From Acutalibacteraceae bacterium (GTDB lineage Bacteria > Bacillota > Clostridia > Oscillospirales > Acutalibacteraceae): DNA of 64,000 nt. The notes under the pieces are model-generated. The model worked only from the letters and a program-made list of their open reading frames with translations. It did no database searches and was not told where the DNA came from. This document shows positions 1 to 64,000 of this stretch, piece after piece. The stretch covers positions 2,065 to 66,064 of the forward strand of contig JAZRTC010000021.1 in assembly GCA_045651865.1 (NCBI GenBank), given 5' to 3'. The position numbers were made by a program, and so were the translations under genes. The first letter of the stretch is position 1. Each line of letters starts with the position of its first letter.

Positions 1-2
1 AC

Positions 3-1781
3 TTTGACAGCACCAAGCTGGAACTGGTGGCCGTCAATGATGATGCTGCCAACCCCTATGTCAGCGATGTCGATTACAGCTTCTTCAACGGTCTTATCAG
101 CTCGAAGATCATGAATGACGGCACACTCCGCGTCGGCTTTGCAACGGGCTACAAAGGCAAGAGCGTTGGTGCGCAGTTCTTCACGCTGACCTTCAGGGTG
201 ATCGCGGAGGACGCGGGCGAAGCAACAATCGGCCTGACGGTCAAAGAGGCTTATGCCGACAAGGGTGACGGTGAGTATGAGCCGCTCGTAGAGGCGGTTG
301 ACGGTGCAATCGTCTACACCAAACCGACCACCACGACGACGACTACCACCACTACTACCACTACCACTACTACTACAACCACCACGACCACGACTATCAC
401 CACAACAACCGTTACCGAGCCGACTGCTTCCACCACGATGCCGTCGGTCAACGGTACCGAAATGATCTTCTCTGTCGTGTCTGCTGAAGATGTTATCTAC
501 ACCGACGATGTGTTTGCGGTTGAGATTCTGATGAACAGCAATGTCGGCACGACCAACTTCGGTATGACGGTCAGCTTTGACAGCAAGGTGCTGACTCCTG
601 TGGCGGTTGACGGCGAATGGGCTTCCTGGAACCACGAGGTTCTCGGTGCGGCATCGCCCAGCCGTATGTTTGCTGCTAACTACAACGGCGGCGACGAAAT
701 CTATCTTGCCTATGTCTCGGCAGCAGGCAATTCCGACACCAAGGGTGTTATTGCGACAGTGTACTTTAAGCTGAACACTGATTGCCTTGAAAACGCGGCT
801 TCTGCAACCTCCACCATCTCGGTATTCACCGACGATGTTTGCTACGAGGATAAGGTCAACGGCGATCGTCATGACATCGCCTATCCGTCCAATGTCACCT
901 TCGTTGACGACACGGTGACGGCGTACCATTCCGTGACGGTGGAATATGTCACGAACGACGGTGTGATCCACAAGGTTACTGTGCCGAATACGGGCGCTGA
1001 GTTGGAAATTCCGAATCCTCCCGAGGATCCCAGAGAGTTCAACTACTCGTTCATTGGCTGGGAGACCGCCTATGTGGATCCGAACACGGTTCAGAAGACA
1101 GCGATCTTCGGTTATGTGATTGAAGTCAATGGCGGCGTAATCGACGACGCTTCTGTGGCGGATGAAGACCACTGGCTTGAGAAGTACACCAAGGCTTACT
1201 TCAACACCAAGAGCGCGTATCACCCCGAGCAGATTCTCGGCTACGACGCTTATGCAACGATTGTGGCAAACGAAGCTCCCGAGGGTATGGTCTTTGCTTA
1301 CTGGCAGGATCAGCACGGCAACATCGTGTCCTATGAGTCGACCTACAACTTCTTCGTCCCCGGCAATCTCACATTGACGGCTGTCTACGCAGACAAAGCA
1401 CCCGAGCATAAGCCGAGCGTTTCGATGCAGATTGTCCGCGGTGTCTACAATGCCGATGCGGATAACGGTGCGATTACTTGGGTTGCGGCGCTTAACCGTG
1501 GCAACACCGAGAAGTATGAAGTGGTCGATTGCGGTATCGTTTACGGCCCGAATGCGGATTACGATCTGCTTGTCAGCGAGGATGCTACCTGGACTCGCCG
1601 CATCAAAGCATCGGCGGTGTCGGCAGGCTCGGCGCAGTATTCGATCAAGGTCACGGAGATTGCAAACGGCAAGAGCCGCTCGGCAATTGCCTACGCAGTT
1701 TACAAAGATCTTGAGACGGGTGAGAGATTCACCATCTACAGCTCGTCGATGTTGACGCTGACAATGTCAGAAACACTTTGA
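3..1781 (+). CDS. Cell-surface protein with cohesin-like modules and poly-Thr linker (5' end outside window)
   Basis: Frame is open from the window edge (track ORF 27..1781). It shows the end of a cohesin-like module (TLTFRVIAEDAGEATIGLTV), a 28-residue Thr linker, then a second cohesin-like module (VFAVEILMNSNVGTTNFGMTVSFDSKVLTPVAV). Confidence 0.6.
   Translation, partial: FDSTKLELVAVNDDAANPYVSDVDYSFFNGLISSKIMNDGTLRVGFATGYKGKSVGAQFFTLTFRVIAEDAGEATIGLTVKEAYADKGDGEYEPLVEAVDGAIVYTKPTTTTTTTTTTTTTTTTTTTTTTTITTTTVTEPTASTTMPSVNGTEMIFSVVSAEDVIYTDDVFAVEILMNSNVGTTNFGMTVSFDSKVLTPVAVDGEWASWNHEVLGAASPSRMFAANYNGGDEIYLAYVSAAGNSDTKGVIATVYFKLNTDCLENAASATSTISVFTDDVCYEDKVNGDRHDIAYPSNVTFVDDTVTAYHSVTVEYVTNDGVIHKVTVPNTGAELEIPNPPEDPREFNYSFIGWETAYVDPNTVQKTAIFGYVIEVNGGVIDDASVADEDHWLEKYTKAYFNTKSAYHPEQILGYDAYATIVANEAPEGMVFAYWQDQHGNIVSYESTYNFFVPGNLTLTAVYADKAPEHKPSVSMQIVRGVYNADADNGAITWVAALNRGNTEKYEVVDCGIVYGPNADYDLLVSEDATWTRRIKASAVSAGSAQYSIKVTEIANGKSRSAIAYAVYKDLETGERFTIYSSSMLTLTMSETL
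327..410 (+). repeat. ACN-codon low-complexity tract encoding the poly-Thr linker
   Basis: Residues 101-128 of the track ORF are T23-I-T4, encoded by mixed ACC/ACG/ACT/ACA codons. Confidence 0.9.
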
Positions 1782-1800
1782 AAAAGGGAGGTAATGCAAA

Positions 1801-1938
1801 ATGAAACAGATTTATGAAGCTCCCGAAATGGAGATCCGCTGGTTTGAATCGGAAAATATCTGTGCTATCAGTAATCAGGAGGACGGTACAGATTACATCC
1901 CCGAGACTAACGGTGGCAAAGATGTTTTCGGCTGGTAA
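1801..1938 (+). CDS. Small ORF (45 aa), unknown function
   Basis: ATG at 1801 is preceded by AAGGGAGG at about 8 nt. It translates to MKQIYEAPEMEIRWFESENICAISNQEDGTDYIPETNGGKDVFGW, stops at 1936-1938 and is followed directly by a terminator. It is below the ORF-track size cutoff. Confidence 0.4.
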   Translation: MKQIYEAPEMEIRWFESENICAISNQEDGTDYIPETNGGKDVFGW

Positions 1939-1951
1939 TTGACACAACAAA

Positions 1952-1987
1952 AGAGCCGTTCCACATTTTGTGGAACGGCTCTTTTTC
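1952..1987. terminator. Bidirectional rho-independent terminator
   Basis: Perfect 14-bp stem AGAGCCGTTCCACA / TGTGGAACGGCTCT with a T-run on the + side and an A-run on the other. It lies between convergent genes. Confidence 0.8.
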
Positions 1988-1993
1988 TGTTTA

Positions 1994-2890
1994 TTACACC
2001 TTGCGCGGGGCATATTGCCAGTCGGTGATGCGGTCGCCGTCCGTGAAATAGCGAAGCGGTGCCGGTTTGCCGACAGGATCGTGCGTGTCAATGATGATCA
2101 GTTTGATCTTCATTTTACCGGGCAGAATGCTCTTGATAAACACGCCTGCCGTTTGCCCGACCCGTGCACCCTCAAACGGTTCGGCAAGTCCTGCGAGGTT
2201 GGGAGTGAGCTCCACAAATATGCCGTATGGCTCAATGGAGCGGATGGTGCCGAGTACCGTTTCACCCTGCGAAAACAAGGCGGCATTTTCCTCCCAGGTC
2301 CCCAAAAGCTCTCTGAGCGATAAACAGATGCGTCCTTCCTCAAGGGAAGTCACCATGCAGTGAAGCAAATCGCCGACGGACACGCGGTCACGCGGGTGAG
2401 AGATGCGGCTGACCGACATACACGCAATGGGCAACAGCGCCACCGACCCGCAGCCGATATCGCAAAATGCGCCGAAACTTTCCAGCCGTGTGACCCGTGC
2501 AGGGATGACATCGCCGATGGCAAGCTGAGACAAAAAGCGTTCTTTGCAAAGCTGTTGTGCGCGTCGACGGGAGAGCAGGGCGCGCGTGTGCCCGTCAGGC
2601 ATCGTTTCAACATCGGATACGACAAAACTGACGGGTTTGCCGACGCGTGACAGCAGGGCAATATCGCGCACGGTGCCTTCGGCAATGCCGATAGCGCCCT
2701 CGTTGTGCGGGATGATCCCTTCCATACAGGGGAGTTCCACGCGCAAGTTGTGTTCGCTGTCACACATCACCGCGCGCGCCTCCAATATATCTTCGTGCTC
2801 CTTGGCGGCAAGCAGTCGGGTCATATCGCTCACAGCCGCACGGTTTTTCGGAGTATCCATCAGGATTCCTTCGGGAACATAACTTCTCAT
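1994..2890 (-). CDS. S1 RNA-binding domain protein
   Basis: 298-aa ORF with two S1-like segments (GDVIPARVTRLESFGAFCDIG; GETVLGTIRSIEPYGIFVELTPN). It lies downstream of yqfC-yqfD on the same strand. Confidence 0.7.
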   Translation of the reverse strand: MRSYVPEGILMDTPKNRAAVSDMTRLLAAKEHEDILEARAVMCDSEHNLRVELPCMEGIIPHNEGAIGIAEGTVRDIALLSRVGKPVSFVVSDVETMPDGHTRALLSRRRAQQLCKERFLSQLAIGDVIPARVTRLESFGAFCDIGCGSVALLPIACMSVSRISHPRDRVSVGDLLHCMVTSLEEGRICLSLRELLGTWEENAALFSQGETVLGTIRSIEPYGIFVELTPNLAGLAEPFEGARVGQTAGVFIKSILPGKMKIKLIIIDTHDPVGKPAPLRYFTDGDRITDWQYAPRKV

Positions 2891-2921
2891 AATCTCTTCG
2901 GTCCTTTCTGTCGGTTTGTAA

Positions 2922-4103
2922 TCAGTTGCCCGTCAGGATTAAGGGCACTTCTTTGGCAATGTCTTGTGTGCATTGATACTCTGCACGAAGGCGATAGATA
3001 TCGCCTTCCCAGCATCCTTCCAACCTCACATCGCGGATCTGTGCATCGGCAAGCTGTGCCTGCGCACGCGTTTCGAGCCGTGTTTTTGCGATCTGTTCGG
3101 CTTGCTCGCGGGTGTAAGTCGTCTCGGTCATAACGCGCTCTGTGTACAGTTCGCTTTCAATGCCTACGGGCAGTGTAGTGCCAAACAGCGAGAGAAAACG
3201 CTTGTGCGAGGTAACGGTCCACTCCTCATCGAAAGCCGCTCTGCTGTAAAGCGGCACGCGCCACGAGAGGATGCAGAGTGACGGTTGTTCAATGCGTCGA
3301 CCGTCACGCGAAACCAGCTCGGTCAGGCGTACGGTTTCCTCAAAGCAATGTGTTGTTTCGGCAAGAACGACCGCGCTTGCGTGGCGAAGCAGGGTGCCTT
3401 TTTCGGTCTCCACCGCACCGCACACCAGTAAATCTCCTTTGATCACAGCTTCGCCTGCCATCACAAGTGGTGTACCGACGGTGGCACGCATCGTGATAAC
3501 GCGTCCGTCGGCGGCGGCAACGATGTTGGCGGGAGATTTATCGGGCGGAACGGCACTGGTCTTTTGTAATTGTACATCAACACGGGCGATACTTCCGTCG
3601 AAATAAAGGGACAGCTGATTGATTTCTTTGATTTCGCCGATGGCGTGCATTCTCACCGACGGCACATCGACATTGTTCATCCGTGTTCCGATTGCAACGC
3701 CATCTTGTGCAAGCTGTGCTTCAATGCGGGCGGCAAGCACGGGGTCCTCCACGCCGATATCCATAATCCAGATCCGACTGCCTAAAACCATATACAGCGC
3801 CACCGCAAGTGCCGCGCCGACAAATAACCCGGGACGCCTTACAAGCGGTCTTGCCGCAAACGGCAGCCCGCGTTTTTGCTGTGCGCGTACCCGTGTGCCC
3901 GTGCGCCGTGCGGGTACGCGCAAGCGGGGATAATCCTCCGCGCGACAGCAAAGCGTAATCGCACCGTCGCCGCGGCGGATGTTCCATACATTCAGCGGCG
4001 GATCCAGTTCTCCGAGCAGACTCAGAAAGCGCTCGCACAAACCGCCTTCGGCGCGGAGTGTGACTGTGCCGCGCACCCAGCGCCACGCATTCCAGACCAG
4101 CAT
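2922..4103 (-). CDS. yqfD: Sporulation protein YqfD
   Basis: Start moved to M12 (MLVWNAWRWVRGTVTLRAEGGLCERFLSLL), 4 nt after the yqfC stop. It has a central TM segment, and the YqfD-type N-terminus plus position after yqfC support the call. Confidence 0.7.
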   Translation of the reverse strand: MLVWNAWRWVRGTVTLRAEGGLCERFLSLLGELDPPLNVWNIRRGDGAITLCCRAEDYPRLRVPARRTGTRVRAQQKRGLPFAARPLVRRPGLFVGAALAVALYMVLGSRIWIMDIGVEDPVLAARIEAQLAQDGVAIGTRMNNVDVPSVRMHAIGEIKEINQLSLYFDGSIARVDVQLQKTSAVPPDKSPANIVAAADGRVITMRATVGTPLVMAGEAVIKGDLLVCGAVETEKGTLLRHASAVVLAETTHCFEETVRLTELVSRDGRRIEQPSLCILSWRVPLYSRAAFDEEWTVTSHKRFLSLFGTTLPVGIESELYTERVMTETTYTREQAEQIAKTRLETRAQAQLADAQIRDVRLEGCWEGDIYRLRAEYQCTQDIAKEVPLILTGN

Positions 4104-4107
4104 TCTC

Positions 4108-4368
4108 TCACCCCAGTTCCACCGATAATACAGCACCGCTTACCGCGATGCTGTTGCTGTGAAGATCGTCCAGCACCAGACGGTCGCCGCGGATGCGCAC
4201 CTCCCCCGAACGCGTATGCAACCGCACCAGCATCGGTTCATATTCGCGGATCTCACAGGTTCCTGTCACGATCACCTGCCGCGTCCCGTCAATTTCAATT
4301 CTCGCTTCGCCCGATAAGGCACCCGAAGGCAGTTCCAGCAGATGCTCGGCGCGTTGAGTCAGTCCCAT
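4108..4368 (-). CDS. yqfC: Sporulation protein YqfC
   Basis: Start moved to M31 (MGLTQRAEHLLELPSGALSGEARIEIDG...) with an AGAGGTG RBS. Small YqfC-like protein directly upstream of yqfD. Confidence 0.7.
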   Translation of the reverse strand: MGLTQRAEHLLELPSGALSGEARIEIDGTRQVIVTGTCEIREYEPMLVRLHTRSGEVRIRGDRLVLDDLHSNSIAVSGAVLSVELG

Positions 4369-4476
4369 AGGCAACACCTCTTTGCAAATGTATGTGACGA
4401 CCCGAGGAATAATGCCAACGGACAAGGCGTATATATGTGGTGCGGCGACCCAAACCATCTGAGGAGGTGTGACCCG

Positions 4477-5571
4477 ATGCGTATAAAACGGTGGCTGTTG
4501 CTGATCGGGTGTATCGTGGCGGCGGTGTTGTTGCTGATGTTTCCGCAGGCGGTGCAGACAGGTGTACGCCGTGGATTAGCCATCTGCGGGAACATCCTCA
4601 TTCCATCGTTATTTCCGTTTCTGGTACTGTCGGGATTCTGGATCCGCAGTGGACTGGCAAGCGGTGTCGGACGACGGATGACCCCGTTGATGCGGCATTT
4701 GTTCGGTTTTTCGGGCAGTGCCGCCGCGGCAATGGTGATCGCACTGATCGGCGGCTATCCTGCAGGAGCGAATGCGGTCGCACAACTGTGTGAGCAGGGC
4801 GAACTGGAGCAAGCCGAGGCAAAACGCCTGCTTCGATGCTGTGTCTGTGCAGGCCCCGCTTTTATCATCGGGGGCATTGGGGTCGGGATGCTCGGCTCGG
4901 TTGAGGCGGGTGTGCGGTTGCTTGTCGCACATTGGCTGGCATTTTTGCTGGTAGCGCTGACCGAACGAAGCCATAGCACACCTTGCAAAGTGCGCGGCAC
5001 AGTGGCAGAGTCGGTCGGTGCCGCCGTGGCACAAAGTGTCCACGGAGCGGCACAGTCCTTGCTGTCTATGTGCGGGTTTGTCCTGCTCGCGTCGGGGATA
5101 TTATCGCTGGCAGATGCACTGGGCGGCATGTCGTTGCCGCCTGTATGGCGATGTATCTTCGCGTGCGTAGCAGAGGTCAGTACAGGGTGTGTGGAAGCAG
5201 CGGAAATGGGGCGGACAATGCCGTTTTTTCTCGGTGCGGCGCTCGGGTTTGGCGGCTTATCTGTACACGGTCAGATTGCGGCGCGCACGGCGACGCTCGG
5301 GTTGATGGGTCGCGGCTTTTTTCGCACCCGCCTGCTTCATGCGTTGTTCGGTGGATGTCTGTCGGTACTTGCCTTTTGGAAATGGATGCCGACGGGTGTG
5401 CCGTCTTTGGTGGCGCTGTCGGCGTATGCCCCTGAAAATTCTGCGGTCGGCATGAGCGGGCTGGCGGCAATGATGGTGATGTGCGCATTGTTTTTGTATA
5501 CCTTACCTCGTCATACTACAACATGTAGTAGCGTGCGCGGAGGAAAAAATGACAAACAGGAAAAACTATGA
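4477..5571 (+). CDS. ylbJ: Sporulation integral membrane protein YlbJ-like (nucleoside-recognition/Gate type)
   Basis: ATG at 4477 lies behind a GAGGAGG RBS. Polytopic membrane protein (MRIKRWLLLIGCIVAAVLLLMFPQAVQTGVRRGLAICGNILIPSLFPFLVL). Confidence 0.6.
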   Translation: MRIKRWLLLIGCIVAAVLLLMFPQAVQTGVRRGLAICGNILIPSLFPFLVLSGFWIRSGLASGVGRRMTPLMRHLFGFSGSAAAAMVIALIGGYPAGANAVAQLCEQGELEQAEAKRLLRCCVCAGPAFIIGGIGVGMLGSVEAGVRLLVAHWLAFLLVALTERSHSTPCKVRGTVAESVGAAVAQSVHGAAQSLLSMCGFVLLASGILSLADALGGMSLPPVWRCIFACVAEVSTGCVEAAEMGRTMPFFLGAALGFGGLSVHGQIAARTATLGLMGRGFFRTRLLHALFGGCLSVLAFWKWMPTGVPSLVALSAYAPENSAVGMSGLAAMMVMCALFLYTLPRHTTTCSSVRGGKNDKQEKL

Positions 5572-5682
5572 AAATTTCGAAATATTTTTAAAAAAGACTG
5601 GATTTTTTGGGCATTGTGTGCTATTCTTAATCTGTATGGGAGGCAAATTCCCGCACTATATATTTCTAAGGAGGAAAAAACC

Positions 5683-7137
5683 ATGAAGAAAACTCTTCTC
5701 AGCATCGTGCTGTGCGTAGCGCTGCTTGCTTCGTTTGCTTGCGTCGCTGTTTCCGCAGAGTCGAAGCCGACTCCTGTCGACGGCACGATGGACTTCTCTC
5801 TGTTGCCCGGCGCGGCAGCAGACTTCACCACCCAGGATGGCGGCGAAGGCAAGGTTACTGTTTCCAAGAACGATAACGGCAGCTTCACCTTCAAGGCTGA
5901 CAAGGGTTGGCCCTGCGCATACAACACCGGCGCGGTCACCGAGTCCGACAAGTGGGCAAATGTCGACTTCACGAAGGATGTGTACCTGAACTTTGATTTC
6001 CAGGTCAAGTCCGGTGCGGCTAAGCTTGTTGTCTATTTCTGCGGCCAGAACCCGCAGGATATGGCGGCAGTCGGCAACTATTTCGATGTGAACGCTGCAA
6101 TCCTCAAGAATTATCAGCTGGCATACGGCGGCACGCAGGACGATGTGGGTGTCGGCATGTACCAGGGTTCGGTCAACCTGAAAGATCTGTATGTCGATGT
6201 CGACATGACGAAGGAAGCCTACATCAACCCCGATCTGGTTGTTGAAGGCAAAAACGGCGATATGTACTCCTATGTCTCCGGCTTCAAAGTGTTTGCTGTC
6301 GGCGGCGAGGTCATCCTGAACGATGTTTCTATCGGTAAGGCGAAGTACGGCGAGCCCAAGATGGTCTATAAAACGCTCAACCTTCTCACCAACGGTTCGT
6401 CCAACGGCACCGACGGCGAGTCCGAAGTGACCTTTGCTGACGGCACCTACACCGTCAAGGTTAACAAGGGCTTCGACGGCACCAACGCTTACGGTATGCA
6501 AGTGATGGCAGGCCTGAAGGACTTCAACCTCGGCGATACCACCAACCTGCATTTCGCGATCGAGTCCGACACCCCGTGGCGTCTGACCCTCCGCGATGCT
6601 GAGATCGACAAGTGGTTCGGTTTCGGTGCAAACTTCGCAACGGTTGTGGATAAGAGCGGTGCTGAGAAGTCCCCCGAGTCTGACACCGGTTTCTATCCCG
6701 CAGGCACCTATGAGCTCTGCGTGGATTACGGCAGCATCTACACTTGGAATGCCAACAACGGCGCTCCCGAGTTTGATGTGACCAGCGCAAGCCTTGACGG
6801 CATTTTCATTGAGGCGAAGAACCCCGGCACCATGAACATCAGCACCCTGAAGCTCAGCGGCGAGAATAAGTTCTCTGCAACTGCCGGTACCTTCACCGAT
6901 AAGGGCGCCAGCAACGATGATGTCGTGGAGCAAGACGGTCAGACCGGCGAGACCATCCCCGCTGGCCAGCAGGGCGCAAGCGGCAACACCACCACCAAGA
7001 ACAACGGCGGCGCTGCCGGCGGCAACTCTGCCAACACCGGCGATGTGAGCGATGCTGCTCTGTTCATCGTTGTGGCGGCTGCAGCTGCTGCGGTTGTGAC
7101 TCTGTCTGCTGTTTCCAAGAAGGCAAAGTCCCGCTAA
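5683..7137 (+). CDS. Secreted protein with C-terminal membrane anchor, unknown function
   Basis: AAGGAGG RBS, a signal peptide (MKKTLLSIVLCVALLASFACVAVSAES), and a C-terminal TM plus basic tail (AALFIVVAAAAAAVVTLSAVSKKAKSR). Confidence 0.7.
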   Translation: MKKTLLSIVLCVALLASFACVAVSAESKPTPVDGTMDFSLLPGAAADFTTQDGGEGKVTVSKNDNGSFTFKADKGWPCAYNTGAVTESDKWANVDFTKDVYLNFDFQVKSGAAKLVVYFCGQNPQDMAAVGNYFDVNAAILKNYQLAYGGTQDDVGVGMYQGSVNLKDLYVDVDMTKEAYINPDLVVEGKNGDMYSYVSGFKVFAVGGEVILNDVSIGKAKYGEPKMVYKTLNLLTNGSSNGTDGESEVTFADGTYTVKVNKGFDGTNAYGMQVMAGLKDFNLGDTTNLHFAIESDTPWRLTLRDAEIDKWFGFGANFATVVDKSGAEKSPESDTGFYPAGTYELCVDYGSIYTWNANNGAPEFDVTSASLDGIFIEAKNPGTMNISTLKLSGENKFSATAGTFTDKGASNDDVVEQDGQTGETIPAGQQGASGNTTTKNNGGAAGGNSANTGDVSDAALFIVVAAAAAAVVTLSAVSKKAKSR

Positions 7138-7157
7138 TCGAATCTTTCGATAATCCA

Positions 7158-7196
7158 AAGACCGTAGGGTAAACCCCTACGGTCTTTTCTTTTTTG
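7158..7196 (+). terminator. Rho-independent terminator
   Basis: Stem AAGACCGTAGGG / CCCTACGGTCTT followed by a T-run. Confidence 0.8.
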
Positions 7197-7367
7197 CGTT
7201 TCACCTGTGGGCGGCAGGCTGATCCCACGATGGAAATTCCACTAACCCATCGCAGGGATCGGCGTCCTCGACGCTCCGCAGATTTGCGATAAGGTTGTCG
7301 CATATAAATACAACAACAGCCGTTGTTCATTCCTGAACAACGGCTGTTGCGTTTTGTCTTATGGGTT

Positions 7368-7658
7368 TCAATCGTGCGGAGTGGCATCCATATCAAACGA
7401 TATAATGTTACCGGTCTTCACATCAATTTCGTATTCGTATTCGGTGCCGTCTTTGAAAAAGCTGACATCGTAATGCAGCTTGCCGTCCTCACGGTCTGGA
7501 CGAACGCTCAGGTATTGTACGGCTTCGGCGGTGGTATTGGCTTCTTGCAGTGCAATATCCTGCGCCTGCTGGGCAGAGATCTTCGCCACAGCATTACAAG
7601 ACGGTAACAGTACGGCCGCAACCGCCGCCAGAGCAATCATTTGCAAACGCCTTTTCAT
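7368..7658 (-). CDS. PepSY domain lipoprotein
   Basis: Start at M12 with an AAAGGAG RBS. Signal/lipobox (LLPSC), then a PepSY-like segment (KISAQQAQDIALQEAN...YEYEIDVKTGNIISFD). Confidence 0.65.
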   Translation of the reverse strand: MKRRLQMIALAAVAAVLLPSCNAVAKISAQQAQDIALQEANTTAEAVQYLSVRPDREDGKLHYDVSFFKDGTEYEYEIDVKTGNIISFDMDATPHD

Positions 7659-7776
7659 CGTGTCATCTCCTTTCGTACGGTTAAAGCGCAAAGGCGCGGA
7701 AAGCAGACTTTCCGCGCCTTTATCATCTTACCCAAAAAGTCTGTACAATAAACAGCTTTTTATTATTTCACAAAAC

Positions 7777-8364
7777 TTACTTGAAGTAACGCTCCAGCAG
7801 ACCCTTCAGCGCCTTGCCGTGGCGAGCTTCATCGCGAGCCATCTCATGCACGGTGTCGTGGATAGCATCCAGACCGTTCTTCTTCGCGCAGAGAGCGAGA
7901 TCCGTCTTGCCCTGCGTTGCGCCGAACTCACAGTCAACACGCCATGCGAGGTTCGCTTTGGTGGAAGCGCTCATGTTGGGCTCCAGCGTCGAACCGAGAA
8001 GCTCCGCAAACTTTGCCGCGTGCTCCGCCTCTTCGTAAGCCGCCTTTTCCCAGTACAGACCGATCTCGGGATAACCCTCGCGGTGCGCGATGCGTGCCAT
8101 GCAGAGGTACATACCGACCTCAGAGCATTCGCCGTTGAAGTTTGCCATCAACTGCTCAAGGATATAGGCTTTATCTTCCGCGCTGATGTCGGGGTTGTTC
8201 GCCACGGTCTTCTCGTAGATACCAAACTCGTGCTCAGCGGCAAGCTTCGCATCTTCCGCCATCTCATTGAACTTCGACGCGGGAACACCGCAGGTGGGGC
8301 ACTTCGCGGGTGCTTCGTCACCCGTGTGAACATAACCGCAAACAGAGCATACAAACTTTTTCAT
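7777..8364 (-). CDS. rbr: Rubrerythrin, reverse type (N-terminal rubredoxin-like CxxC..CxxC plus ferritin-like domain)
   Basis: [32 protein letters not shown] followed by a four-helix diiron-type region ([10 protein letters not shown]...DEARHGKAL). GGGAGGAAA RBS. Confidence 0.85.
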
Positions 8365-8426
8365 AAATCATTTCCTCCCAGAAATTTATTGTTGATGATA
8401 TATTCTTGATCGGCGTCTTGCCGTTT

Positions 8427-8840
8427 TCAAGCATTGGATTGGCAGGTTTTGCAAAGACCTGTGAAGAACACATCCTGCCGTGTGACGGAAAATCCGTCGG
8501 GGATGAACTGTGCGACATCCTTCGCAGGGAAGGTGAAGTCAAAGAGCTGACCGCAGTTTTCACAGCGGCAGTGACCGTGGTCGGCGGCGTCGCCGTCAAA
8601 ATGTTGTTCCATCGGATCGATGGTGACCACGCGGATCAGCCCCGCCTGCATCAGTGCTTTGAGCGAGTTGTAAATCGTGGTGCGGGAAAAGCTGGGGTAT
8701 TGCGGCAGCAACGCTTCATAGATCGCGTCTGCCGAAGGGTGCGTGCGGTGGGTGAGCAGATATTCATACACTGCCAGTCGCTGTGCCGTCGGGCGTACGC
8801 CGTGATCCTGCAACAGCTTCATATAATCCGGGTGGCTCAT
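8427..8840 (-). CDS. perR: Fur-family peroxide regulator (PerR-like)
   Basis: Fur-type wHTH (RPTAQRLAVYEYLLTHRTHPSADAIYEAL) and C-terminal CxxC pairs (HCRCENCGQ; GLCKTCQ). It lies immediately upstream of rubrerythrin. Confidence 0.8.
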   Translation of the reverse strand: MSHPDYMKLLQDHGVRPTAQRLAVYEYLLTHRTHPSADAIYEALLPQYPSFSRTTIYNSLKALMQAGLIRVVTIDPMEQHFDGDAADHGHCRCENCGQLFDFTFPAKDVAQFIPDGFSVTRQDVFFTGLCKTCQSNA

Positions 8841-8872
8841 ACCGCTCGCCTCCTTTTTGTATCGCTTACAAC

Positions 8873-8889
8873 TTTGTATTAATTACAAA
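8873..8889. promoter_or_regulatory. Candidate Fur/PerR-type operator
   Basis: Inverted repeat TTTGTA-ttaat-TACAAA, 33 nt upstream of the perR start in the perR/proC divergent region. Confidence 0.35.
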
Positions 8890-9043
8890 CATAATATAAC
8901 ACAACCAATGCGGGATGTCAATAGGAAAAAGTAAGAAAAATGGAAAATTTTTGAATTTTTTTATTCCCACGCAAAAAGGGGTGGTAATCGCAGACGGTGC
9001 GTGGTATAATGGTATATATGTATATAATAAAGGAGCGAAAAAT

Positions 9044-9844
9044 ATGAAGATCGGATTTCTGGGTGCGGGCAATATGGCATCCGCCATCATCCGCGGTATG
9101 GTCGCAAGCGGTATTGCCGCCTCGTCGATCGTGTGCTTTGATGTCGATCAGCAAAAGACCTTTGCTCTCAAGGAGGAGCTGGGAGTCGGTGTGTGCTACA
9201 CCGCGGAGCAGCTCTGCGAGGAAGCGCAGACGGTGGTGCTTGCAATCAAACCGCAGGTGTTTTCTGTGGCGCTCCCGCCGCTTCACACGCTGTTGCAGGT
9301 GCAAAAGCCGCTGGTGATCTCCATTGCGGCAGGCAAGACGCTGCAAAGCATCGCCGATCTGATCGGCGATGTGCCGATGGTGCGTGTGATGCCCAACATC
9401 GCCGCCCGCGTTGGCGAAGCTGTCACCGCGTATTGCTCCAATGCGCTGGTGACACAAAGTCATGTGGAAACGGTGTACGATATTTTTGAGTCGGTCGGCA
9501 CGGTCGTGCCGCTGGCGGAGGAACAGTTCGGCATCTTCTCGGTGCTGGCAGGTTGTTCTCCGGCATATACCTTATTATATATGGACGCACTGGCAACAGC
9601 AGGTGTGCGCGGCGGCATCCCCAAGGAAACCGCACTTCAGATTGTGACGCAGGCGGTACTCGGCACTGCAAAACTTCTGCAGGAAGCGGGCGAGCATCCG
9701 CGTGAGCTGATGGACAGCGTGTGTTCTCCTGCGGGCACGACCATTGAGGGTGTGTGCGCTTTGCAGAGCAACGGATTTGAAAAATCCGTGCAGGAAGCGG
9801 CGAAAGCCAGCCTGGAGCGCGATAAAAAATTACAAAATGCTTGA
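9044..9844 (+). CDS. proC: Pyrroline-5-carboxylate reductase
   Basis: ATG at 9044 after an AAAGGAG RBS. Starts MKIGFLGAGNMASAIIRGM (Rossmann GxGxxA) and carries the P5CR C-terminal signature (SPAGTTIEG). Confidence 0.9.
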   Translation: MKIGFLGAGNMASAIIRGMVASGIAASSIVCFDVDQQKTFALKEELGVGVCYTAEQLCEEAQTVVLAIKPQVFSVALPPLHTLLQVQKPLVISIAAGKTLQSIADLIGDVPMVRVMPNIAARVGEAVTAYCSNALVTQSHVETVYDIFESVGTVVPLAEEQFGIFSVLAGCSPAYTLLYMDALATAGVRGGIPKETALQIVTQAVLGTAKLLQEAGEHPRELMDSVCSPAGTTIEGVCALQSNGFEKSVQEAAKASLERDKKLQNA

Positions 9845-9869
9845 CAGCCGCACAAAAAAATGGGATAAT
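9841..9869 (+). promoter_or_regulatory. Sigma-70-type promoter for rsmD-coaD
   Basis: TTGACA, 17-nt spacer, then TGgGATAAT (extended -10). It overlaps the proC stop. Confidence 0.5.
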
Positions 9870-9889
9870 AGCGAAAGGTGTGAGTGTGT

Positions 9890-10459
9890 ATGATGCGCAT
9901 TATCACGGGAAAGGCTCGCGGCTACCGCCTGCAGACGCTTCCCGGAGAGGACACGACCCGTCCCACTACCGAACGCGTGAAGGAATCGATCTTCAGCGCG
10001 CTGCAGTTTGAGATTGAGGGCCGCACGGTGCTGGATCTGTTTGCAGGCTCGGGACAGATGGGACTTGAGGCGCTCAGTCGCGGCGCGGCATTCGCCGTGT
10101 TTGTCGACAGCAGTAAGGACGCCTGCGAGGTCGTGAAGCAAAATGCCCGCGGCGCAAAGCTCGACGGCAATATGCGCATCGCGAACACAGACGCCCACGC
10201 GTTTTGTCAACGCACCTCCGAACGCTTTGATCTGGCGTTCCTTGACCCGCCTTATCGTGCGGGATTGCTCCCCTTACTGTTGCCGCAGGTCGCGGCTCTG
10301 ATGAAAGAGGGCGGCGCTGTGGTGTGTGAGACCGATGCCGACACGACCCTTCCCGAGCGGATCGACGGCAAGGGTTTGTTGCTTGTGCTGGAAAAGGACA
10401 AGCGCTACGGCAAGACGCAAGTATGGATCTATCGGTGTAAAAAGGAAGCGATAGAATGA
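9890..10459 (+). CDS. rsmD: 16S rRNA (guanine966-N2)-methyltransferase RsmD
   Basis: RIITGKARGYRLQTLPGEDTRPTTERVKESIF, the SAM motif LDLFAGSGQMGLEALSRGA, and DPPY. Confidence 0.85.
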   Translation: MMRIITGKARGYRLQTLPGEDTTRPTTERVKESIFSALQFEIEGRTVLDLFAGSGQMGLEALSRGAAFAVFVDSSKDACEVVKQNARGAKLDGNMRIANTDAHAFCQRTSERFDLAFLDPPYRAGLLPLLLPQVAALMKEGGAVVCETDADTTLPERIDGKGLLLVLEKDKRYGKTQVWIYRCKKEAIE

Positions 10460-10941
10460 AAACGGTGGTTTGCCCCGGCAGCTTTGATCCCGTGACCAAC
10501 GGTCATCTGGATATTATTGAGCGCGCCGCGGCTTTGTTTGACAAGGTGATCGTTGTCGTGATGGTCAATGCGGCAAAGACGCCCTTGTTTACCACGGAAC
10601 AGCGGGTGGATATGCTCCGCCGTTCCACAGCGCATCTTGATAATGTGGTCGTGGACAGTCACGACGGCCTGCTTGCGGCGTATGCCCGTTCGCAGGGTGC
10701 GACCGTAATCGTGAAGGGCCTGCGGGCTTTGTCCGATTTCGAGTATGAGTTTCAGATGGCGCTGACCAACCGACAGCTCAACGAAGAGCTGGAAACGGTG
10801 TTTCTCACGGCGACCGATGACAAGATGTATCTGTCATCGAGTCTTGTCAAGCAGGTGGCGGCTTACGGCGAGGATGTTTCCAAGTTTGTGCCTGCTTGTA
10901 TTCTTCAGGATATTACTGAGAAATTTGGAAAGGACGGTTAA
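10456..10941 (+). CDS. coaD: Phosphopantetheine adenylyltransferase
   Basis: CPGSFDPVTNGHLDII (HxGH-type) and conserved KGLRALSDFEYE. It overlaps the rsmD stop by 4 nt. Confidence 0.9.
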   Translation: MKTVVCPGSFDPVTNGHLDIIERAAALFDKVIVVVMVNAAKTPLFTTEQRVDMLRRSTAHLDNVVVDSHDGLLAAYARSQGATVIVKGLRALSDFEYEFQMALTNRQLNEELETVFLTATDDKMYLSSSLVKQVAAYGEDVSKFVPACILQDITEKFGKDG

Positions 10942-10945
10942 AACT

Positions 10946-11428
10946 ATGAGCGTAGAAGAATTGTTGGGTCAGATCGACGATATGGTCGATAAGGCATGGG
11001 ATGTGCCGCTGTCGGGCGGTAAATGTATGATTGAGGCAGATCGCCTGCGTGATATCATTGACGATATCCGTGCGAATCTGCCCGCTGAGATCCGTCAGGC
11101 GCAGACGGTCGTTGCTGACCGTGCTGAGATCGTGGCAGGCGCAAAGCGCGAAGCCGAGGCGATCGTGCGCAAAGCGGAGGAGCGTGCACAGGCGATGATC
11201 ACCCAGGAGGAGATCTTCCGTCAGGCACAGCAGCGCGCTGAGGAAATGCTCACCCGTGCACAGCAGAAGTCCCGCGAGATGTGCAAAGGTGCCAGCGACT
11301 TTGCGGACGATGTGATGCGTCGTTCCGAGGAAGCGCTTGTCGGCCGTCTGTCGGAGATCCGTCAGGCTCGTCAGATGCTTCGCACCAATGCGCCTAAGAA
11401 GGCCGCTGTCGAGACCGAAGAGAACTAA
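10946..11428 (+). CDS. Coiled-coil protein, unknown function
   Basis: ATG at 10946. 160 aa, rich in A/E/R/Q heptads ([35 protein letters not shown]). Confidence 0.6.
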
Positions 11429-11441
11429 AAAACCGAAAAAG

Positions 11442-11510
11442 ATTGCACAACGCGACCCTGCCTCCTCTGACAAAGGGGAGGCAAGGGAGATTGTGCATTT
11501 TTTATTTTGG
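11442..11510 (+). terminator. Long hairpin terminator
   Basis: Outer arms TGCACAA/TTGTGCA and inner arms TGCCTCCTCT/AGGGGAGGCA (one mismatch), then TTTTTTATTTT. Confidence 0.6.
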
Positions 11511-11522
11511 AGGGATTATCGT

Positions 11523-12674
11523 ATGACCGAGTTTGTAACCGCGATCCTTGTAGCGGCGGGCAGCTCCACACGGATGGGACGACCGAAACTGCTCATTCCG
11601 CTATGCGGCAAGCCTGTGCTGGAGCATACACTTGCGGCGTTTGACCGATCCTCGGTCAATGCCATTGTGGTTGTGACGCGTGAGCAGGACATCCCGCTGT
11701 TTGAGCCACTCGGTAAAACGCTCTCCAAACCGTGCGTATTTGTCACGGGCGGTGATACGCGCCAGCAGTCGGTTGCAAACGGCATTGCTGTTGTCCCGCC
11801 TGAAACCACGGTGGTGGCGATTGCGGACGGTGCGCGTCCGTTGATCACCCCTGCGGAAATTGATCGCGTAATCGATACCGCACGGGATGGCGGTGCTGCA
11901 ACCGCCGCCGTGCGCGCCAAGGACACCATCAAACAGGCGGATGAAAACGGCATCATCACGGCAACACCCGACCGCGCGACGCTGTGGCAGGTGCAGACAC
12001 CGCAGGTGTTTTCGCTGGCGCTGTATAAAGAGGCGATGGCGGCAGTTGCCGCGGCGGGACTTGATCTGACGGATGACTGTCAGTTGGTGGAATATATCGG
12101 CGCAAAGGTGAAACTTTGCGAGACCTCGTATGAGAATATTAAAATCACAACACCCGAGGATATCGCCGTGGCAACGGCGTTTTTGCGAAAGAGAGGAGTG
12201 GGCGGTATGCGCATCGGACATGGGTATGATGTTCACCGGCTGGTGGAAGGTCGCGCGTGCATCATCGGCGGTGTGAACATCCCGTTTGAGCTGGGGCTTC
12301 TCGGTCATTCGGATGCAGATGTGCTGACTCACGCGATTATGGATGCACTTCTCGGTGCGGCGGCGATGGGCGATATCGGCAAGCTGTTCCCCGACACGGA
12401 TGACCGTTTCAAGGGTGCGGACAGCATTGCGCTTCTCCGTGAAGTGATTGCCCGTATCAAGGAAGTCGGTTACACCGTCGGCAATATTGATGCGACGGTG
12501 CTCGCGCAAAAGCCGAAGCTTCGTCCGCATATCGACACGATGCGGCAGGTGATTGCCGACGCATGCGAGATCGACATCGCGCGCGTCAATCTGAAAGCTA
12601 CGACCGAGGAAGGTCTCGGCTTCACAGGTGCTATGGAAGGTATCGCCGCCCACGCTGTGTGTGTGCTGGAGTGA
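11523..12674 (+). CDS. ispDF: Bifunctional IspD/IspF (MEP cytidylyltransferase / MEcPP synthase)
   Basis: The N-terminus [12 protein letters not shown] is IspD-type. The C-terminal half, [11 protein letters not shown]...[19 protein letters not shown], is IspF-type. Confidence 0.9.
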
Positions 12675-12715
12675 TTTGGTAGAATTGCAAAAAATAATGA
12701 GTTGAGGAAGAAACT

Positions 12716-13783
12716 ATGTTGAGCTACAAAATAATGGATCTCTTCGCGGGAGTGGGCGGACTTAGCTATGGCTTTGCGGAACTACCGGAATTTGAGATCG
12801 TTGCTGCAAATGAAATAGAGGGAGAGATTGCAAAGGCGTATATGCTCAACCATCCAAGTGTAACGATGTTGAACAGTGATATTCAGAATTTGACAGAAGA
12901 AATTCTTCGGGAGGCGTTGAAGGGGGAGAAAATTGACATCGTTGTCGGAGGTCCTCCTTGTCAGTCCTACTCTACTTTGGGAAAGCGGAGGATGGATGAC
13001 CGTGCGAATCTTTTTATGGAATATAAGCGTGTATTAAATATTTTGAAGCCTCGCGCGTTCGTGTTTGAAAATGTGGTTGGTATTTTAAGTATGGACAAAG
13101 GACGCTTGTTTGCACAGGTTCAAAAAGAGTTTGAAGAGCTTGGATATACGCTGAAGTACAAGGTGTTGAATGCTGTCGAATATGGTGTGCCGCAGCAGAG
13201 AGAACGCGTAATTTTGGTTGGATTTAAAGGGGAGAACACCTTTGAATATCCTGCACCAACACACGGTGAAGGTTTGAAACCGTTCGTCACCCTCCGACAG
13301 GCGATTGGTGATTTGCCGATTTTGAAGAGCGGTCAGGCGAGTGATCGGTATGCTTATGAACCCGACAATGATTTTTTGCGGTTTGTTAGAAAATCTAATG
13401 GCGAGTTGACGGAGCATTGTGCTCCGAAGAATGGCGAGCATCTTATTACCATTATGGAAACTCTAAAGGACGGCCAGTCTAAGGACGATCTTCCTGAGGA
13501 TATTCGTCCAAAGAGTGGGTACGGTAATACATATGCGAAACTTTGGTGGGATCGCCCATCCACCACGATTACGCGAAATTTTGCCTGCCCGTCTTCCTCG
13601 CGGTGTATTCACCCGAGAGATTCCAGAGCGATGACTATTCGCGAAGGTGCAAGATTGCAAAGCTTTCCCGATGATTACCGGTTTTATGGATCAGATGGAA
13701 TGAAGCGACTGGAGATTGGAAACGCTGTTCCACCGTTGTTATCGATGGCAATCGCCAAACAAATGGCAAAAGCACTAAAGTAA
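12716..13783 (+). CDS. DNA (cytosine-5)-methyltransferase
   Basis: C5-MTase motifs in order: I DLFAGVGG, IV GGPPCQSYS, VI ENV, VIII QQRERV, X GNAVPP. Confidence 0.9.
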   Translation: MLSYKIMDLFAGVGGLSYGFAELPEFEIVAANEIEGEIAKAYMLNHPSVTMLNSDIQNLTEEILREALKGEKIDIVVGGPPCQSYSTLGKRRMDDRANLFMEYKRVLNILKPRAFVFENVVGILSMDKGRLFAQVQKEFEELGYTLKYKVLNAVEYGVPQQRERVILVGFKGENTFEYPAPTHGEGLKPFVTLRQAIGDLPILKSGQASDRYAYEPDNDFLRFVRKSNGELTEHCAPKNGEHLITIMETLKDGQSKDDLPEDIRPKSGYGNTYAKLWWDRPSTTITRNFACPSSSRCIHPRDSRAMTIREGARLQSFPDDYRFYGSDGMKRLEIGNAVPPLLSMAIAKQMAKALK

Positions 13784-13789
13784 ATAAAT

Positions 13790-13817
13790 AAAGCCGCCCG
13801 TTGTGACGGGCGGCTTT
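13790..13817. terminator. Bidirectional terminator between the convergent M and R genes
   Basis: Stem AAAGCCGCCCG / CGGGCGGCTTT. Confidence 0.75.
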
Positions 13818-13891
13818 GCTATTAGAATAGGATATCCAAATAATCGGGCGTTTTGATTGTAAAAACCTAACGGTTATCATAAGTTCTGCTG

Positions 13892-14755
13892 TTAGATAAC
13901 GAGAGTACACCGCTGTTGTTTGAGCAACTCACACAATTTATCATAACTGTGATGAAATTGCAGTTGGCCTTGGTGCCATTGAACGAAACCGAACGGAAGT
14001 CGTATCGTAGTTCCGCCATATGAAGAACCGTAATAGGTTTCTTTGTGCGCAACAGTTTGTGCTGCTTTGCAAACATCCTCAATATAGAAAAGATCATCTA
14101 TGTCATTTTCTCCGAGAAGATTAATATACCAAACATAATCGGACCATTCGCTGCTGTCGCGCACAGCACCCATTGAAAAAGATAGTTTCGCCAGTTGATA
14201 GGCATTGTCGACAAACCACTGTAGCAGCTCTTTGTAAAGATGCTCGTTATATGCCTTAAGTGTAGTGGCATTTAAGCTTTTGTGTCGGATTTGCAAAGTG
14301 TAATTTCTAGTGTTGCTGCGATCACCGTATTTTTCAATAATGTCAACAGCATCCTCGGCGGCAGCCCAAAACAATCGGATTGCTCGTTGTACAGTGGGTG
14401 GGATCGGAGTGCCGAACTGTTTTTCAAATGTATCAATAAACAGACCGGCTCGAACGAAGTAAACTTGTCCGCCAAGACTTTTCTTGATGGATACATTGAT
14501 CACATCACCTGTATTGAGATACACCTTCAAATCTGTTTTGGATTTTGTTTTTCGTCCGTTTACGCTGGGGACATTTTTTTCGTGCAAACCACCAATACTG
14601 GTTTTGGTGATTTTAGAAGAAGCAGCATTGATTTTTGACAGAAAACGAGACTGAACATGTGCATCCGTATCAAGACAATGTTTTACCAAATCCTCATTTT
14701 CGTGTCCGGAAAGCTTAGCGTGTTGCCAGCCGGTGGCTCTATCTCTTTGTTGCAT
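13892..14755 (-). CDS. Putative type II restriction endonuclease
   Basis: Start at M12 with a GGAGGA RBS, lying 17 nt inside the 3' end of the C gene. Position in a C-R operon convergent with a C5-MTase supports the call. A possible PD-(D/E)xK-like segment is present (KTDLKVYL...NVSIKKS). Confidence 0.55.
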   Translation of the reverse strand: MQQRDRATGWQHAKLSGHENEDLVKHCLDTDAHVQSRFLSKINAASSKITKTSIGGLHEKNVPSVNGRKTKSKTDLKVYLNTGDVINVSIKKSLGGQVYFVRAGLFIDTFEKQFGTPIPPTVQRAIRLFWAAAEDAVDIIEKYGDRSNTRNYTLQIRHKSLNATTLKAYNEHLYKELLQWFVDNAYQLAKLSFSMGAVRDSSEWSDYVWYINLLGENDIDDLFYIEDVCKAAQTVAHKETYYGSSYGGTTIRLPFGFVQWHQGQLQFHHSYDKLCELLKQQRCTLVI

Positions 14756-14969
14756 AATGTAGATCCTCCAAAAACAGTTTATACACATCGATTTCTAATG
14801 CGTCTGCAATTCTCTGAATGTTTTCGAGAGAAATGCTTCTACGGTGACATTCCACAGCGCTGATATAAGTGCGGTGCAATCCACATTTTTCAGCAAAAGC
14901 CTCTTGAGAAAGTCCAAGTTGAACACGATATTTTTTTAGATTTGTGCCAAACACTTTTACAATATCCAT
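14739..14969 (-). CDS. Controller (C) protein, XRE-family HTH
   Basis: 76-aa HTH (LKKYRVQLGLSQEAFAEKCGLHRTYISAVECHRRSISLENIQRIADAL) overlapping the start of the R gene. GGAGGG RBS. Confidence 0.8.
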   Translation of the reverse strand: MDIVKVFGTNLKKYRVQLGLSQEAFAEKCGLHRTYISAVECHRRSISLENIQRIADALEIDVYKLFLEDLHYATKR

Positions 14970-14985
14970 ACCGTTCCCTCCAATA

Positions 14986-15025
14986 ACAATTTTATTGTAT
15001 TGAACACAATAAATCTACATACAAT
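14986..15025 (-). promoter_or_regulatory. Candidate C-box operator
   Basis: ACAAT(14986)-ttt-ATTGT(14994)-attgaac-ACAAT(15006), with a further ACAAT at 15021. It lies 17-56 nt upstream of the C start. Confidence 0.45.
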
Positions 15026-15103
15026 AAGTATCATAACCAATCCCGAACATGTAAAAATTGCGTGCCTTGAAAACAATGCACAAATTATATTTTCAAATAC
15101 AAC

Positions 15104-15140
15104 ACCCCGCTATTGTGAATACAATAGCGGGGTTCGTTTT
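15104..15140. terminator. Hairpin terminator downstream of the carboxypeptidase gene
   Basis: Stem ACCCCGCTATTGT / ACAATAGCGGGGT. Confidence 0.6.
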
Positions 15141-15146
15141 ATTCAT

Positions 15147-16532
15147 TTAAATATTCTCCACATCAAAGGGGTTGCGGTTTGCTTGTTCCATACGGCGGCG
15201 GCGCGCTTCCTCGCGACGCTTACGGCGGCGACGGTTGCGGGCACGGCACCAGAAACAATACGCGATAAACAGGGCGAACAGCAACACAAGGATGCCGATG
15301 AGCCACAGGATAACTTTCACAACCGTGAGTGAGAAGAAATTGTGAAGCGCGGCTTTGACGACTTTCCAGTTGTCTTTTTCAATATCCTGCGATGCGACCA
15401 CATCCACAGTACCAAGCTCTTTGCCGTCCAGATGGATTGTGGCAGTACCGAGCTTTTGCCCCTTCACGATGGGCGCTTCCACGATCTCGGCATCAAAGGT
15501 CACCTGCACCTGCGCCTGATCGGTGGTGTAGGATTTTTCAACAATACTCTCAAGTGTGCCGTTCAGGTTGACAGCGACCTGCTCGGTGTCCTTACCGAAC
15601 TGTACCGCCTGATAGCCGACCGTGCTTGTCGTATCGTTGACGGCGCGGTATTCCAGCGTGTTGAATGCCCACTCGTACAGCCCTTTGGATACACCGAATT
15701 CCTCGCGGACATAGTAGCCGTCTGCATCCTCAACGGGACATTTGAGCAGTACGCAAAGGTAGGTGGTGCCGTCTTTTTCGGCAGTGGATACCAGGCAACG
15801 GCCCGCAGGGTCGGTGTAGCCGGTTTTCACACCCTTGGCGTATTCGTAATAATAATCGACCTCGTCGGGATCCTGCAGATACACGGTCGTTTCCACGACC
15901 TGTTCCCAGTGCACATTGGTTTCGGGGGTTTCATAATACAGCGAAGTCACGATGTCGCGAAACATTGTCTTTTCCATCGCGTGCTTGGTCAGCACATACA
16001 GGTCGCGGGCAGTCGTGTAATGGTCACTGTCGTGCAGACCGTGTGCATTGACATAATGCGTGTTCGTCAGACCCAGTGCGGCGGCTTTCTGGTTCATCTT
16101 TTCAATGAACGCGTCCAGATCGTTACCGCCGAAATGGTAGGCAAGCACATTGGCAGCGTCGTTTGCCGACTGAATCATCATCAGCGCCAGAAGGTCATAC
16201 GCCGTCATCACTTCGCCGATTTCCAGACCGAAGATGGAGGAGTCTGTACCGTAGAGCGGGTCAAGTGCCTCAAAGCTCGCTTCGATCGACACGGAGGCGG
16301 GGTCGGCACATTCATCCATTACGACGACCGCCGTCATGATTTTGGTCAGCGACGCGGGATACATTCTCGCATCGGCGTTTTTCTCAAACACCACGGTGTC
16401 GCGGCCAAGATCGGCGAGTAACGCCGCCTCTGCCGAAACCGGTACATTCGTCGGGGTGAATGCCGATACGGAAAGCACACTGCTGATGAGCAACGCCAGT
16501 ATCAGCACAAGGGAGATAGCTGTCTTTTTCAT
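15147..16532 (-). CDS. D-alanyl-D-alanine carboxypeptidase (PBP5/DacB type) with C-terminal TM
   Basis: Signal peptide, the SxxK motif (ASLTKIMT), an SxN-like segment (SANDAA), a KTG motif (KTGYT), and a C-terminal TM plus Arg-rich tail. Confidence 0.85.
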   Translation of the reverse strand: MKKTAISLVLILALLISSVLSVSAFTPTNVPVSAEAALLADLGRDTVVFEKNADARMYPASLTKIMTAVVVMDECADPASVSIEASFEALDPLYGTDSSIFGLEIGEVMTAYDLLALMMIQSANDAANVLAYHFGGNDLDAFIEKMNQKAAALGLTNTHYVNAHGLHDSDHYTTARDLYVLTKHAMEKTMFRDIVTSLYYETPETNVHWEQVVETTVYLQDPDEVDYYYEYAKGVKTGYTDPAGRCLVSTAEKDGTTYLCVLLKCPVEDADGYYVREEFGVSKGLYEWAFNTLEYRAVNDTTSTVGYQAVQFGKDTEQVAVNLNGTLESIVEKSYTTDQAQVQVTFDAEIVEAPIVKGQKLGTATIHLDGKELGTVDVVASQDIEKDNWKVVKAALHNFFSLTVVKVILWLIGILVLLFALFIAYCFWCRARNRRRRKRREEARRRRMEQANRNPFDVENI

Positions 16533-16555
16533 AAATCAAGGTCTCCTGTCAGTTT

Positions 16556-17842
16556 TTACAGCATTGCGTCAAGGCAGATGCCGCCGTAGGGACGGATGCT
16601 CAGCACATGGCAATGACCCTTGCCGAACACGGTTTCCATCGTAGCGATGAAATCGTCGAGCTTGTCAGCGGGAACGAAGTTCTGCGTGGTGCCGCCAAAG
16701 CCGCCGCCGTGTACACGCCACGCACCGCAACCGTCCAGCAGATGCTGGGCAAGCGACAGCGCGACCGACATGCTTTGCTCTTTTACATCGCACACCGCGT
16801 ACACATTCTGCAGGTATTCGTAGGACGAGTGACCCGACTCAATGATCAGTTGCTTAAACTCTTCAAAATCGCCGGCTTTGAGTGCCGCGACCTGCGCCGT
16901 CACACGGTCGTTTTCCTTGATGAAGTGGAATGCACGAAGCACCGCGCGATCGCCGTGCTTTTTACGCAGGGTGGGCATGGCGGCGATCAATTGCTCCATA
17001 TACGCACCGCGCAGGACGGGACGACCGAGGTCAGCCGCCATCGCCTTCATCTCGGCAGGCACGGCGGCGTATTCGTGCGTCAGATCGGCGTGGTCGCCGC
17101 CGACATCGACGATGCACAGCTTGTAGCCGCATGCCGCAAAATCAAACGGCACTGCCTCGATGACGGGGTTGTCGGTGTCGGCAAAATCAATGGTGACGAT
17201 GCCGCCGACCGAGCTTGCCATCTGATCCATCAGACCGCTGGGCTTGCCGAAGAATTGGTTTTCGGCAAATTGCGCGATCTGCGCGATCTCCACAGCGGAC
17301 ACCGCCGCGTCGGCGTACAGGTGATTGAGAATTGTGCCGATGAGCACCTCGAACGCCGCCGAGGAGGACAGACCCGAGCCTTTGAGCACATTGGAGGTGG
17401 TGTAGGCGTCAAAACCGCCGATACCGTAGCCGCGCTGTGCAAAGCGGGCGACCGTACCGCGGATGAGAGAGGCAGATTTGTTGATTTCACCCTCGCGCGC
17501 GTCAAGCTCTGTGATGTTGATGACATCCATCGGATAACCCGCCGATTTCACCTGCACGGTGGTATCGTCACGCGGAGCAACAACGGCGATAACATCCAGA
17601 TTGACACTGCCTGCGAGCACGCGGCCGTGGTTGTGGTCGGTGTGGTTGCCGCCGATCTCGGTGCGACCGGGTGCGGAGAACAGGCGCAGTCCCTCACGGT
17701 CGCCGAAGGTTTCGACAAAGCCGTCGATCGCCTCGGCATAGCGGGCTTTCTGCGCATCAAGCTGTTCCTCACCGTACAGGGTAACGAGCAGACGGTCATA
17801 AGTGCCGTTTGCCACAGCAGTTTTCAAAGCGGTTGCGTTCAT
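16556..17842 (-). CDS. galK: Galactokinase
   Basis: Galactokinase signature GRTEIGGNHTDHNHGRVL and the GHMP motif GSGLSSSAA. Confidence 0.9.
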   Translation of the reverse strand: MNATALKTAVANGTYDRLLVTLYGEEQLDAQKARYAEAIDGFVETFGDREGLRLFSAPGRTEIGGNHTDHNHGRVLAGSVNLDVIAVVAPRDDTTVQVKSAGYPMDVINITELDAREGEINKSASLIRGTVARFAQRGYGIGGFDAYTTSNVLKGSGLSSSAAFEVLIGTILNHLYADAAVSAVEIAQIAQFAENQFFGKPSGLMDQMASSVGGIVTIDFADTDNPVIEAVPFDFAACGYKLCIVDVGGDHADLTHEYAAVPAEMKAMAADLGRPVLRGAYMEQLIAAMPTLRKKHGDRAVLRAFHFIKENDRVTAQVAALKAGDFEEFKQLIIESGHSSYEYLQNVYAVCDVKEQSMSVALSLAQHLLDGCGAWRVHGGGFGGTTQNFVPADKLDDFIATMETVFGKGHCHVLSIRPYGGICLDAML

Positions 17843-18064
17843 AAAAAAGTGCCACCTTTCAAGTGCGGGATCGCCGCACGAATTTTGTCTATATCTTACA
17901 TATTATACTATATATATCCGTGCAATGGCAAGAGGAAAATCCGCCTTTTGTGAAATTACACAAAATTGGTGTTTGCTCTTGCAAAATCGGAGTTGGCATA
18001 GTATACTAATATCGTATAACTATACTTATGCTCAAAAGGTATGTGTACAAGGGAGGAAATAAAC

Positions 18065-21000
18065 ATGAAGATGAACAAGCTTGTGGCATTGCTCGCGGCG
18101 CTGTGCATTCTGTGCGGTGCGTTGCCTGTGATGGCTTCGGCGGCAGACATCACGCTGACCGATTCGTATGAGGCTCACAAGTACATCGTGGGTGACGCCA
18201 TTACGGGCGTCAACAATAACCGCGGTGAAAACACCCTCATCAAATTTGAGAGCGGGTTTGACTTGCGCAACTCTGATGCCAGCTGGCTGTATGGCTATGA
18301 ATGGTGCAAAAAGCTGTACGATCAGTACGGCAAGGGTTACACCTGCACCAATGCTTACGGCTACGAAGTGGCGGTCAACCAATACGGTATGGTCACCGAA
18401 GTGTCGGCGGCGGGTAATATGAAAATCCCCGAGGGCGGCTATGTGTTGTCGGGTTTTGATGCGTATCATCAGAACCTCAAGAACAATGTTGCTGTCGGTG
18501 ACTACATCATCCTCAGAGACAATGTGTACTATGTGTACCGCACCACCGCTGACTCCAAATTCAGCGGCGACGGTCACAGCAACACGCTCAACATTCCGCG
18601 TTCTTCGGCGATGAAAATCACCGAGGGCGGTAAAGGCGTGCACACCGGCACCAACGAGTGGAACAACGATGTGCTCATCAAAGCAACGGGCACAGGTGCG
18701 GACGGTGTTGCGAACCACGCGGGCTATGTCGTGAAGTTCGGCGGCAACAACATCGAAGTTCCCGAAGGCTATTTTGCGATCAGCTTTGCGGGCCAGACGA
18801 TGCACGATACCGGTGTGTATTCTTACAACGGCTCGTATCTGTTCCAGCAGTATGCTGCCCCGGGCACCATTGTCAACCTCGGCAGCAACGAGATCTATTT
18901 CCGTCATGATGTTGATGCGGCAAAGCGTGCCGCACTCTTGATGGCGGGCAAGACCGATGCGACTGTGACCGAAACCTATGCGTATTCGGCGAATGCGATC
19001 GTGTCTGATGCTTTGACCAACTACGAGCTTGTCGACACCGACCGTATGCAAGAGCTTGCCGATAATATGGCGGCAATTTCTGACGCTGTGCAGTCGATGA
19101 CCACGGTGGAAGAGATGGAGCCGTATATGGCGACTCTCTATCAGAACTATGAAGAGCTTTGTGTTCTTGAGTTTGAGAAGCGCCCCGTGGAAATGCGTGC
19201 GGTGTGGATCCGTCCGCTTCCCAACGACGGCAAAGAGCGCACGGTGGAAGAGCTGGACAAGCTCCTTGAGGATGCGATCCTTGAGCAAAAGGCTCTCGGC
19301 TACAACCAGATTTTCGTCGAGGCGTTCTACAACTCCTGTACGATCTTCCCCGTACCCGAAACGGCGGGCCACAAGGGTCTGTACTACAGCCAGAACCCCT
19401 ATCTTGTTCCGACGAATATGACCTGCGGTTCGGCAGGCCTTTACGGCAAAAACAGCAACCTCACCGAACCCTACGATATGCTGCAGCGTTTTATCGACAT
19501 CTGCCGTGAAAACGGTGTCGAGCCGCACATCTGGTGGGAAGTGTTCTATGTCGGTTACACCCGTACCGACCCCAATGTGAAAGATGCGTTGTTTGAGTAT
19601 TCTGTTGCCAAGCAGATTATAGATTCGCTTAATAATGGTGAGTCGACCTACAACAACTGGATCAATCAGGCGCACACAGGCTCTTATTATTACGGCGCAG
19701 AAACGGACGGCGCTCACCAGTATTTCCTCAGCCCCGCCAGCGACAATGTGCGCACCTTCCTTCTGAATACATTTGCACATATCTTTAAAACCTATGACGC
19801 AGAGAGTTTCCAGCTCGACTACATCCGCTACCCGCACACCACTGCCGAAAAGTGCTTCGGTTACGATGCGGGCACACTGTGGAAGTTCGAGCAGTCCGAT
19901 CTGTATGATCCGAATAAGCACACGGATGCTTACCTCAAGACCTACGAAGGCTTCTACGATGAGGCGTGGGTGCAGTTCCGTGCGAACTTCGTCACCACCT
20001 TCATTGAGCAGGTGCGCGAGAAGATTGCCGAGGTAAATCCGTCTTACTATCTCACCTCGTCGCCCGGCGCCGATCCTGCCGATTCCAAGAAGAACCTGAT
20101 GCAGGATGTGGCATACTGGCTGGAGAATGACCTCATCGATATTCTCTATCCGATGGCATACGGCGAAAATGTCCCCGGCATGGTTGCTCCCGGTCTGGTG
20201 GCAAATAACCCCGATCACTTCGTGTGTGTCGGTGCTTCGGCGGGCTACAACAGCGATGCGTACGAGCAGCGCTGGCTCAAGGAAGTGCGTGACGCGGGCG
20301 CAGACGGCATTGCGAGCTTCGGCACCATCGACAGCTGGAAATCCTACGCATGGAGCGAGGATGCCATCACCCCGACGGGTAATGCTACTAAGGCGGCAAT
20401 GGTCTATTTCAACGATGTGCTTCTGGCGCGTGCCGCACAGATGCTCAAACTCGGCGATATCGACGAGGCGGCTTACAACACTGTCAAAGCGGCAGTGGAA
20501 GATGCCGTGTTTGCGATTCGCGTCTATGGCGTGGAATCCGACGAGGCGCTTGAAGCGATCAACGCCGTGCAGGCGGTTGCTGATACTTTCAGCGGCAATG
20601 TGAACGCGGCGCTGACGAAGGATGTCCACTATATCCTCAAAATCCGCGAAAACTCGCACGATGTGGCGAAGCAGACGAACAAGCTTACATCCTCGGCGGC
20701 GACCCTGACCGTCAACGGTAATAATGTCATCGATGGCGGCGACGGTTTCTCCTATGTGGCGGCAACCGAAACGCTGTATGTGACCGCCAATAACGCGGTG
20801 ATCAGCGGTGATATGCCCGAGACTATCACACTGGTCTTTGCCGATGATGTGACCGAGGCGGAATTCAACGGCGTGACCTTTGCTTCGAGTGGTGCGGCGA
20901 TTGATGCGGCGAATGACCTGACGGTTTACCTCAGCGGCGTTACAAAGCTGAGCGGTGATAAACTGCCGTACATCACCTACATCGGTACCGGCGAGCTGTA

Positions 21001-21208
21001 CAACGGCGATACGCTGGTGATGTGCAAGGGCGATGTGTCGGGTAGCGGCGAACTCGATTCCGACGACCTGCGCAGCCTGCTTAAGTACAATGTCAAGGCG
21101 GAAGATTTCACCGACGAGCAGATTCTCATTGGTGACGCCAACGGCGACGGCAAGGTCAACACGATCGATACCCGTATCTTCCTGGATAAGCTGGTCAATC
21201 AGCTGTAA
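18065..21208 (+). CDS. Secreted GHL10/COG1649-like glycoside-hydrolase-like protein with C-terminal dockerin
   Basis: GGGAGG RBS, a signal peptide, the hallmark MRAVWIRP with a TIM-barrel-like region, and C-terminal duplicated Ca-binding dockerin loops (GDVSGSGELDSDD...GDANGDGKVNTID). Confidence 0.75.
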   Translation: MKMNKLVALLAALCILCGALPVMASAADITLTDSYEAHKYIVGDAITGVNNNRGENTLIKFESGFDLRNSDASWLYGYEWCKKLYDQYGKGYTCTNAYGYEVAVNQYGMVTEVSAAGNMKIPEGGYVLSGFDAYHQNLKNNVAVGDYIILRDNVYYVYRTTADSKFSGDGHSNTLNIPRSSAMKITEGGKGVHTGTNEWNNDVLIKATGTGADGVANHAGYVVKFGGNNIEVPEGYFAISFAGQTMHDTGVYSYNGSYLFQQYAAPGTIVNLGSNEIYFRHDVDAAKRAALLMAGKTDATVTETYAYSANAIVSDALTNYELVDTDRMQELADNMAAISDAVQSMTTVEEMEPYMATLYQNYEELCVLEFEKRPVEMRAVWIRPLPNDGKERTVEELDKLLEDAILEQKALGYNQIFVEAFYNSCTIFPVPETAGHKGLYYSQNPYLVPTNMTCGSAGLYGKNSNLTEPYDMLQRFIDICRENGVEPHIWWEVFYVGYTRTDPNVKDALFEYSVAKQIIDSLNNGESTYNNWINQAHTGSYYYGAETDGAHQYFLSPASDNVRTFLLNTFAHIFKTYDAESFQLDYIRYPHTTAEKCFGYDAGTLWKFEQSDLYDPNKHTDAYLKTYEGFYDEAWVQFRANFVTTFIEQVREKIAEVNPSYYLTSSPGADPADSKKNLMQDVAYWLENDLIDILYPMAYGENVPGMVAPGLVANNPDHFVCVGASAGYNSDAYEQRWLKEVRDAGADGIASFGTIDSWKSYAWSEDAITPTGNATKAAMVYFNDVLLARAAQMLKLGDIDEAAYNTVKAAVEDAVFAIRVYGVESDEALEAINAVQAVADTFSGNVNAALTKDVHYILKIRENSHDVAKQTNKLTSSAATLTVNGNNVIDGGDGFSYVAATETLYVTANNAVISGDMPETITLVFADDVTEAEFNGVTFASSGAAIDAANDLTVYLSGVTKLSGDKLPYITYIGTGELYNGDTLVMCKGDVSGSGELDSDDLRSLLKYNVKAEDFTDEQILIGDANGDGKVNTIDTRIFLDKLVNQL

Positions 21209-21220
21209 TTCTCAATAATA

Positions 21221-21258
21221 AAAGCGGTGTGATTCCTTGCGAATCACACCGCTTTTTA
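21221..21258. terminator. Bidirectional rho-independent terminator
   Basis: Stem AAGCGGTGTGATTC / GAATCACACCGCTT followed by TTTTT. Confidence 0.8.
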
Positions 21259-21260
21259 TA

Positions 21261-21434
21261 TTATTGTTTGCGTGCAATGGCGTATTCATCACCGTTGCGG
21301 TAGTAAGGACACTCTTTGGTGTGACCGCTTAAGAATCGCACCATCTCATCTTCGTCCAGATCCATCTCGCATACATACCAGTCCTCATATTCATCGTAGG
21401 TATAATATGCACAATAGTCACATTGCGATGCCAC
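21261..21434 (-). CDS. Small Cys-containing acidic protein, unknown function
   Basis: Likely GTG start at 21434 after GGAAGGAG. Translates to VASQCDYCAYYTYDEYEDWYVCEMDLDEDEMVRFLSGHTKECPYYRNGDEY. Confidence 0.45.
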   Translation of the reverse strand: MASQCDYCAYYTYDEYEDWYVCEMDLDEDEMVRFLSGHTKECPYYRNGDEYAIARKQ

Positions 21435-21439
21435 GGCGC

Positions 21440-21922
21440 TCACTCCTTCCTTAAAAACATACGGTAAGTGTCGATCTCGGCAGTTTCTTCTTCCAGAAAC
21501 GCACGGCATTCGGGATCGTTTGCAAGGAGCTTACCGACTCGCTTGACCGCTTTGAAAAACCGTTTGTCAAAGACGATCTCGTCGCTGTGGGTGAGAAGCG
21601 GACAAAGACGGTATGCGCGGTCATCCGTCTCCACAAAGATGCGACCGTTGTCGTTGATCGTGGGGAAGAACGGGAAGATCCGACAGCTGAGTGGTCGGGT
21701 TTCGCGGTCGCAACTGCCGTTGCATACAGCCAGTCGCACACCGTTTTCTTCGATAACGGGCAGAACACTTTGCTCATGCGGGAAAAGCCGCATCCCCGTG
21801 CGTTCATCGCCTTTACAGCATGCACCGCCGCACAGCACCCCGCAATCCACGCGAAGCGGCGTGAGGGTTTTCATAATAGCGTTGATTTTTTGATACAGCG
21901 CAGTGTAGTCCGTTTGTTGCAT
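21440..21922 (-). CDS. YkgJ-family Cys-cluster (CxxCxxCC) protein
   Basis: Start at M4 after an AGAGGTGA RBS. Motif VDCGVLCGGACCKGD plus downstream conserved Cys (CRIFPFFP). Confidence 0.65.
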   Translation of the reverse strand: MQQTDYTALYQKINAIMKTLTPLRVDCGVLCGGACCKGDERTGMRLFPHEQSVLPVIEENGVRLAVCNGSCDRETRPLSCRIFPFFPTINDNGRIFVETDDRAYRLCPLLTHSDEIVFDKRFFKAVKRVGKLLANDPECRAFLEEETAEIDTYRMFLRKE

Positions 21923-22096
21923 CCCACTCACCTCTTGTGAGTAGTATACACCATATATTACTCGGCTGTCAAATGCAAAAGAGGTTATGAATACGCACCA
22001 ACTTAGCGAAGGGGGCGGCGATCTCGACGCTTCACGGGAGCAGCCAAAATCGGCGCACCGGCATATACTGATAAAAGCAACTTGTAAGGAGTGAGG

Positions 22097-22579
22097 GTGT
22101 TGTATAAACGAACAAAATCACCGCGGTTGCCCGATGCGGTCGCGGTGTTGAACGGAGCGGGGGCAAACAGTGCCGTTCACGGTGTGGTGCGGTTCTTTCA
22201 AAGAAACAACGGTGTTTTGGTGGAGGTGACTTTTGAGGGATTGCCGCGAAAGGCAGGGCAATGCGATCAACCGATTTTCGGTTTCCACATTCATGGCGGC
22301 ACATCCTGCACAGGTAACACATCGGATATGTTCGCTGATGCGGGTACGCATTATAACCCGTATATGTGCGAGCATCCGTATCACGCAGGTGATCTGCCGC
22401 CAATTTTCGGTGTCAATGGAAAAGCGTATATGTCATTCCTGACTGACCGTTTCACCGTGCGGGATGTGCTCGGCAAAACGATCATCCTGCACGACAAACC
22501 CGACGATTTCACCACCCAGCCGAGCGGCAACGCCGGCAACAAAATCGCCTGCGGCATCATCGGCCCTGTCAGACGATAA
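22097..22579 (+). CDS. sodC: Cu/Zn superoxide dismutase family protein with no signal peptide (copy 1)
   Basis: Metal-ligand pattern FGFHIHGG, THYNP, HPYHAGDLP, ILHDKPDD, plus NAGNKIACGII. Likely GTG start 5 nt after GGAG. Confidence 0.8.
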   Translation: MLYKRTKSPRLPDAVAVLNGAGANSAVHGVVRFFQRNNGVLVEVTFEGLPRKAGQCDQPIFGFHIHGGTSCTGNTSDMFADAGTHYNPYMCEHPYHAGDLPPIFGVNGKAYMSFLTDRFTVRDVLGKTIILHDKPDDFTTQPSGNAGNKIACGIIGPVRR

Positions 22580-22584
22580 TACAG

Positions 22585-22619
22585 AAAACAGCCGTGGGAT
22601 TGTTCCCACGGCTGTTTTA
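22585..22619. terminator. Terminator shared by sodC-1 and the convergent gene
   Basis: Stem ACAGCCGTGGGA / TCCCACGGCTGT followed by TTTT. Confidence 0.8.
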
Positions 22620-23405
22620 TCATAGTCGTTGTTCGATATAACTGTCGGTGTGTAGACCTTGCTTACAGGCAGTTGTATACAACTCGCGCGCTCGCTTCAC
22701 ATCGCCACTGTCGATCAAGGCATTGATGGCATTGTTGATGCCGATCTGCGCTTGCGTTCGGCGTGAGCGATGACAGTTTATTGCATCCCATTCTCCAAGG
22801 GCATAGATCGGTTCTTCATCGCGAGAACTAAGATCGGCAAAAAACGGTTTACAGCAAGTGAACAGATCCTGCTCCGCTTCGCCGAAATGCTTCACGCAAA
22901 GTGCTGTGTAGATCAAACGGTAAAATGCTGTCGATGGAGAGTGGTGTGCCTGTTCGAGAAAAGATGAAAAACGATCCTTCACCCATATTGCGCGGTCAGG
23001 ATCATACGGCATTTTCGAGCTTTTATAAAACGCCGCACGGTGTACTTCAAATAACGCCGCTTCACACGCAAGGTTATAGTTTGCGGTCGCCTCTTCATAA
23101 ATGTCCCACCAAAAGTCGTCATAACCACCGACTTCCAGGGTGAGTCGCTGTGTGCTGTCGCACACAAGCCATAAGCGGTACATCGGCGGCATTGTTTGCA
23201 GATGTGCTTCAAAGCGGCGGTGATTTTTATAAAGCATATCCGCCTCTCGCCGAATAGCATACACATCCGACAGATTCCATAGGAGACATCCCCGAACGAA
23301 CGCATCTTCCTCGCGGAGCAACAGTTCCCGACAATACATTTTAAGCGACGGAAGATCCCCGCCTTGTTGCAATGTGCGTATTTGGTGGCGTATGGCATTT
23401 GTCAT
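22620..23405 (-). CDS. Hypothetical helical protein
   Basis: 261-aa ORF with no motif I recognise. Confidence 0.5.
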   Translation of the reverse strand: MTNAIRHQIRTLQQGGDLPSLKMYCRELLLREEDAFVRGCLLWNLSDVYAIRREADMLYKNHRRFEAHLQTMPPMYRLWLVCDSTQRLTLEVGGYDDFWWDIYEEATANYNLACEAALFEVHRAAFYKSSKMPYDPDRAIWVKDRFSSFLEQAHHSPSTAFYRLIYTALCVKHFGEAEQDLFTCCKPFFADLSSRDEEPIYALGEWDAINCHRSRRTQAQIGINNAINALIDSGDVKRARELYTTACKQGLHTDSYIEQRL

Positions 23406-23437
23406 ATTTTTACCCTTTCTTACTCGTCATTGTTATA

Positions 23438-24352
23438 TCACAACTTTTGACACTCTACCACATACCATTTTTCAAACGGTACATAATCGATTTTTACGAA
23501 TCCTCTTTCGGTGACAAGCGTGTTCAACTGCTCAAAATCGGTATACAATCGAGCGTTGCGCATCAGCGCGACAGCTTCCTGCTCGTCAATATCGTATTTC
23601 TCAAAGATGGCGTGACGGCGAAACCATGCGTTATGCCGAGCAACCAAAACGAACTTGCCGCCTCTTTTCAAAACGCGTGCGGCTTCATCGAGGATAGTCG
23701 GGATTTCACGGCATTCATCCAACCCAAAATGCGAACATACCACATCGAACATTCCGTCAGCAAACGGCAAATGCCAAAGGGAAGCACCTATACCAAGTAC
23801 ATGCTTATTGTAATAACGACCGATGACATCGGCATTTTTCGCGCAGATGAAATCAATATCCACGCCGACATAATACATATCCTCTGTCATGGAACGCACA
23901 ACGGCATTGGTTCCCACACCTGCTCCAACGGTCATTTCCATAATATAATGCGGTTTAGCAGTAACAGCACACACTTTTTCGGCGTAATGCGGCAGATGCT
24001 GTGATGCCCAACCGAGCCTTGCTTTTTCTGCCGCAGACACCCGCTCCACACCGTTTTCATCCGATGCAAAGCGGTATGATTGCAATAAGTCTTCTTCCGT
24101 CAATTCATTGATCAGCTTATGATGACCGTTAACCCAATGCGGTTTGCCGAGAAGCGCATACCGCTCAAACCGCCTAACAAAATCTTCTTTTGTTGGGATG
24201 GTACGGCGATAAAACGCATCCCGCTCTTGACACCATTGTTCATACTCCAAAGGATTTTTACAATCATATTTTCGATCAAGGTCACAAATAAATTGTGCAA
24301 ATGGTTCATAATCCTCCCAATACAAAACATCATCCCATTCATTGCCAACCAT
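23438..24352 (-). CDS. Class I SAM-dependent methyltransferase with N-terminal extension
   Basis: Start taken at M18. Motif I-like EMTVGAGVGTN, with post-I VGVDID and RGGKFVLV. Confidence 0.6.
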   Translation of the reverse strand: MVGNEWDDVLYWEDYEPFAQFICDLDRKYDCKNPLEYEQWCQERDAFYRRTIPTKEDFVRRFERYALLGKPHWVNGHHKLINELTEEDLLQSYRFASDENGVERVSAAEKARLGWASQHLPHYAEKVCAVTAKPHYIMEMTVGAGVGTNAVVRSMTEDMYYVGVDIDFICAKNADVIGRYYNKHVLGIGASLWHLPFADGMFDVVCSHFGLDECREIPTILDEAARVLKRGGKFVLVARHNAWFRRHAIFEKYDIDEQEAVALMRNARLYTDFEQLNTLVTERGFVKIDYVPFEKWYVVECQKL

Positions 24353-24505
24353 ACACCACACCTCCAATGTAATACTTTCAACCAAAGCATAGCAAACACA
24401 CACGGAAAGAACAAGTCTTGTTCTTTTGGGCGAGATATGGTATAATAGATACAGAGAGAACCCGCCGTGGGAGCAATCCCATGGCGGGTTTTCTGCAGAG
24501 TTGTC

Positions 24506-24907
24506 TCAATCGGCTGTCAAATGCAACAAATGCGCGATGCCGGGGATGCTCTCGCCTTGCTTGGAGGAGGTGGTGGACATCAGGGCTCCTGTTGCCATAA
24601 ACAACACATTTTTCAGTTCGCCGCGTTCCAGTGCGGGCAGGACATACCCGCACAGTACGGATGCCGCACAGCCGCAACCCGAGCCGCCTGCGTGTACATC
24701 CTGCTTCTCGCGGTCAAAGATCATCAAACCGCAATCGTTGTAGTTGTCCCCCAGGACAATGCCCTTGCGCGCAAGCAGATCGTGAAGCATCCGTGACCCG
24801 CATACCGCCAGATCTCCCGTCAGAATGAGATCATAGTCCGACGGTTTGGTGTCGGTGTCATCCAGAAACCGCTCCAGAGTATCCGCCGCAGCAGGTGTAG
24901 ATGTCAA
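24506..24907 (-). pseudogene. spoVAD: C-terminal remnant of stage V sporulation protein AD
   Basis: The 133 aa match only the SpoVAD C-terminus (DYDLILTGDL, NDCGLMIF, AGGSGCGCAASV, ATGALMS...ESIPGIAH). There is no ATG; the frame opens at a TTG exactly where composition switches to AT-rich DNA. Confidence 0.75.
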
Positions 24908-24947
24908 GTAAACACCATAAAAAATTTTTTAATGAAATAAATGCGGT

Positions 24948-25832
24948 TTAACTTTCGGGCACAACGACATCTTCAGATGTGGAAAGGAAATCGAAAAAGG
25001 ATGAATTATATTCCGAACGCATTTGCTGAATATAGCTTTCAAAATCATCAGTTAAACAAAGTTCGTTCAATGTTTTCTTTTCTTCTGTTGTCAATAGCCT
25101 ATACATTCTTTTTCTCAAATCAAGGTAATCTTTAATCGTTCTCGCAGTATATAAGCGTGCGATAAAGAGTGAAATTGTCAGAAGATGAATAACATTAATA
25201 AAAGTATTATACATAAAATTATTATTAACAGAATTATTCCCTAACCCCATGGAATATCCGTGCGTGCTGTTGGATAACAAATTAAATATGGCCGATTCAG
25301 TGTTCTTATCTAGTATGTTTGGGGATTGCATGCGAAATGCTGGTTTGCGGCCGGATTGTATTTGTGCTTGCTCGTTAGTTGAAAGATTTACAAAAGCAGG
25401 AAGAGAATACAAGTCTCTTTCTGAACCTACTCTAGAGACGCATAACAAGTGGGATCGATCACAATCGTTGGAAAAATTTAGCTTTTGCACAATGTCAACG
25501 ATGTTGTGATTTCCGTTAATATAAAGTGTAAGATAGCGCAGTTTCTTTTCATCCTCGCTTAAGCCATGTTCAGCAATATGGAAATACAGATTTGTAATAT
25601 CTATGATGTTTCGAGCAGCGCTTGCGATTAAAGAAACATCTAATTCTTTGATGCGGTTTCGATTTCCTTCCATTAAAACCATTATCGAGCGAAGATGTAA
25701 TACTGCTTTTTCTACCATTTTTTCTAGCAATGCGGTTCGTTCATTCTTAGCAAAAGGAATACCATCAATCAAAGTGAGTTTTTTGGCTATATTATATAGT
25801 GTGACAAGTTGCTGATATGCCGTCCGTGTCAT
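24948..25832 (-). CDS. Hypothetical protein (AT-rich orphan)
   Basis: 294-aa ORF, markedly AT-richer than its flanks, with no recognisable motif. Confidence 0.55.
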   Translation of the reverse strand: MTRTAYQQLVTLYNIAKKLTLIDGIPFAKNERTALLEKMVEKAVLHLRSIMVLMEGNRNRIKELDVSLIASAARNIIDITNLYFHIAEHGLSEDEKKLRYLTLYINGNHNIVDIVQKLNFSNDCDRSHLLCVSRVGSERDLYSLPAFVNLSTNEQAQIQSGRKPAFRMQSPNILDKNTESAIFNLLSNSTHGYSMGLGNNSVNNNFMYNTFINVIHLLTISLFIARLYTARTIKDYLDLRKRMYRLLTTEEKKTLNELCLTDDFESYIQQMRSEYNSSFFDFLSTSEDVVVPES

Positions 25833-25900
25833 GATTTTCTCCTATATATTTTGATAGTTGCACTAGTGTAAATATTCAATCGTATTCATAAACAGCATCT

Positions 25901-26473
25901 CTATTTTATAACGATCACTTCATCATCAGATAGCACATATACAGGGTGACTGCTTTTGCTTTTCAACTTTGTATATAGTTCTTCCCGCTCGGAAATGTAA
26001 TGACAGATCAACACACCGTCGAACAAACCAAGCCCGCTGTAATCTGTCATACCGTTAGGCACATCATCATACGCCGTGACATGAGCAATATCTTTGGATG
26101 CGATGTGCGCACCGGCACTACCGCCGATATAGGTAACACCATTTCGAATATAGCGGATAATATCTTTATCAAACGCGGCATCTCGCAATTTTTGCAGGGT
26201 GGCAAATGTGTTGCCGCCGCTGATATAGATCAGATCAATATCGAGGTCGCGAAACTCATCGGGGCAGGTGTGGTCAAACACCGTCACGGTGTCCGCACAA
26301 AATCCGAATTCTTCCAACCGCCGATGATATTTGCCGCTGACAATACTTTCGTGCGTTGCTTTTTCATTGGGAATAAACAGCACACGGCAATCGCCGATGG
26401 CTTTCGGTAAGTTTTCAATGATAATACGTTTTGCATTGTCGTTGCGAAAATCGCATGATGAGAGGATGAGCAT
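25901..26473 (-). CDS. Peptidase S51 (dipeptidase E-like)
   Basis: Start at M35 (MLILSS...). LIYISGGNTFATLQKL and YIGGSAGAHI fit the S51 nucleophile region. Confidence 0.65.
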   Translation of the reverse strand: MLILSSCDFRNDNAKRIIIENLPKAIGDCRVLFIPNEKATHESIVSGKYHRRLEEFGFCADTVTVFDHTCPDEFRDLDIDLIYISGGNTFATLQKLRDAAFDKDIIRYIRNGVTYIGGSAGAHIASKDIAHVTAYDDVPNGMTDYSGLGLFDGVLICHYISEREELYTKLKSKSSHPVYVLSDDEVIVIK

Positions 26474-26477
26474 AAAA

Positions 26478-26945
26478 TCACTTCGCTTTGTATGTATAGT
26501 ACCATATATCGCCATCGGGGTGGGTGTGGTCGAAACGGAATCCCGCTTTTTCAAACGCTTTTTGCGAGGGCACATTGCTCGGGTAAATACACGCTTCGGC
26601 GCGGTTGATGGTGCAACCGAGAATGTCCTTGCCGTTTTCGATCAGTTCGTGAATCACCGCCGTGCCGATCCCTTGTCCGCGTTTTGCGGGATCGATCAGC
26701 AGTTCGGCAAAACAGAACACATCCTCCGCAAAACTCAAGACCACAACACCGACGGGGCAATCCTTCTCACAGATGATTTTCACCCAATAATTTTCACTGA
26801 GAACCGTATCGGGCTCATGTGTCCAGTAATCATAAAACGACGCAAAACCATCTTCAAATCCGGTAAAGTAGGCGCCGTCGTCATCCAGCCACGAGTCGAT
26901 CACCGTTTCCATTTCGGGCGTATAGTCCATATAGCGATAGATCAT
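26478..26945 (-). CDS. GNAT family N-acetyltransferase
   Basis: Acetyl-CoA motif A (RGQGIGTAVIHELIENG). Start at M14. Confidence 0.7.
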   Translation of the reverse strand: MIYRYMDYTPEMETVIDSWLDDDGAYFTGFEDGFASFYDYWTHEPDTVLSENYWVKIICEKDCPVGVVVLSFAEDVFCFAELLIDPAKRGQGIGTAVIHELIENGKDILGCTINRAEACIYPSNVPSQKAFEKAGFRFDHTHPDGDIWYYTYKAK

Positions 26946-26961
26946 AGTTTTTAAAGTTCCT

Positions 26962-27270
26962 TTACTTGTTTTGTTCGAACTCAATTCCTGTGTTATATTT
27001 CGCGTTGTTGATTGCTTCTTTATCCTTGATCACGGCTTCAAGGTCGATGTCGTAACAGTTAGCCAAAGCAATCGCGTAATAGATCACATCCCACAGTTCT
27101 TCGTCGATCGTACCTTTGAGCGGTGCACCGTCCGTACGCACATGATGTTTACGCAAAGCCTCTGCAAGCTCGCCGACTTCTTCGGACAGCTTGAGGAAAT
27201 ACTCCTTAGCTTGCTCGGGGTGATGATCCTTGGAGCGAATATAGGATTGTAAATACTGAATACTGGTCAT
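26962..27270 (-). CDS. MazG-like nucleotide pyrophosphohydrolase
   Basis: LKLSEEVGELAEAL ... EELWDVIYYAIALA (EExxE/D MazG helices). Start at M23. Confidence 0.7.
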   Translation of the reverse strand: MTSIQYLQSYIRSKDHHPEQAKEYFLKLSEEVGELAEALRKHHVRTDGAPLKGTIDEELWDVIYYAIALANCYDIDLEAVIKDKEAINNAKYNTGIEFEQNK

Positions 27271-27280
27271 TAGTGATACC

Positions 27281-27646
27281 TCATTCTTCTGTAACAACAT
27301 AACTATCGTAATACTGCTCTTGAAAACGCACCGCATCGGTGATCTCTTCTTGTGTGAAATTCATTCCGGCGGGAGCGGCAACAAGCTTATCTTCCACATC
27401 ATTACTCCGATACACAATGCCAATGATGCGAGCAGTATATGTTTCTTGTGGCGTATCTACACCAAGCAAATACACATCCAATTCTTCGTCGTCACCGCCG
27501 AGCACACCGGGAATATAGCCGTAATTGATCGGGTAAATTAAATCGGGATGCTTCGGATGCACTGTCCCGATCGGACGGTCAATTTCGATGGTGACGAGTT
27601 TGCCTAAATACGATGTTACCAACTTGTTGCGTTCTTCTTGCGTCAT
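27281..27646 (-). CDS. Inorganic pyrophosphatase-family protein
   Basis: YPINYGYIPGVLGGDDEELDVYLL matches the PPase core motif. Confidence 0.6.
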   Translation of the reverse strand: MTQEERNKLVTSYLGKLVTIEIDRPIGTVHPKHPDLIYPINYGYIPGVLGGDDEELDVYLLGVDTPQETYTARIIGIVYRSNDVEDKLVAAPAGMNFTQEEITDAVRFQEQYYDSYVVTEE

Positions 27647-27650
27647 AGTG

Positions 27651-28151
27651 TCACCTCAATGATGCGTATTCCATGAGTGCGGTGTGTTCTCTCAAATACA
27701 TACCACGTCGCTGTTCGTTAATTTCTACCCAATCGTTATGGTGGGCAAATACAGCGAGGATGTCTTCGAGCTCCATCCATTTCGGTACAAGACCTCGTTC
27801 AATCTCAGATGTGGTTGGTTGCCGCTGTGTCGTACCGACCACTTCACACAGGTAATATTGATGGATGAGCAAAAAGTTTCCGTAGTATTCGTGTATGGTT
27901 AAGAAATGCTTTGTCGGTTTGACGGCATATCCCGTTTCCTCGCCGATCTCCCGCACACAACAATCTTCGAATGTTTCACCATCTTCCAAACTCCCACCAG
28001 GGATGGAATAACAATTCACATTTTCTTCGTGAGATATTAAAATCTTCGTACCATCACGTACAATCCCGCGACAGGTAGGGAGATAGATCGTATCGGTTAC
28101 GGGTGCTTGATTTGCACCGTGGATTTCGATTACTTTTACAGAGGCAGACAT
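27651..28151 (-). CDS. NUDIX hydrolase
   Basis: Nudix box GGSLEDGETFEDCCVREIGEETG. Confidence 0.85.
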   Translation of the reverse strand: MSASVKVIEIHGANQAPVTDTIYLPTCRGIVRDGTKILISHEENVNCYSIPGGSLEDGETFEDCCVREIGEETGYAVKPTKHFLTIHEYYGNFLLIHQYYLCEVVGTTQRQPTTSEIERGLVPKWMELEDILAVFAHHNDWVEINEQRRGMYLREHTALMEYASLR

Positions 28152-28168
28152 TTCTTATCTCCTATATA

Positions 28169-28603
28169 TCACAATATCTTTCTAAAACAAATAATACGGT
28201 TAGCTTCTTCAAAGCCAACGTTCAAATGGAATTGCAGACTGTCGGTGTTGAGGAATTCGCAATCGCTGGCAAATTCCGCACAGCCTTGCTCCTTTGCCCA
28301 TGTCTCACAAGCGGAAAGCAATTGCTTGGCGTAACCGTTTTTGCGATAAGGCGGATCCACATAAACACCTTCTAAATATCCGACGGGACTGGTGCTTGTC
28401 CCTTCGACATAATCGTGTCGTAGTCCACATTGTGCAAAGCCGATGGTGTAATCATCTGCCGATAACAAAAATACCGCTACATCTTGCTTTTGGAGTGTTT
28501 CCTCAAAATCAGCAGTCATTTCCGCTACAGTATGATGCGGCCACAATTTGGCGGCAAGTGCCGCTACAAGCGGTGCATCCTCTAAAGTTGCCTTGTGGAT
28601 CAT
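28169..28603 (-). CDS. aac(6'): Aminoglycoside 6'-N-acetyltransferase, AAC(6')-I-like
   Basis: IGFAQCGLRHDYVEGTSTSPVGYLEGVYVDPPYRKNGYAKQL...GCAEFASDCEFLN..S..FH..VGFEE..RIICFRK closely follows the pattern I recall for AAC(6')-Iy/Ib-type enzymes. Confidence 0.7.
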   Translation of the reverse strand: MIHKATLEDAPLVAALAAKLWPHHTVAEMTADFEETLQKQDVAVFLLSADDYTIGFAQCGLRHDYVEGTSTSPVGYLEGVYVDPPYRKNGYAKQLLSACETWAKEQGCAEFASDCEFLNTDSLQFHLNVGFEEANRIICFRKIL

Positions 28604-28606
28604 AGT

Positions 28607-29158
28607 TCAGCACTCCTTTATCCGTGCTATAATCGTTTCTGCCGCCTCTTCGAGTCCGTGCAAGGAATCGATCACGATATCCGCATTTGCCTTGGTTGGT
28701 TCAACATATTGCTCGTGACGATAACGCACCAGATCGACATACACATCGATGACGTCATTGGCAGAAAGCCCCCATGAGAGATTGCGCTTGATGCGACGGG
28801 CAAACCGCACATCGGCAGGGCAATCGACAAAAATGCGTATGTCCGCTTCGCAACATACCGCGGCTTCGTCAAGCACCAAAAGTCCTTCGACGATTACAAT
28901 GTCGTGTTCCGCTTTTGCCGTCGCGATCGCCTCGTGCATTCGCACAAGATTGAACGACATGGGTGCATTGTAGTCGCGATAGGTTTTGCCGTTCGCTGTG
29001 GTGACAAGCGGCAGATCGGCTTCGGGTTTATAGAACGAGTCCATGGCAATCACCACCATGCGATGATCCGCTGATAACCGCTCAGCAAGGAGTGCCGCCA
29101 GTGTGCTTTTGCCACTCGCACTGCCACCGGCAATCAATATAGTTCGCATAATGCTCAC
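28607..29158 (-). CDS. Uridine kinase-like P-loop kinase
   Basis: ILIAGGSASGKSTLA and VIAMDSFYK. Confidence 0.65.
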   Translation of the reverse strand: MSIMRTILIAGGSASGKSTLAALLAERLSADHRMVVIAMDSFYKPEADLPLVTTANGKTYRDYNAPMSFNLVRMHEAIATAKAEHDIVIVEGLLVLDEAAVCCEADIRIFVDCPADVRFARRIKRNLSWGLSANDVIDVYVDLVRYRHEQYVEPTKANADIVIDSLHGLEEAAETIIARIKEC

Positions 29159-29943
29159 CTCGGTTCAAATGTATACACCGCTTTAGGAGGCAGAAGTTGT
29201 TCAAATCTCATAGATGCAGCAAGCGCGGCAGAAGCGACTGTTTTCGCTTCACCGTAATACGGCATTTTGCCATTTGCAATGGATATACCGTTCAATGCAG
29301 CCACAAGTGCTTTTCCGACTCCAAGACCGCGTTTGCTCGGGTGTGTCATAACATTGACGATGTCATTATAATTCGCGTAAGAAGACGCATACACCAAATA
29401 ACCGACAAATTCGTCGTCTTTCTCGGCAAGGAGAATTTGATCAAGGTTGCGAGAGAAGCGGATCACAACCGGCAGATTGCCCCATTCGGAAACAGGAAGG
29501 GTTTGAATATAAGCTGCATCCTCGGCGGTTGCTCTGCGAACGATGATGTCGGCTTGGGTGAAAACGGAGCATTCTTTGCAAGCACCAAACACACCTTCAT
29601 GTGACCATTCGCGATTATCCACTTTGCAAAGAGCGAATCGCTCCGAAAGGGATGTTGCCATCTGCTTGTCAAGCCGCAAAAATGACGGTTGCTCTTTGGT
29701 TTTGACATAAGCGATGGCTTCTTCCAATGCCGATGAGTCGCCCTCAACTTCCAACACGACAACATCTTCCGTAACCGTAACCGATACCCATTGTCCCGCT
29801 GAAAATGCGGCTTCGTCTGCGGCGAAATATACCTGCTCGCTGTCGTCGTATTGTTCGCGCGACAACAAGTCACTGTACTGCACATAATAGCGGTCGATGT
29901 GTTGCTCAAAAAATGCAAGAGCCGCTATGTTAGAGATTTGCAT
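29155..29943 (-). CDS. GNAT family acetyltransferase (two-domain)
   Basis: Start at M34. The C-terminal half has RGLGVGKALVAALNG (motif A). Confidence 0.6.
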   Translation of the reverse strand: MQISNIAALAFFEQHIDRYYVQYSDLLSREQYDDSEQVYFAADEAAFSAGQWVSVTVTEDVVVLEVEGDSSALEEAIAYVKTKEQPSFLRLDKQMATSLSERFALCKVDNREWSHEGVFGACKECSVFTQADIIVRRATAEDAAYIQTLPVSEWGNLPVVIRFSRNLDQILLAEKDDEFVGYLVYASSYANYNDIVNVMTHPSKRGLGVGKALVAALNGISIANGKMPYYGEAKTVASAALAASMRFEQLLPPKAVYTFEPR

Positions 29944-29966
29944 TGTAATCTTCCTTTTCTCTTGTA

Positions 29967-30767
29967 TTACTTCTTTTGAGGTGCGCCTATTTCTTCTAGG
30001 TGTAAATCGCACCCATATGATCCGCCTTTTTCTTTGTCGCAACTCATATGATAGTGAACTGTGAATTTTAATTCTTGGTTAAACGCATTACCTAACAAAT
30101 CATTATAAGACAATTGTATTGTTATGTTATATCCATCCGGGATTGGATACTTAATATGGTCACAATATGCAAACCCGTGTTCATTCCATGTGAGTTCATC
30201 TTTAGAAGGGGCAATACGATTATTTGTGATTATGAAAGATATGGTCGATTCTTCACTTGGTTGAATTGAATTTGATGTTACCTTCATGTTTTGGTTTGTA
30301 AACTTTGCATTATATTTCACCTTAATGTTTTCAACAGAAACAGTAACATTAATATTCGTAGCCGGACCATTTCCAACATTTTTCAAGTATAAAAGTCCTC
30401 TGTGAGCATCGTTGAAATCAGCATCATTTTCGTCAAACTCATTAATCATCACATATCCAAGCCATAACACTTCTTTTTTTAGTTTTTCAAATAGTTGGAC
30501 ATATCTAATGTCAAGGTATGGACGGATTTGTAATTCGCGGTCCGCTCTGTTTTGTTCGCGTGTAAATTTTATCGTCCATAAAATACCAACAAGCGAAATT
30601 ATGCAGCCTAAAATTGAACCTACATAACCACCTAAAAAGCCCACCCAATCTGAATTGGTTATGTTGCTTGGAAAATCGTTGCCGATGATAAGCCAATCAA
30701 TTGCTATCGGCAAAACAATTATCACAAACAAAGAACAAATTATTATACACCATATCTTTTTGGACAT
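29967..30767 (-). CDS. Membrane protein (2 N-terminal TM plus soluble domain), AT-rich orphan
   Basis: MSKKIWCIIICSLFVIIVLPIAIDWLII and FLGGYVGSILGCIISLVGILW, then about 190 aa with no recognisable motif. Confidence 0.55.
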   Translation of the reverse strand: MSKKIWCIIICSLFVIIVLPIAIDWLIIGNDFPSNITNSDWVGFLGGYVGSILGCIISLVGILWTIKFTREQNRADRELQIRPYLDIRYVQLFEKLKKEVLWLGYVMINEFDENDADFNDAHRGLLYLKNVGNGPATNINVTVSVENIKVKYNAKFTNQNMKVTSNSIQPSEESTISFIITNNRIAPSKDELTWNEHGFAYCDHIKYPIPDGYNITIQLSYNDLLGNAFNQELKFTVHYHMSCDKEKGGSYGCDLHLEEIGAPQKK

Positions 30768-30872
30768 TTAAAGTCACCACACTAATAAAGGTTATATTTT
30801 AACAATTTTTTCACTGCATCCTCATTATACCACCGCATAACACCTCCCGTCAATCAACAGATAGTTGCTACG

Positions 30873-31433
30873 GGCATATACTGGTAAAAGCAACTTGTAA
30901 GGAGTGAGGGTGTTGTATAAACGAGCGAAATCACAACGATTGCCCGATGCGGTCGCGGTGTTGAACGGAGCGGGGGCAAACAGTGCCGTTCACGGCGTGG
31001 TGCGGTTCTTTCAGCGACCAAACGGTGTGCTTGTAGAGGTGATGTTTGACGGTCTTCCGCAAACGGCAAGACAATGCGAGCAACCGATTTTCGGCTTTCA
31101 TATTCACGGCGGCCCGTCCTGCACAGGAAATGCTACGGATGCGTTTACCGATGCAGGCACACATTATAATCCTCACATGTGTCCGCATCCGTATCACGCG
31201 GGCGATCTGCCGCCGATCTTTGGTGTGAACGGTAAGGCATATATGGCGTTCCTGACTGACCGTTTCACCGTGCGCGATGTGATCGGCAAAACGATCATCC
31301 TGCACGACAAACCCGACGATTTCACCACCCAGCCGAGCGGCAACGCCGGCAACAAAATCGCCTGCGGCATCATCGGCCCTGTCAGACGATAATACAGAAA
31401 ACAGCCGTGGGATTGCTCCCACGGCTGTTTTGT
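30873..31433 (+). repeat. sodC cassette, copy 2 (direct repeat of 22060..22619)
   Basis: See copy 1. An identical run covers 31284-31415 (copy 1: 22471-22602). Confidence 0.85.
30910..31392 (+). CDS. sodC: Cu/Zn superoxide dismutase family protein (copy 2)
   Basis: Same ligand motifs as copy 1. I count 18 aa differences out of 162 by manual alignment. Confidence 0.8.
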   Translation: MLYKRAKSQRLPDAVAVLNGAGANSAVHGVVRFFQRPNGVLVEVMFDGLPQTARQCEQPIFGFHIHGGPSCTGNATDAFTDAGTHYNPHMCPHPYHAGDLPPIFGVNGKAYMAFLTDRFTVRDVIGKTIILHDKPDDFTTQPSGNAGNKIACGIIGPVRR

Positions 31434-31438
31434 TATCA

Positions 31439-33124
31439 TTATGCGGTTTTTTTCGGGTGGATAATATCCTTATTAAGCTCGATATATTCGAGAGCTTCCT
31501 TGTAAGCATCCTTGAATTTGAACACAATCTCAATATCGCCGCCTTCGTGGACATAGATCACATCCACAAGCTCCGTCAGGAGCGGGCGGGTGAGACGATC
31601 GACATTGCCGCGTCGCTTGAAATGCGCGACAAAATCGTTTTCCTCCGAGAAGCCACATAAAAAATCCGCAATGGACTTTTCAAGCGAGGAGATGTGCTTG
31701 TCATGTTCTTCGAGTCTTACGGACAATTCGGCTTTAAGCCGCGTATATTCCTCTTTGGTGATGTCGCCGTTCTTCCAGTCGGGGTACAGTTCTGTCATCA
31801 GCCGCATCGTTTTCTCACGGGCTTGCCGCCTAGTGCGAAGCGCCGACTCCAGATGTGACGACTGGGTGCGCCGCTGATCGTTTTGCCGAAGCTGTGCCAG
31901 TACCTCATCAAACTCGATCGCCACGGCAATCAGATTCTGAATGGTTTTCAGCACCGCCGTTTCCAATTTGTCGATGCGAATGGTGTGGTTGGTGCAGGCA
32001 GTCGTGCTCATTTTGCGTCGGGTGGCACAGCGATAGTAATGATAGGTGCCGTAATCGTGGGTGTTGGTTTTCTTGTTCATACCGCGTCCGCAGTCGGCAC
32101 ACCGCACCAGCCCCGAAAACAAATCGACTTGCTTTGTCTTCGGTGAGCGGCGGATGCCGCTGTTTAAGAGCGCCTGTACTTTCGCAAAATCCTCCCGCGA
32201 GATGATGGGCTCGTGCGTGTTTTCGACGATGATCCAATCCTCTTTCGGCATATCCTTGATCTGCTTGATTTTATACGAAATTTTTTCCCGCTTGCCTTGC
32301 ACCATATCCCCGCAGTACATTTGATTTTCCAGAATGCGGCGGATGGAACGGTCGCTCCACAGCGCCTTGCCGTCAGGGTTGCTCGGCTGACGGTATTTCT
32401 GTCCCTGTAGCGCTTTGTAGACGGACGGGCAGGGGATACCGTTGCCGTTGAGACTTTTTGCGATGGCGATGATCGCCTTACCGCCGAGGTATTCCTCGAA
32501 GATGCGTCGCACAATGGGCGCCGCACCCTCGTCAATAATCAGCTTGTGATGATCGTTCGGATCCTTCAGATACCCATAGGAGGCATGCGAGCCGATAAAT
32601 AATCCTTGTTGGCGATTGAGATTAAGCGTGCCGCGAATATTCACGGATGTTGTCGCAGAGATACTCTCGTTGATGACATTTGTCACACCCAGCATAATGC
32701 AGTTGGTCATTGCATTGCCGTTTTGCGACATGCTGTCGTGATTATTGTTTATGGCTATAAAGCGCACGCCGTGTCGCGGAAAGAAATCGTCAATATATTG
32801 TCCTGCCAGCGAGGCGTTTCTGCCGAAGCGGGACAAATCTTTCACGATGACACAGTTGATGATCCCACATCGGATATCCTCAATCATGCGTTCAAACGAT
32901 GCGCGCACGAAGTTCGTGCCCGACCAGCCGTCATCGATGTAAAAATCGACGATCTCCATATCGGGATGATCTTTCACATAAGCTTTGATGATCTCGCGCT
33001 GACTCGCGACCGAGTCGGATTCTGCCTTATCGCCATCCTCTTTTGATAAGCGAATGTAAGCGGCCGCATGCCATTTCACTTCCACAGGCTCACTCGGCAG
33101 AAAGTCGGTATATTTACTTTTCAT
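31439..33124 (-). mobile_element. Large serine recombinase (resolvase domain, recombinase domain, DUF4368-like C-terminus)
   Basis: AAYIRLSKEDGDKAESDSVASQREII (catalytic Ser region), the Zn-ribbon-like CADCGRGM...YYRCATRR, a coiled coil, and a C-terminal LLTELVDVIYVHEGGDIEIVFKF. GGAGG RBS at M10. Confidence 0.85.
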
Positions 33125-33212
33125 AGTGTGTACCTCCGTAAACGGCGGCACACAAATCCTTCGAATTCATCTTAACATAACCACCGCCTTTCTGTCGAGT
33201 GGTAAATTTTTG

Positions 33213-33488
33213 TCAGCTTGCGTTTAACGCATTCACAAGCACATCCTGAAACGGCTTCTCGCCGCTAAAGGATATCGTTACCGCTGTACCATCTACTTGA
33301 AATTGGTACGGGTTGTTTCCTTTCAAAAACCGCAACATACGCTCAGTCGGTACTGCTTGATTTGCACTATGATTCTCCGCCCCCATAGCCCCACACTCCG
33401 TTTCAAAAGGAGTGTGGGCAGAGGAGATGGAATTTAATCCAACCGCGTTATTCATCGTCATTGTCAAGAATCGGTGTTTCTTTAACAT
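33213..33488 (-). CDS. Small element-associated protein, unknown function
   Basis: 91 aa with a GGAGGA RBS. It is adjacent to the recombinase, as small accessory ORFs often are in such elements. Confidence 0.45.
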   Translation of the reverse strand: MLKKHRFLTMTMNNAVGLNSISSAHTPFETECGAMGAENHSANQAVPTERMLRFLKGNNPYQFQVDGTAVTISFSGEKPFQDVLVNALNAS

Positions 33489-33551
33489 CGATGTAATATC
33501 CTCCGTTAAATGCGAAAATATTGTCGACCAGTTTGATGAAACCGACCTCGT

Positions 33552-33854
33552 TCAAGTACAAAAATATTGGTCGAACTCTTCATCGTTGCATCCTACGGTA
33601 TCTTGAACGAACATGAGACATTCCTCGTGGAGGTATTGCTCGCCGTAGATGCTTGTGATGCGGTATGGGTTGTCCGACATCATCAGCACGTGTCGCACCT
33701 CGGAAACTGAGAAGTGAATGAAGGCCTGTCCGTTCTCGCCACGGAATTTCGGGTTGTTTACCGAAAGCAACAGGCGGCTGTACATGAGTGCGTACAGAAC
33801 AACACACTCGGGATGGTATTTGCCGATCATCTCGGCAGGGGCTTTGAAAAACAC
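33552..33854 (-). CDS. RepA_N-like (replication-initiator N-terminal-like) short protein
   Basis: GTG start with an AAGGAGG RBS. FFKAPAEMIGKYHPECVVLYALMYSRLLLSVNN...FIHFSVSEV resembles the Firmicute RepA_N pattern, but the protein is only 100 aa. Confidence 0.35.
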   Translation of the reverse strand: MFFKAPAEMIGKYHPECVVLYALMYSRLLLSVNNPKFRGENGQAFIHFSVSEVRHVLMMSDNPYRITSIYGEQYLHEECLMFVQDTVGCNDEEFDQYFCT

Positions 33855-34008
33855 AGCCTGTTCCTCCTTAAAATTGTTTTATATATGTAAATCGGTTTAC
33901 ACCGAATTGTTGTCGAACCAGGTTGGTTTCCAACAGAAGGTACGCCGTTTTGCGCCGGTTGCCCTACGCGGCTTTTCGATAAAAACCACGATGATAATCT
34001 GCGACTAT

Positions 34009-34087
34009 ATAGATAGATCACATAGATGGATGATAGATAGATCGTCATCTAAGGGGAGGAGGAGAAATAACCCCCTCTACTATCTAT
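34009..34087. repeat. Iteron-like short repeats
   Basis: ATAGATAGATC at 34009 and 34033, ATAGATGGA at 34022, and an inverted ATAGATAG at 34080-34087. Confidence 0.5.
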
Positions 34088-34161
34088 TGGACATAAAAGT
34101 ACCATTTGTTCGAGTTTTTGAGAAAATAATTATAATTATTTGAAAACGGGAGCAAAAGCAG

Positions 34162-34197
34162 GCATCCCTGCCGTCAAAAAGATGACGGCAGGGATGC
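34162..34197 (-). terminator. Hairpin terminator
   Basis: Perfect 15-bp stem GCATCCCTGCCGTCA / TGACGGCAGGGATGC. Confidence 0.65.
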
Positions 34198-34222
34198 TGA
34201 TAGCGGATCTTTTCAAAGAGTG

Positions 34223-34525
34223 TTAAAAGCCGAGCAAGCAGAGCTTTTGAAGCAATCGAGCGATACGGTCAGAGTATGTGCTTTTGGGGATGTTGAGCGA
34301 ATCGGCAATCTCACGAACAGACTTGCCGTCAGAGAGCATTTCTGCGATATAAAGCCCGTTAGGGTCAATCGCTTGGATAGCTTCCACAAGTTCTTGGTGA
34401 CACATATTGCTAAGCACAATGTCAGCCGGATTGCAATTATCTTGTGCGATATCCCAACCGATGTTTTCCATCAGTTCTTCGATCGAGCTGATATCGCCTT
34501 CGATGTGATGGAGCATGTGCCGCAA
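34223..34525 (-). CDS. Sigma-70 region-4-like HTH protein, possibly the 3' part of a frameshifted gene
   Basis: LYIAEMLSDGKSVREIADSLNIPKSTYSDRIARLLQKL. An upstream 26-codon ORF with an RBS (ATG at 34676, MNNIVLIDRTPIEVTEDVYRVYYHPT) sits in another frame. Confidence 0.45.
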   Translation of the reverse strand: MRHMLHHIEGDISSIEELMENIGWDIAQDNCNPADIVLSNMCHQELVEAIQAIDPNGLYIAEMLSDGKSVREIADSLNIPKSTYSDRIARLLQKLCLLGF

Positions 34526-35590
34526 TCGCCTTTACAGGTGCGCCAATTGGAATTGGAGCAACGACCGTGACGAAGGGCATATGTATGGGTGGTTCAGGTG
34601 GGATGGTAGTACACGCGATAGACATCTTCGGTCACTTCGATGGGAGTTCGGTCGATGAGAACAATGTTGTTCATAAATCAGTACCACCTAAGGTTCAACA
34701 AGGTGTATGGGTGGATGTGTCAGCGGAGCAGCTCGCTCGGCTGACGATGTTTAATACTGCATGGGACTCACCTTCTTTCTGGACAAAAAAGACCCGCTGA
34801 CAGCCATCGCGTGCGACTTACGCAATGACTCTCAGTGGCCTTTTTGTTTGTGTATTCAATTTGAGGATGGGACGAATGTCGCATAGATGCTGCACTTAAA
34901 TGGCGAGAATGTACCATTTAAGTAATAGATTAGTTAATGCAGCATCAAGATAATATCCTCATAATATATTATAAAGAAAAATAAATTTCATGTCGCAAGT
35001 AGAGTAGAAAAATTATCAAGGGGATGCAATCCCAGCCGCTTTACATAATTATTTCACCGTCAGGAGTACATCATATTTACATAAATTCGATTTTGGTTTA
35101 TGCGTTTGATGGGGCGTGAGTGTATGCGTGGCTTACATCACGCACAGCATCGCTACGCGAATGATGAAAAGAAAATGACTTTGACATATACCCGTAAAAA
35201 ACAAAAAGCCGCTCTGTTTTCAACCGAAAACAGTTCTGCTTTGTCTCGATTTAAGCATTTTTGCTACAAGAGAGGGATGTTTTGCAAACAGAAGGGTGGA
35301 GGAAAAAGTACATACTTACGGGACAAAAAGGACGATTTTAGTTTATTACTAAAGTGGTTTATAAGAGGATATAGGGATGATTCAAGTGTACCTCCTAGAT
35401 TGTTTTCAACAGGATATGTTCTTGTTTTCAATGTGTTGTTGAATTGTTTTCATCGATGTCTTCGATAGATTTCGATGTAGGTGAAAAAGAAACTGTGAAT
35501 AATTGTTGATGCTAAAAAGATGCTGGAGATGAACTGGATATACAAAGGAATCGGCAGATTATGTCTTCTATTGTAAATATTATGATGTTC

Positions 35591-35619
35591 TTGTTTTTCG
35601 TGAAAGAAAAATGTATAAT
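35591..35619 (+). promoter_or_regulatory. Sigma-70-type promoter of the TIR operon
   Basis: TTGTTT, 17-nt spacer, TATAAT. It lies 41 nt upstream of the ATG at 35660. Confidence 0.45.
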
Positions 35620-35659
35620 ATATATCAATAGTACAGTATGGAGTGGAGGTAAAGTGTTA

Positions 35660-37228
35660 ATGAAAGAGAAAAATATATTTATATCATATAAAAATGATGG
35701 TGAAGGTAGTAATTTTGCCGCAAGAATATGTTCGGATTTAGAGAGAATGGGACATAATGTGTATTTTAATCCTAATGAGCAACGCGCAGGGAATTTTCCT
35801 GATAGATTAAAAAATGCGGTTGAAGCATGTAAGGATTTCTTGTTAATAGTAACCCAATCATGCCTCGACCAGTTAATCAAGCATGATAAAATTGATTGGG
35901 TAAGAGAGGAATTACTTACTGCATATAGAAACGACAAAAATATAATTCCTCTTCTTATGCCAGGAGTTTCTATGCCTAAGGATAAGGAAGATATGCCTGA
36001 AGATTTAAGGTTTTTGCCGGATACGGATGCAGTAAGCATATTTGAACCATATGACAAGTCTCCATTTGAAGTTATTCTAAAATGGATGAAATCTATTCCT
36101 TCTAATGGTGAATTGTATAGAACGACATACCAAAGTAACCCTGATTATAGTATCGAAAAAGATTTTGAAGATGCGCAAAAACGGGCCAAAAGTGGAGATT
36201 ACGAAGCGATGTATGAGATTGCCACTTTTTATATGTATGGATTTGGAGCACCTAGAGCAAGTGAAGCAAGTTTTTGGTATCGTGAAATAGTGAAGTGTGA
36301 TAATGTGCAATTAAGATCATTAGCATTAAACCGTTTGGCAGGAATGTATTTTTCGGGGGAGCTTCCTGGAGAATCCCAATCGTTTGAAAAAGCTTTTGAA
36401 TTGAGGGAAGAAGCGGCAAAATATGATAAAAGTGCAGCAATGTTAAATGCGGCAATGAGGCGTATTGGATCAGGATGCAAGTTTGATTATCAATCGATAG
36501 ATCAGGGCTTTAAATCTCTAACTGTTGCGGATAGTATTGCGATAAAAGAGCAGGCGGAATTCTATGTAGCTTATGGAAAATTTCAAGATGCAATTGATTT
36601 ATTGAAAAAAATACAGGGAAAGATGCCTGCTGCAGCGTATCAGCTAGGAATGTTATATAAATTAGGTGTTCAAACACAGCCGCCAATGCCGGATTGTTAT
36701 AGGGCGGAAAGTTGCTTTCGGCGAGCGGTCAACAAGGGACATGTATTGGCTGCATATGAATTAGGAATGCTTTACTACAATCCTCCGCTGGGTGATTTTG
36801 AAAAGGATTTTGAACAAGCTGTGCAGTATTTTAAAATTGCTGCAGATGCGGGAATTCCTGAAGCACAATATAAACTTGGTTGGATGTATCGATTTGGACT
36901 TGGATGTGAAATCAATTATGAAAAAAGTATAAAATACGAACTGATGGCAGCCAATCAAGGTCATATAGGTGGTTATGGACAGCTTGCATATTTGTATCAA
37001 ATTGAAGGGTTTATCAATTATCAAAAAGCATTTAAATACGCAAAATCAGCAGCAGATGCTGGTCATGCGCACGGAGCCTTTCTATGTGGGAATTTTTTGT
37101 TTTTTGGAAGAGGATGTGAAGCGAATGAAACTGAAGCATTACGGTATTATCATTACGCGTATCAACACGGTTCTTATGAAGCAAAAATTATGATAGATAA
37201 GATCGAACGGAGGCGAAATAATGGGTAA
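35660..37228 (+). CDS. TIR domain - Sel1-like repeat protein (paralogue 1)
   Basis: GGAGTGGAGG RBS. N-terminal TIR (IFISYKNDGEG...DFLLIVTQ...IDWVREELLTAY). The C-terminal roughly 350 aa are Sel1 repeats (AVQYFKIAADAGIPEAQYKLGWMYRFGLGCEINYEKSIKY...). Confidence 0.8.
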   Translation: MKEKNIFISYKNDGEGSNFAARICSDLERMGHNVYFNPNEQRAGNFPDRLKNAVEACKDFLLIVTQSCLDQLIKHDKIDWVREELLTAYRNDKNIIPLLMPGVSMPKDKEDMPEDLRFLPDTDAVSIFEPYDKSPFEVILKWMKSIPSNGELYRTTYQSNPDYSIEKDFEDAQKRAKSGDYEAMYEIATFYMYGFGAPRASEASFWYREIVKCDNVQLRSLALNRLAGMYFSGELPGESQSFEKAFELREEAAKYDKSAAMLNAAMRRIGSGCKFDYQSIDQGFKSLTVADSIAIKEQAEFYVAYGKFQDAIDLLKKIQGKMPAAAYQLGMLYKLGVQTQPPMPDCYRAESCFRRAVNKGHVLAAYELGMLYYNPPLGDFEKDFEQAVQYFKIAADAGIPEAQYKLGWMYRFGLGCEINYEKSIKYELMAANQGHIGGYGQLAYLYQIEGFINYQKAFKYAKSAADAGHAHGAFLCGNFLFFGRGCEANETEALRYYHYAYQHGSYEAKIMIDKIERRRNNG

Positions 37229-38834
37229 GGATATTTTTATATCATATAAAAACGACGGTGAAGGAAACAACTTCGCTGCAAGAATATGTTCTGATTTAGA
37301 AAAGCTGGGATACGAAGTATATTACAATCCGAATGAACAGCATGCAGGTAGTTTCCCCGAAAGATTAAAAAATGCAGTGGAATCCTGCAAAGATTTTTTG
37401 CTAATTGTCACACAGCCTTGTCTTGAACAGCTAATGAGACATGACAAAATCGATTGGGTTAGAGAAGAACTACTTACAGCATATAGAAGTAAAAAAAACA
37501 TAATACCTCTTATTATGCCAGGAGTTTCTATACCTAAAGACAAAGATGATATGCCTGAAGATCTAAGTTTCTTACCAGACAAAGACGCTGTATGTGTATT
37601 TGAACCTTATGATAAATCTCCGTTTGAGAATATATTAAGTTGGATGAAGTCATTACCGGTTAACATGGAAAAATACAAAGATATTTTTCAGAGTAACAGC
37701 GACTATGATGTCAACGATGATTTTGCCACCACATTAAAGCGTGCTGAGTCTGGTGATGAAAAGGCTATGTATGAAATCGCCAATATGTATTTCTATGGAT
37801 ATACCAATGGAGACGGACAATCCAAAAGAGATTTTTCAAAAGCATATTCGTGGTTTACAAGATTATCTAATAGTGATAGTCCTTATGGCGTTTTTGCTAC
37901 CTCTATGTTAGGAAAAATGCACTATCGTGGTGTTGTTCCAAAAGAGAAGCAATCCTTTGTAAAATCATTTGAGTGTCACAAGAAAGCGGCACAAGGTGGT
38001 AGTGAATATTCAAAACAACAGTATGCATTTATGTTGTCAATGGGTATGGGCTGTGACTTTGATTATGATGCCGCAGAGCAACAGTACCTATCTGCAATGG
38101 AACACGGTGATAATGTTTCAATAAGTGGACTGGCGAAGTTCTACATTCAGTATGGCGAATTCAAAAAAGCAGAAAATTTATATAAAAACATTGTTGATAC
38201 ATACCCTATGGCAGCCTATGAATTAGGGTGTCTATATATGAAGGGATTATTGAGCGAAGATAAGAAACCCGATTGTTTTAAGGCGGCTTTCTATTTTCAA
38301 CACGCAATTAACACAGGCAAAGGTGATATGGATGCGCGTTATCAATTGGGTCTTCTGTATTTCAGAGGTACCAACGGTTTTATAAATGATTATAAAATTG
38401 CACAAGAAAACTTTGAGATTGCAGCAGATAGCGGTCATGTTGCCTCGGCGTACATGATTGGTTATATGTATGAACACGGACATGTTGAGTTGAATTTGGA
38501 GAAAGCTATACATTATCATGCGTTGGCGGCGGATCATGGTCATGTGTTGTCACCAACTCATTTAGCAATTCTCTATCAGTTGCCTGAACATCAAAACTAT
38601 CATAAGGCGATAAGGTATGCAAAACTTGCTGCGAGCTATGGCGAAAAAGAGGGTGAATTTGTATACGGTAATCTTCTTTTCTTTGGCAGAGGATGCAAAC
38701 CGGATAATAACGAAGCTTATAAAATGTACAAGCGCGCTCTTGAACACGGGTGTGATCAAGCCGCATTTATGATTGAGCGAATTGAATCAAGACAATTGGC
38801 CGATGATATGGGAAATCACAAAATTGGTTATTGA
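37221..38834 (+). CDS. TIR domain - Sel1-like repeat protein (paralogue 2)
   Basis: Overlaps paralogue 1 by 8 nt. Its TIR region is about three-quarters identical to paralogue 1 by eye, and it has Sel1 repeats (AIHYHALAADHGHVLSPTHLAILY...). Confidence 0.8.
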   Translation: MGKDIFISYKNDGEGNNFAARICSDLEKLGYEVYYNPNEQHAGSFPERLKNAVESCKDFLLIVTQPCLEQLMRHDKIDWVREELLTAYRSKKNIIPLIMPGVSIPKDKDDMPEDLSFLPDKDAVCVFEPYDKSPFENILSWMKSLPVNMEKYKDIFQSNSDYDVNDDFATTLKRAESGDEKAMYEIANMYFYGYTNGDGQSKRDFSKAYSWFTRLSNSDSPYGVFATSMLGKMHYRGVVPKEKQSFVKSFECHKKAAQGGSEYSKQQYAFMLSMGMGCDFDYDAAEQQYLSAMEHGDNVSISGLAKFYIQYGEFKKAENLYKNIVDTYPMAAYELGCLYMKGLLSEDKKPDCFKAAFYFQHAINTGKGDMDARYQLGLLYFRGTNGFINDYKIAQENFEIAADSGHVASAYMIGYMYEHGHVELNLEKAIHYHALAADHGHVLSPTHLAILYQLPEHQNYHKAIRYAKLAASYGEKEGEFVYGNLLFFGRGCKPDNNEAYKMYKRALEHGCDQAAFMIERIESRQLADDMGNHKIGY

Positions 38835-39270
38835 TTTGTCATCCCCCCTTTTGTTATTCTTCGCAAAACCAAGATGTTGTGGATATGCTTGTTACCATTG
38901 CAATTAGCAATGGTATTAATTGTTGGATCGCATCATCGAGCATTGAAGCCGGTTCATATGCAAAACAAATTGTTCAAGGTGTTAAAGAAGCTCGTGCTTT
39001 TGTCGTGATTGTAAGCGAAAGCTCAATTTTATCTCCATACATAAAAACGAACTTGATATTGCTACGAGCAGAATCAAGGTCGGTTTGATAATTATGCCAT
39101 TCAAGATAGACGGCGCTGAACTCGATGATGAGTGCAGATACTATTTGGGCAGACAAGAATTCTTCATGGGTGAAAAGCCTCCTATTGATGAGCGAATTGC
39201 GCAGTTTGTCAATAGTATAAAAAAGTTTTGGAGTATTAGACAAAATAAGGACCACAATGAAAGGAGTTAG
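38831..39270 (+). pseudogene. TIR-only gene interrupted by a 1-nt frameshift in an A5 tract
   Basis: Track ORFs 38831..39088 and 39085..39270 join into one TIR (FCYSSQNQDVVDMLV..NGINCWIA...FVVIVSESSILSPYIK|NELDIATS..IIMPFKIDGAELDDE) if the A-run at 39043-39047 were A6. Confidence 0.7.
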
Positions 39271-39273
39271 TTT

Positions 39274-40437
39274 ATGAGTAATGATAATCAGGAACTACTC
39301 GAACTTTTTAAAAAATACCGCACTGGCGAAATATCTGAAAAAGATTTAACAGAAGAACAGTGCTTGCTTATCGGACAGATGTACGATAAACAGATACGCG
39401 AATTGAAAGCGAGTAATCGAAGCCGTCATTCTGCCGTTGAAGCCTGGGTTGAAACGCAAAGTGAAAACGATGAAACATTAATTGAAATCAAAAATATGTT
39501 GTCATCACTCGCCAAAACAACAGCAGGAAAAACTATAGATAAGTTCTATTTGAAGGAAAACAAGGCGGGTGTAGGTCTTGATTTGTATGATGGTGTAAAT
39601 TATCTCGCGACATATTTATCTTATGAGGACTGCATATGCGACATGGCGTTTCACTGGTCAATTGTTGATTTTGATACGATAGTTAATATGTTTATGCGTA
39701 AAAATATTTCAGTACAGCCGCCATACAAATACAGAGCAGTTGTTTCGGAGTTGTATTGTATAACAGAATCGGTACATAGATATGTGTTTTATGGGAACTC
39801 TTTGACTGCACTCTTAGAAAGAATAGAAACTGTAGAAAAAAGAAGCATTTCGTTTCCCGATAAGTTTATTTTTGGCGTACAAGGGGTTGCCATTTATTTA
39901 TTTGATGAAAATGAGTTAAAATACCAGTTTTGGCTCGGCGGAAGTGCGTTTCATAGCATAGCAGATGTAATAAAGGCAGCTCATGATAAAAATAAGTTTA
40001 TACCCAATGCAATTTTGCAAGAGTTTTCGGAGCTAAATAATGTAGATGTTTTTATTTCTCATAAAAGTCAAGATTTCTTACAAGCGAAAAAAGTGTACGA
40101 TCATTTGATTTCTCAAGGAATAGCAACATTTCTTTCTGAAATGTCCTTGCCGGCTATATCAAATGCTGATTATTCTGCCGAGATCGATAAAGCATTAGAT
40201 GCAACAAAAAACATAATTATCATTGCGACAAATCGAGAAAATGTTCTTTCTGGGTGGGTTCAATATGAGTGGACAGCTTTTGCCAACGAAAAACGCTCTG
40301 GAAGAAAGGACGGCAATATAATTACGCTCATTGATGAAAACATGCCTATTACAGAATTGCCAATTTTGTTAAGGCAATTCGAAGTAATACCAATGAATGA
40401 GTTTGAATCTGTCAAAAAATTTTTAAAATTATCCTAA
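39274..40437 (+). CDS. Unknown N-terminal domain fused to a C-terminal TIR domain
   Basis: AAAGGAG RBS. C-terminal TIR (VDVFISHKSQDF...NIIIIATNRENVLSGWVQYEWTAF). The N-terminal roughly 255 aa have no motif I recognise. Confidence 0.75.
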   Translation: MSNDNQELLELFKKYRTGEISEKDLTEEQCLLIGQMYDKQIRELKASNRSRHSAVEAWVETQSENDETLIEIKNMLSSLAKTTAGKTIDKFYLKENKAGVGLDLYDGVNYLATYLSYEDCICDMAFHWSIVDFDTIVNMFMRKNISVQPPYKYRAVVSELYCITESVHRYVFYGNSLTALLERIETVEKRSISFPDKFIFGVQGVAIYLFDENELKYQFWLGGSAFHSIADVIKAAHDKNKFIPNAILQEFSELNNVDVFISHKSQDFLQAKKVYDHLISQGIATFLSEMSLPAISNADYSAEIDKALDATKNIIIIATNRENVLSGWVQYEWTAFANEKRSGRKDGNIITLIDENMPITELPILLRQFEVIPMNEFESVKKFLKLS

Positions 40438-40451
40438 TAAGAACTACACTC

Positions 40452-40487
40452 AAAAAGATCAGACTGATTGCAGTCTGGTCTTTTTTT
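40452..40487 (+). terminator. Rho-independent terminator ending the TIR operon
   Basis: Stem GATCAGACTG / CAGTCTGGTC (one G-U pair) followed by T7. Confidence 0.8.
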
Positions 40488-40650
40488 GTTCCCCCCTTCG
40501 TTTTTCAAATTTTAAATGAAATATAATGTCATTGTCAGAAACACAAGGAAAAACACAAAACACCACCCCCTACAAATGTGGAATTTGATATGTGCTAATA
40601 TGTTCCTGTAAGCTAAAAAGAAAATTCGAAATTCAAAGGAGAATACAGAA

Positions 40651-40947
40651 ATGAAAAACAGAGTAATTGTAACGAAGGCAGTCAAAGAAGTAAAGGAAAA
40701 CGATAGACTTGTTCAGAAGGAGTTCCTTGAATTTCATCTGAAAAATAAAGAAGGAACCTTTTGGCTATTTACGCAGCCGTTTTCAAAAGGCGTATACGAG
40801 TGGTTTAAGGATGGTCGTGCAGAGGGCGAAATTTTAAGTTTTGCGAAGTGGGATCGCAACAAGCGTCTTAACGATACGATTAACCGTATTCCTCGTGAAA
40901 TCCGCTATGTACAGAAGTATGTTATGGAGGTGGAACGTGCGGCTTAA
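40651..40947 (+). CDS. Hypothetical protein (98 aa)
   Basis: AAAGGAG RBS and no recognisable motif. Confidence 0.55.
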   Translation: MKNRVIVTKAVKEVKENDRLVQKEFLEFHLKNKEGTFWLFTQPFSKGVYEWFKDGRAEGEILSFAKWDRNKRLNDTINRIPREIRYVQKYVMEVERAA

Positions 40948-41108
40948 TTGGAATGGCCACCCCCTGACTCTCTACAAATAAATATGGGCTTATAATAGAA
41001 GACACAGTAGTGAAAGGAGTACACTTCTATGAACCAAACACGTGATAAGCCTACCCACAAAAAGTAAAAAATTTATTTATCAATCAAAGAAATAAGGAGT
41101 AAATCATC

Positions 41109-41573
41109 ATGGCAAAAAGCAAAATTTTTATTAAAGTAATGTCTCTCGTCCTTGTCATCGTGACGATGTTTAGCATCACTGCTGTTTCGGCATCGGCTGC
41201 AACTTGGCGAACGGGCAACATCCCTTCGAACAATAGAGATACCGGCTACACTACGGTACGGCTAGACAGCACGAAAAAGGACGCTAAAATCAAGATTCAC
41301 ACCTATTACATTAATCCTTTGACACGCAAATCCAAAGAAGGTAACTCGCGTTTGTATGTAACAATGCGAGATACTAGAGGTCGTTGGATTTGGGGTGGAA
41401 ATATTGATACCGGTAGTAGAGGAAAAACTATGACTCTAGGCAGAGATCATTCGGCCTATCGAATTTATCTTAGAGAAGTTCAGTGTCCTGGCATCTGGTA
41501 TTACAGAACGTTTAACACATATCACTATCCTGACTATTGGGGTATTGAATGCACAAAGAATTGTCACATCTAA
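41109..41573 (+). CDS. Small secreted protein, unknown function
   Basis: AAGGAG RBS and a signal peptide (VMSLVLVIVTMFSITAVSASA). Confidence 0.6.
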   Translation: MAKSKIFIKVMSLVLVIVTMFSITAVSASAATWRTGNIPSNNRDTGYTTVRLDSTKKDAKIKIHTYYINPLTRKSKEGNSRLYVTMRDTRGRWIWGGNIDTGSRGKTMTLGRDHSAYRIYLREVQCPGIWYYRTFNTYHYPDYWGIECTKNCHI

Positions 41574-41621
41574 ATTAATGTGGCGGGACAGATATTCTGT
41601 CCCGCCAGAAAGGAATACATT

Positions 41622-42362
41622 ATGAAACGAATAGGAGCTTTAATATTACTATGTTGCATATTGGTGTGTGGTGTTTGCGGATGCACTAACTCTGAAGCGA
41701 ACAAGACCGCACTTGATTATGTTGATCTTTGCGATTATAAGTCCTTAGAAGTTCCCGCAGATGAATACATGGTATCAGATACAGATCTTTCTACTGCAAT
41801 TCAAATGCACATGAGTTCTTTGAATATTGAAGCTTCTGAACTTTCTGACAGCATTGCAGTTGAATATTTCAACTGTAAAAATGCAAACGATGTCAGAGAA
41901 ATGATTAAAAAAGAAATCATTGAAAATCGCTTTTATGAAGCAGCGCGTGATATGATTCTTGAATCCTCTTTAATTATCGGCTTTCCGGAAGAAAGTAAAA
42001 CATATGTAAACAATATGGTTTCTGCGCAAAAGGCATTCGCTGAAGCCGAAGGGATTAGTTTAAGTGAATATCTTGATAGTTATTACGAAATGACTGAGGA
42101 AGAATTCCGAGAAGCTGCTCTTTGTGGATACGGCGACATAATGATTCTCAAAGCAATCGCTGAAAAAGAAAAATACGAAATCAACTCAGAAGAGCGCCGT
42201 TCTCTAATTGAATCGACTGCAGAGCATATAGGAATGTCTACGGAGGAAACTCTTAACATATATGGCGAAGAGTATTTTGATTGTCTTTTATATGAAGAAT
42301 TTTTGAAAGAACTAATTCTTGACATTTATTCTGATGAAGTTCTCGCAAAAGTCAAAAGTTGA
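41622..42362 (+). CDS. Lipoprotein with trigger-factor C-terminal/SurA-like chaperone region
   Basis: Start at M15 and a lipobox (VCGC). The helical region resembles the trigger-factor C-domain (EIIENRFYEAARDMILES...ILKAIAEKEKYEI). Confidence 0.5.
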   Translation: MKRIGALILLCCILVCGVCGCTNSEANKTALDYVDLCDYKSLEVPADEYMVSDTDLSTAIQMHMSSLNIEASELSDSIAVEYFNCKNANDVREMIKKEIIENRFYEAARDMILESSLIIGFPEESKTYVNNMVSAQKAFAEAEGISLSEYLDSYYEMTEEEFREAALCGYGDIMILKAIAEKEKYEINSEERRSLIESTAEHIGMSTEETLNIYGEEYFDCLLYEEFLKELILDIYSDEVLAKVKS

Positions 42363-42507
42363 GAGTAATATTTAATTTGAAATTGTGATACATGATTTAT
42401 AAAGAGGCCATCTTAGCACAATGCATTAGCACAATGCTTAGATGACCTCTTTTTTATACTTATAATGTCGTTATATCGCACTTTTTTGTGCAATGCCGCA
42501 ATTAATA

Positions 42508-42536
42508 TTGTTTTTTCGACATGACTGTGGTATAAT
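42508..42536 (+). promoter_or_regulatory. Sigma-70-type promoter of the HTH/kinase-nuclease locus
   Basis: TTGTTT, 17-nt spacer, TGgTATAAT (extended -10). Confidence 0.5.
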
Positions 42537-42548
42537 ACATCTTGTCAA

Positions 42549-42567
42549 ATAATAATTACATTATTAT
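42549..42567. promoter_or_regulatory. Candidate operator palindrome
   Basis: Perfect palindrome ATAATAAT-tac-ATTATTAT between the -10 and the RBS of the HTH gene. Confidence 0.45.
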
Positions 42568-42586
42568 ACAGAAAGGAAACATATTT

Positions 42587-42802
42587 ATGGCTGTATCTTA
42601 CAACAAATTATGGCACCTGCTACTTGACAAAAAAATGAAGAAGAAAGATTTCCAAGAAGCAGCAAAGTTAACGCAACATGCTATGAGAAAACTGAGCAAA
42701 GATGAAGCTGTAACTACTGATACACTTGCGAAAATATGCAGGTATCTAGATTGCTCGGTTGACGATATTATGGAAGTGTTACCAGAGGAAAAAGAAAAAT
42801 AA
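42587..42802 (+). CDS. XRE/Cro-type HTH transcriptional regulator (71 aa)
   Basis: Start at M16 after GAAAGGAAAC. MAVSYNKLWHLLLDKKMKKKDFQEAAKLTQHAMRKLSKDEAVTTDTLAKICRYLDCSVDDIMEV. Confidence 0.75.
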   Translation: MAVSYNKLWHLLLDKKMKKKDFQEAAKLTQHAMRKLSKDEAVTTDTLAKICRYLDCSVDDIMEVLPEEKEK

Positions 42803-42837
42803 GCAATTAAATCACCAAAAGAAAAGAGGTAATAAAA

Positions 42838-45408
42838 ATGGGTGGAATTACACAAGCCATTAAAATAGCGAAAAGAGATTTCAGCAAAAAACTATATTTT
42901 AAAGAAGATATAGAAAAATTGATTTTTGACCTAGAAAATTGCATTAAAGACAAAAAAACAGATACTGAACAAACTGTGAGAATGAAAATCCTCAGAATGT
43001 TTGCTTCTTATGGCATTGAACTCGAAAAGAACTTAACTCCAGAACAATATCGCGAGCAATTGGAGCTGCATTACATTCAACCTATAAAAAATTTTCCTGA
43101 AATGTGTTGGAACGAAATGATGAAGTTCAACTTGGCGTACAAGACACCTAAGGAATACATGGAACGACTTGTTAATGAATTGGTATCTCCAGAATACAAT
43201 TTGCCTGATTCTCCAATTCGTTTAAAAATTCTTAAGCAAATTCTCGGTAAATTAGACTGTTTAAGAGGTACGAGTTTTCAAAGCAAAAAGTTAATCAATA
43301 TTATCGAAAATGATTACGATGGTATTGTTAGCAATATTGGCGATGAAATATTTAAAAATTATTTGACACCAATTCAGCCTAGCAAATATTTACGAGTGTT
43401 GCTTGATGTGTATGGTAACATTCTTTACCGCAATGACGAAAAAGATGATGATTTAACATTACTAGTTTCCAAGCATAATAATTCAGTTAAAGAGCAAACC
43501 GCAAGACAATTATTGCAAATTATCCATCCTAATAACCCACAAGCAAAAATAGACACTAATGGTAAAGCGATTGGATCTTTTAGCATAGAAGATTTTGATA
43601 GATCTTTGGTTGAACAAATTAAAAGTTACTTAGATGGAGTTAGAATCGCCTTTAAGGAAAAATATGATGAAGAACTGAAAAACATCGAACTTCTTGAGCA
43701 AGAAAAACATATCCGGCAGTTTCCAATAGTGATGCAATTTGTTGTCGAACACAAGTTATGTGAACATCTCAAGACAAAACGATTTGTTGCTCTTGTGAAA
43801 TCACATATGGGAATCGATGTAGATGAAGATAATGTGGATTGTAGTTTGATAGAAAGTATAATGAATTACTCGCTTTCCGCAGACTCAAAAGAAAAATTCA
43901 ATAATTATTTAATCAAACAAATCGCAAAGCTATTTGAAAAGGCAGACGATAAATCGAAAGAAGAATATAGTTCATTTGTATCAGCATTAAAAGAAATCGA
44001 AATTAGTTGTAATCGAGTTCAGTACAAAGCGATAGAGTTCTTTATTCAAAAAAAGGGTCTGCATGAGCAATTACTAACGAGTGAAATTAAAGACATAGTA
44101 GAGAGTCAACTAGAAAAAAAGCAAGAGGTTGAACTTTCGAATCATGAATTGATGGATCATCTGGCATTGGTAGCAAATGAGAATCCTGATGTTTTGAAAA
44201 AAGTTATCCCATTGTTAATTAAAAGAATAAAAGAGTTTAGGACGGAAACAAATCAAAGTTTTGCTAAAGGTTTAGATAATGTAAGCGATAGAGCGTCTAT
44301 CCCAGAGATCTTGAAAATTTCAAATGATTTAGCCGAAGGTAAATATAAGAGAGGTTCTGAAATGAAAGAAATCTTATATTTGTTTGCGTTCGCCTTTGAT
44401 ATGTCTATAAGCTTTGAAAATAATGAGACAAATACTTTAAGAGATGTCAAAAAAAATCTGTTCGAAGATTTTTATTGCGACAATATAATTCGTTATATCA
44501 ACGATTACCAGTTGAATGGTGTTTATGAAGAGCCATCAGGTATAACGATACAGTTTAAGAATTTTGTAGAAATTATTTATTTGTATTGGTTAAATAAAGA
44601 CAGCAGAACATATTCTCCAGCAGAAAAATATCTTTCTGCGAATGCAATGATCAAGAAAATAGTTTCTAAGATTAAATCTGCCGAGAAGGAAATAGACAAA
44701 TCAACTTCCCAATTAGGGAAAAAATATTTTGAAGCAAAAATGCTTACTGATAAAAAAGCCTTAGGTACCGAAGTCTATAGAAACTTTATAAGAACAGATA
44801 GTCAGGACGACGGCAATAAGCATTTGAAAATTGACAACTACTTGGGGCTATCAGAAGAAGAGTTTTTAGAAATTATTCTTCAGAACTATGATATTGATAC
44901 GACAATAAAATATACAACATCTGCTGCATTTGAAAATGAAAACTATCAAGAATCCGCTGAGTCTAATTTTGGGAAGTTGATAGATGAACTCAAAATGGAA
45001 ACAGATGGCACTGGATTTATTCCAAATTGTTATTCATTAGAGTTTTATGAAACTGTTTTTGATGAACTATTTGCCAAGAAAGAATATGACGTCAAATTAC
45101 ACACCCAACTTTCTACTTTGGTAAAAAAACTTAATGAACAAATGAAGCAGGTTTTAAGTGAGGCAGAGGTTGAAGGTTATAATCTCTTTACTCGAACAAG
45201 ATTTATGTACTTGTTTTATAATCACTTTGTACTGAGTCGTATCGGCGAGAAATACAACGAGACTTTTGATGATTTTTATGATGAGTATTGTGAGTCATTA
45301 AATAGGAAATTAGAAGATTGCTCATATCAACTTTTTTCTGAGAAGAACCTTATCGATATGATGTTGCTTTACTCTGCATTTATAACATTAAGGACAGAAG
45401 ACAATTAA
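42838..45408 (+). CDS. Large (856 aa) K/E-rich helical protein, no recognisable domain
   Basis: AAAGAGGT RBS and an uninterrupted ORF. I found no P-loop, nuclease or TM motif. Confidence 0.7.
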   Translation: MGGITQAIKIAKRDFSKKLYFKEDIEKLIFDLENCIKDKKTDTEQTVRMKILRMFASYGIELEKNLTPEQYREQLELHYIQPIKNFPEMCWNEMMKFNLAYKTPKEYMERLVNELVSPEYNLPDSPIRLKILKQILGKLDCLRGTSFQSKKLINIIENDYDGIVSNIGDEIFKNYLTPIQPSKYLRVLLDVYGNILYRNDEKDDDLTLLVSKHNNSVKEQTARQLLQIIHPNNPQAKIDTNGKAIGSFSIEDFDRSLVEQIKSYLDGVRIAFKEKYDEELKNIELLEQEKHIRQFPIVMQFVVEHKLCEHLKTKRFVALVKSHMGIDVDEDNVDCSLIESIMNYSLSADSKEKFNNYLIKQIAKLFEKADDKSKEEYSSFVSALKEIEISCNRVQYKAIEFFIQKKGLHEQLLTSEIKDIVESQLEKKQEVELSNHELMDHLALVANENPDVLKKVIPLLIKRIKEFRTETNQSFAKGLDNVSDRASIPEILKISNDLAEGKYKRGSEMKEILYLFAFAFDMSISFENNETNTLRDVKKNLFEDFYCDNIIRYINDYQLNGVYEEPSGITIQFKNFVEIIYLYWLNKDSRTYSPAEKYLSANAMIKKIVSKIKSAEKEIDKSTSQLGKKYFEAKMLTDKKALGTEVYRNFIRTDSQDDGNKHLKIDNYLGLSEEEFLEIILQNYDIDTTIKYTTSAAFENENYQESAESNFGKLIDELKMETDGTGFIPNCYSLEFYETVFDELFAKKEYDVKLHTQLSTLVKKLNEQMKQVLSEAEVEGYNLFTRTRFMYLFYNHFVLSRIGEKYNETFDDFYDEYCESLNRKLEDCSYQLFSEKNLIDMMLLYSAFITLRTEDN

Positions 45409-45415
45409 CCCCCCT

Positions 45416-45459
45416 CTTGTTTGCATTTTTATAAATGATATTATTGTTATGCAAACAAG
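45416..45459 (+). other. Intergenic hairpin between the 856-aa and 1401-aa genes
   Basis: 11-bp perfect stem CTTGTTTGCAT / ATGCAAACAAG with a 22-nt AT loop. It follows a C6 tract and has no T-run. Confidence 0.5.
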
Positions 45460-45494
45460 AACTGTCGTAAAAATGAAAGGAGAATTATTCAACG

Positions 45495-48400
45495 ATGGAT
45501 TCCAGAGCTTTTATGAGAAAAGGCGAAAAAATAACACTATGTGAAGAAATTTCAGGAAATAAAAAAACATTTTCAATTATATCTAAAGACGGGGCAGGTT
45601 CATCATCTGTATCCTATATTGCAACTTGTGGAAGAAAAACGGGGCGACTGAAGGAGTTTTATCCTTGCGATCACAACAATGGCGAATTATTCGCAATTAT
45701 CCGTAAAAAAGACAACCAACTTTTTTGTTCCAATCAAAACGAAGAGGCAACCAAAACTTACGCTGCTATGATGGATGAATACATAGAATCCTATCATATT
45801 CTTGAAGATGCAAAAAAAGAAGCTGAAAAAGGAAACAATTCGTTTAGTACATTTATTCCAAGTTTTGAGATTTTCAGAGGTTGTGACGAAAATGGCAATG
45901 CAGGTGGAAGTGCGTATATTTGGACTATTGATAATACCGGAGATTTTGAAACGTTCGATAAGTATTTAGAAAAGGTCCACAAACACCCTTCTCGCAACCC
46001 AGCCAAGGCTCTTTTTGTAATTCTTAAAACTTTATATAACTTAACAGAGTGCGTAAAAACACTGCATACAGCCGGATTGATTCATAGTGACATTAAACCT
46101 GAAAACTTTGGATTTTCAATCAGAGATGGACGTCATTTGACTGAACAGGTTCAACTTTTCGATGTAAATTCCATTTATTCTGTTTATACAAACTTCCCCA
46201 CCTTTACAGGGACTGCAGGATTTTGTGCACCGGAAGTATTCAAAGGGAAAATCACCAATCAGTCTGATTTGTACTCAATTGGTGCAGTATTGTTTAATGC
46301 AGTTGCATTAGACGATGATATTAAAGATAGTTTGTATTCAGATGAATTTTACGCAAATATTGATGAAATCGTTGCGAATTCTAAATTGCTTAACGCAAGT
46401 CCTATTACAGCAAGTGTAAGATTCCAGGCTAAAATATCCGGAATTCTAAAAAAGTGCTTAGCTAAAGAACTGAGAAAAAGAATTGACAATTGTGACGAAC
46501 TCAAAAAAGATTTGCAGAGTGCATGTGCGTTGCTTATTCCGGCCCAATATAACGATATTCTTGATCTTGGAAGCGAGCTAAAAATAATTGATAAAGAATT
46601 GGAACAATTTAATGAAGCTGATTCGACATTTGCTTTCCAAAGTTTGATTTTTAACCATCCTCTTTACGAAAACGCAGACGATACCATCAAAATTCTTATT
46701 GCGGGCTTTGGTGTATATGGACAGCAGTTCCTGGATATTTGTTTGCAGGCAGGACAAATCAAGGGAAAAAAATTAGAGATTGCAGTTATAACACAAGATA
46801 AGGTGGCTTACAAAAAAGAATATTTGGATCAACGACCTGCCCTTATCGATTTCTTCGAGATAGATGGTGAAGGAGACACAAGTAGTACTAATTATGGAAA
46901 AATCACCTTTATCACGCCAGAAGAAGTTTTTGATGATCCGGAAACATCTGCAAGGTTCGCAAACGGATTTAGTAGAGGCACCAGCAGAGCTGATTTGCAG
47001 TACAACAAGGCACTCGCTCAAGAATTAATGCTTACTAAATGTGAATCAAGCTATGTATTCGTAGCTTTAGGCGAAGATCAATTGAACTTATCAGTAGCTA
47101 AGGCTTGTGCTAAAGTGGTATCTAGCTTTGCTGAATTAAAATGTACGGTAGCATGTGTTTGTAATGACAATAAAAATCACAAAGGAATTTTAACAGTTAA
47201 TGTAACAGCTAAGGCAAGTGAAAACAAAAGCTACGAGGAGATTGAGCGAATGGCATTTAATGCCCACCTCTCTTGGAATAGCCCGTTAAAGTTAAACATC
47301 AATCTGAGAAAAGCTAAGCGCGAGTTTTCGGATAAATATAATCACGATGCATCAGTTGCGTGTGTTCTGGCAATAAAAAATTCTCTATATTCGTGCGGAA
47401 TTGCATTAGATGATTTGTCGGAAGAGTCGATCGCAAAAGCAGCGAGTGAATATAGTGGTTTTATCAAAAGCAACAAGGATATCTTTGCCGAATTAGTTTA
47501 TGTAGAGCACAAACGGTGGGTTGTTGATAAAATCACAAACGGTTGGACATTTAGAAGCAATCTTACCGACTGTTTGTATGGTCCTATCAACGATAAGAAG
47601 AAAAAGCAGCATCCTTGTATTGTGAAAAGCAAAGTTGATTTCAATTTGGAAAAGTATTATAAGAATGCCTCAACTGGTAAGTGGTATAAGTCCAAGTGGA
47701 ATGAACGTTGTGATGATGATGGATTACTAGATGAATTAGACACAATATCTATTAAACTTCATAGGTTGTTCTTTGAAGCCGCAAAGGAAGTAAAAAGCAC
47801 CTTTTCTCTTAATGGAGAAGAAGTCAATAGAATTCAGTGGTTAATCAATGAGCATAAAGATTCTGTAATTGCCTTTAATGAGTGGATGCTGTGTTTAAAA
47901 CGTATTTGGGATATGGATGAAGCTCAGGCAAAATTCTATGATGGATATAGAGATGCCTTTTTGGAAACGATCTCCTCACTTTCAAAGCCAGAGCGAGAAG
48001 ATGTCATTAGGTATGTGAAAATTATTGATTCCAAAGTCACTCCAATTATTTTCGCATATAGAATGAGAGATTATAAGGCATCCGATAAAGATTTAATAAA
48101 TGCAATTCCGTTTATACTCACCAATCGAGAAAACAGAAGAGTATTTATTCCTTTGATGAATGGTGACAATACAGAGAGATTCAATAATGTAGCCTCAGCG
48201 ACATTGATTAATCCGGATACGATTACATATGGTGTTTACCTGAGAACTCATGATAATACAAAAGAATTTCTTGAAATAACAAATCATATTCTATCTTATA
48301 TGGATAAAAAGGATATCAAATCCAAATTAAAGTTTGCTTTGATTTATAGTGATAACGATAAGAAGATTAAGCAATCTATTGCTGAATTGATTGAGAAGCT

Positions 48401-49700
48401 AAGAAAGATGGATCCGCGAATCAAACAAATTTTTAACCTTCCTGTGTTAAATGAGGCCGATATCGCAACTACACTGTCCTCTCAAATAGTCGCTGATGCA
48501 TATGAAAATAATTCAGCTTACTTGTCTGCATTATTGGTTGGAGCTGGATTTTTCGCAAATAAGCCCACGTATAGTTTTGACTCATTTGATAAAAAGTTTG
48601 TTGTCTCAAATGGTTGCGAATGGCTCAACTATATAAGAAGTGGTCAATTTATCACCATTCCGGATATGTTATCTTTTAAGAGCTCTACAGGTGTCATGGA
48701 AGCATTACCTGAGTATGCTGAATATAAAGAACTCTGGAAGCTTTATAAAGGTACTAGCTACGCTTGGAAAGATATGTGCAAAGTACTTGAGAAGTTTGCA
48801 GACAGTAATGATTTGATTTCTAGTTTTAATATTCAAACCGACTTCACTAATGCAAAGACATTGGAATTTGTAATTCCAAATGAGCTGAGAGATAGTTATA
48901 ACCACATAATTTCTTATCTTAGGGATATTGCTCTTGCAATCGGCGAATCGTCACGCGTGGAGTATAAATCAATCGAATCGTGCAAAGTAACGATTGTTGT
49001 TGGTCAAAACAACATTGATGCAGCCAAGAAACTGTTTGCAAATCCTTATATGCTTATGAACCGTAGAAACATATCGATACGAACAAAGCCTAAAAAGGCG
49101 GAGATATTACTGAATAGTCTCGTTGTTAATGAGCTGAAGATGGATGATTATCCTGAATATTCAGATAAAAAGAAAAAAATTGGAGAGATTTTCCTAACAC
49201 TTCAAAAAGAAGGATATATCTACAATTTAAGAAATGTGGATAATCAAGTATTTTCTTTTGTTTATTCCACGAGACAAGCAAAGCAGTTAATGACAAGTGC
49301 AGGTAGAATTTTAGAAATATATGTTTATCACAAACTCCAAGAGTCTGGCTTTGATGATGTGGTAAGTGGGTATGAAATCAATTGGGGAGATACAGATGTA
49401 AAATCAGAATTTGACTGCATTGTTACCTCTGGTTTCAAATGTGCAATGATAGAATGTAAAGCACAGGATAAAATTTCCCAAGATTACTACTACAAGCATT
49501 CTTGCTTAGCAAAGCAATTTGGCATTAATGCAATACCTGTCTTAATTGCGGATACTCATGAAAGAGAGGATTGGGATAATAGTACAAACGAAATGCAGCG
49601 CGAACGCGGAAAAATGATGGGCGTTGTTACAGTATACGATCGTGACGATATCAGTAATATTGATATGACGCTTAGACGAATATTAAACGGCAAATACTAA
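45495..49700 (+). CDS. 1401-aa fusion: Hanks-type Ser/Thr kinase, Rossmann-like region, RyR-like region, unknown middle, C-terminal PD-(D/E)xK (DUF1887/Card1-like) nuclease
   Basis: Kinase: GRLKEF Lys, catalytic loop HSDIKPEN (res 197-204), LFDV, GTAGFCAPE, SDLYSIGAVLF. Rossmann-like: KILIAGFGVYGQQ (res ~399-412). RyR-like: VYVEHKRWVVDKITNGWTF...KKQHPCIV (res ~668-710). Nuclease: LEIYVYHKL...SEFDCIV...MIECKAQ (D1307, E1320, K1322). Confidence 0.75.
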   Translation: MDSRAFMRKGEKITLCEEISGNKKTFSIISKDGAGSSSVSYIATCGRKTGRLKEFYPCDHNNGELFAIIRKKDNQLFCSNQNEEATKTYAAMMDEYIESYHILEDAKKEAEKGNNSFSTFIPSFEIFRGCDENGNAGGSAYIWTIDNTGDFETFDKYLEKVHKHPSRNPAKALFVILKTLYNLTECVKTLHTAGLIHSDIKPENFGFSIRDGRHLTEQVQLFDVNSIYSVYTNFPTFTGTAGFCAPEVFKGKITNQSDLYSIGAVLFNAVALDDDIKDSLYSDEFYANIDEIVANSKLLNASPITASVRFQAKISGILKKCLAKELRKRIDNCDELKKDLQSACALLIPAQYNDILDLGSELKIIDKELEQFNEADSTFAFQSLIFNHPLYENADDTIKILIAGFGVYGQQFLDICLQAGQIKGKKLEIAVITQDKVAYKKEYLDQRPALIDFFEIDGEGDTSSTNYGKITFITPEEVFDDPETSARFANGFSRGTSRADLQYNKALAQELMLTKCESSYVFVALGEDQLNLSVAKACAKVVSSFAELKCTVACVCNDNKNHKGILTVNVTAKASENKSYEEIERMAFNAHLSWNSPLKLNINLRKAKREFSDKYNHDASVACVLAIKNSLYSCGIALDDLSEESIAKAASEYSGFIKSNKDIFAELVYVEHKRWVVDKITNGWTFRSNLTDCLYGPINDKKKKQHPCIVKSKVDFNLEKYYKNASTGKWYKSKWNERCDDDGLLDELDTISIKLHRLFFEAAKEVKSTFSLNGEEVNRIQWLINEHKDSVIAFNEWMLCLKRIWDMDEAQAKFYDGYRDAFLETISSLSKPEREDVIRYVKIIDSKVTPIIFAYRMRDYKASDKDLINAIPFILTNRENRRVFIPLMNGDNTERFNNVASATLINPDTITYGVYLRTHDNTKEFLEITNHILSYMDKKDIKSKLKFALIYSDNDKKIKQSIAELIEKLRKMDPRIKQIFNLPVLNEADIATTLSSQIVADAYENNSAYLSALLVGAGFFANKPTYSFDSFDKKFVVSNGCEWLNYIRSGQFITIPDMLSFKSSTGVMEALPEYAEYKELWKLYKGTSYAWKDMCKVLEKFADSNDLISSFNIQTDFTNAKTLEFVIPNELRDSYNHIISYLRDIALAIGESSRVEYKSIESCKVTIVVGQNNIDAAKKLFANPYMLMNRRNISIRTKPKKAEILLNSLVVNELKMDDYPEYSDKKKKIGEIFLTLQKEGYIYNLRNVDNQVFSFVYSTRQAKQLMTSAGRILEIYVYHKLQESGFDDVVSGYEINWGDTDVKSEFDCIVTSGFKCAMIECKAQDKISQDYYYKHSCLAKQFGINAIPVLIADTHEREDWDNSTNEMQRERGKMMGVVTVYDRDDISNIDMTLRRILNGKY

Positions 49701-49711
49701 TTCAAAACTCA

Positions 49712-49743
49712 TCCGACCATTCAATATTGTCTGGATGGTCGGA
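49712..49743 (+). other. Hairpin after the kinase-nuclease gene
   Basis: 9-bp stem TCCGACCAT / ATGGTCGGA with a weak T-run. Confidence 0.4.
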
Positions 49744-49778
49744 CGAAAACAATATATTTATTTTGAAAGGATACATGT

Positions 49779-50063
49779 ATGTATACACCAAAACCGATTG
49801 ATACAAAAAACATTGCACTTCCGGAAGAACTTCTCGCTCTGACTGAAAAAATCGCTGAGAATGTTCATGATGTATGGGCACAGGGCCGAATTTCTGAGGG
49901 TTGGACGTATGGCGAAACTAAGGATCCCGAGAAGAAAACCACACCGCTCCTTGTCCCATATGAAGAATTGGCCGACAGTGAGAAAGATTATGACCGTAAT
50001 ACTGCGTTAGAAACACTGAAGCTGATTGTTAAACTGGGTTATTCAATCAAAAAAGTAGAATAA
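49779..50063 (+). CDS. Stand-alone RyR (ryanodine-receptor repeat) domain protein
   Basis: LPEELLALTEKIAENVHDVWAQGRISEGWTYGETKDPEKKTTPLLVPYEELADSEKDYDRNTALETLKLIVKLGYSI fits the bacterial RyR-domain pattern. Confidence 0.75.
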   Translation: MYTPKPIDTKNIALPEELLALTEKIAENVHDVWAQGRISEGWTYGETKDPEKKTTPLLVPYEELADSEKDYDRNTALETLKLIVKLGYSIKKVE

Positions 50064-50136
50064 CCCCACCCCCTTCCCATTATGCACTAAATCATATGGT
50101 ATACTTCAATCATCGAAAACGAAAGAGGTATACCAT

Positions 50137-50370
50137 ATGAAAAAATGCAAAATTTTACACATCAATGATGGCACAGCAAAAGTGATAACCAATGGCGACA
50201 AACATTTTGCTGAAGAACATTCGTGGGCTGAGAATTTGATTGAAGGATATCTTAACCAAGGATATGAAGTTAAGCAAATGATTCCAAATTATACCCCTAA
50301 CATGCAAAAGACTGGTGAGTATTCATTCTTTATAGGCGGGTTTACTATCTATATGGAAAAGGAGGTATAA
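50137..50370 (+). CDS. Hypothetical protein (77 aa)
   Basis: AAAGAGG RBS. Its stop lies 1 nt before the next start. Confidence 0.5.
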   Translation: MKKCKILHINDGTAKVITNGDKHFAEEHSWAENLIEGYLNQGYEVKQMIPNYTPNMQKTGEYSFFIGGFTIYMEKEV

Positions 50371-50371
50371 T

Positions 50372-51187
50372 ATGTTTTCTGAAATTCTCCGATGCTATGA
50401 TGAGCTTATTGGCAAATTAAACTTATATAGTGTTCAAGAATGTGTGGACGCTTTTTTAACGATCAATCACAGTAGGATAGAAAAGAAAAAGGAATTATCG
50501 TCTAAAAATGAATTTGAGGTATACAAATATGCACAGCAATTAGTGAAGGAGTTTTTGGCTTCAGATGATGATTATGACTTTTTTGCCAAGATTGAAAAGA
50601 TTAGAAACAGAACGCTTGTTGAATACGCAGAACGCATTGAGAATAAATGCAAACAATGGGATGCGATTCTTGACATGAAGGAAGAACAATTTACATTGTT
50701 ACTCAAGGAACGGTTAGCTAAGAAACCAATTGGTTTTGGAAGTTCTGGTGACAAGAAATTAGAATGGTTCGTTATCGGTGTGGATCCCTTTCAATCTGCG
50801 GTTAAACTGTTCTTAACAGAGCCACAGTACCAAACTGTATTCAAGGACAACGGATATACAGATATAGACGATGATGAAATGTGTCCGGAATTAGCTTGTA
50901 GTTGGATGGGTTCAGATATTCGAAGGTGTCTAAATACAAAGGGATACAACAATGCGTTTTCTGATGTAGAGAAGCAGTTCGTTTTAAAAACTCGAAGACA
51001 TATCAATAAGAATGACTTTGTTATACAAAATGATATATCTGAGGATTATGTGTTTTTATTGGATTTAGATGAGTTTCTTATGCTTCCAGCCGAAATTCAG
51101 AATTGTGAAACAACTGTTGGAGGCGAATTTTACTGGTTGGCAGAACAAAAATCCCGTGGTTGGGACGATACCTGTGAGCTTCCGTAA
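50372..51187 (+). CDS. Hypothetical protein with DUF6273-like C-terminal region
   Basis: KLEWFVIGVD...WMGSDIRRCLNTKGYNNAFSDVEKQFV...DYVFLLDLDEF resembles the DUF6273 pattern. Confidence 0.45.
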   Translation: MFSEILRCYDELIGKLNLYSVQECVDAFLTINHSRIEKKKELSSKNEFEVYKYAQQLVKEFLASDDDYDFFAKIEKIRNRTLVEYAERIENKCKQWDAILDMKEEQFTLLLKERLAKKPIGFGSSGDKKLEWFVIGVDPFQSAVKLFLTEPQYQTVFKDNGYTDIDDDEMCPELACSWMGSDIRRCLNTKGYNNAFSDVEKQFVLKTRRHINKNDFVIQNDISEDYVFLLDLDEFLMLPAEIQNCETTVGGEFYWLAEQKSRGWDDTCELP

Positions 51188-51323
51188 ATATATGTAGTGG
51201 AGTGTAATACAGGGAAACTAAGCAATAGACCTGGTAATAATAGAGGATTGGTTAGACCTGGTATTATGATTTCATTAGATTATTTTACAAAGAATATTTA
51301 AAACGAAAGAAGAGGGTTTAATT

Positions 51324-51686
51324 ATGGGTAAAAATAATGATAAGTTTATTGATGAGTTAAAAACCAATTTTGACGGTCTTTTCGAAGATGAAGAGTTAAA
51401 AGAATTGAGTGAGGATCTCGATAATAGAATTATTTTAAACGACGAGTCCGGCAATGAGGTTGAATTCCAATTTTTAGATCTCATTGAATATCGTGGAGAG
51501 GAGTTCGTTGTGCTTCTACCTTGTGATGAAGCTGACGAAGCTGGCGAGGTTGTAATTTTAAAACTTGAAGACACCGATGATGAAGATACGGAATCGTATG
51601 CCAGTGTTGATGATGAATCCGTTCTAAACGCTGTCTTTGAAATTTTTAAAGATAAATTTAAGGATGAATTCAATTTTGTAGATTAA
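51324..51686 (+). CDS. DUF1292 family protein
   Basis: DESGNEVEFQFLDLIEYRGEEFVVLLP...VVILKLED...ESYASVDDESVLNAVFEIFKDKF. Confidence 0.65.
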   Translation: MGKNNDKFIDELKTNFDGLFEDEELKELSEDLDNRIILNDESGNEVEFQFLDLIEYRGEEFVVLLPCDEADEAGEVVILKLEDTDDEDTESYASVDDESVLNAVFEIFKDKFKDEFNFVD

Positions 51687-51704
51687 TAAGGGTGGGCAAA
51701 TGCA

Positions 51705-52067
51705 ATGGTCATAAATAAAAAATTGCGAACAGACCTGATTAAAGAAATGGAGAAAAAATATCCGAATGCGGCGATTTTATACCAAGATATATGGTTGCAT
51801 GCCGCATAGCTCTTTATGGATGATACTGACGAGCCTCCAATAAATAATGAGGAGGTTGAATTTTTGGAATATGCATATTCAGTAATAAAGGATAGAGGAG
51901 AACAACTGGATTCGTATTTTGAACACGAACTTTTACAAGTTCATGGAATGTTGGTAAGTTCAATTCATTGGAATAGAGCTGATTTGATTGAAAAAGCGGG
52001 ACTTTCAAAAGATTTTGCCGCTAAGATTGAAACCGAATTAGAAAGATTAGGACATTCCTTCATGTAG
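51705..52067 (+). pseudogene. ORF interrupted by a single in-frame TAG (51807-51809)
   Basis: A 34-codon ORF starting at ATG 51705 is in frame with track ORF 51816..52067, separated only by TAG-CTC-TTT. Confidence 0.45.
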
Positions 52068-52096
52068 CATCTAATGTATTTAGGGGAGCATTTTTA

Positions 52097-52798
52097 GTGA
52101 GTATTTATGTAACATCAGATTTACACGGTTATCCGTTGAAAAAACTTCAAAATAAACTTGAAGAAATCGAGTTTGGCTTCAATGATCATTTGTACATCTT
52201 AGGCGATTGTATCGACCGTGGTACGGATGGACTGCAACTCATTCGATGGATAATGGCGCAGCCAAATGTAACGTTGTTGCTCGGAAATCATGAAGCAATG
52301 CTTCTCGACAATAGGTTCCTTTTTGATGGTGATTCTATCCCTTCCGTTTTAGATCTTAAAGGAGAGCAACGTAATACTTACTGTGTTTGGACATCAAATG
52401 GCGGATACGAAACAATTGATTTGATGAGACAGTTTTCCGATGCGCAGATTAAACACATTTTTAGATTTCTTGAAAAAGCACCACTTTACAAGGAAATTGC
52501 AGTAAATGGAAAACAATATATTTTAACACATAGTGGACTAGGATCTTTTGCCGAAGATAAACTTCTTTCTGAGTATTCACGATTTGATTTAGTTTGGACT
52601 AGACCTTCGCTAAATACAAGATATTATGAGGATGGCAGAAAAGTAATTTTGGGACACACACCTACCGTTCTTTTAGGACCAGAACACAAAGGTAAACCGA
52701 TTTTTACCGATACATGGATTGGTATCGATGTAGGTGCCGGCATTGGAATGAACCCCGTTCTTCTTCGATTAGATGACTTGAAAGTGTTTTATTTTTGA
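52097..52798 (+). CDS. PPP-family metallophosphoesterase (Ser/Thr phosphatase 1 / lambda-PPase-like)
   Basis: SDLHGY, GDCIDRG, GNHE and LGHTP motifs. GTG start after GGGGAG. Confidence 0.8.
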   Translation: MSIYVTSDLHGYPLKKLQNKLEEIEFGFNDHLYILGDCIDRGTDGLQLIRWIMAQPNVTLLLGNHEAMLLDNRFLFDGDSIPSVLDLKGEQRNTYCVWTSNGGYETIDLMRQFSDAQIKHIFRFLEKAPLYKEIAVNGKQYILTHSGLGSFAEDKLLSEYSRFDLVWTRPSLNTRYYEDGRKVILGHTPTVLLGPEHKGKPIFTDTWIGIDVGAGIGMNPVLLRLDDLKVFYF

Positions 52799-52841
52799 AA
52801 ATCAATATATTTCAAATATCTACAATTTAATAATTTTATGT

Positions 52842-52877
52842 AAGCGAACTGGATTTTGACTCCGGTTCGCTTTTTTT
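52842..52877 (+). terminator. Rho-independent terminator
   Basis: Stem AAGCGAACTGG / CCGGTTCGCTT (one G-U pair) followed by T7. Confidence 0.75.
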
Positions 52878-52956
52878 ATATCCCCCTTAAAGCGGTCTTA
52901 TTAAATCGTGGTATATATAATATATCGATTACAAGAACTTCGCTGGAGGATGTAGT

Positions 52957-54108
52957 ATGGCTGAAATCACCGAGTTTATGAAATCTTATAAAGAAACAAG
53001 AATGGCTCCCTCAGCAATGAGTACGATATACTCGTCGGACCGAGCTGCCGTTAACTGCGTTGCTCTTATTACGAAGCAATCCTGGGAAGATGTGGTAAAA
53101 AGCTTGATTGAGCAAGCTCATTATCGTGGGAATATGCCATCGTATAAAACCTGCATTACTGACTTGTTTCGGAAAAGTGGTTTTACACCTATTCGATATA
53201 GCGGAAGAGTAAGCAAGTTGCTCGATGAATGCAATAATGTTTTTTCCTTGGCGCAAAAGTACATCATAAAGACGCATTACGGATATTTCGCGGTTGTTCC
53301 GGACAATGAATCGAAGAGATATTTTTTTGAGGGCTTGTGGCCGTCTACACGGCCTATTCGAGATAGTTGGGTTGACGAACTGTGGCTATATGTACCTGGG
53401 ATAGATAACCGTACCGGAATTAAACATGCTGTAAAAGAACGATCTGCACCCAAAGAAATTTTCAGTTTGGAATTCAAAAATATGAATCCGGAGAATAAAA
53501 GCACCGGTGATTGTAGTGTGCGAGGATTGTCGGCGGCATATGGATGTACTTGGCATGAGGCAATTGACCATATTGCAAAAACAATAAGATTCTCAGATCC
53601 AAGCCTCAATACTCGACCTAATATCAATATCACATTAAGTAAGCTTGGATTCGAACGACACAACCCAATCAAACGAGGAAACAAACTCCTTAATGGCAAA
53701 CAATTTTGCGAGCTGATGGACCATACATATCATGACGGAGAAAGAATCTTCGCTTATGTTGGTAGAAGTCACTGCGCAGCAATTCTTCCTATTAAACAAG
53801 AAGACGGTAGCGTCAAATATAAGATTCAGGATACTTGGGACAGTACTACAAGGTATATTGGAGAGTGGTTCGCTTATAAAGAACTGGCACCTGTTGTAGT
53901 ACCGGTCACACAATCCCAAAACTCGGTCTTTGAATGTAGCAAAACCGTTTATCATCCTCAGTTTGGCGAAGGGATAATTATATCAGCAACAGGTTTTGGA
54001 GACACAAGAATACTTGAAATTGAATTCAAGAAAGTCGGAATCAAAAAAATATCCGAAGCATGGTTAAGAAAGGTGGATAAAGAAAATGAAAAAATGTGTA
54101 TCATATGA
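52957..54108 (+). CDS. Hypothetical protein with two related Cys-containing modules and a C-terminal PcrA/UvrD-tudor-like tail
   Basis: Modules AAVNCVALITKQSWEDVV and TGDCSVRGLSAAYGCTWHEAI. Tail HPQFGEGIIISATGFGDTRILEIEFKKVGIKKI. Confidence 0.5.
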   Translation: MAEITEFMKSYKETRMAPSAMSTIYSSDRAAVNCVALITKQSWEDVVKSLIEQAHYRGNMPSYKTCITDLFRKSGFTPIRYSGRVSKLLDECNNVFSLAQKYIIKTHYGYFAVVPDNESKRYFFEGLWPSTRPIRDSWVDELWLYVPGIDNRTGIKHAVKERSAPKEIFSLEFKNMNPENKSTGDCSVRGLSAAYGCTWHEAIDHIAKTIRFSDPSLNTRPNINITLSKLGFERHNPIKRGNKLLNGKQFCELMDHTYHDGERIFAYVGRSHCAAILPIKQEDGSVKYKIQDTWDSTTRYIGEWFAYKELAPVVVPVTQSQNSVFECSKTVYHPQFGEGIIISATGFGDTRILEIEFKKVGIKKISEAWLRKVDKENEKMCII

Positions 54109-54262
54109 CAAATTATCAAAGAAAGCAAAAAAGCAGGTTAATGCAAAAGTAAGAACAATGTTCAACGATTTTGGGTGTCTATCCCCTGTTACGAAGATTG
54201 TCCCAGATAAGAAAAAGGAGAAACTGCGTAGATACTGTAGAGAGAAACAGATTAATATCTAA
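54086..54262 (+). CDS. Small Lys-rich protein (58 aa)
   Basis: AAGGTGG RBS. MKKCVSYDKLSKKAKKQVNAKVRTMFNDFGCLSPVTKIVPDKKKEKLRRYCREKQINI. It overlaps the end of the preceding gene in another frame. Confidence 0.4.
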   Translation: MKKCVSYDKLSKKAKKQVNAKVRTMFNDFGCLSPVTKIVPDKKKEKLRRYCREKQINI

Positions 54263-54523
54263 AGTTTGCTTATGAAAGTAGTATCATTCACAAAAAACGC
54301 AAAAATTTTATAAGGAAAAGCAAGTATTTAGCCCCCTCCCTCCTTAGGCTTTTTAAAAGTATGATATAACAATAAACAAGGTTACAGAAATATGGTCGTT
54401 ATATTTGATGTTTCAGTAACCGGCATAAATATTAAGACACAACGGAGGACACTTCTATGAGAAAATTGAAAGTTGGTCTTATTTCAGCAAACCCGACAGT
54501 ACAGACGAAAGGAGTTTATAAAA

Positions 54524-55285
54524 ATGAAGAATAAAACATTAAAAGACATTCGTGTTTCTAGTCTGAAAAAAGGAAAAGTTAAGGGGGTTGGCTTTTTTGA
54601 AAGCATTCCTTTAAAGATCGCTGGTCGTATTGACGGTCGCAGAGGACTCCCTCGTGAGAACGATAACGGTCAATGGGTATCCCCTCATATTGAGAAAGAG
54701 GTGCGTTCTTACGATGAGTTTTCTTCTCGTATGTGGGGTCAGCTCCAGATTGAAGAAGAGGCTGCGTTTGCTCGTCTCGGCGAACTTATGGATTCTGTAG
54801 TTCATATCAAATCACAGTTGGACACTGCCAAATCAGAATTGGACGAAGCTTCTGCCGGCGAAGGTATGGTTAACAATTCTCGTAAGCACGGAGAAGGCAA
54901 ACTCACTGATGCGCAGGTTGCAGCTCGCAGAGCGAATGAACATACCAAAAGGCTTTCGCCGATTAGAAGTCGAGTATCTTCTCTTCAGGCAAAGCTTACT
55001 TCTGAAATTGACGAATTTTCTGCAGTGCGCGCAAAAATCGTTGAGGATAACAATTCAACGAGAATGGTTTGCAATCGTGTAAGAGACCATCTATATCAGC
55101 GCCTTGCAGTTTACTGGAACTCTGCTTTACGTAAGCATACAGAACGCAGTAAAATGCCGGCGGTTCCTTGTGTAGATGTTATCTTCAATTCAGAAGAAGT
55201 TTATATGAAACCTCATATCGAATTGATGCAAAAAGCCGAACTGTTGAGCGAGACAATTAAAAAAGAGTCCGAGGAGGTGGCATAA
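54524..55285 (+). CDS. Coiled-coil protein, unknown function
   Basis: Start at M18 after AAAGGAG. 253 aa. Confidence 0.6.
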   Translation: MKNKTLKDIRVSSLKKGKVKGVGFFESIPLKIAGRIDGRRGLPRENDNGQWVSPHIEKEVRSYDEFSSRMWGQLQIEEEAAFARLGELMDSVVHIKSQLDTAKSELDEASAGEGMVNNSRKHGEGKLTDAQVAARRANEHTKRLSPIRSRVSSLQAKLTSEIDEFSAVRAKIVEDNNSTRMVCNRVRDHLYQRLAVYWNSALRKHTERSKMPAVPCVDVIFNSEEVYMKPHIELMQKAELLSETIKKESEEVA

Positions 55286-55728
55286 TGTTCGGAAAGAAAA
55301 AACAACAGGCATTATTCAATTCAGCTGATGATAGTAGATCAGAGGCATATTTCTGCCTTCGCAGTAGTCATGGTTATGGCGATGAAGCATTTAGAACGGT
55401 AGAATATCGCCTTTATTCAAAGCTTGAAGAGGGTGAAATGATTCCTCGTCTAGACGAACATTTGAATAAATTGTTTGCAGGCGAAGTTGATGATGCGAAT
55501 GGTGATATGTTGGATGCCATCATTTTTGGCGCAGCCAGAGAGGCACTACCGGATCTTAGTCGTCAGCATTATGACCATATGGATATGTTGAGAAGATTTA
55601 TCGTTAAGCGGCAAGCTGATCGTGGTGACATCCAAAGAATAAAGGAAGACCGTGAGAGGGAACGAGATAATATACAAGGGGAATATGATAATATTTGTCA
55701 TTTACTCTCCAAATGTGAGGAGGTCTAA
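55285..55728 (+). CDS. Hypothetical protein (147 aa)
   Basis: Its start overlaps the preceding stop (ATAATG), suggesting translational coupling. Confidence 0.6.
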   Translation: MFGKKKQQALFNSADDSRSEAYFCLRSSHGYGDEAFRTVEYRLYSKLEEGEMIPRLDEHLNKLFAGEVDDANGDMLDAIIFGAAREALPDLSRQHYDHMDMLRRFIVKRQADRGDIQRIKEDRERERDNIQGEYDNICHLLSKCEEV

Positions 55729-55730
55729 TT

Positions 55731-56678
55731 ATGAATCGTAACAATGTTCTTGTAACGAAAAACCGCACTGGTGAATTCATCTATCCGGGACTTAATTCCC
55801 ATATGAGTAAGAAATACAAAGCGGACAATCCGTTGGATAATGCTATAGTGCCATACATTATTATGATTATCTGTGCCGCTATTGATTTAACTGTTTTCTA
55901 TAGCTTATTTAAAATGATATCTTACGATAGCCAGTGGATGCTGATTGTTCAGGTTGCCGGAATGCTGTTCGCTTTCGATATGGTTCCAATTTATTTGGGT
56001 ATTCAGCTCCGCCGAATGAAACAAGGGTTAACTAAAGAAAAGATGGTTCTTTATATGGCTCTGGGTGTTTGCGCTGTCGCATTCATCATAAATGTCATTC
56101 TAAATATTATGACGATTGAACTTATGAACCCTGACCTTTCTTCAGCTACCACTAACTACTTTGGAACAGCAGTTGAGCAAACGGCTACAGAAGGTATCGA
56201 TCCTTCTACGATTGCATTGACCATTTTCCGTATCGGCTGTCCGGTACTTACTTCTGTAGGCTCCTTCTTTATCTCTTACTTGACCTATAATCCGCTTAAA
56301 ACAAGAAAGCGTAATGCGGAAGAGGTCCTCGCAGAGAAGAATGATGAGGTTCGCCGTCTAGAAGCGGTTTTGCATGAGTATGATGCAGATAGTGAATTTG
56401 CTGAAAATCTTCGTGCTGACGACGAAGGAAAATATGAAGAGATGAAAAAGATGCACCGTGCCCTAGTAATTAACTATTGCGAGTACGTAAGGCAACGTCT
56501 TAAAGAGCATCTTGCCGATCCGACAGCCACCAATGCGCTATCCGAGGAGACTTGTATTGCCATCTTGGAACGCCTTGATCGTGAGCTTGCAGCTATAGAT
56601 AATTGTGGTGTTCCTCCAATGTTTAACGGGAATAATCCCAAAGATAAAATGCTTATCTCAAACAATGTAGCAGCTTAA
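55731..56678 (+). CDS. Four-TM membrane protein with cytoplasmic coiled-coil tail
   Basis: TM segments IVPYIIMIICAAIDLTVFYSLF, LIVQVAGMLFAFDMVPIYLGI, VLYMALGVCAVAFIINVILNI and IALTIFRIGCPVLTSVGSFFISYL. Confidence 0.65.
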   Translation: MNRNNVLVTKNRTGEFIYPGLNSHMSKKYKADNPLDNAIVPYIIMIICAAIDLTVFYSLFKMISYDSQWMLIVQVAGMLFAFDMVPIYLGIQLRRMKQGLTKEKMVLYMALGVCAVAFIINVILNIMTIELMNPDLSSATTNYFGTAVEQTATEGIDPSTIALTIFRIGCPVLTSVGSFFISYLTYNPLKTRKRNAEEVLAEKNDEVRRLEAVLHEYDADSEFAENLRADDEGKYEEMKKMHRALVINYCEYVRQRLKEHLADPTATNALSEETCIAILERLDRELAAIDNCGVPPMFNGNNPKDKMLISNNVAA

Positions 56679-56693
56679 AAGGAGAAAAGAATT

Positions 56694-57932
56694 ATGAAGA
56701 AAACGATTGCTTTGATTTTAACGATTGTGCTTGCTCTTGGCCTTGTAGGAAGTCTTACAGGTTGCTCCTCGAATAATGAGGCATCAACCGAAAAAGTTGC
56801 TGTATGCTATGTTATCGCCAACACTGCAAACTCTAAAGGCCTTAATTTGCAGAGCCCGTTGGTTCAGGATACCATTTATTCAACGATCCTTAATTACGGA
56901 TATATTTCTGTTGTAAATGCCGATGGTTCTCCTGAAGTGGTGCTTGCAAGTAGTTTTGACATTGATGAAAAGTATAAAAGTGCCTCTAAAGATAAACTGG
57001 CAATGGACGCTCGTTCAAAAGCAACTAATCTAATTAGTGGTATGCAGACCGTGATTGCTGATGACCCTGAAATTGATTATCTTGAGGCTTTGCGTCTTGC
57101 AGTTCGAAGTTTGGCTTCCTTAGAAGGTTACGATTCCAAACAAATCATTGTTCTCGGAACAGGACTTAGTACAACCGGTGTTCTCGATTTTAAAAACAAT
57201 CTTATTTCTGCCGAACCTGATGTCATCGTTGAACTGCTTAACGAGAAATCCGAAATTCCGAACTTCTCTGATATCACTGTTTACTGGCAGCAGCTTGGTG
57301 ATGTTGCGGCTCCGCAGGAAACTTTGACAAGTGCACAAAAAAATAAGCTCCAGAAAATCTATGGTTCGCTTGTCGAAACCGGCGGAGGCACTTTCGTATA
57401 CAATGATATTATGGCTAATCCCGTTGACGAGAGCGTAGAATACCCTTCCGTTACACCCGTCGATCTTCCCGATGATACTCCTATCGCTTTTGAAGCAGAT
57501 GATCTTGATGCAGAAGATGATAAGGCTTTTGAAGAGCCTCAGGTGCTTAGTGAAAGCCAGGTTGAGTTTATCGGAGACCAAGCAAACTATTTGTATCCTG
57601 ACAAAGCGGTAGAAAACATTCGTCCTATTGCGGAATATCTGCTTAAACACGATGATGTAAATATTGTGCTCATTGGTTCCACGGCTGGCGATAGCACAAA
57701 TGCTTCTACATTGAAGTTGTCACAAGAACGTGCTGATGCAGTCAAGAAAACCTTGATTGATCTCGGTGTGAATGCAGATAGAATCACGACCATTGGCATG
57801 GGAGCAAGTGATCCTTGGCATATCCCTAATGCCGGCTATGACGGTGCAGCTGCTTCTGCAAATAGAAAGGTAGTTCTTCTTGATGCACGTAGCGCAACAG
57901 CTCAAACTATTCTTGAACAAGTGAATTCTTAA
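56694..57932 (+). CDS. Lipoprotein with vWA-like region and C-terminal OmpA-family peptidoglycan-binding domain
   Basis: Lipobox LTGC. C-terminus IVLIGSTAGDS...LSQERADAVKKTLIDLGVNADRITTIGMGASDP...NRKVVLL. Confidence 0.7.
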   Translation: MKKTIALILTIVLALGLVGSLTGCSSNNEASTEKVAVCYVIANTANSKGLNLQSPLVQDTIYSTILNYGYISVVNADGSPEVVLASSFDIDEKYKSASKDKLAMDARSKATNLISGMQTVIADDPEIDYLEALRLAVRSLASLEGYDSKQIIVLGTGLSTTGVLDFKNNLISAEPDVIVELLNEKSEIPNFSDITVYWQQLGDVAAPQETLTSAQKNKLQKIYGSLVETGGGTFVYNDIMANPVDESVEYPSVTPVDLPDDTPIAFEADDLDAEDDKAFEEPQVLSESQVEFIGDQANYLYPDKAVENIRPIAEYLLKHDDVNIVLIGSTAGDSTNASTLKLSQERADAVKKTLIDLGVNADRITTIGMGASDPWHIPNAGYDGAAASANRKVVLLDARSATAQTILEQVNS

Positions 57933-57968
57933 TTAAACAAATACTTACGATATAAGGGGTGATAAATC

Positions 57969-58217
57969 ATGTTCCGTGCCGTCCTGTTAATCTTATATTT
58001 GCTAATTTTAATACCATCGTTAACTCATTTGATTCGATATCGTGATGTTCCTGGTTCAAGACGCTGGAGTGTTGGATTGGGCATTGCTGGTGTATTGTTG
58101 GTACCAACGTTTGCTGCTTTTTTGTGCGAACTCCTCACCTCTATTTTTAGCATAGGTTTGTTTATTCTCATTTTTTTCGGTGGCATAGGCATGATTTTCA
58201 AATCGTTGTTTCGATAG
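57969..58217 (+). CDS. Small polytopic membrane protein (82 aa)
   Basis: Three hydrophobic segments. Confidence 0.55.
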   Translation: MFRAVLLILYLLILIPSLTHLIRYRDVPGSRRWSVGLGIAGVLLVPTFAAFLCELLTSIFSIGLFILIFFGGIGMIFKSLFR

Positions 58218-58226
58218 GAGATACTT

Positions 58227-58529
58227 ATGGATACATTAAACGTACTGTCTTATGGAGGCATCATCACCTTAATTGTTCTTTTAATTATCTTTGAGGTAAA
58301 AGACAGGCAAGGGGCCAGTTACAATAATAACAGTGGATATATCTATTACACTTATAACAATATTGCGGTAAGAATTCGTCATATAGCTGCATCTAGATAC
58401 AAGGTGTATGTTAACGATTTTTGTCCTGTTCAAACAAAAAAAGATCGCTATGGTACATATTTTAATTTGAGAGCACGCTCCGCCTCAGAAGCTGAATATC
58501 AGATTGATGAGTTGTTCAGAAACTGTTAA
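58227..58529 (+). CDS. Small single-TM protein (100 aa)
   Basis: N-terminal TM GGIITLIVLLIIFEV. Confidence 0.55.
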   Translation: MDTLNVLSYGGIITLIVLLIIFEVKDRQGASYNNNSGYIYYTYNNIAVRIRHIAASRYKVYVNDFCPVQTKKDRYGTYFNLRARSASEAEYQIDELFRNC

Positions 58530-58541
58530 GAGGTGTTTGGT

Positions 58542-59207
58542 ATGAGTAAAGACCATATACCGAGTGACTTTGGGCGCCCAAGTGGATATAAATCCGATTT
58601 GGAAATCGCTGAAACAGGCTCAAAAGTTAAGTCTATAAACACATCTTTCGGAAGTAAAAACCACAATGCATATATTATGCGGACAGACAAAACTCATGAA
58701 CATTTCTACTATAATCCGCAAACACAAAAGAGTGGATGGCACGGACACAATTATGAAACACGTAATAATCATCCACAACTCAACATAGAACACGTTGATA
58801 AAAAGGGAGAAACAACAATGGAAAAATCCAATTCATTTATTGAAAGCTTAAAGGTAGACCAAGCAACGATTGATCGTTGTAATGAGGTCTCGAAGAACGC
58901 GGCACAAAAAGCTAATACACCGACATCGCGAAGTCAGAACGTGGATGGTGGCCGAGAACGTGGTGATAGTGGTCCAGGTAGTCTTGGTAGAGAGTCCGGT
59001 TATAAAAGTGGTGAAAGCAACTCCGGACATGAGGGTAACAGTGCTGCGCATTCTTCAAGTAGCAACGGAGCATCGGGACATAGTTCCAGTGGGGAGGGTT
59101 CTTCCGGTGGCCACGGGAACGGCGGTGAAGGTTCCGGAGGACAGGGCTCCGGTGGTCAAGGATCTGGCGGAGGTCATGGATCAGGAGGTTCAGGAGGAGG
59201 TCACTGA
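58542..59207 (+). CDS. Protein with Gly/Ser/His-rich low-complexity C-terminus
   Basis: ATG at 58542 after AAGAGGTG. Tail SGHEGNSAAHSSSSNGASGHSSSGEGSSGGHGNGGEGSGGQGSGGQGSGGGHGSGGSGGGH. Confidence 0.6.
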   Translation: MSKDHIPSDFGRPSGYKSDLEIAETGSKVKSINTSFGSKNHNAYIMRTDKTHEHFYYNPQTQKSGWHGHNYETRNNHPQLNIEHVDKKGETTMEKSNSFIESLKVDQATIDRCNEVSKNAAQKANTPTSRSQNVDGGRERGDSGPGSLGRESGYKSGESNSGHEGNSAAHSSSSNGASGHSSSGEGSSGGHGNGGEGSGGQGSGGQGSGGGHGSGGSGGGH

Positions 59208-59208
59208 T

Positions 59209-60498
59209 ATGATCAAAACAACACTAGAGGGATTGTCTATTCTTCCTAATCCTCCGGCAATGGAAGGAATGGCTATTGCTCCTATTGTAAGACTGAAAAA
59301 CGGTCTTACACTTCACGATGGGGTTTTTGAAGCTCCTACTTTGCTACTTGGTTCAGTCGGTTCCGGTAAGACGTACCTCTTGAATGAAATTATGGATCCT
59401 ATTCTTCATCATGCAGAAGCGAATAATGAGAATGTGATCATTTTTGCAGCCAAACCGGATGTCTTAGAGAAGAAAAGGCCTAACGATATAGTAATCTCTC
59501 TAGATGGCAAAGAACCTAATGGATGTTGGAATCTATTCAAGGAACTTAGTGCCAGTAGCAATCCTGAACTAACGGCAAGAGATATCGCAAAATCGCTGAC
59601 TCAGGATCAACGCTCGGAAGCGCAACCATTCTTCGAAAATGCAGCTAACGATCTTCTTTTTAATTCGATTATGTGTATGTATGAAGATGGAATGGAGAAA
59701 GGTGTCGTATATACAAACTGGCATCTTGTTGATTTTTTAAATAAGACAGCAGTCAATAGCGGAGAGTTGACTTGGAAAGAGCTGGCTAAGTTGCGCCCAA
59801 AACGTTTTGCGCATATCAATGATTATTTAGGTGACAACCTGGGCCAAGGATACGGTATTGTATCGGAATTAAGAACTTTGGTTCACGATTGCTTCTGGGG
59901 CTCATTTTGCTCTGATAATGGCACATTTTCGGCAATTGAGTCGCTGAAAACCGGCGGAAAACGTATTTTTCTATACTACGATTATGCAAACGCAAGTGAG
60001 GCAAGCATTAAGATTTTCCGTACAATTCTCAACTTACTTATTAAGCATTCGGTCGATAAACAAAACGGTCGAAGAACGTGGTTCTTCTTGGACGAGGCAA
60101 GTCTATTACCGAAGACTTGTATCGCAGATGCAATGTCACTTGGGCGAGCGCAGGGCTTCAGATTATTTATGTGCCTGCAGTCTGCACAACTTATGACGAG
60201 ACATTACAAGGAAGACGAGGCGAAGACCCTATTGAGTTTGTTCCCTAATATTATCTGTATGAAAGTACAGGATAGCCTGAGTCGTTCGATTTTGGCAGAT
60301 AGGTACGGAGATTGTTTGTGTACATATAGTTTCAATGCTCCCATGCAAAAAATTGCTCAGCACGCAGAGCATAGACCAGTTGTAGCAGACTTTGATTTTT
60401 CTCAACTTCAGAGGAAAGGAGATGCAATCTGTAGTATACCTAACCTAAGTTCGTCACCGTTCTTTTATAGAGGCTATAGAAAGGAGCTGGATGTGTAA
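59209..60498 (+). CDS. Soluble VirD4/TraG/TrwB-like (T4CP-like) P-loop ATPase
   Basis: Start at M114 of the track ORF, 1 nt after the preceding stop. Walker A LLLGSVGSGKTY, Walker B RRTWFFLDEASLL. No N-terminal TM. Confidence 0.65.
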   Translation: MIKTTLEGLSILPNPPAMEGMAIAPIVRLKNGLTLHDGVFEAPTLLLGSVGSGKTYLLNEIMDPILHHAEANNENVIIFAAKPDVLEKKRPNDIVISLDGKEPNGCWNLFKELSASSNPELTARDIAKSLTQDQRSEAQPFFENAANDLLFNSIMCMYEDGMEKGVVYTNWHLVDFLNKTAVNSGELTWKELAKLRPKRFAHINDYLGDNLGQGYGIVSELRTLVHDCFWGSFCSDNGTFSAIESLKTGGKRIFLYYDYANASEASIKIFRTILNLLIKHSVDKQNGRRTWFFLDEASLLPKTCIADAMSLGRAQGFRLFMCLQSAQLMTRHYKEDEAKTLLSLFPNIICMKVQDSLSRSILADRYGDCLCTYSFNAPMQKIAQHAEHRPVVADFDFSQLQRKGDAICSIPNLSSSPFFYRGYRKELDV

Positions 60499-61364
60499 TG
60501 AACAACCGATATAGACCCACAGACATTCGGGCACTTAGCGGGCCGGTTACTTCAAGGAATTCACGCAATGCCAGCAATCACCCTGCAACTTATTTGGGTA
60601 ACTGTACCCCTTCTCAGATTTTCAACCACATTCGACTTGGTAATAATTACACGGCTTGTGTTGTTGGTAATCCAGCACGAGGTATAGGAATCGCAAAAGC
60701 GTTAATCCGCCAATCAGGAAAACCTTTTTTATTCATTGGTCCAAAGAAAGACGAGAACTCACAGTTTGCCGCTCTGCAACCTGATTGGACAATGAATTCA
60801 GTGCAATCGACCTTCCCTACAGGAAATGGTGCAGTCTTTCTTTCGAGGCCAACAGCTGCGTACTTAGAACTTTGTGAATTCTTTGAAGAATGGTGCCAGG
60901 AATATTTTGTGGTTTTACATTTGAGTGGAGGTTTTCAAATCGGACCGGAGCTGCTTAATTTGTTAAGCGGAGCGGAGCAATGCTTAATATTCAGTGATTC
61001 CGTACCGTCAAGTCTTCGCAGCAATGAAACCCGTACACTTACTCCAAAAGAATTTTTCACTCAAATGAGCCACCTATTCGTGTTTTCTGCTGGGGTTGAA
61101 ACAAGAGACTTAATTGAGATTCTTCCTACATACCAGTATGAAAAAGTATCGAATTCAATGAACTTCAATCATTTCAAAAGTCGTTCAATTTTTCATCCTT
61201 TTCGTTCACATGCCGGAAACGGTATGTCGTGGGGTCAAACAAGAACTATGGAGTATAAAAAGAGTTTGTTTGAGATGGACGAATTAAAAAGGATTTTCGA
61301 TGACGGAACATCGCTTCTGTATGATGCAAAGGCAAATGCGGTTTTTCTTGCACACATCATATAA
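60498..61364 (+). CDS. Hypothetical protein with degenerate P-loop-like segment
   Basis: VVGNPARGIGIAKAL lacks the Walker Lys. Its start overlaps the preceding stop (GTAATG). Confidence 0.5.
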   Translation: MNNRYRPTDIRALSGPVTSRNSRNASNHPATYLGNCTPSQIFNHIRLGNNYTACVVGNPARGIGIAKALIRQSGKPFLFIGPKKDENSQFAALQPDWTMNSVQSTFPTGNGAVFLSRPTAAYLELCEFFEEWCQEYFVVLHLSGGFQIGPELLNLLSGAEQCLIFSDSVPSSLRSNETRTLTPKEFFTQMSHLFVFSAGVETRDLIEILPTYQYEKVSNSMNFNHFKSRSIFHPFRSHAGNGMSWGQTRTMEYKKSLFEMDELKRIFDDGTSLLYDAKANAVFLAHII

Positions 61365-61412
61365 CACAACGATAATTTTATAAACACATAATAAACGGAG
61401 GATCTCCCTTAT

Positions 61413-61991
61413 ATGAATACAATTGTTAAGAGTAGCCATGGAATCACACTAGTTCCGGTAACAAGCAAATTGCTTGCGGAGCGTAAAATTTTTATTGAAG
61501 ACGAAATCACGCTGGTATCAGCATGCGACACCGTTAGAGCCCTTATGCTTCTTGTGAAAGAAGATCCTAACAAGCCGATTGATATTTATATTAATTCGAC
61601 TGGTGGACGAGTTGATGCGGGCTTGATGATTTATGATACATTAAAAGGCATGAAGACGGAAGTCAATTTGCACTGCATTGGAATGGCTGCATCTATGGCA
61701 GCTGTTATTCTTGCCGGAGGAAAAAAGGGTCATCGCTTTATTTTGCCGCACAGTAAAACCATGATACATGAGCCGTTAATTTCATGTGGCGTTGGAGGTA
61801 GTGCAACAACGATTAAACATACAGCTGAGTCGATTTTGGAAACAAAACAACTTACAGTGGAGTTGCTTGCGAAAGATACAGGAAGAACAATCGAAGAGAT
61901 AGAACAAGCCATTGCGTTTGATAATTACATGAACGCGAAGGAATCTATCGCTTTTGGCCTTTGTGATTATATAGAAGAAGCGATTGTTTAA
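61413..61991 (+). CDS. ClpP-family serine protease homologue
   Basis: IDIYINSTGGRVDAGLMIYD, GMAASMAAVILAGG (Ser), TMIHEPL (His), AFDNYMNAKESIAFGLCD (Asp). The triad appears intact. Confidence 0.8.
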   Translation: MNTIVKSSHGITLVPVTSKLLAERKIFIEDEITLVSACDTVRALMLLVKEDPNKPIDIYINSTGGRVDAGLMIYDTLKGMKTEVNLHCIGMAASMAAVILAGGKKGHRFILPHSKTMIHEPLISCGVGGSATTIKHTAESILETKQLTVELLAKDTGRTIEEIEQAIAFDNYMNAKESIAFGLCDYIEEAIV

Positions 61992-62005
61992 AGGAGGAAG
62001 CTGCT

Positions 62006-63304
62006 ATGGATAAAGTTATTCTTGCTAAAAATGTTGTGCTTGAAGGTGGACTTGGGACAAGCAGGCCGAACGATAATCAAATTGTGTTCGGAGGGACCGG
62101 AAGTGGAAAATCTATGAGTATTGAGTTGCCGACATTGTGCCATACACGAAAAAGCAGTTTCTTCGGTACTTTCGCTAAACGAAGTGTGGTTAAAAAAGCT
62201 GCGCCTTATTTTCAGGCTCTTGGTTATAAAACCCATGTATGGAATATTACCGATCCTGCTGATGGTGATATGCTTCCTGACCCGCTTTTATATGTTGCAT
62301 CCGACGATGATGTACAAGAACTTGCTCGCCAAGTAGCACGGGGGAATCCGGAATACGATCGAGCTTCAAAATTTGATCCTTATTGGCGCGAAGCGAGTGA
62401 GTCGTTAATGACAGGATTGATTTATTATGTGCTTATGACCGAAGATCAGCCCAGTATGAAAAAAGTGATTGATCTTTTCTATAAGCTTCAGATTAAAGAA
62501 GATGGAAAAGGGATCAGCACTTCGCTCGATAGCCAATTTGATTGGCTGAAGCGGAAAGCACCTGAGTCGATCGCAACAAGAAAACTTTGCTCTTTCGCTC
62601 AATTACCGTATGCTACGGCCGGCTGTGTACGAGATGATTTGGAAAAAGCCATTCAAAACATGTTTCCGGTATCCGTTCAGGAGGCAATGGGTGCGAAAGC
62701 TACAGTTAATTTTGAGGCATTTGCGACAGATCTTACCGCTATCTTTATTGTCACCAGTCCGGTTAGAACGGCACCATATGCATTTGCCAATCTCTTATTC
62801 TCTATTGCAATTCGGCAATTGATGGAATTTGCCGAAAAGCAAGATAACAATCGCCTTCCCAGAGATGTAAAATTGTTCTTTGATGATTTCAGTTGTGGAT
62901 TTCCGGTCCTTAATTTCGAAAAGACTATTTCTACATTTCGTGCGGCAGGCATCAGTGCGATGATGCTTTGTCAATCGCTTGATCAACTTGATGCTACATA
63001 TGGACCGTATAATAGTACGGTGATTCTCGATAATTGTTCTACTCTTGTGTATCTACCGGGAGGAATGAACAAAAAAACATGTTCTCTTATTAGTGAGATG
63101 GTGAATCTTCCGCTGGAGGATGTGATGTTTATGGAAATGGGAAAAGTGATTGTGTTTCAATCCGGGAAAAAACCTATTATTGCATCGCGCTATGAGACGC
63201 TTTCCGACCCCGCGTATCGCAAAATGATGAATATGGATGAACAGAAATCTTCGGAAGACAATGAAGATCGAAAATCATCGGCAACCTTGAAAGTAACCCG
63301 TTAA
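62006..63304 (+). CDS. Soluble TraG/VirD4-like (T4CP-like) P-loop ATPase
   Basis: Walker A VFGGTGSGKSMS, DPYWREASESL, Walker B-like KLFFDDFS, MLCQSLDQLDATYG. No TM. Confidence 0.7.
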   Translation: MDKVILAKNVVLEGGLGTSRPNDNQIVFGGTGSGKSMSIELPTLCHTRKSSFFGTFAKRSVVKKAAPYFQALGYKTHVWNITDPADGDMLPDPLLYVASDDDVQELARQVARGNPEYDRASKFDPYWREASESLMTGLIYYVLMTEDQPSMKKVIDLFYKLQIKEDGKGISTSLDSQFDWLKRKAPESIATRKLCSFAQLPYATAGCVRDDLEKAIQNMFPVSVQEAMGAKATVNFEAFATDLTAIFIVTSPVRTAPYAFANLLFSIAIRQLMEFAEKQDNNRLPRDVKLFFDDFSCGFPVLNFEKTISTFRAAGISAMMLCQSLDQLDATYGPYNSTVILDNCSTLVYLPGGMNKKTCSLISEMVNLPLEDVMFMEMGKVIVFQSGKKPIIASRYETLSDPAYRKMMNMDEQKSSEDNEDRKSSATLKVTR

Positions 63305-63316
63305 AGGAGGAGAAAT

Positions 63317-63505
63317 ATGAAGAAAACTCCGCATCAACGGTTTGTCGAAAAGATAAAGAGGTCGGTTGGTACATATAAGACATCGAATTGCCGTCTAGCG
63401 TCTAAAAAAGAAGGAGGTGAGGTGGATGGGTTAGATGAAGATTTGTTGCGCGAATTAGAGGTACGATTTGAGGAGATTTTTGGGTCAAACTCAGATAATG
63501 ATTGA
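63317..63505 (+). CDS. Small acidic protein (62 aa)
   Basis: GGAGGAG RBS. Confidence 0.45.
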   Translation: MKKTPHQRFVEKIKRSVGTYKTSNCRLASKKEGGEVDGLDEDLLRELEVRFEEIFGSNSDND

Positions 63506-63567
63506 AGGGAGAACGCCCCGATCCGATTTAACGGGTCGGGCAGATTCTCTTTTGAAAGGACTTGTGT

Positions 63568-64000
63568 ATGATGAAAAGGTGTATATTAGCGGTATTGGCT
63601 TGTATTTTGATTACGGCACTTTCTGTTCCTGCAGCGGCGGCTACGGCTGATATAACACAATTAGGCGCTTGTGATGAGCAAAGTGGAGAGATTGAGCAGC
63701 AGAATGCTGTAACGGACGATGCAGCTGTATATGAGGGGGAGTGCCTTATAAAAGCAGATCCGTCGTTGATCGGTGAGGAATACACGGTTTGCGAAGGAAC
63801 ACGCTCGATTAAAGCGGAAGCATTTGAAGACTGCGTGAAGTTAAAGTGCATAGTGATCCCGGATACAGTGGAACATATCGGGAGGGATGCGTTTTCTGAA
63901 ACAGCATTATATCAAGATGAGGATAACTGGGAAGACGGGATGTTGATCGTTGAGGATGAGTATCTTCTCAAAGTGAAAGAGGACATCACGGAATGTCATA
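63568..64000 (+). CDS. Secreted BspA-type leucine-rich-repeat protein (3' end outside window)
   Basis: GAAAGGA RBS, a signal peptide (MMKRCILAVLACILITALSVPAAAA), and a first LRR_5-like unit (AFEDCVKLKCIVIPDTVEHIGRDAFSET). The frame stays open to the window end. Confidence 0.55.
   Translation, partial: MMKRCILAVLACILITALSVPAAAATADITQLGACDEQSGEIEQQNAVTDDAAVYEGECLIKADPSLIGEEYTVCEGTRSIKAEAFEDCVKLKCIVIPDTVEHIGRDAFSETALYQDEDNWEDGMLIVEDEYLLKVKEDITECH

Follow-up and report, generated by a model that had tools for sequence, protein, structure and literature searches.

The window analysed here, a stretch of 64,000 nucleotides from an Acutalibacteraceae bacterium, carries a block of 12 genes, all co-directional on the forward strand (positions 54524-63505), that is a real, recurrent, non-conjugative supermodule on variable islands of gut Clostridia. 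Three separable cassettes compose the block, which appears to reuse conjugation-type coupling ATPases without conjugation machinery. No match to it was found among described systems. Its role is most likely toxin export or cell defence. To the specific reading that we prefer, in which T4CP-like ATPases would drive the trafficking of polymorphic toxins via an envelope complex, supplemented by a proteolytic ClpP cassette, we assign a probability of roughly 0.4.

The genes are separated by -8 to +48 nt, matching the close or overlapping arrangement described in an earlier first-pass annotation, and a Shine-Dalgarno-like sequence lies 5' of each listed gene. The eleven co-directional genes in that annotation are all present, but it left out a twelfth, g12. 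The gene order occurs in at least six non-redundant lineages with 55-97% amino-acid identity, and its recurrence is far beyond chance. Among related loci (designated by L numbers), the full order is found in L003 (Absicoccus), L025/26 and L043-48, and most of it in L011. Cassette 1 (g01-g04) is an envelope cassette that encodes a pair of helical, cytoplasmic proteins, a membrane protein with four TM segments and a wall-bound, extracytoplasmic vWA-like/OmpA lipoprotein. Cassette 2 is the variable middle, consisting in the window of g05, g06, g07, ATPase1 and g09, and cassette 3 comprises ClpP, the T4CP-like ATPase2 and the acidic-tail protein g12.

These cassettes vary independently. L039-42 share the window's envelope and ClpP cassettes but have, in place of its middle, genes encoding an Endonuclea_NS_2 protein (250 aa), a T4CP-like protein (444 aa), a 384-aa protein and a Peptidase_M48 protein. 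This replacement cassette also occurs in L007 and L021, and in L021 g01-g04 are inverted and displaced. L034-36 carry g01-g09, including ATPase1 and g09, at a nucleotide identity of 89.5% that extends exactly to the g09 stop; ClpP, ATPase2 and g12 are absent. ClpP and ATPase2 are found alone in about 18 other contexts and without ATPase1 in most loci; in L028-30, the pair is 2 kb from glutamate-synthase genes. Because the cassettes are separable, the ATPase-ClpP-ATPase triad that had been singled out earlier is not a unit.

The first gene of cassette 1, g01 (54524-55285, + strand, as for all genes below), is an ORF with a Shine-Dalgarno sequence that encodes a putatively cytoplasmic, helical (coiled-coil-like) protein of 253 aa. 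It has a weak Pfam match to ERM_helical, no relative in a PDB search and the C-terminus -EEVA; identity is 61-98% in L003, L025, L033, L034, L039 and L043, and 35% in L021. Its stop is overlapped by the start of g02 (55285-55728; 147 aa), which has no family match or recognisable domain in Pfam, ends in -CEEV and is syntenic with g01, g03 and g04 in all cassette-carrying loci. The membrane protein g03 (55731-56678; 315 aa) has four hydrophobic segments by hydropathy and a charged, helical C-terminal tail, as first described, and no relative in Pfam or PDB. It terminates in -NNVAA, and, among nine aligned homologues, all six of the longest-tailed (close) ones have an Ala-Ala ending.

The fourth gene, g04 (56694-57932; 412 aa), encodes a lipoprotein with an extracytoplasmic, vWA-like domain of alpha/beta type and a peptidoglycan-binding domain of the OmpA type. 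The lipoprotein and OmpA assignments made previously stand: the signal peptide has the lipobox LTGC with an invariant Cys24, Pfam reports an OmpA match (E=6.5e-12), and the C-terminal domain of an AF2 model (pLDDT 71) resembles OmpA/Pal/MotB folds in Foldseek (E=8e-8). The vWA-like assignment is moderately supported, because the modelled N-terminal domain is alpha/beta and most resembles the vWA domain of Ku80 (E=1e-5); the MIDAS motif, 'ANTANS', is non-canonical. There are at least 120 full-length metagenome relatives of g04 at 63% identity or more, and a T4CP-like ATPase cassette lies within 10 kb of every examined relative, contig ends excepted. Hydropathy also upholds g05 and g06, at the start of the middle cassette, as small TM proteins. 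The former (57969-58217; 82 aa) is polytopic, with 65-97% identity in L003, L011, L025, L033, L034 and L043 and a similar C-terminal ending in L024; the latter (58227-58529; 100 aa) has one N-terminal TM segment and 55-94% identity among relatives.

The protein encoded by g07 (58533-59207) is modular, with a His-rich, uncharacterised head of about 80-95 aa, a conserved central helix and a disordered tail. The tail's Gly/Ser/His-rich composition (37% Gly, 26% Ser and 6% His in the last 94 residues) had been recognised in the first-pass annotation, whose overall interpretation is partly supported but missed the toxin-like family of g07, the tail motif of g12 and the cassette structure. In g07 homologues the centre and tail are constant and the head is swapped, an architecture that marks g07 as a member of a domain-shuffled, toxin-like family. 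The homologues of L003, L011 (head sequence) and L043-48 carry a GH-E HNH nuclease head (E=4e-23), and the gene directly upstream of the GH-E-headed homologues encodes Imm33, which Zhang et al. 2012 (PMC3482391) list as an immunity protein for toxins of the HNH fold. The window's g07 head contains no recognised toxin domain, and no immunity gene adjoins it. This head type forms a small family (23 representatives, N-terminal in all) that in other proteins is joined to Endonuclea_NS_2, as in protein P0394, or to other C-terminal parts. Gly/Asp/Ser-rich tails also occur on Endonuclea_NS_2 proteins and on an HExxH protein of L024, each of which adjoins its own, different T4CP-like ATPase. The invariant logic of the middle cassette is a series that begins with a toxin-like protein, whose head is N-terminal and whose C-terminal tail is of low complexity and rich in Gly/Ser or Gly/Asp, continues with a soluble T4CP-like ATPase and ends with a P-loop-like partner.

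The two ATPases, ATPase1 (g08; 59209-60498; 429 aa) and ATPase2 (g11; 62006-63304; 432 aa), were correctly described as T4CP-like and TM-less. Both pass Pfam's curated T4CP-family thresholds, which places them within the VirD4/TraG/TrwB superfamily, and hydropathy shows no TM segment in either. ATPase1 matches TrwB_AAD_bind (5.8e-22), TraG-D_C (1e-9) and T4SS-DNA_transf (7.5e-8), and its Walker A (GSVGSGKT) and Walker B (FFLDE) motifs are intact; its start is better placed at the ATG at 59209 than at about 59200, as 429 aa then equals the length of its relatives. ATPase2 matches T4SS-DNA_transf (1e-26) and TraG-D_C (8e-13), has invariant Walker A (GGTGxGKS) and Walker B (FDDF) motifs, and has 218 relatives. 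ATPase1 scores below every NCBIfam cut-off; ATPase2 scores 175 bits against the NCBIfam model conju_CD1115, whose cut-off is 250, and is 24-28% identical to plasmid T4CPs. The two are homologous to each other at the profile level only (hhalign probability 96%, E=1.8e-9). The start of g09 (60498-61364; 288 aa), the putative partner of ATPase1, overlaps the ATPase1 stop. Its AF2 model (pLDDT 83) has a RecA/ASCE fold, and its top Foldseek matches are the STIV B204 packaging ATPase (FtsK-HerA; E=4e-4), Cagbeta and GspE/PilB. Since the family consensus has neither the Walker A Lys nor the Walker B acid, g09 is a degenerate P-loop protein, as was previously proposed; it has 77 relatives, nearly all of exactly 288 aa, and no profile similarity to ATPase1.

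The ClpP homologue that had been noted is likewise clear: this paralogue (61413-61991; 192 aa) matches CLP_protease in Pfam (3e-54) and solved ClpPs (E=5e-42), and its Ser/His/Asp triad is conserved in 20 of 21 aligned module ClpPs. It has a divergent N-terminus and scores below all NCBIfam ClpP equivalog cut-offs. In 26 of 28 non-redundant loci the gene immediately upstream of ATPase2 is ClpP, and the pair often stands there without the remaining genes of the block; the identities of the two proteins to those of the window co-vary (rho=0.66, 25 loci). The acidic protein g12 (63317-63505; 62 aa) has the C-terminal motif ELEvRFEEIFGsnSDND, which occurs once in the window's six frames; g12 is 3' of ATPase2 in L001, L003, L011, L021, L025, L031, L039 and L043. 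In the window, the operon ends with a terminator-like hairpin and U-run (about 63502-63554, + strand; RNA fold dG -27.2 kcal/mol; z = -3.5 versus shuffles). In relatives the module also ends at g12, and next to it come genes for an LRR protein or a serine recombinase, or else chromosomal genes. Both endings speak against the earlier idea that a transfer apparatus has its remaining genes past 64 kb.

In the 825 kb made up of the window and 48 related loci, tblastn with canonical Firmicute relaxase, MobC, DUF3801, VirB6-like, PrgI, VirB4-like and SLT queries gave zero matches, versus 45 for the VirD4 query. VirB4, VirB6 and relaxase are absent within 10 kb in 48 of 48 loci and in the window's 30 kb of island, no hydrolase homologue was found in the window or these loci, the corresponding Pfam families are absent from all annotated neighbourhoods, and no relative has an MPF gene set downstream. 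Judged by gene content, we reject conjugation as the block's function. The first-pass annotation had also held that this is not a canonical conjugation module, and the non-conjugative ATPase-protease or conflict system that it offered as an option points in the right direction.

In the reading that we prefer, ATPase1 would recognise the constant tail of the adjacent cargo, much as true coupling proteins recognise C-terminal signals. Probably working as a ring with the pseudo-ATPase g09, or regulated by it, ATPase1 would unfold the cargo, strip any bound immunity protein and hand the cargo to a membrane conduit of g03, g05 and g06 that g04 fixes to peptidoglycan. Small nuclease-type toxins would thus be exported without a VirB4 and serve in antagonism between bacteria. 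ClpP, ATPase2 and g12 would form an autonomous proteolytic unit, probably clearing or regulating components, several of which have ssrA-like -AA endings. The head-swapped g07 homologues with Imm33 and the pairing of tails with dedicated T4CP-like ATPases favour export, as do the TM segments and lipoprotein as envelope parts, and the T4CP matches and intact Walker motifs of both ATPases. The recurrence and modularity of the block, its lack of conjugation genes and the linkage of its ClpP cassette, seen in the covariation of ClpP with ATPase2 and in the fused g12 motif of L034, also count in favour. However, the head of the window's own g07 counts against it, as do the antitoxin-like position of Imm33 upstream of the toxin gene, the absence from the block of any known channel-forming or wall-degrading component, and the lack of an account of how a nuclease of about 250 aa enters a target cell. 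Moreover, a cytoplasmic ClpP better fits intracellular regulation, ClpP and ATPase2 commonly have no toxin-like gene nearby, and defence-type genes (TIR/ThsB-like proteins, a PD-T4-6-like kinase with a PD-(D/E)xK domain, WYL-WCX, PP2C and JAB-E1) abound in the neighbourhoods.

Such observations bring us to the main rival, an intracellular anti-phage or anti-plasmid (abortive-infection) system, which we consider somewhat less probable. Here, the wall-bound lipoprotein and membrane proteins would sense envelope perturbation or incoming DNA, and the soluble ATPases would engage invading DNA or a protein-DNA complex. A nuclease effector, restrained by an immunity protein or by sequestration, would destroy DNA once a trigger causes the inhibitor to be removed by ClpP, which would receive it from ATPase2 or from host ClpX. 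The island has three TIR proteins (ThsB-like) and the kinase just mentioned, in a context that includes PP2C/Metallophos, RyR, WYL-WCX, a JAB-ThiF cassette and patatin; however, such co-location is not specific, because variable islands host toxin loci too. Effectors swapped on a constant scaffold are typical of defence systems, an immunity gene 5' of a toxin gene recalls toxin-antitoxin pairs, and a dedicated ClpP accompanies the -AA endings. There is also a precedent in the T4SS-DNA_transf sensor domains of a few Menshen NsnA proteins (PMC12065111). On the other hand, PADLOC-DB models gave only weak generic matches among module proteins (mad8, 3e-14, on the ATPase core; ZorB, 7e-5, on the OmpA domain), the GH-E, Endonuclea_NS_2 and Imm33 families were defined from secreted polymorphic toxins, and the covariation of the constant low-complexity tail with a T4CP-like ATPase of its own is reminiscent of a substrate and its receptor.

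We give little credence to an accessory cargo-recruitment module, whose extra T4CP-like ATPases would dock on the T4SS channel of an ICE located elsewhere and deliver proteins such as nucleases and anti-restriction factors into recipient cells. Although ClpP-ATPase2 of L001 adjoins ICE-type genes (ArdA, LPD28, DNA methylases and DUF3846/3849), CTn-type large serine recombinases flank the island in the window (31439-33151), L025 and L039, and ATPase2's closest annotated relatives are CD1115-family conjugative T4CPs, this idea sits poorly with the missing VirB4, VirB6 and relaxase genes, with copies among chromosomal housekeeping genes, and with 24-29% identity to conjugative T4CPs, below NCBIfam cut-offs. 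The module's own membrane and wall proteins would also be needless for a trans-acting adaptor. It is similarly improbable that independent envelope, toxin and ClpP operons are packed into a recombination hot spot without cooperating. Every cassette does occur somewhere without the others (L034, L021 and the many loci with only ClpP-ATPase2), and the flanks are extremely variable. However, cassette order is kept in at least six lineages diverged to 55-75% identity, junctions overlap or are shorter than 50 nt, the single terminator-like end is 3' of g12, and examined g04 relatives have a T4CP-like ATPase cassette close by. Even L034, without ATPase2 and g12, encodes a T4CP-like protein of 535 aa whose C-terminus is the g12 motif in fused form.

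The 3' end of the window carries a compact block of twelve plus-strand genes (g01 to g12, 54524-63505), with junctions of -8 to +48 nt, a Shine-Dalgarno-like sequence before each gene and a strong hairpin with a U-run directly 3' of the last gene. A consensus scan for promoters and terminators performed no better than on shuffles, and Rfam gave no match. The G+C content is 33-43% from ~34 kb to the window end, versus 52-57% upstream. The first-pass annotation had listed eleven of these genes as a single module, either conjugation-like or a non-conjugative ATPase-protease system. Domain searches, hydropathy and AF2/Foldseek reproduced every item on that list, to which we made two changes: the start of the first ATPase (ATPase1, g08) was corrected to the ATG at 59209, and g12 was added to the block. 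The module is real, but it is a composite of an envelope cassette (g01-g04), a swappable cassette centred on a coupling-protein-like ATPase with its P-loop-like partner, and a cassette consisting of ClpP, a second ATPase (ATPase2) and g12. Functional statements made below are based on sequence and predicted structure.

The envelope cassette begins with a helical protein of 253 aa (g01) and a protein of 147 aa without a family match (g02). According to hydropathy, g03 has four hydrophobic segments and a charged tail; this protein has no relative in Pfam or the PDB, and profile searches of g01 against PDB sequences were equally negative. The fourth protein, g04, is a lipoprotein with the lipobox LTGC, an invariant Cys and an OmpA domain. 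In its AF2 model (pLDDT 71), the C-terminal domain matches OmpA/Pal/MotB folds, and the N-terminal domain is alpha/beta with the vWA domain of Ku80 as its best fold match (E=1e-5). Two small transmembrane proteins, g05 and g06, are encoded next, beyond this cassette.

Coupling proteins are considered components of type IV secretion systems (T4SSs). Both ATPases of the module pass the thresholds of type IV coupling protein (T4CP) families, ATPase1 with TrwB_AAD_bind (78.5 bits, Pfam cut-off 20.5) and ATPase2 with T4SS-DNA_transf (94.3 bits, cut-off 20.1), and their Walker A and B motifs are invariant in alignments. However, neither protein (429-432 aa) has a hydrophobic segment that could serve as an N-terminal membrane anchor, while the canonical CD1115 protein has two within its first 100 residues. 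ATPase2 scores 174.9 bits with conju_CD1115 (cut-off 250), and ATPase1 reaches 36.4 bits; both lie below every NCBIfam cut-off, and far below in families other than conju_CD1115. Identity between plasmid T4CPs and the module ATPases is only 24-29%. ATPase1 and ATPase2 themselves can be linked at the profile level only (hhalign probability 96%, 16% identity), and because they have no BLAST similarity we rejected a recent duplication. At least four diverged subfamilies of soluble T4CP-like ATPases are spread in gut Clostridia without any T4SS. Their carriers include Oscillospiraceae, Lachnospiraceae, Erysipelotrichaceae and a Negativicute, and in every case the ATPase adjoins either toxin-like cargo or ClpP. 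A soluble T4CP-like ATPase that is 29% identical to ATPase1 is also encoded on the Paenibacillus amylolyticus plasmid pY5S7-1 (L049, 289614-290936), a non-mobilizable megaplasmid, among hypothetical genes and a metallophosphatase gene; no T4SS gene is annotated in the 9 kb around it.

Downstream of ATPase1 lies g09 (288 aa), whose AF2 model (pLDDT 83) has a RecA/ASCE fold according to Foldseek, the best matches being the FtsK-HerA packaging ATPase B204, Cagbeta and GspE/PilB. The protein lacks the Walker lysine and acid. Its relation to these ATPases is visible by fold search alone, as phmmer against the PDB returned nothing, and g09 has no profile similarity to ATPase1.

We gathered 48 related loci from genomes and metagenomes and tabulated homologues by tblastn. 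The complete gene order is found in Absicoccus (L003), L025/26, L043-48 and, for the most part, L011, with 55-77% identity. At least one relative, that from Absicoccus, belongs to a named genus, and gut metagenomes of humans, ruminants and rabbits contain the family in abundance. L039-42 share the first four and the last three genes with the window, and the middle is swapped for genes encoding an Endonuclea_NS_2 protein of 250 aa, a 444-aa T4CP-like ATPase, a P-loop-like protein (384 aa) and a membrane M48 peptidase. This replacement cassette is also present in L007 and L021. The DNA of L034-36 is 89.5% identical to the window from 54375 to the exact stop of g09 and then diverges, without ClpP, ATPase2 or g12. 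Conversely, most ClpP-ATPase2 loci have none of g01-g09. We conclude that the module is real but composite.

The family of g07, a protein whose C-terminal third is 37% Gly and 26% Ser, appears to explain the logic of the module. Homologues in L003 and L043-48 keep the central helix and the Gly/Ser/His-rich tail, and their head is a full GH-E HNH nuclease (E=4e-23); an Imm33 gene lies directly upstream of them. GH-E is a polymorphic-toxin nuclease, and Imm33 is an immunity protein to HNH-fold toxins (Zhang et al. 2012, PMC3482391). Proteins of the alternative cassette carry an Endonuclea_NS_2 head (7e-8). Like them, an HExxH protein in L024 has an enzymatic head at the N-terminus and a tail rich in Gly, Asp and Ser, as the Endonuclea_NS_2 proteins do, and each of these proteins adjoins its own, different T4CP-like ATPase. 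The head of g07 in the window is a different, His-rich domain of ~80 aa, with only 23 representatives in 1.8 billion proteins. It invariably stands at the N-terminus, and in other proteins Endonuclea_NS_2 or other C-terminal parts are attached to it. This head has no Pfam match, and its long multi-stretch matches (zf-MYND, 3HCDH and others) are compositional artefacts. No similarity to GH-E is detectable; the idea that it is a decayed GH-E domain, with the catalytic His changed to Tyr, was dropped. We looked for an immunity gene adjacent to g07 in the window and found none. As in polymorphic toxins, heads vary in this family and the centre and tail are constant, with a polarity opposite to that of classical systems. 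Markers of known trafficking routes (LXG/WXG, Rhs, etc.) are absent from the Pfam results, and the g07-type proteins have no signal peptide. Proteins with an HExxH metallopeptidase motif are also encoded just downstream of g12 or inside variant cassettes (L039, 18782-19633; L031, 11488-12636; L024, 8208-9245), and those of L039 and L031 carry N-terminal membrane segments.

In the third cassette, ClpP precedes ATPase2 by 10-30 nt in 26 of the 28 non-redundant loci. The pairing reaches down to 30% ATPase identity, in a Phascolarctobacterium, and the identities of the two proteins to those of the window co-vary (rho 0.66). ClpP of the window has the Clp fold (Pfam, 184 bits), solved ClpPs match it at 5e-42, and the Ser/His/Asp triad is present in an alignment to B. 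subtilis ClpP. Its N-terminal gating region is divergent, and it scores below the cut-offs of all ClpP equivalog models (e.g., TIGR00493, 162 bits versus 308.6). The module contains no gene for a partner AAA+ unfoldase; an AAA_2 protein adjoins ClpP in L006 and L011 only. Reading the ATPase2 consensus by eye, we saw no IGF-like ClpP-docking tripeptide. The C-terminus of g12 is ELExRFEEIFGxxSDND, and this motif occurs 3' of ATPase2 in eight lineages. In L034, which lacks ATPase2 and g12, the motif forms the C-terminus of a 535-aa T4CP-like protein, and this fusion is evidence that g12 may work with the ATPase. The near-obligate pairing raises a testable question, namely whether a ring of the FtsK-HerA class can feed ClpP. 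We know of no ClpP partnership of a T4CP-like ATPase, and literature searches on ClpP together with VirD4 or TraG in a defence or toxin context yielded nothing relevant apart from a passing Menshen remark.

Most full modules have a further conserved protein of 222-249 aa, C7, before ClpP (L025, 8731-9408; L039, 15639-16307; L043, 15515-16186). It is absent in the window, where a 48-nt gap is found instead (61365-61412). C7 ends with KTDLFGTEG and then acidic residues, resembling the g12 tail. It has no relative in Pfam, PHROGs or, by profile searches, PDB sequences; it may be YbjN- or chaperone-like.

Several proteins of the module and its surroundings have Ala-Ala or Val-Ala at the C-terminus. 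In the window these are NNVAA in g03 (56664-56678), EEVA in g01 (55271-55285) and VERAA (40933-40947). The six homologues of g03 with a full-length tail end in -AA. The ending of g01 is -VA, -AA or -GA, and every member of a small family encoded upstream has -AA, against a background of 10 of 386 ORFs. Such endings are conserved across lineages in a module that carries its own ClpP, and they may resemble ssrA-type ClpX degrons.

Judged by its gene content, the module is not a conjugation system. Our T4SS reference set was Pfam together with the relaxase, MobC, DUF3801, VirB6-like, PrgI, VirB4-like and SLT proteins of one canonical Clostridium plasmid (pCDC3875). None of these proteins has a tblastn match in the window and the 48 loci (825 kb), including the VirB4-like CD1110, the VirB6-like CD1112, PrgI and SLT proteins, whereas the plasmid's VirD4 matches 45 times. 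Annotated neighbourhoods contain no AAA_10 or CagE domain, and precomputed Pfam neighbourhoods contain no T4SS family beyond the T4CP-like ATPases. No relaxase occurs in the Pfam lists either, with the caveat that very divergent relaxases could escape a single reference set. A phage origin was rejected: IMG/VR contains no relative of ATPase2, and matches in phage records have only 22-25% identity. ClpP scores 88.8 bits against the head-maturation model, for which the cut-off is 120. Among defence systems, PADLOC-DB v2.0 gave generic weak matches only, i.e., mad8 on the ATPase cores (3e-14 and 6e-4) and ZorB (7e-5), the latter confined to the OmpA domain of g04. Neither PADLOC nor PHROGs gave anything specific to the module. 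By these comparisons it falls outside conjugative T4SSs, PADLOC defence systems and phage modules alike.

By analogy, the module would work most like VirD4-dependent toxin delivery by the X-T4SS or like T7SSb export, yet it lacks features that define each. In the bacteria-killing X-T4SS of Xanthomonas and Stenotrophomonas, VirD4 recognises the C-terminal XVIPCD of toxins. Relatives of the module similarly have toxic enzymatic heads on a constant C-terminal region beside a VirD4-family ATPase, and cognate immunity genes. The module differs in that it has no VirB1-B11 channel, its ATPases are soluble, ClpP is included, the C-terminal region is low-complexity and Gly/Ser-rich instead of an XVIPCD, and the hosts are monoderm. 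The CD1115-family conjugative T4CPs, e.g., that of C. botulinum pCDC3875, are the best annotated relatives of ATPase2 and share Pfam families and Walker motifs with the module ATPases. However, the pCDC3875 protein has 623 aa and N-terminal hydrophobic segments, and its neighbours are DUF3801, VirB6-like, PrgI, VirB4-like, SLT and relaxase genes, none of which accompanies the module ATPases. Nuclease bacteriocins of the colicin E9 and pyocin S type pair an HNH DNase with a closely linked immunity gene and contain an intrinsically disordered region rich in Gly and Ser, as relatives of the module do; in the module, however, the domain order is reversed, receptor-binding and lysis genes are missing, and ATPases and a membrane cassette accompany the toxin gene. 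Type VIIb secretion exports LXG polymorphic toxins in Firmicutes (PMC3482391). Like T7SSb, the module unites in a single monoderm locus an ATPase of the wider FtsK-related group with several small membrane proteins and, in relatives, with nuclease toxins and their immunity genes. Unlike T7SSb, its Pfam matches include no EssC (a membrane-anchored FtsK/SpoIIIE protein), WXG100, EssB, YukD or LXG, and the toxin domain is N-terminal, not C-terminal. With Zorya (ZorA/ZorB), the module shares a polytopic membrane protein whose cytoplasmic tail is helical, together with an OmpA-type peptidoglycan anchor, both encoded upstream of cytoplasmic effectors; but g03 has no MotA/ExbB match, and g04 is a lipoprotein with a vWA-like domain instead of a transmembrane plug protein. 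Finally, the apparently intact ClpP triad and the ssrA-degron-like -AA endings of neighbouring proteins recall ClpXP/ClpCP and protease-controlled toxin-antitoxin modules, although no AAA+ unfoldase lies beside ClpP in the window and its constant neighbour is a T4CP-like ATPase. The module might loosely be filed among polymorphic-toxin-type systems, as one that has a dedicated ClpP and whose T4CP-based apparatus is undescribed.

The reading that we favour, with a probability of roughly 40%, is T4CP-driven trafficking of polymorphic toxin-like cargo. The cargo-adjoining ATPase would recognise the constant C-terminal part of the cargo, as true coupling proteins do, unfold it and hand it over to g03, g05 and g06 in the membrane. 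These proteins would be anchored to the wall by g04, and ClpP-ATPase2-g12 would be a separable proteolytic or regulatory unit. Cassette structure, domain identities and the lack of T4SS genes are established here, whereas we infer recognition, export and the role of ClpP. If export is correct, it would be a new inter-bacterial toxin trafficking route in the gut microbiota, alongside T7SSb. The main rival, somewhat less probable, is abortive-infection defence, in which the same parts would sense the envelope or incoming DNA and ClpP would release the nuclease. The gene context rich in defence types, the upstream position of Imm33 and the cytoplasmic location of the protease are all compatible with defence. 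If defence is correct, the module would be an immune system of a new kind, made up of several genes, with a sensor at the envelope and a protease of its own.

Two other readings seem improbable to us. One is an accessory role in an ICE, for a module of which some copies adjoin housekeeping genes; the other is mere juxtaposition of independent operons. We also regard as doubtful the most novel form of toxin trafficking, namely that a soluble, VirB4-less, T4CP-derived ATPase ring exports small nuclease toxins through a membrane/wall complex in monoderm gut bacteria, and that ClpP is fed by an ATPase2 hexamer, with the g12 tail as adaptor, instead of by an AAA+ unfoldase. If true, the ATPase2-fed ClpP would be a new class of ATP-dependent protease and the export machine one previously unrecognised; were either the export or the T4CP-ClpP protease demonstrated, the module would be categorically new.

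Upstream of the module, the island has genes for three TIR proteins, a kinase of 1401 aa that carries a PD-(D/E)xK domain, a RyR protein, a metallophosphatase and a Tudor-domain protein. Neighbours of the related modules include TIR, PP2C, WYL-WCX and patatin genes, cassettes with JAB-ThiF and AAA_2, and serine recombinases; all of these are conflict islands that are variable and mobile. The low-G+C island has at its edge, near the step at ~34 kb, a large serine recombinase on the minus strand (31439-33151; Resolvase, Recombinase and Zn_ribbon_recom domains), after which come DUF6870 and a RepA_N fragment. Similar recombinases are found just downstream of g12 in L025 and L039. Three consecutive TIR-domain genes occupy 35561-40437, all with weak ThsB-like PADLOC matches. 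Two of the products (555 and 537 aa, from genes with an 8-nt overlap) are paralogous, with TIR at the N-terminus and Sel1 repeats at the C-terminus, and the third protein (387 aa) has a C-terminal TIR domain. The 1401-aa protein (45495-49700) combines a PD-T4-6-like Ser/Thr kinase domain (residues ~175-345) with a CARF-associated type of PD-(D/E)xK domain at the C-terminus; relatives with >90% identity travel with the module in L033. The RyR-domain protein (49779-50063) is a stand-alone protein of 94 aa, near-identical in L006 and L033, and a RyR protein also adjoins ClpP-ATPase2 in L031.

In some relatives, small "ICW-motif" proteins, a JAB-ThiF (E1-like) fusion and an AAA_2 (Clp/Cdc48-type) ATPase adjoin ClpP-ATPase2 (L006, 4949-9321; L003, 11868-15000; L011, 12221-16590; L043, 19237-21239), in L006 directly upstream of ClpP. 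This cassette, which is absent within the 64-kb window, resembles a ubiquitin-like conjugation module to which a protease has been joined. After the terminator-like hairpin, an ORF encoding a signal peptide and BspA-type leucine-rich repeats (63570-64000) runs off the window, and in L034 a different LRR_5 gene lies directly 3' of g09.
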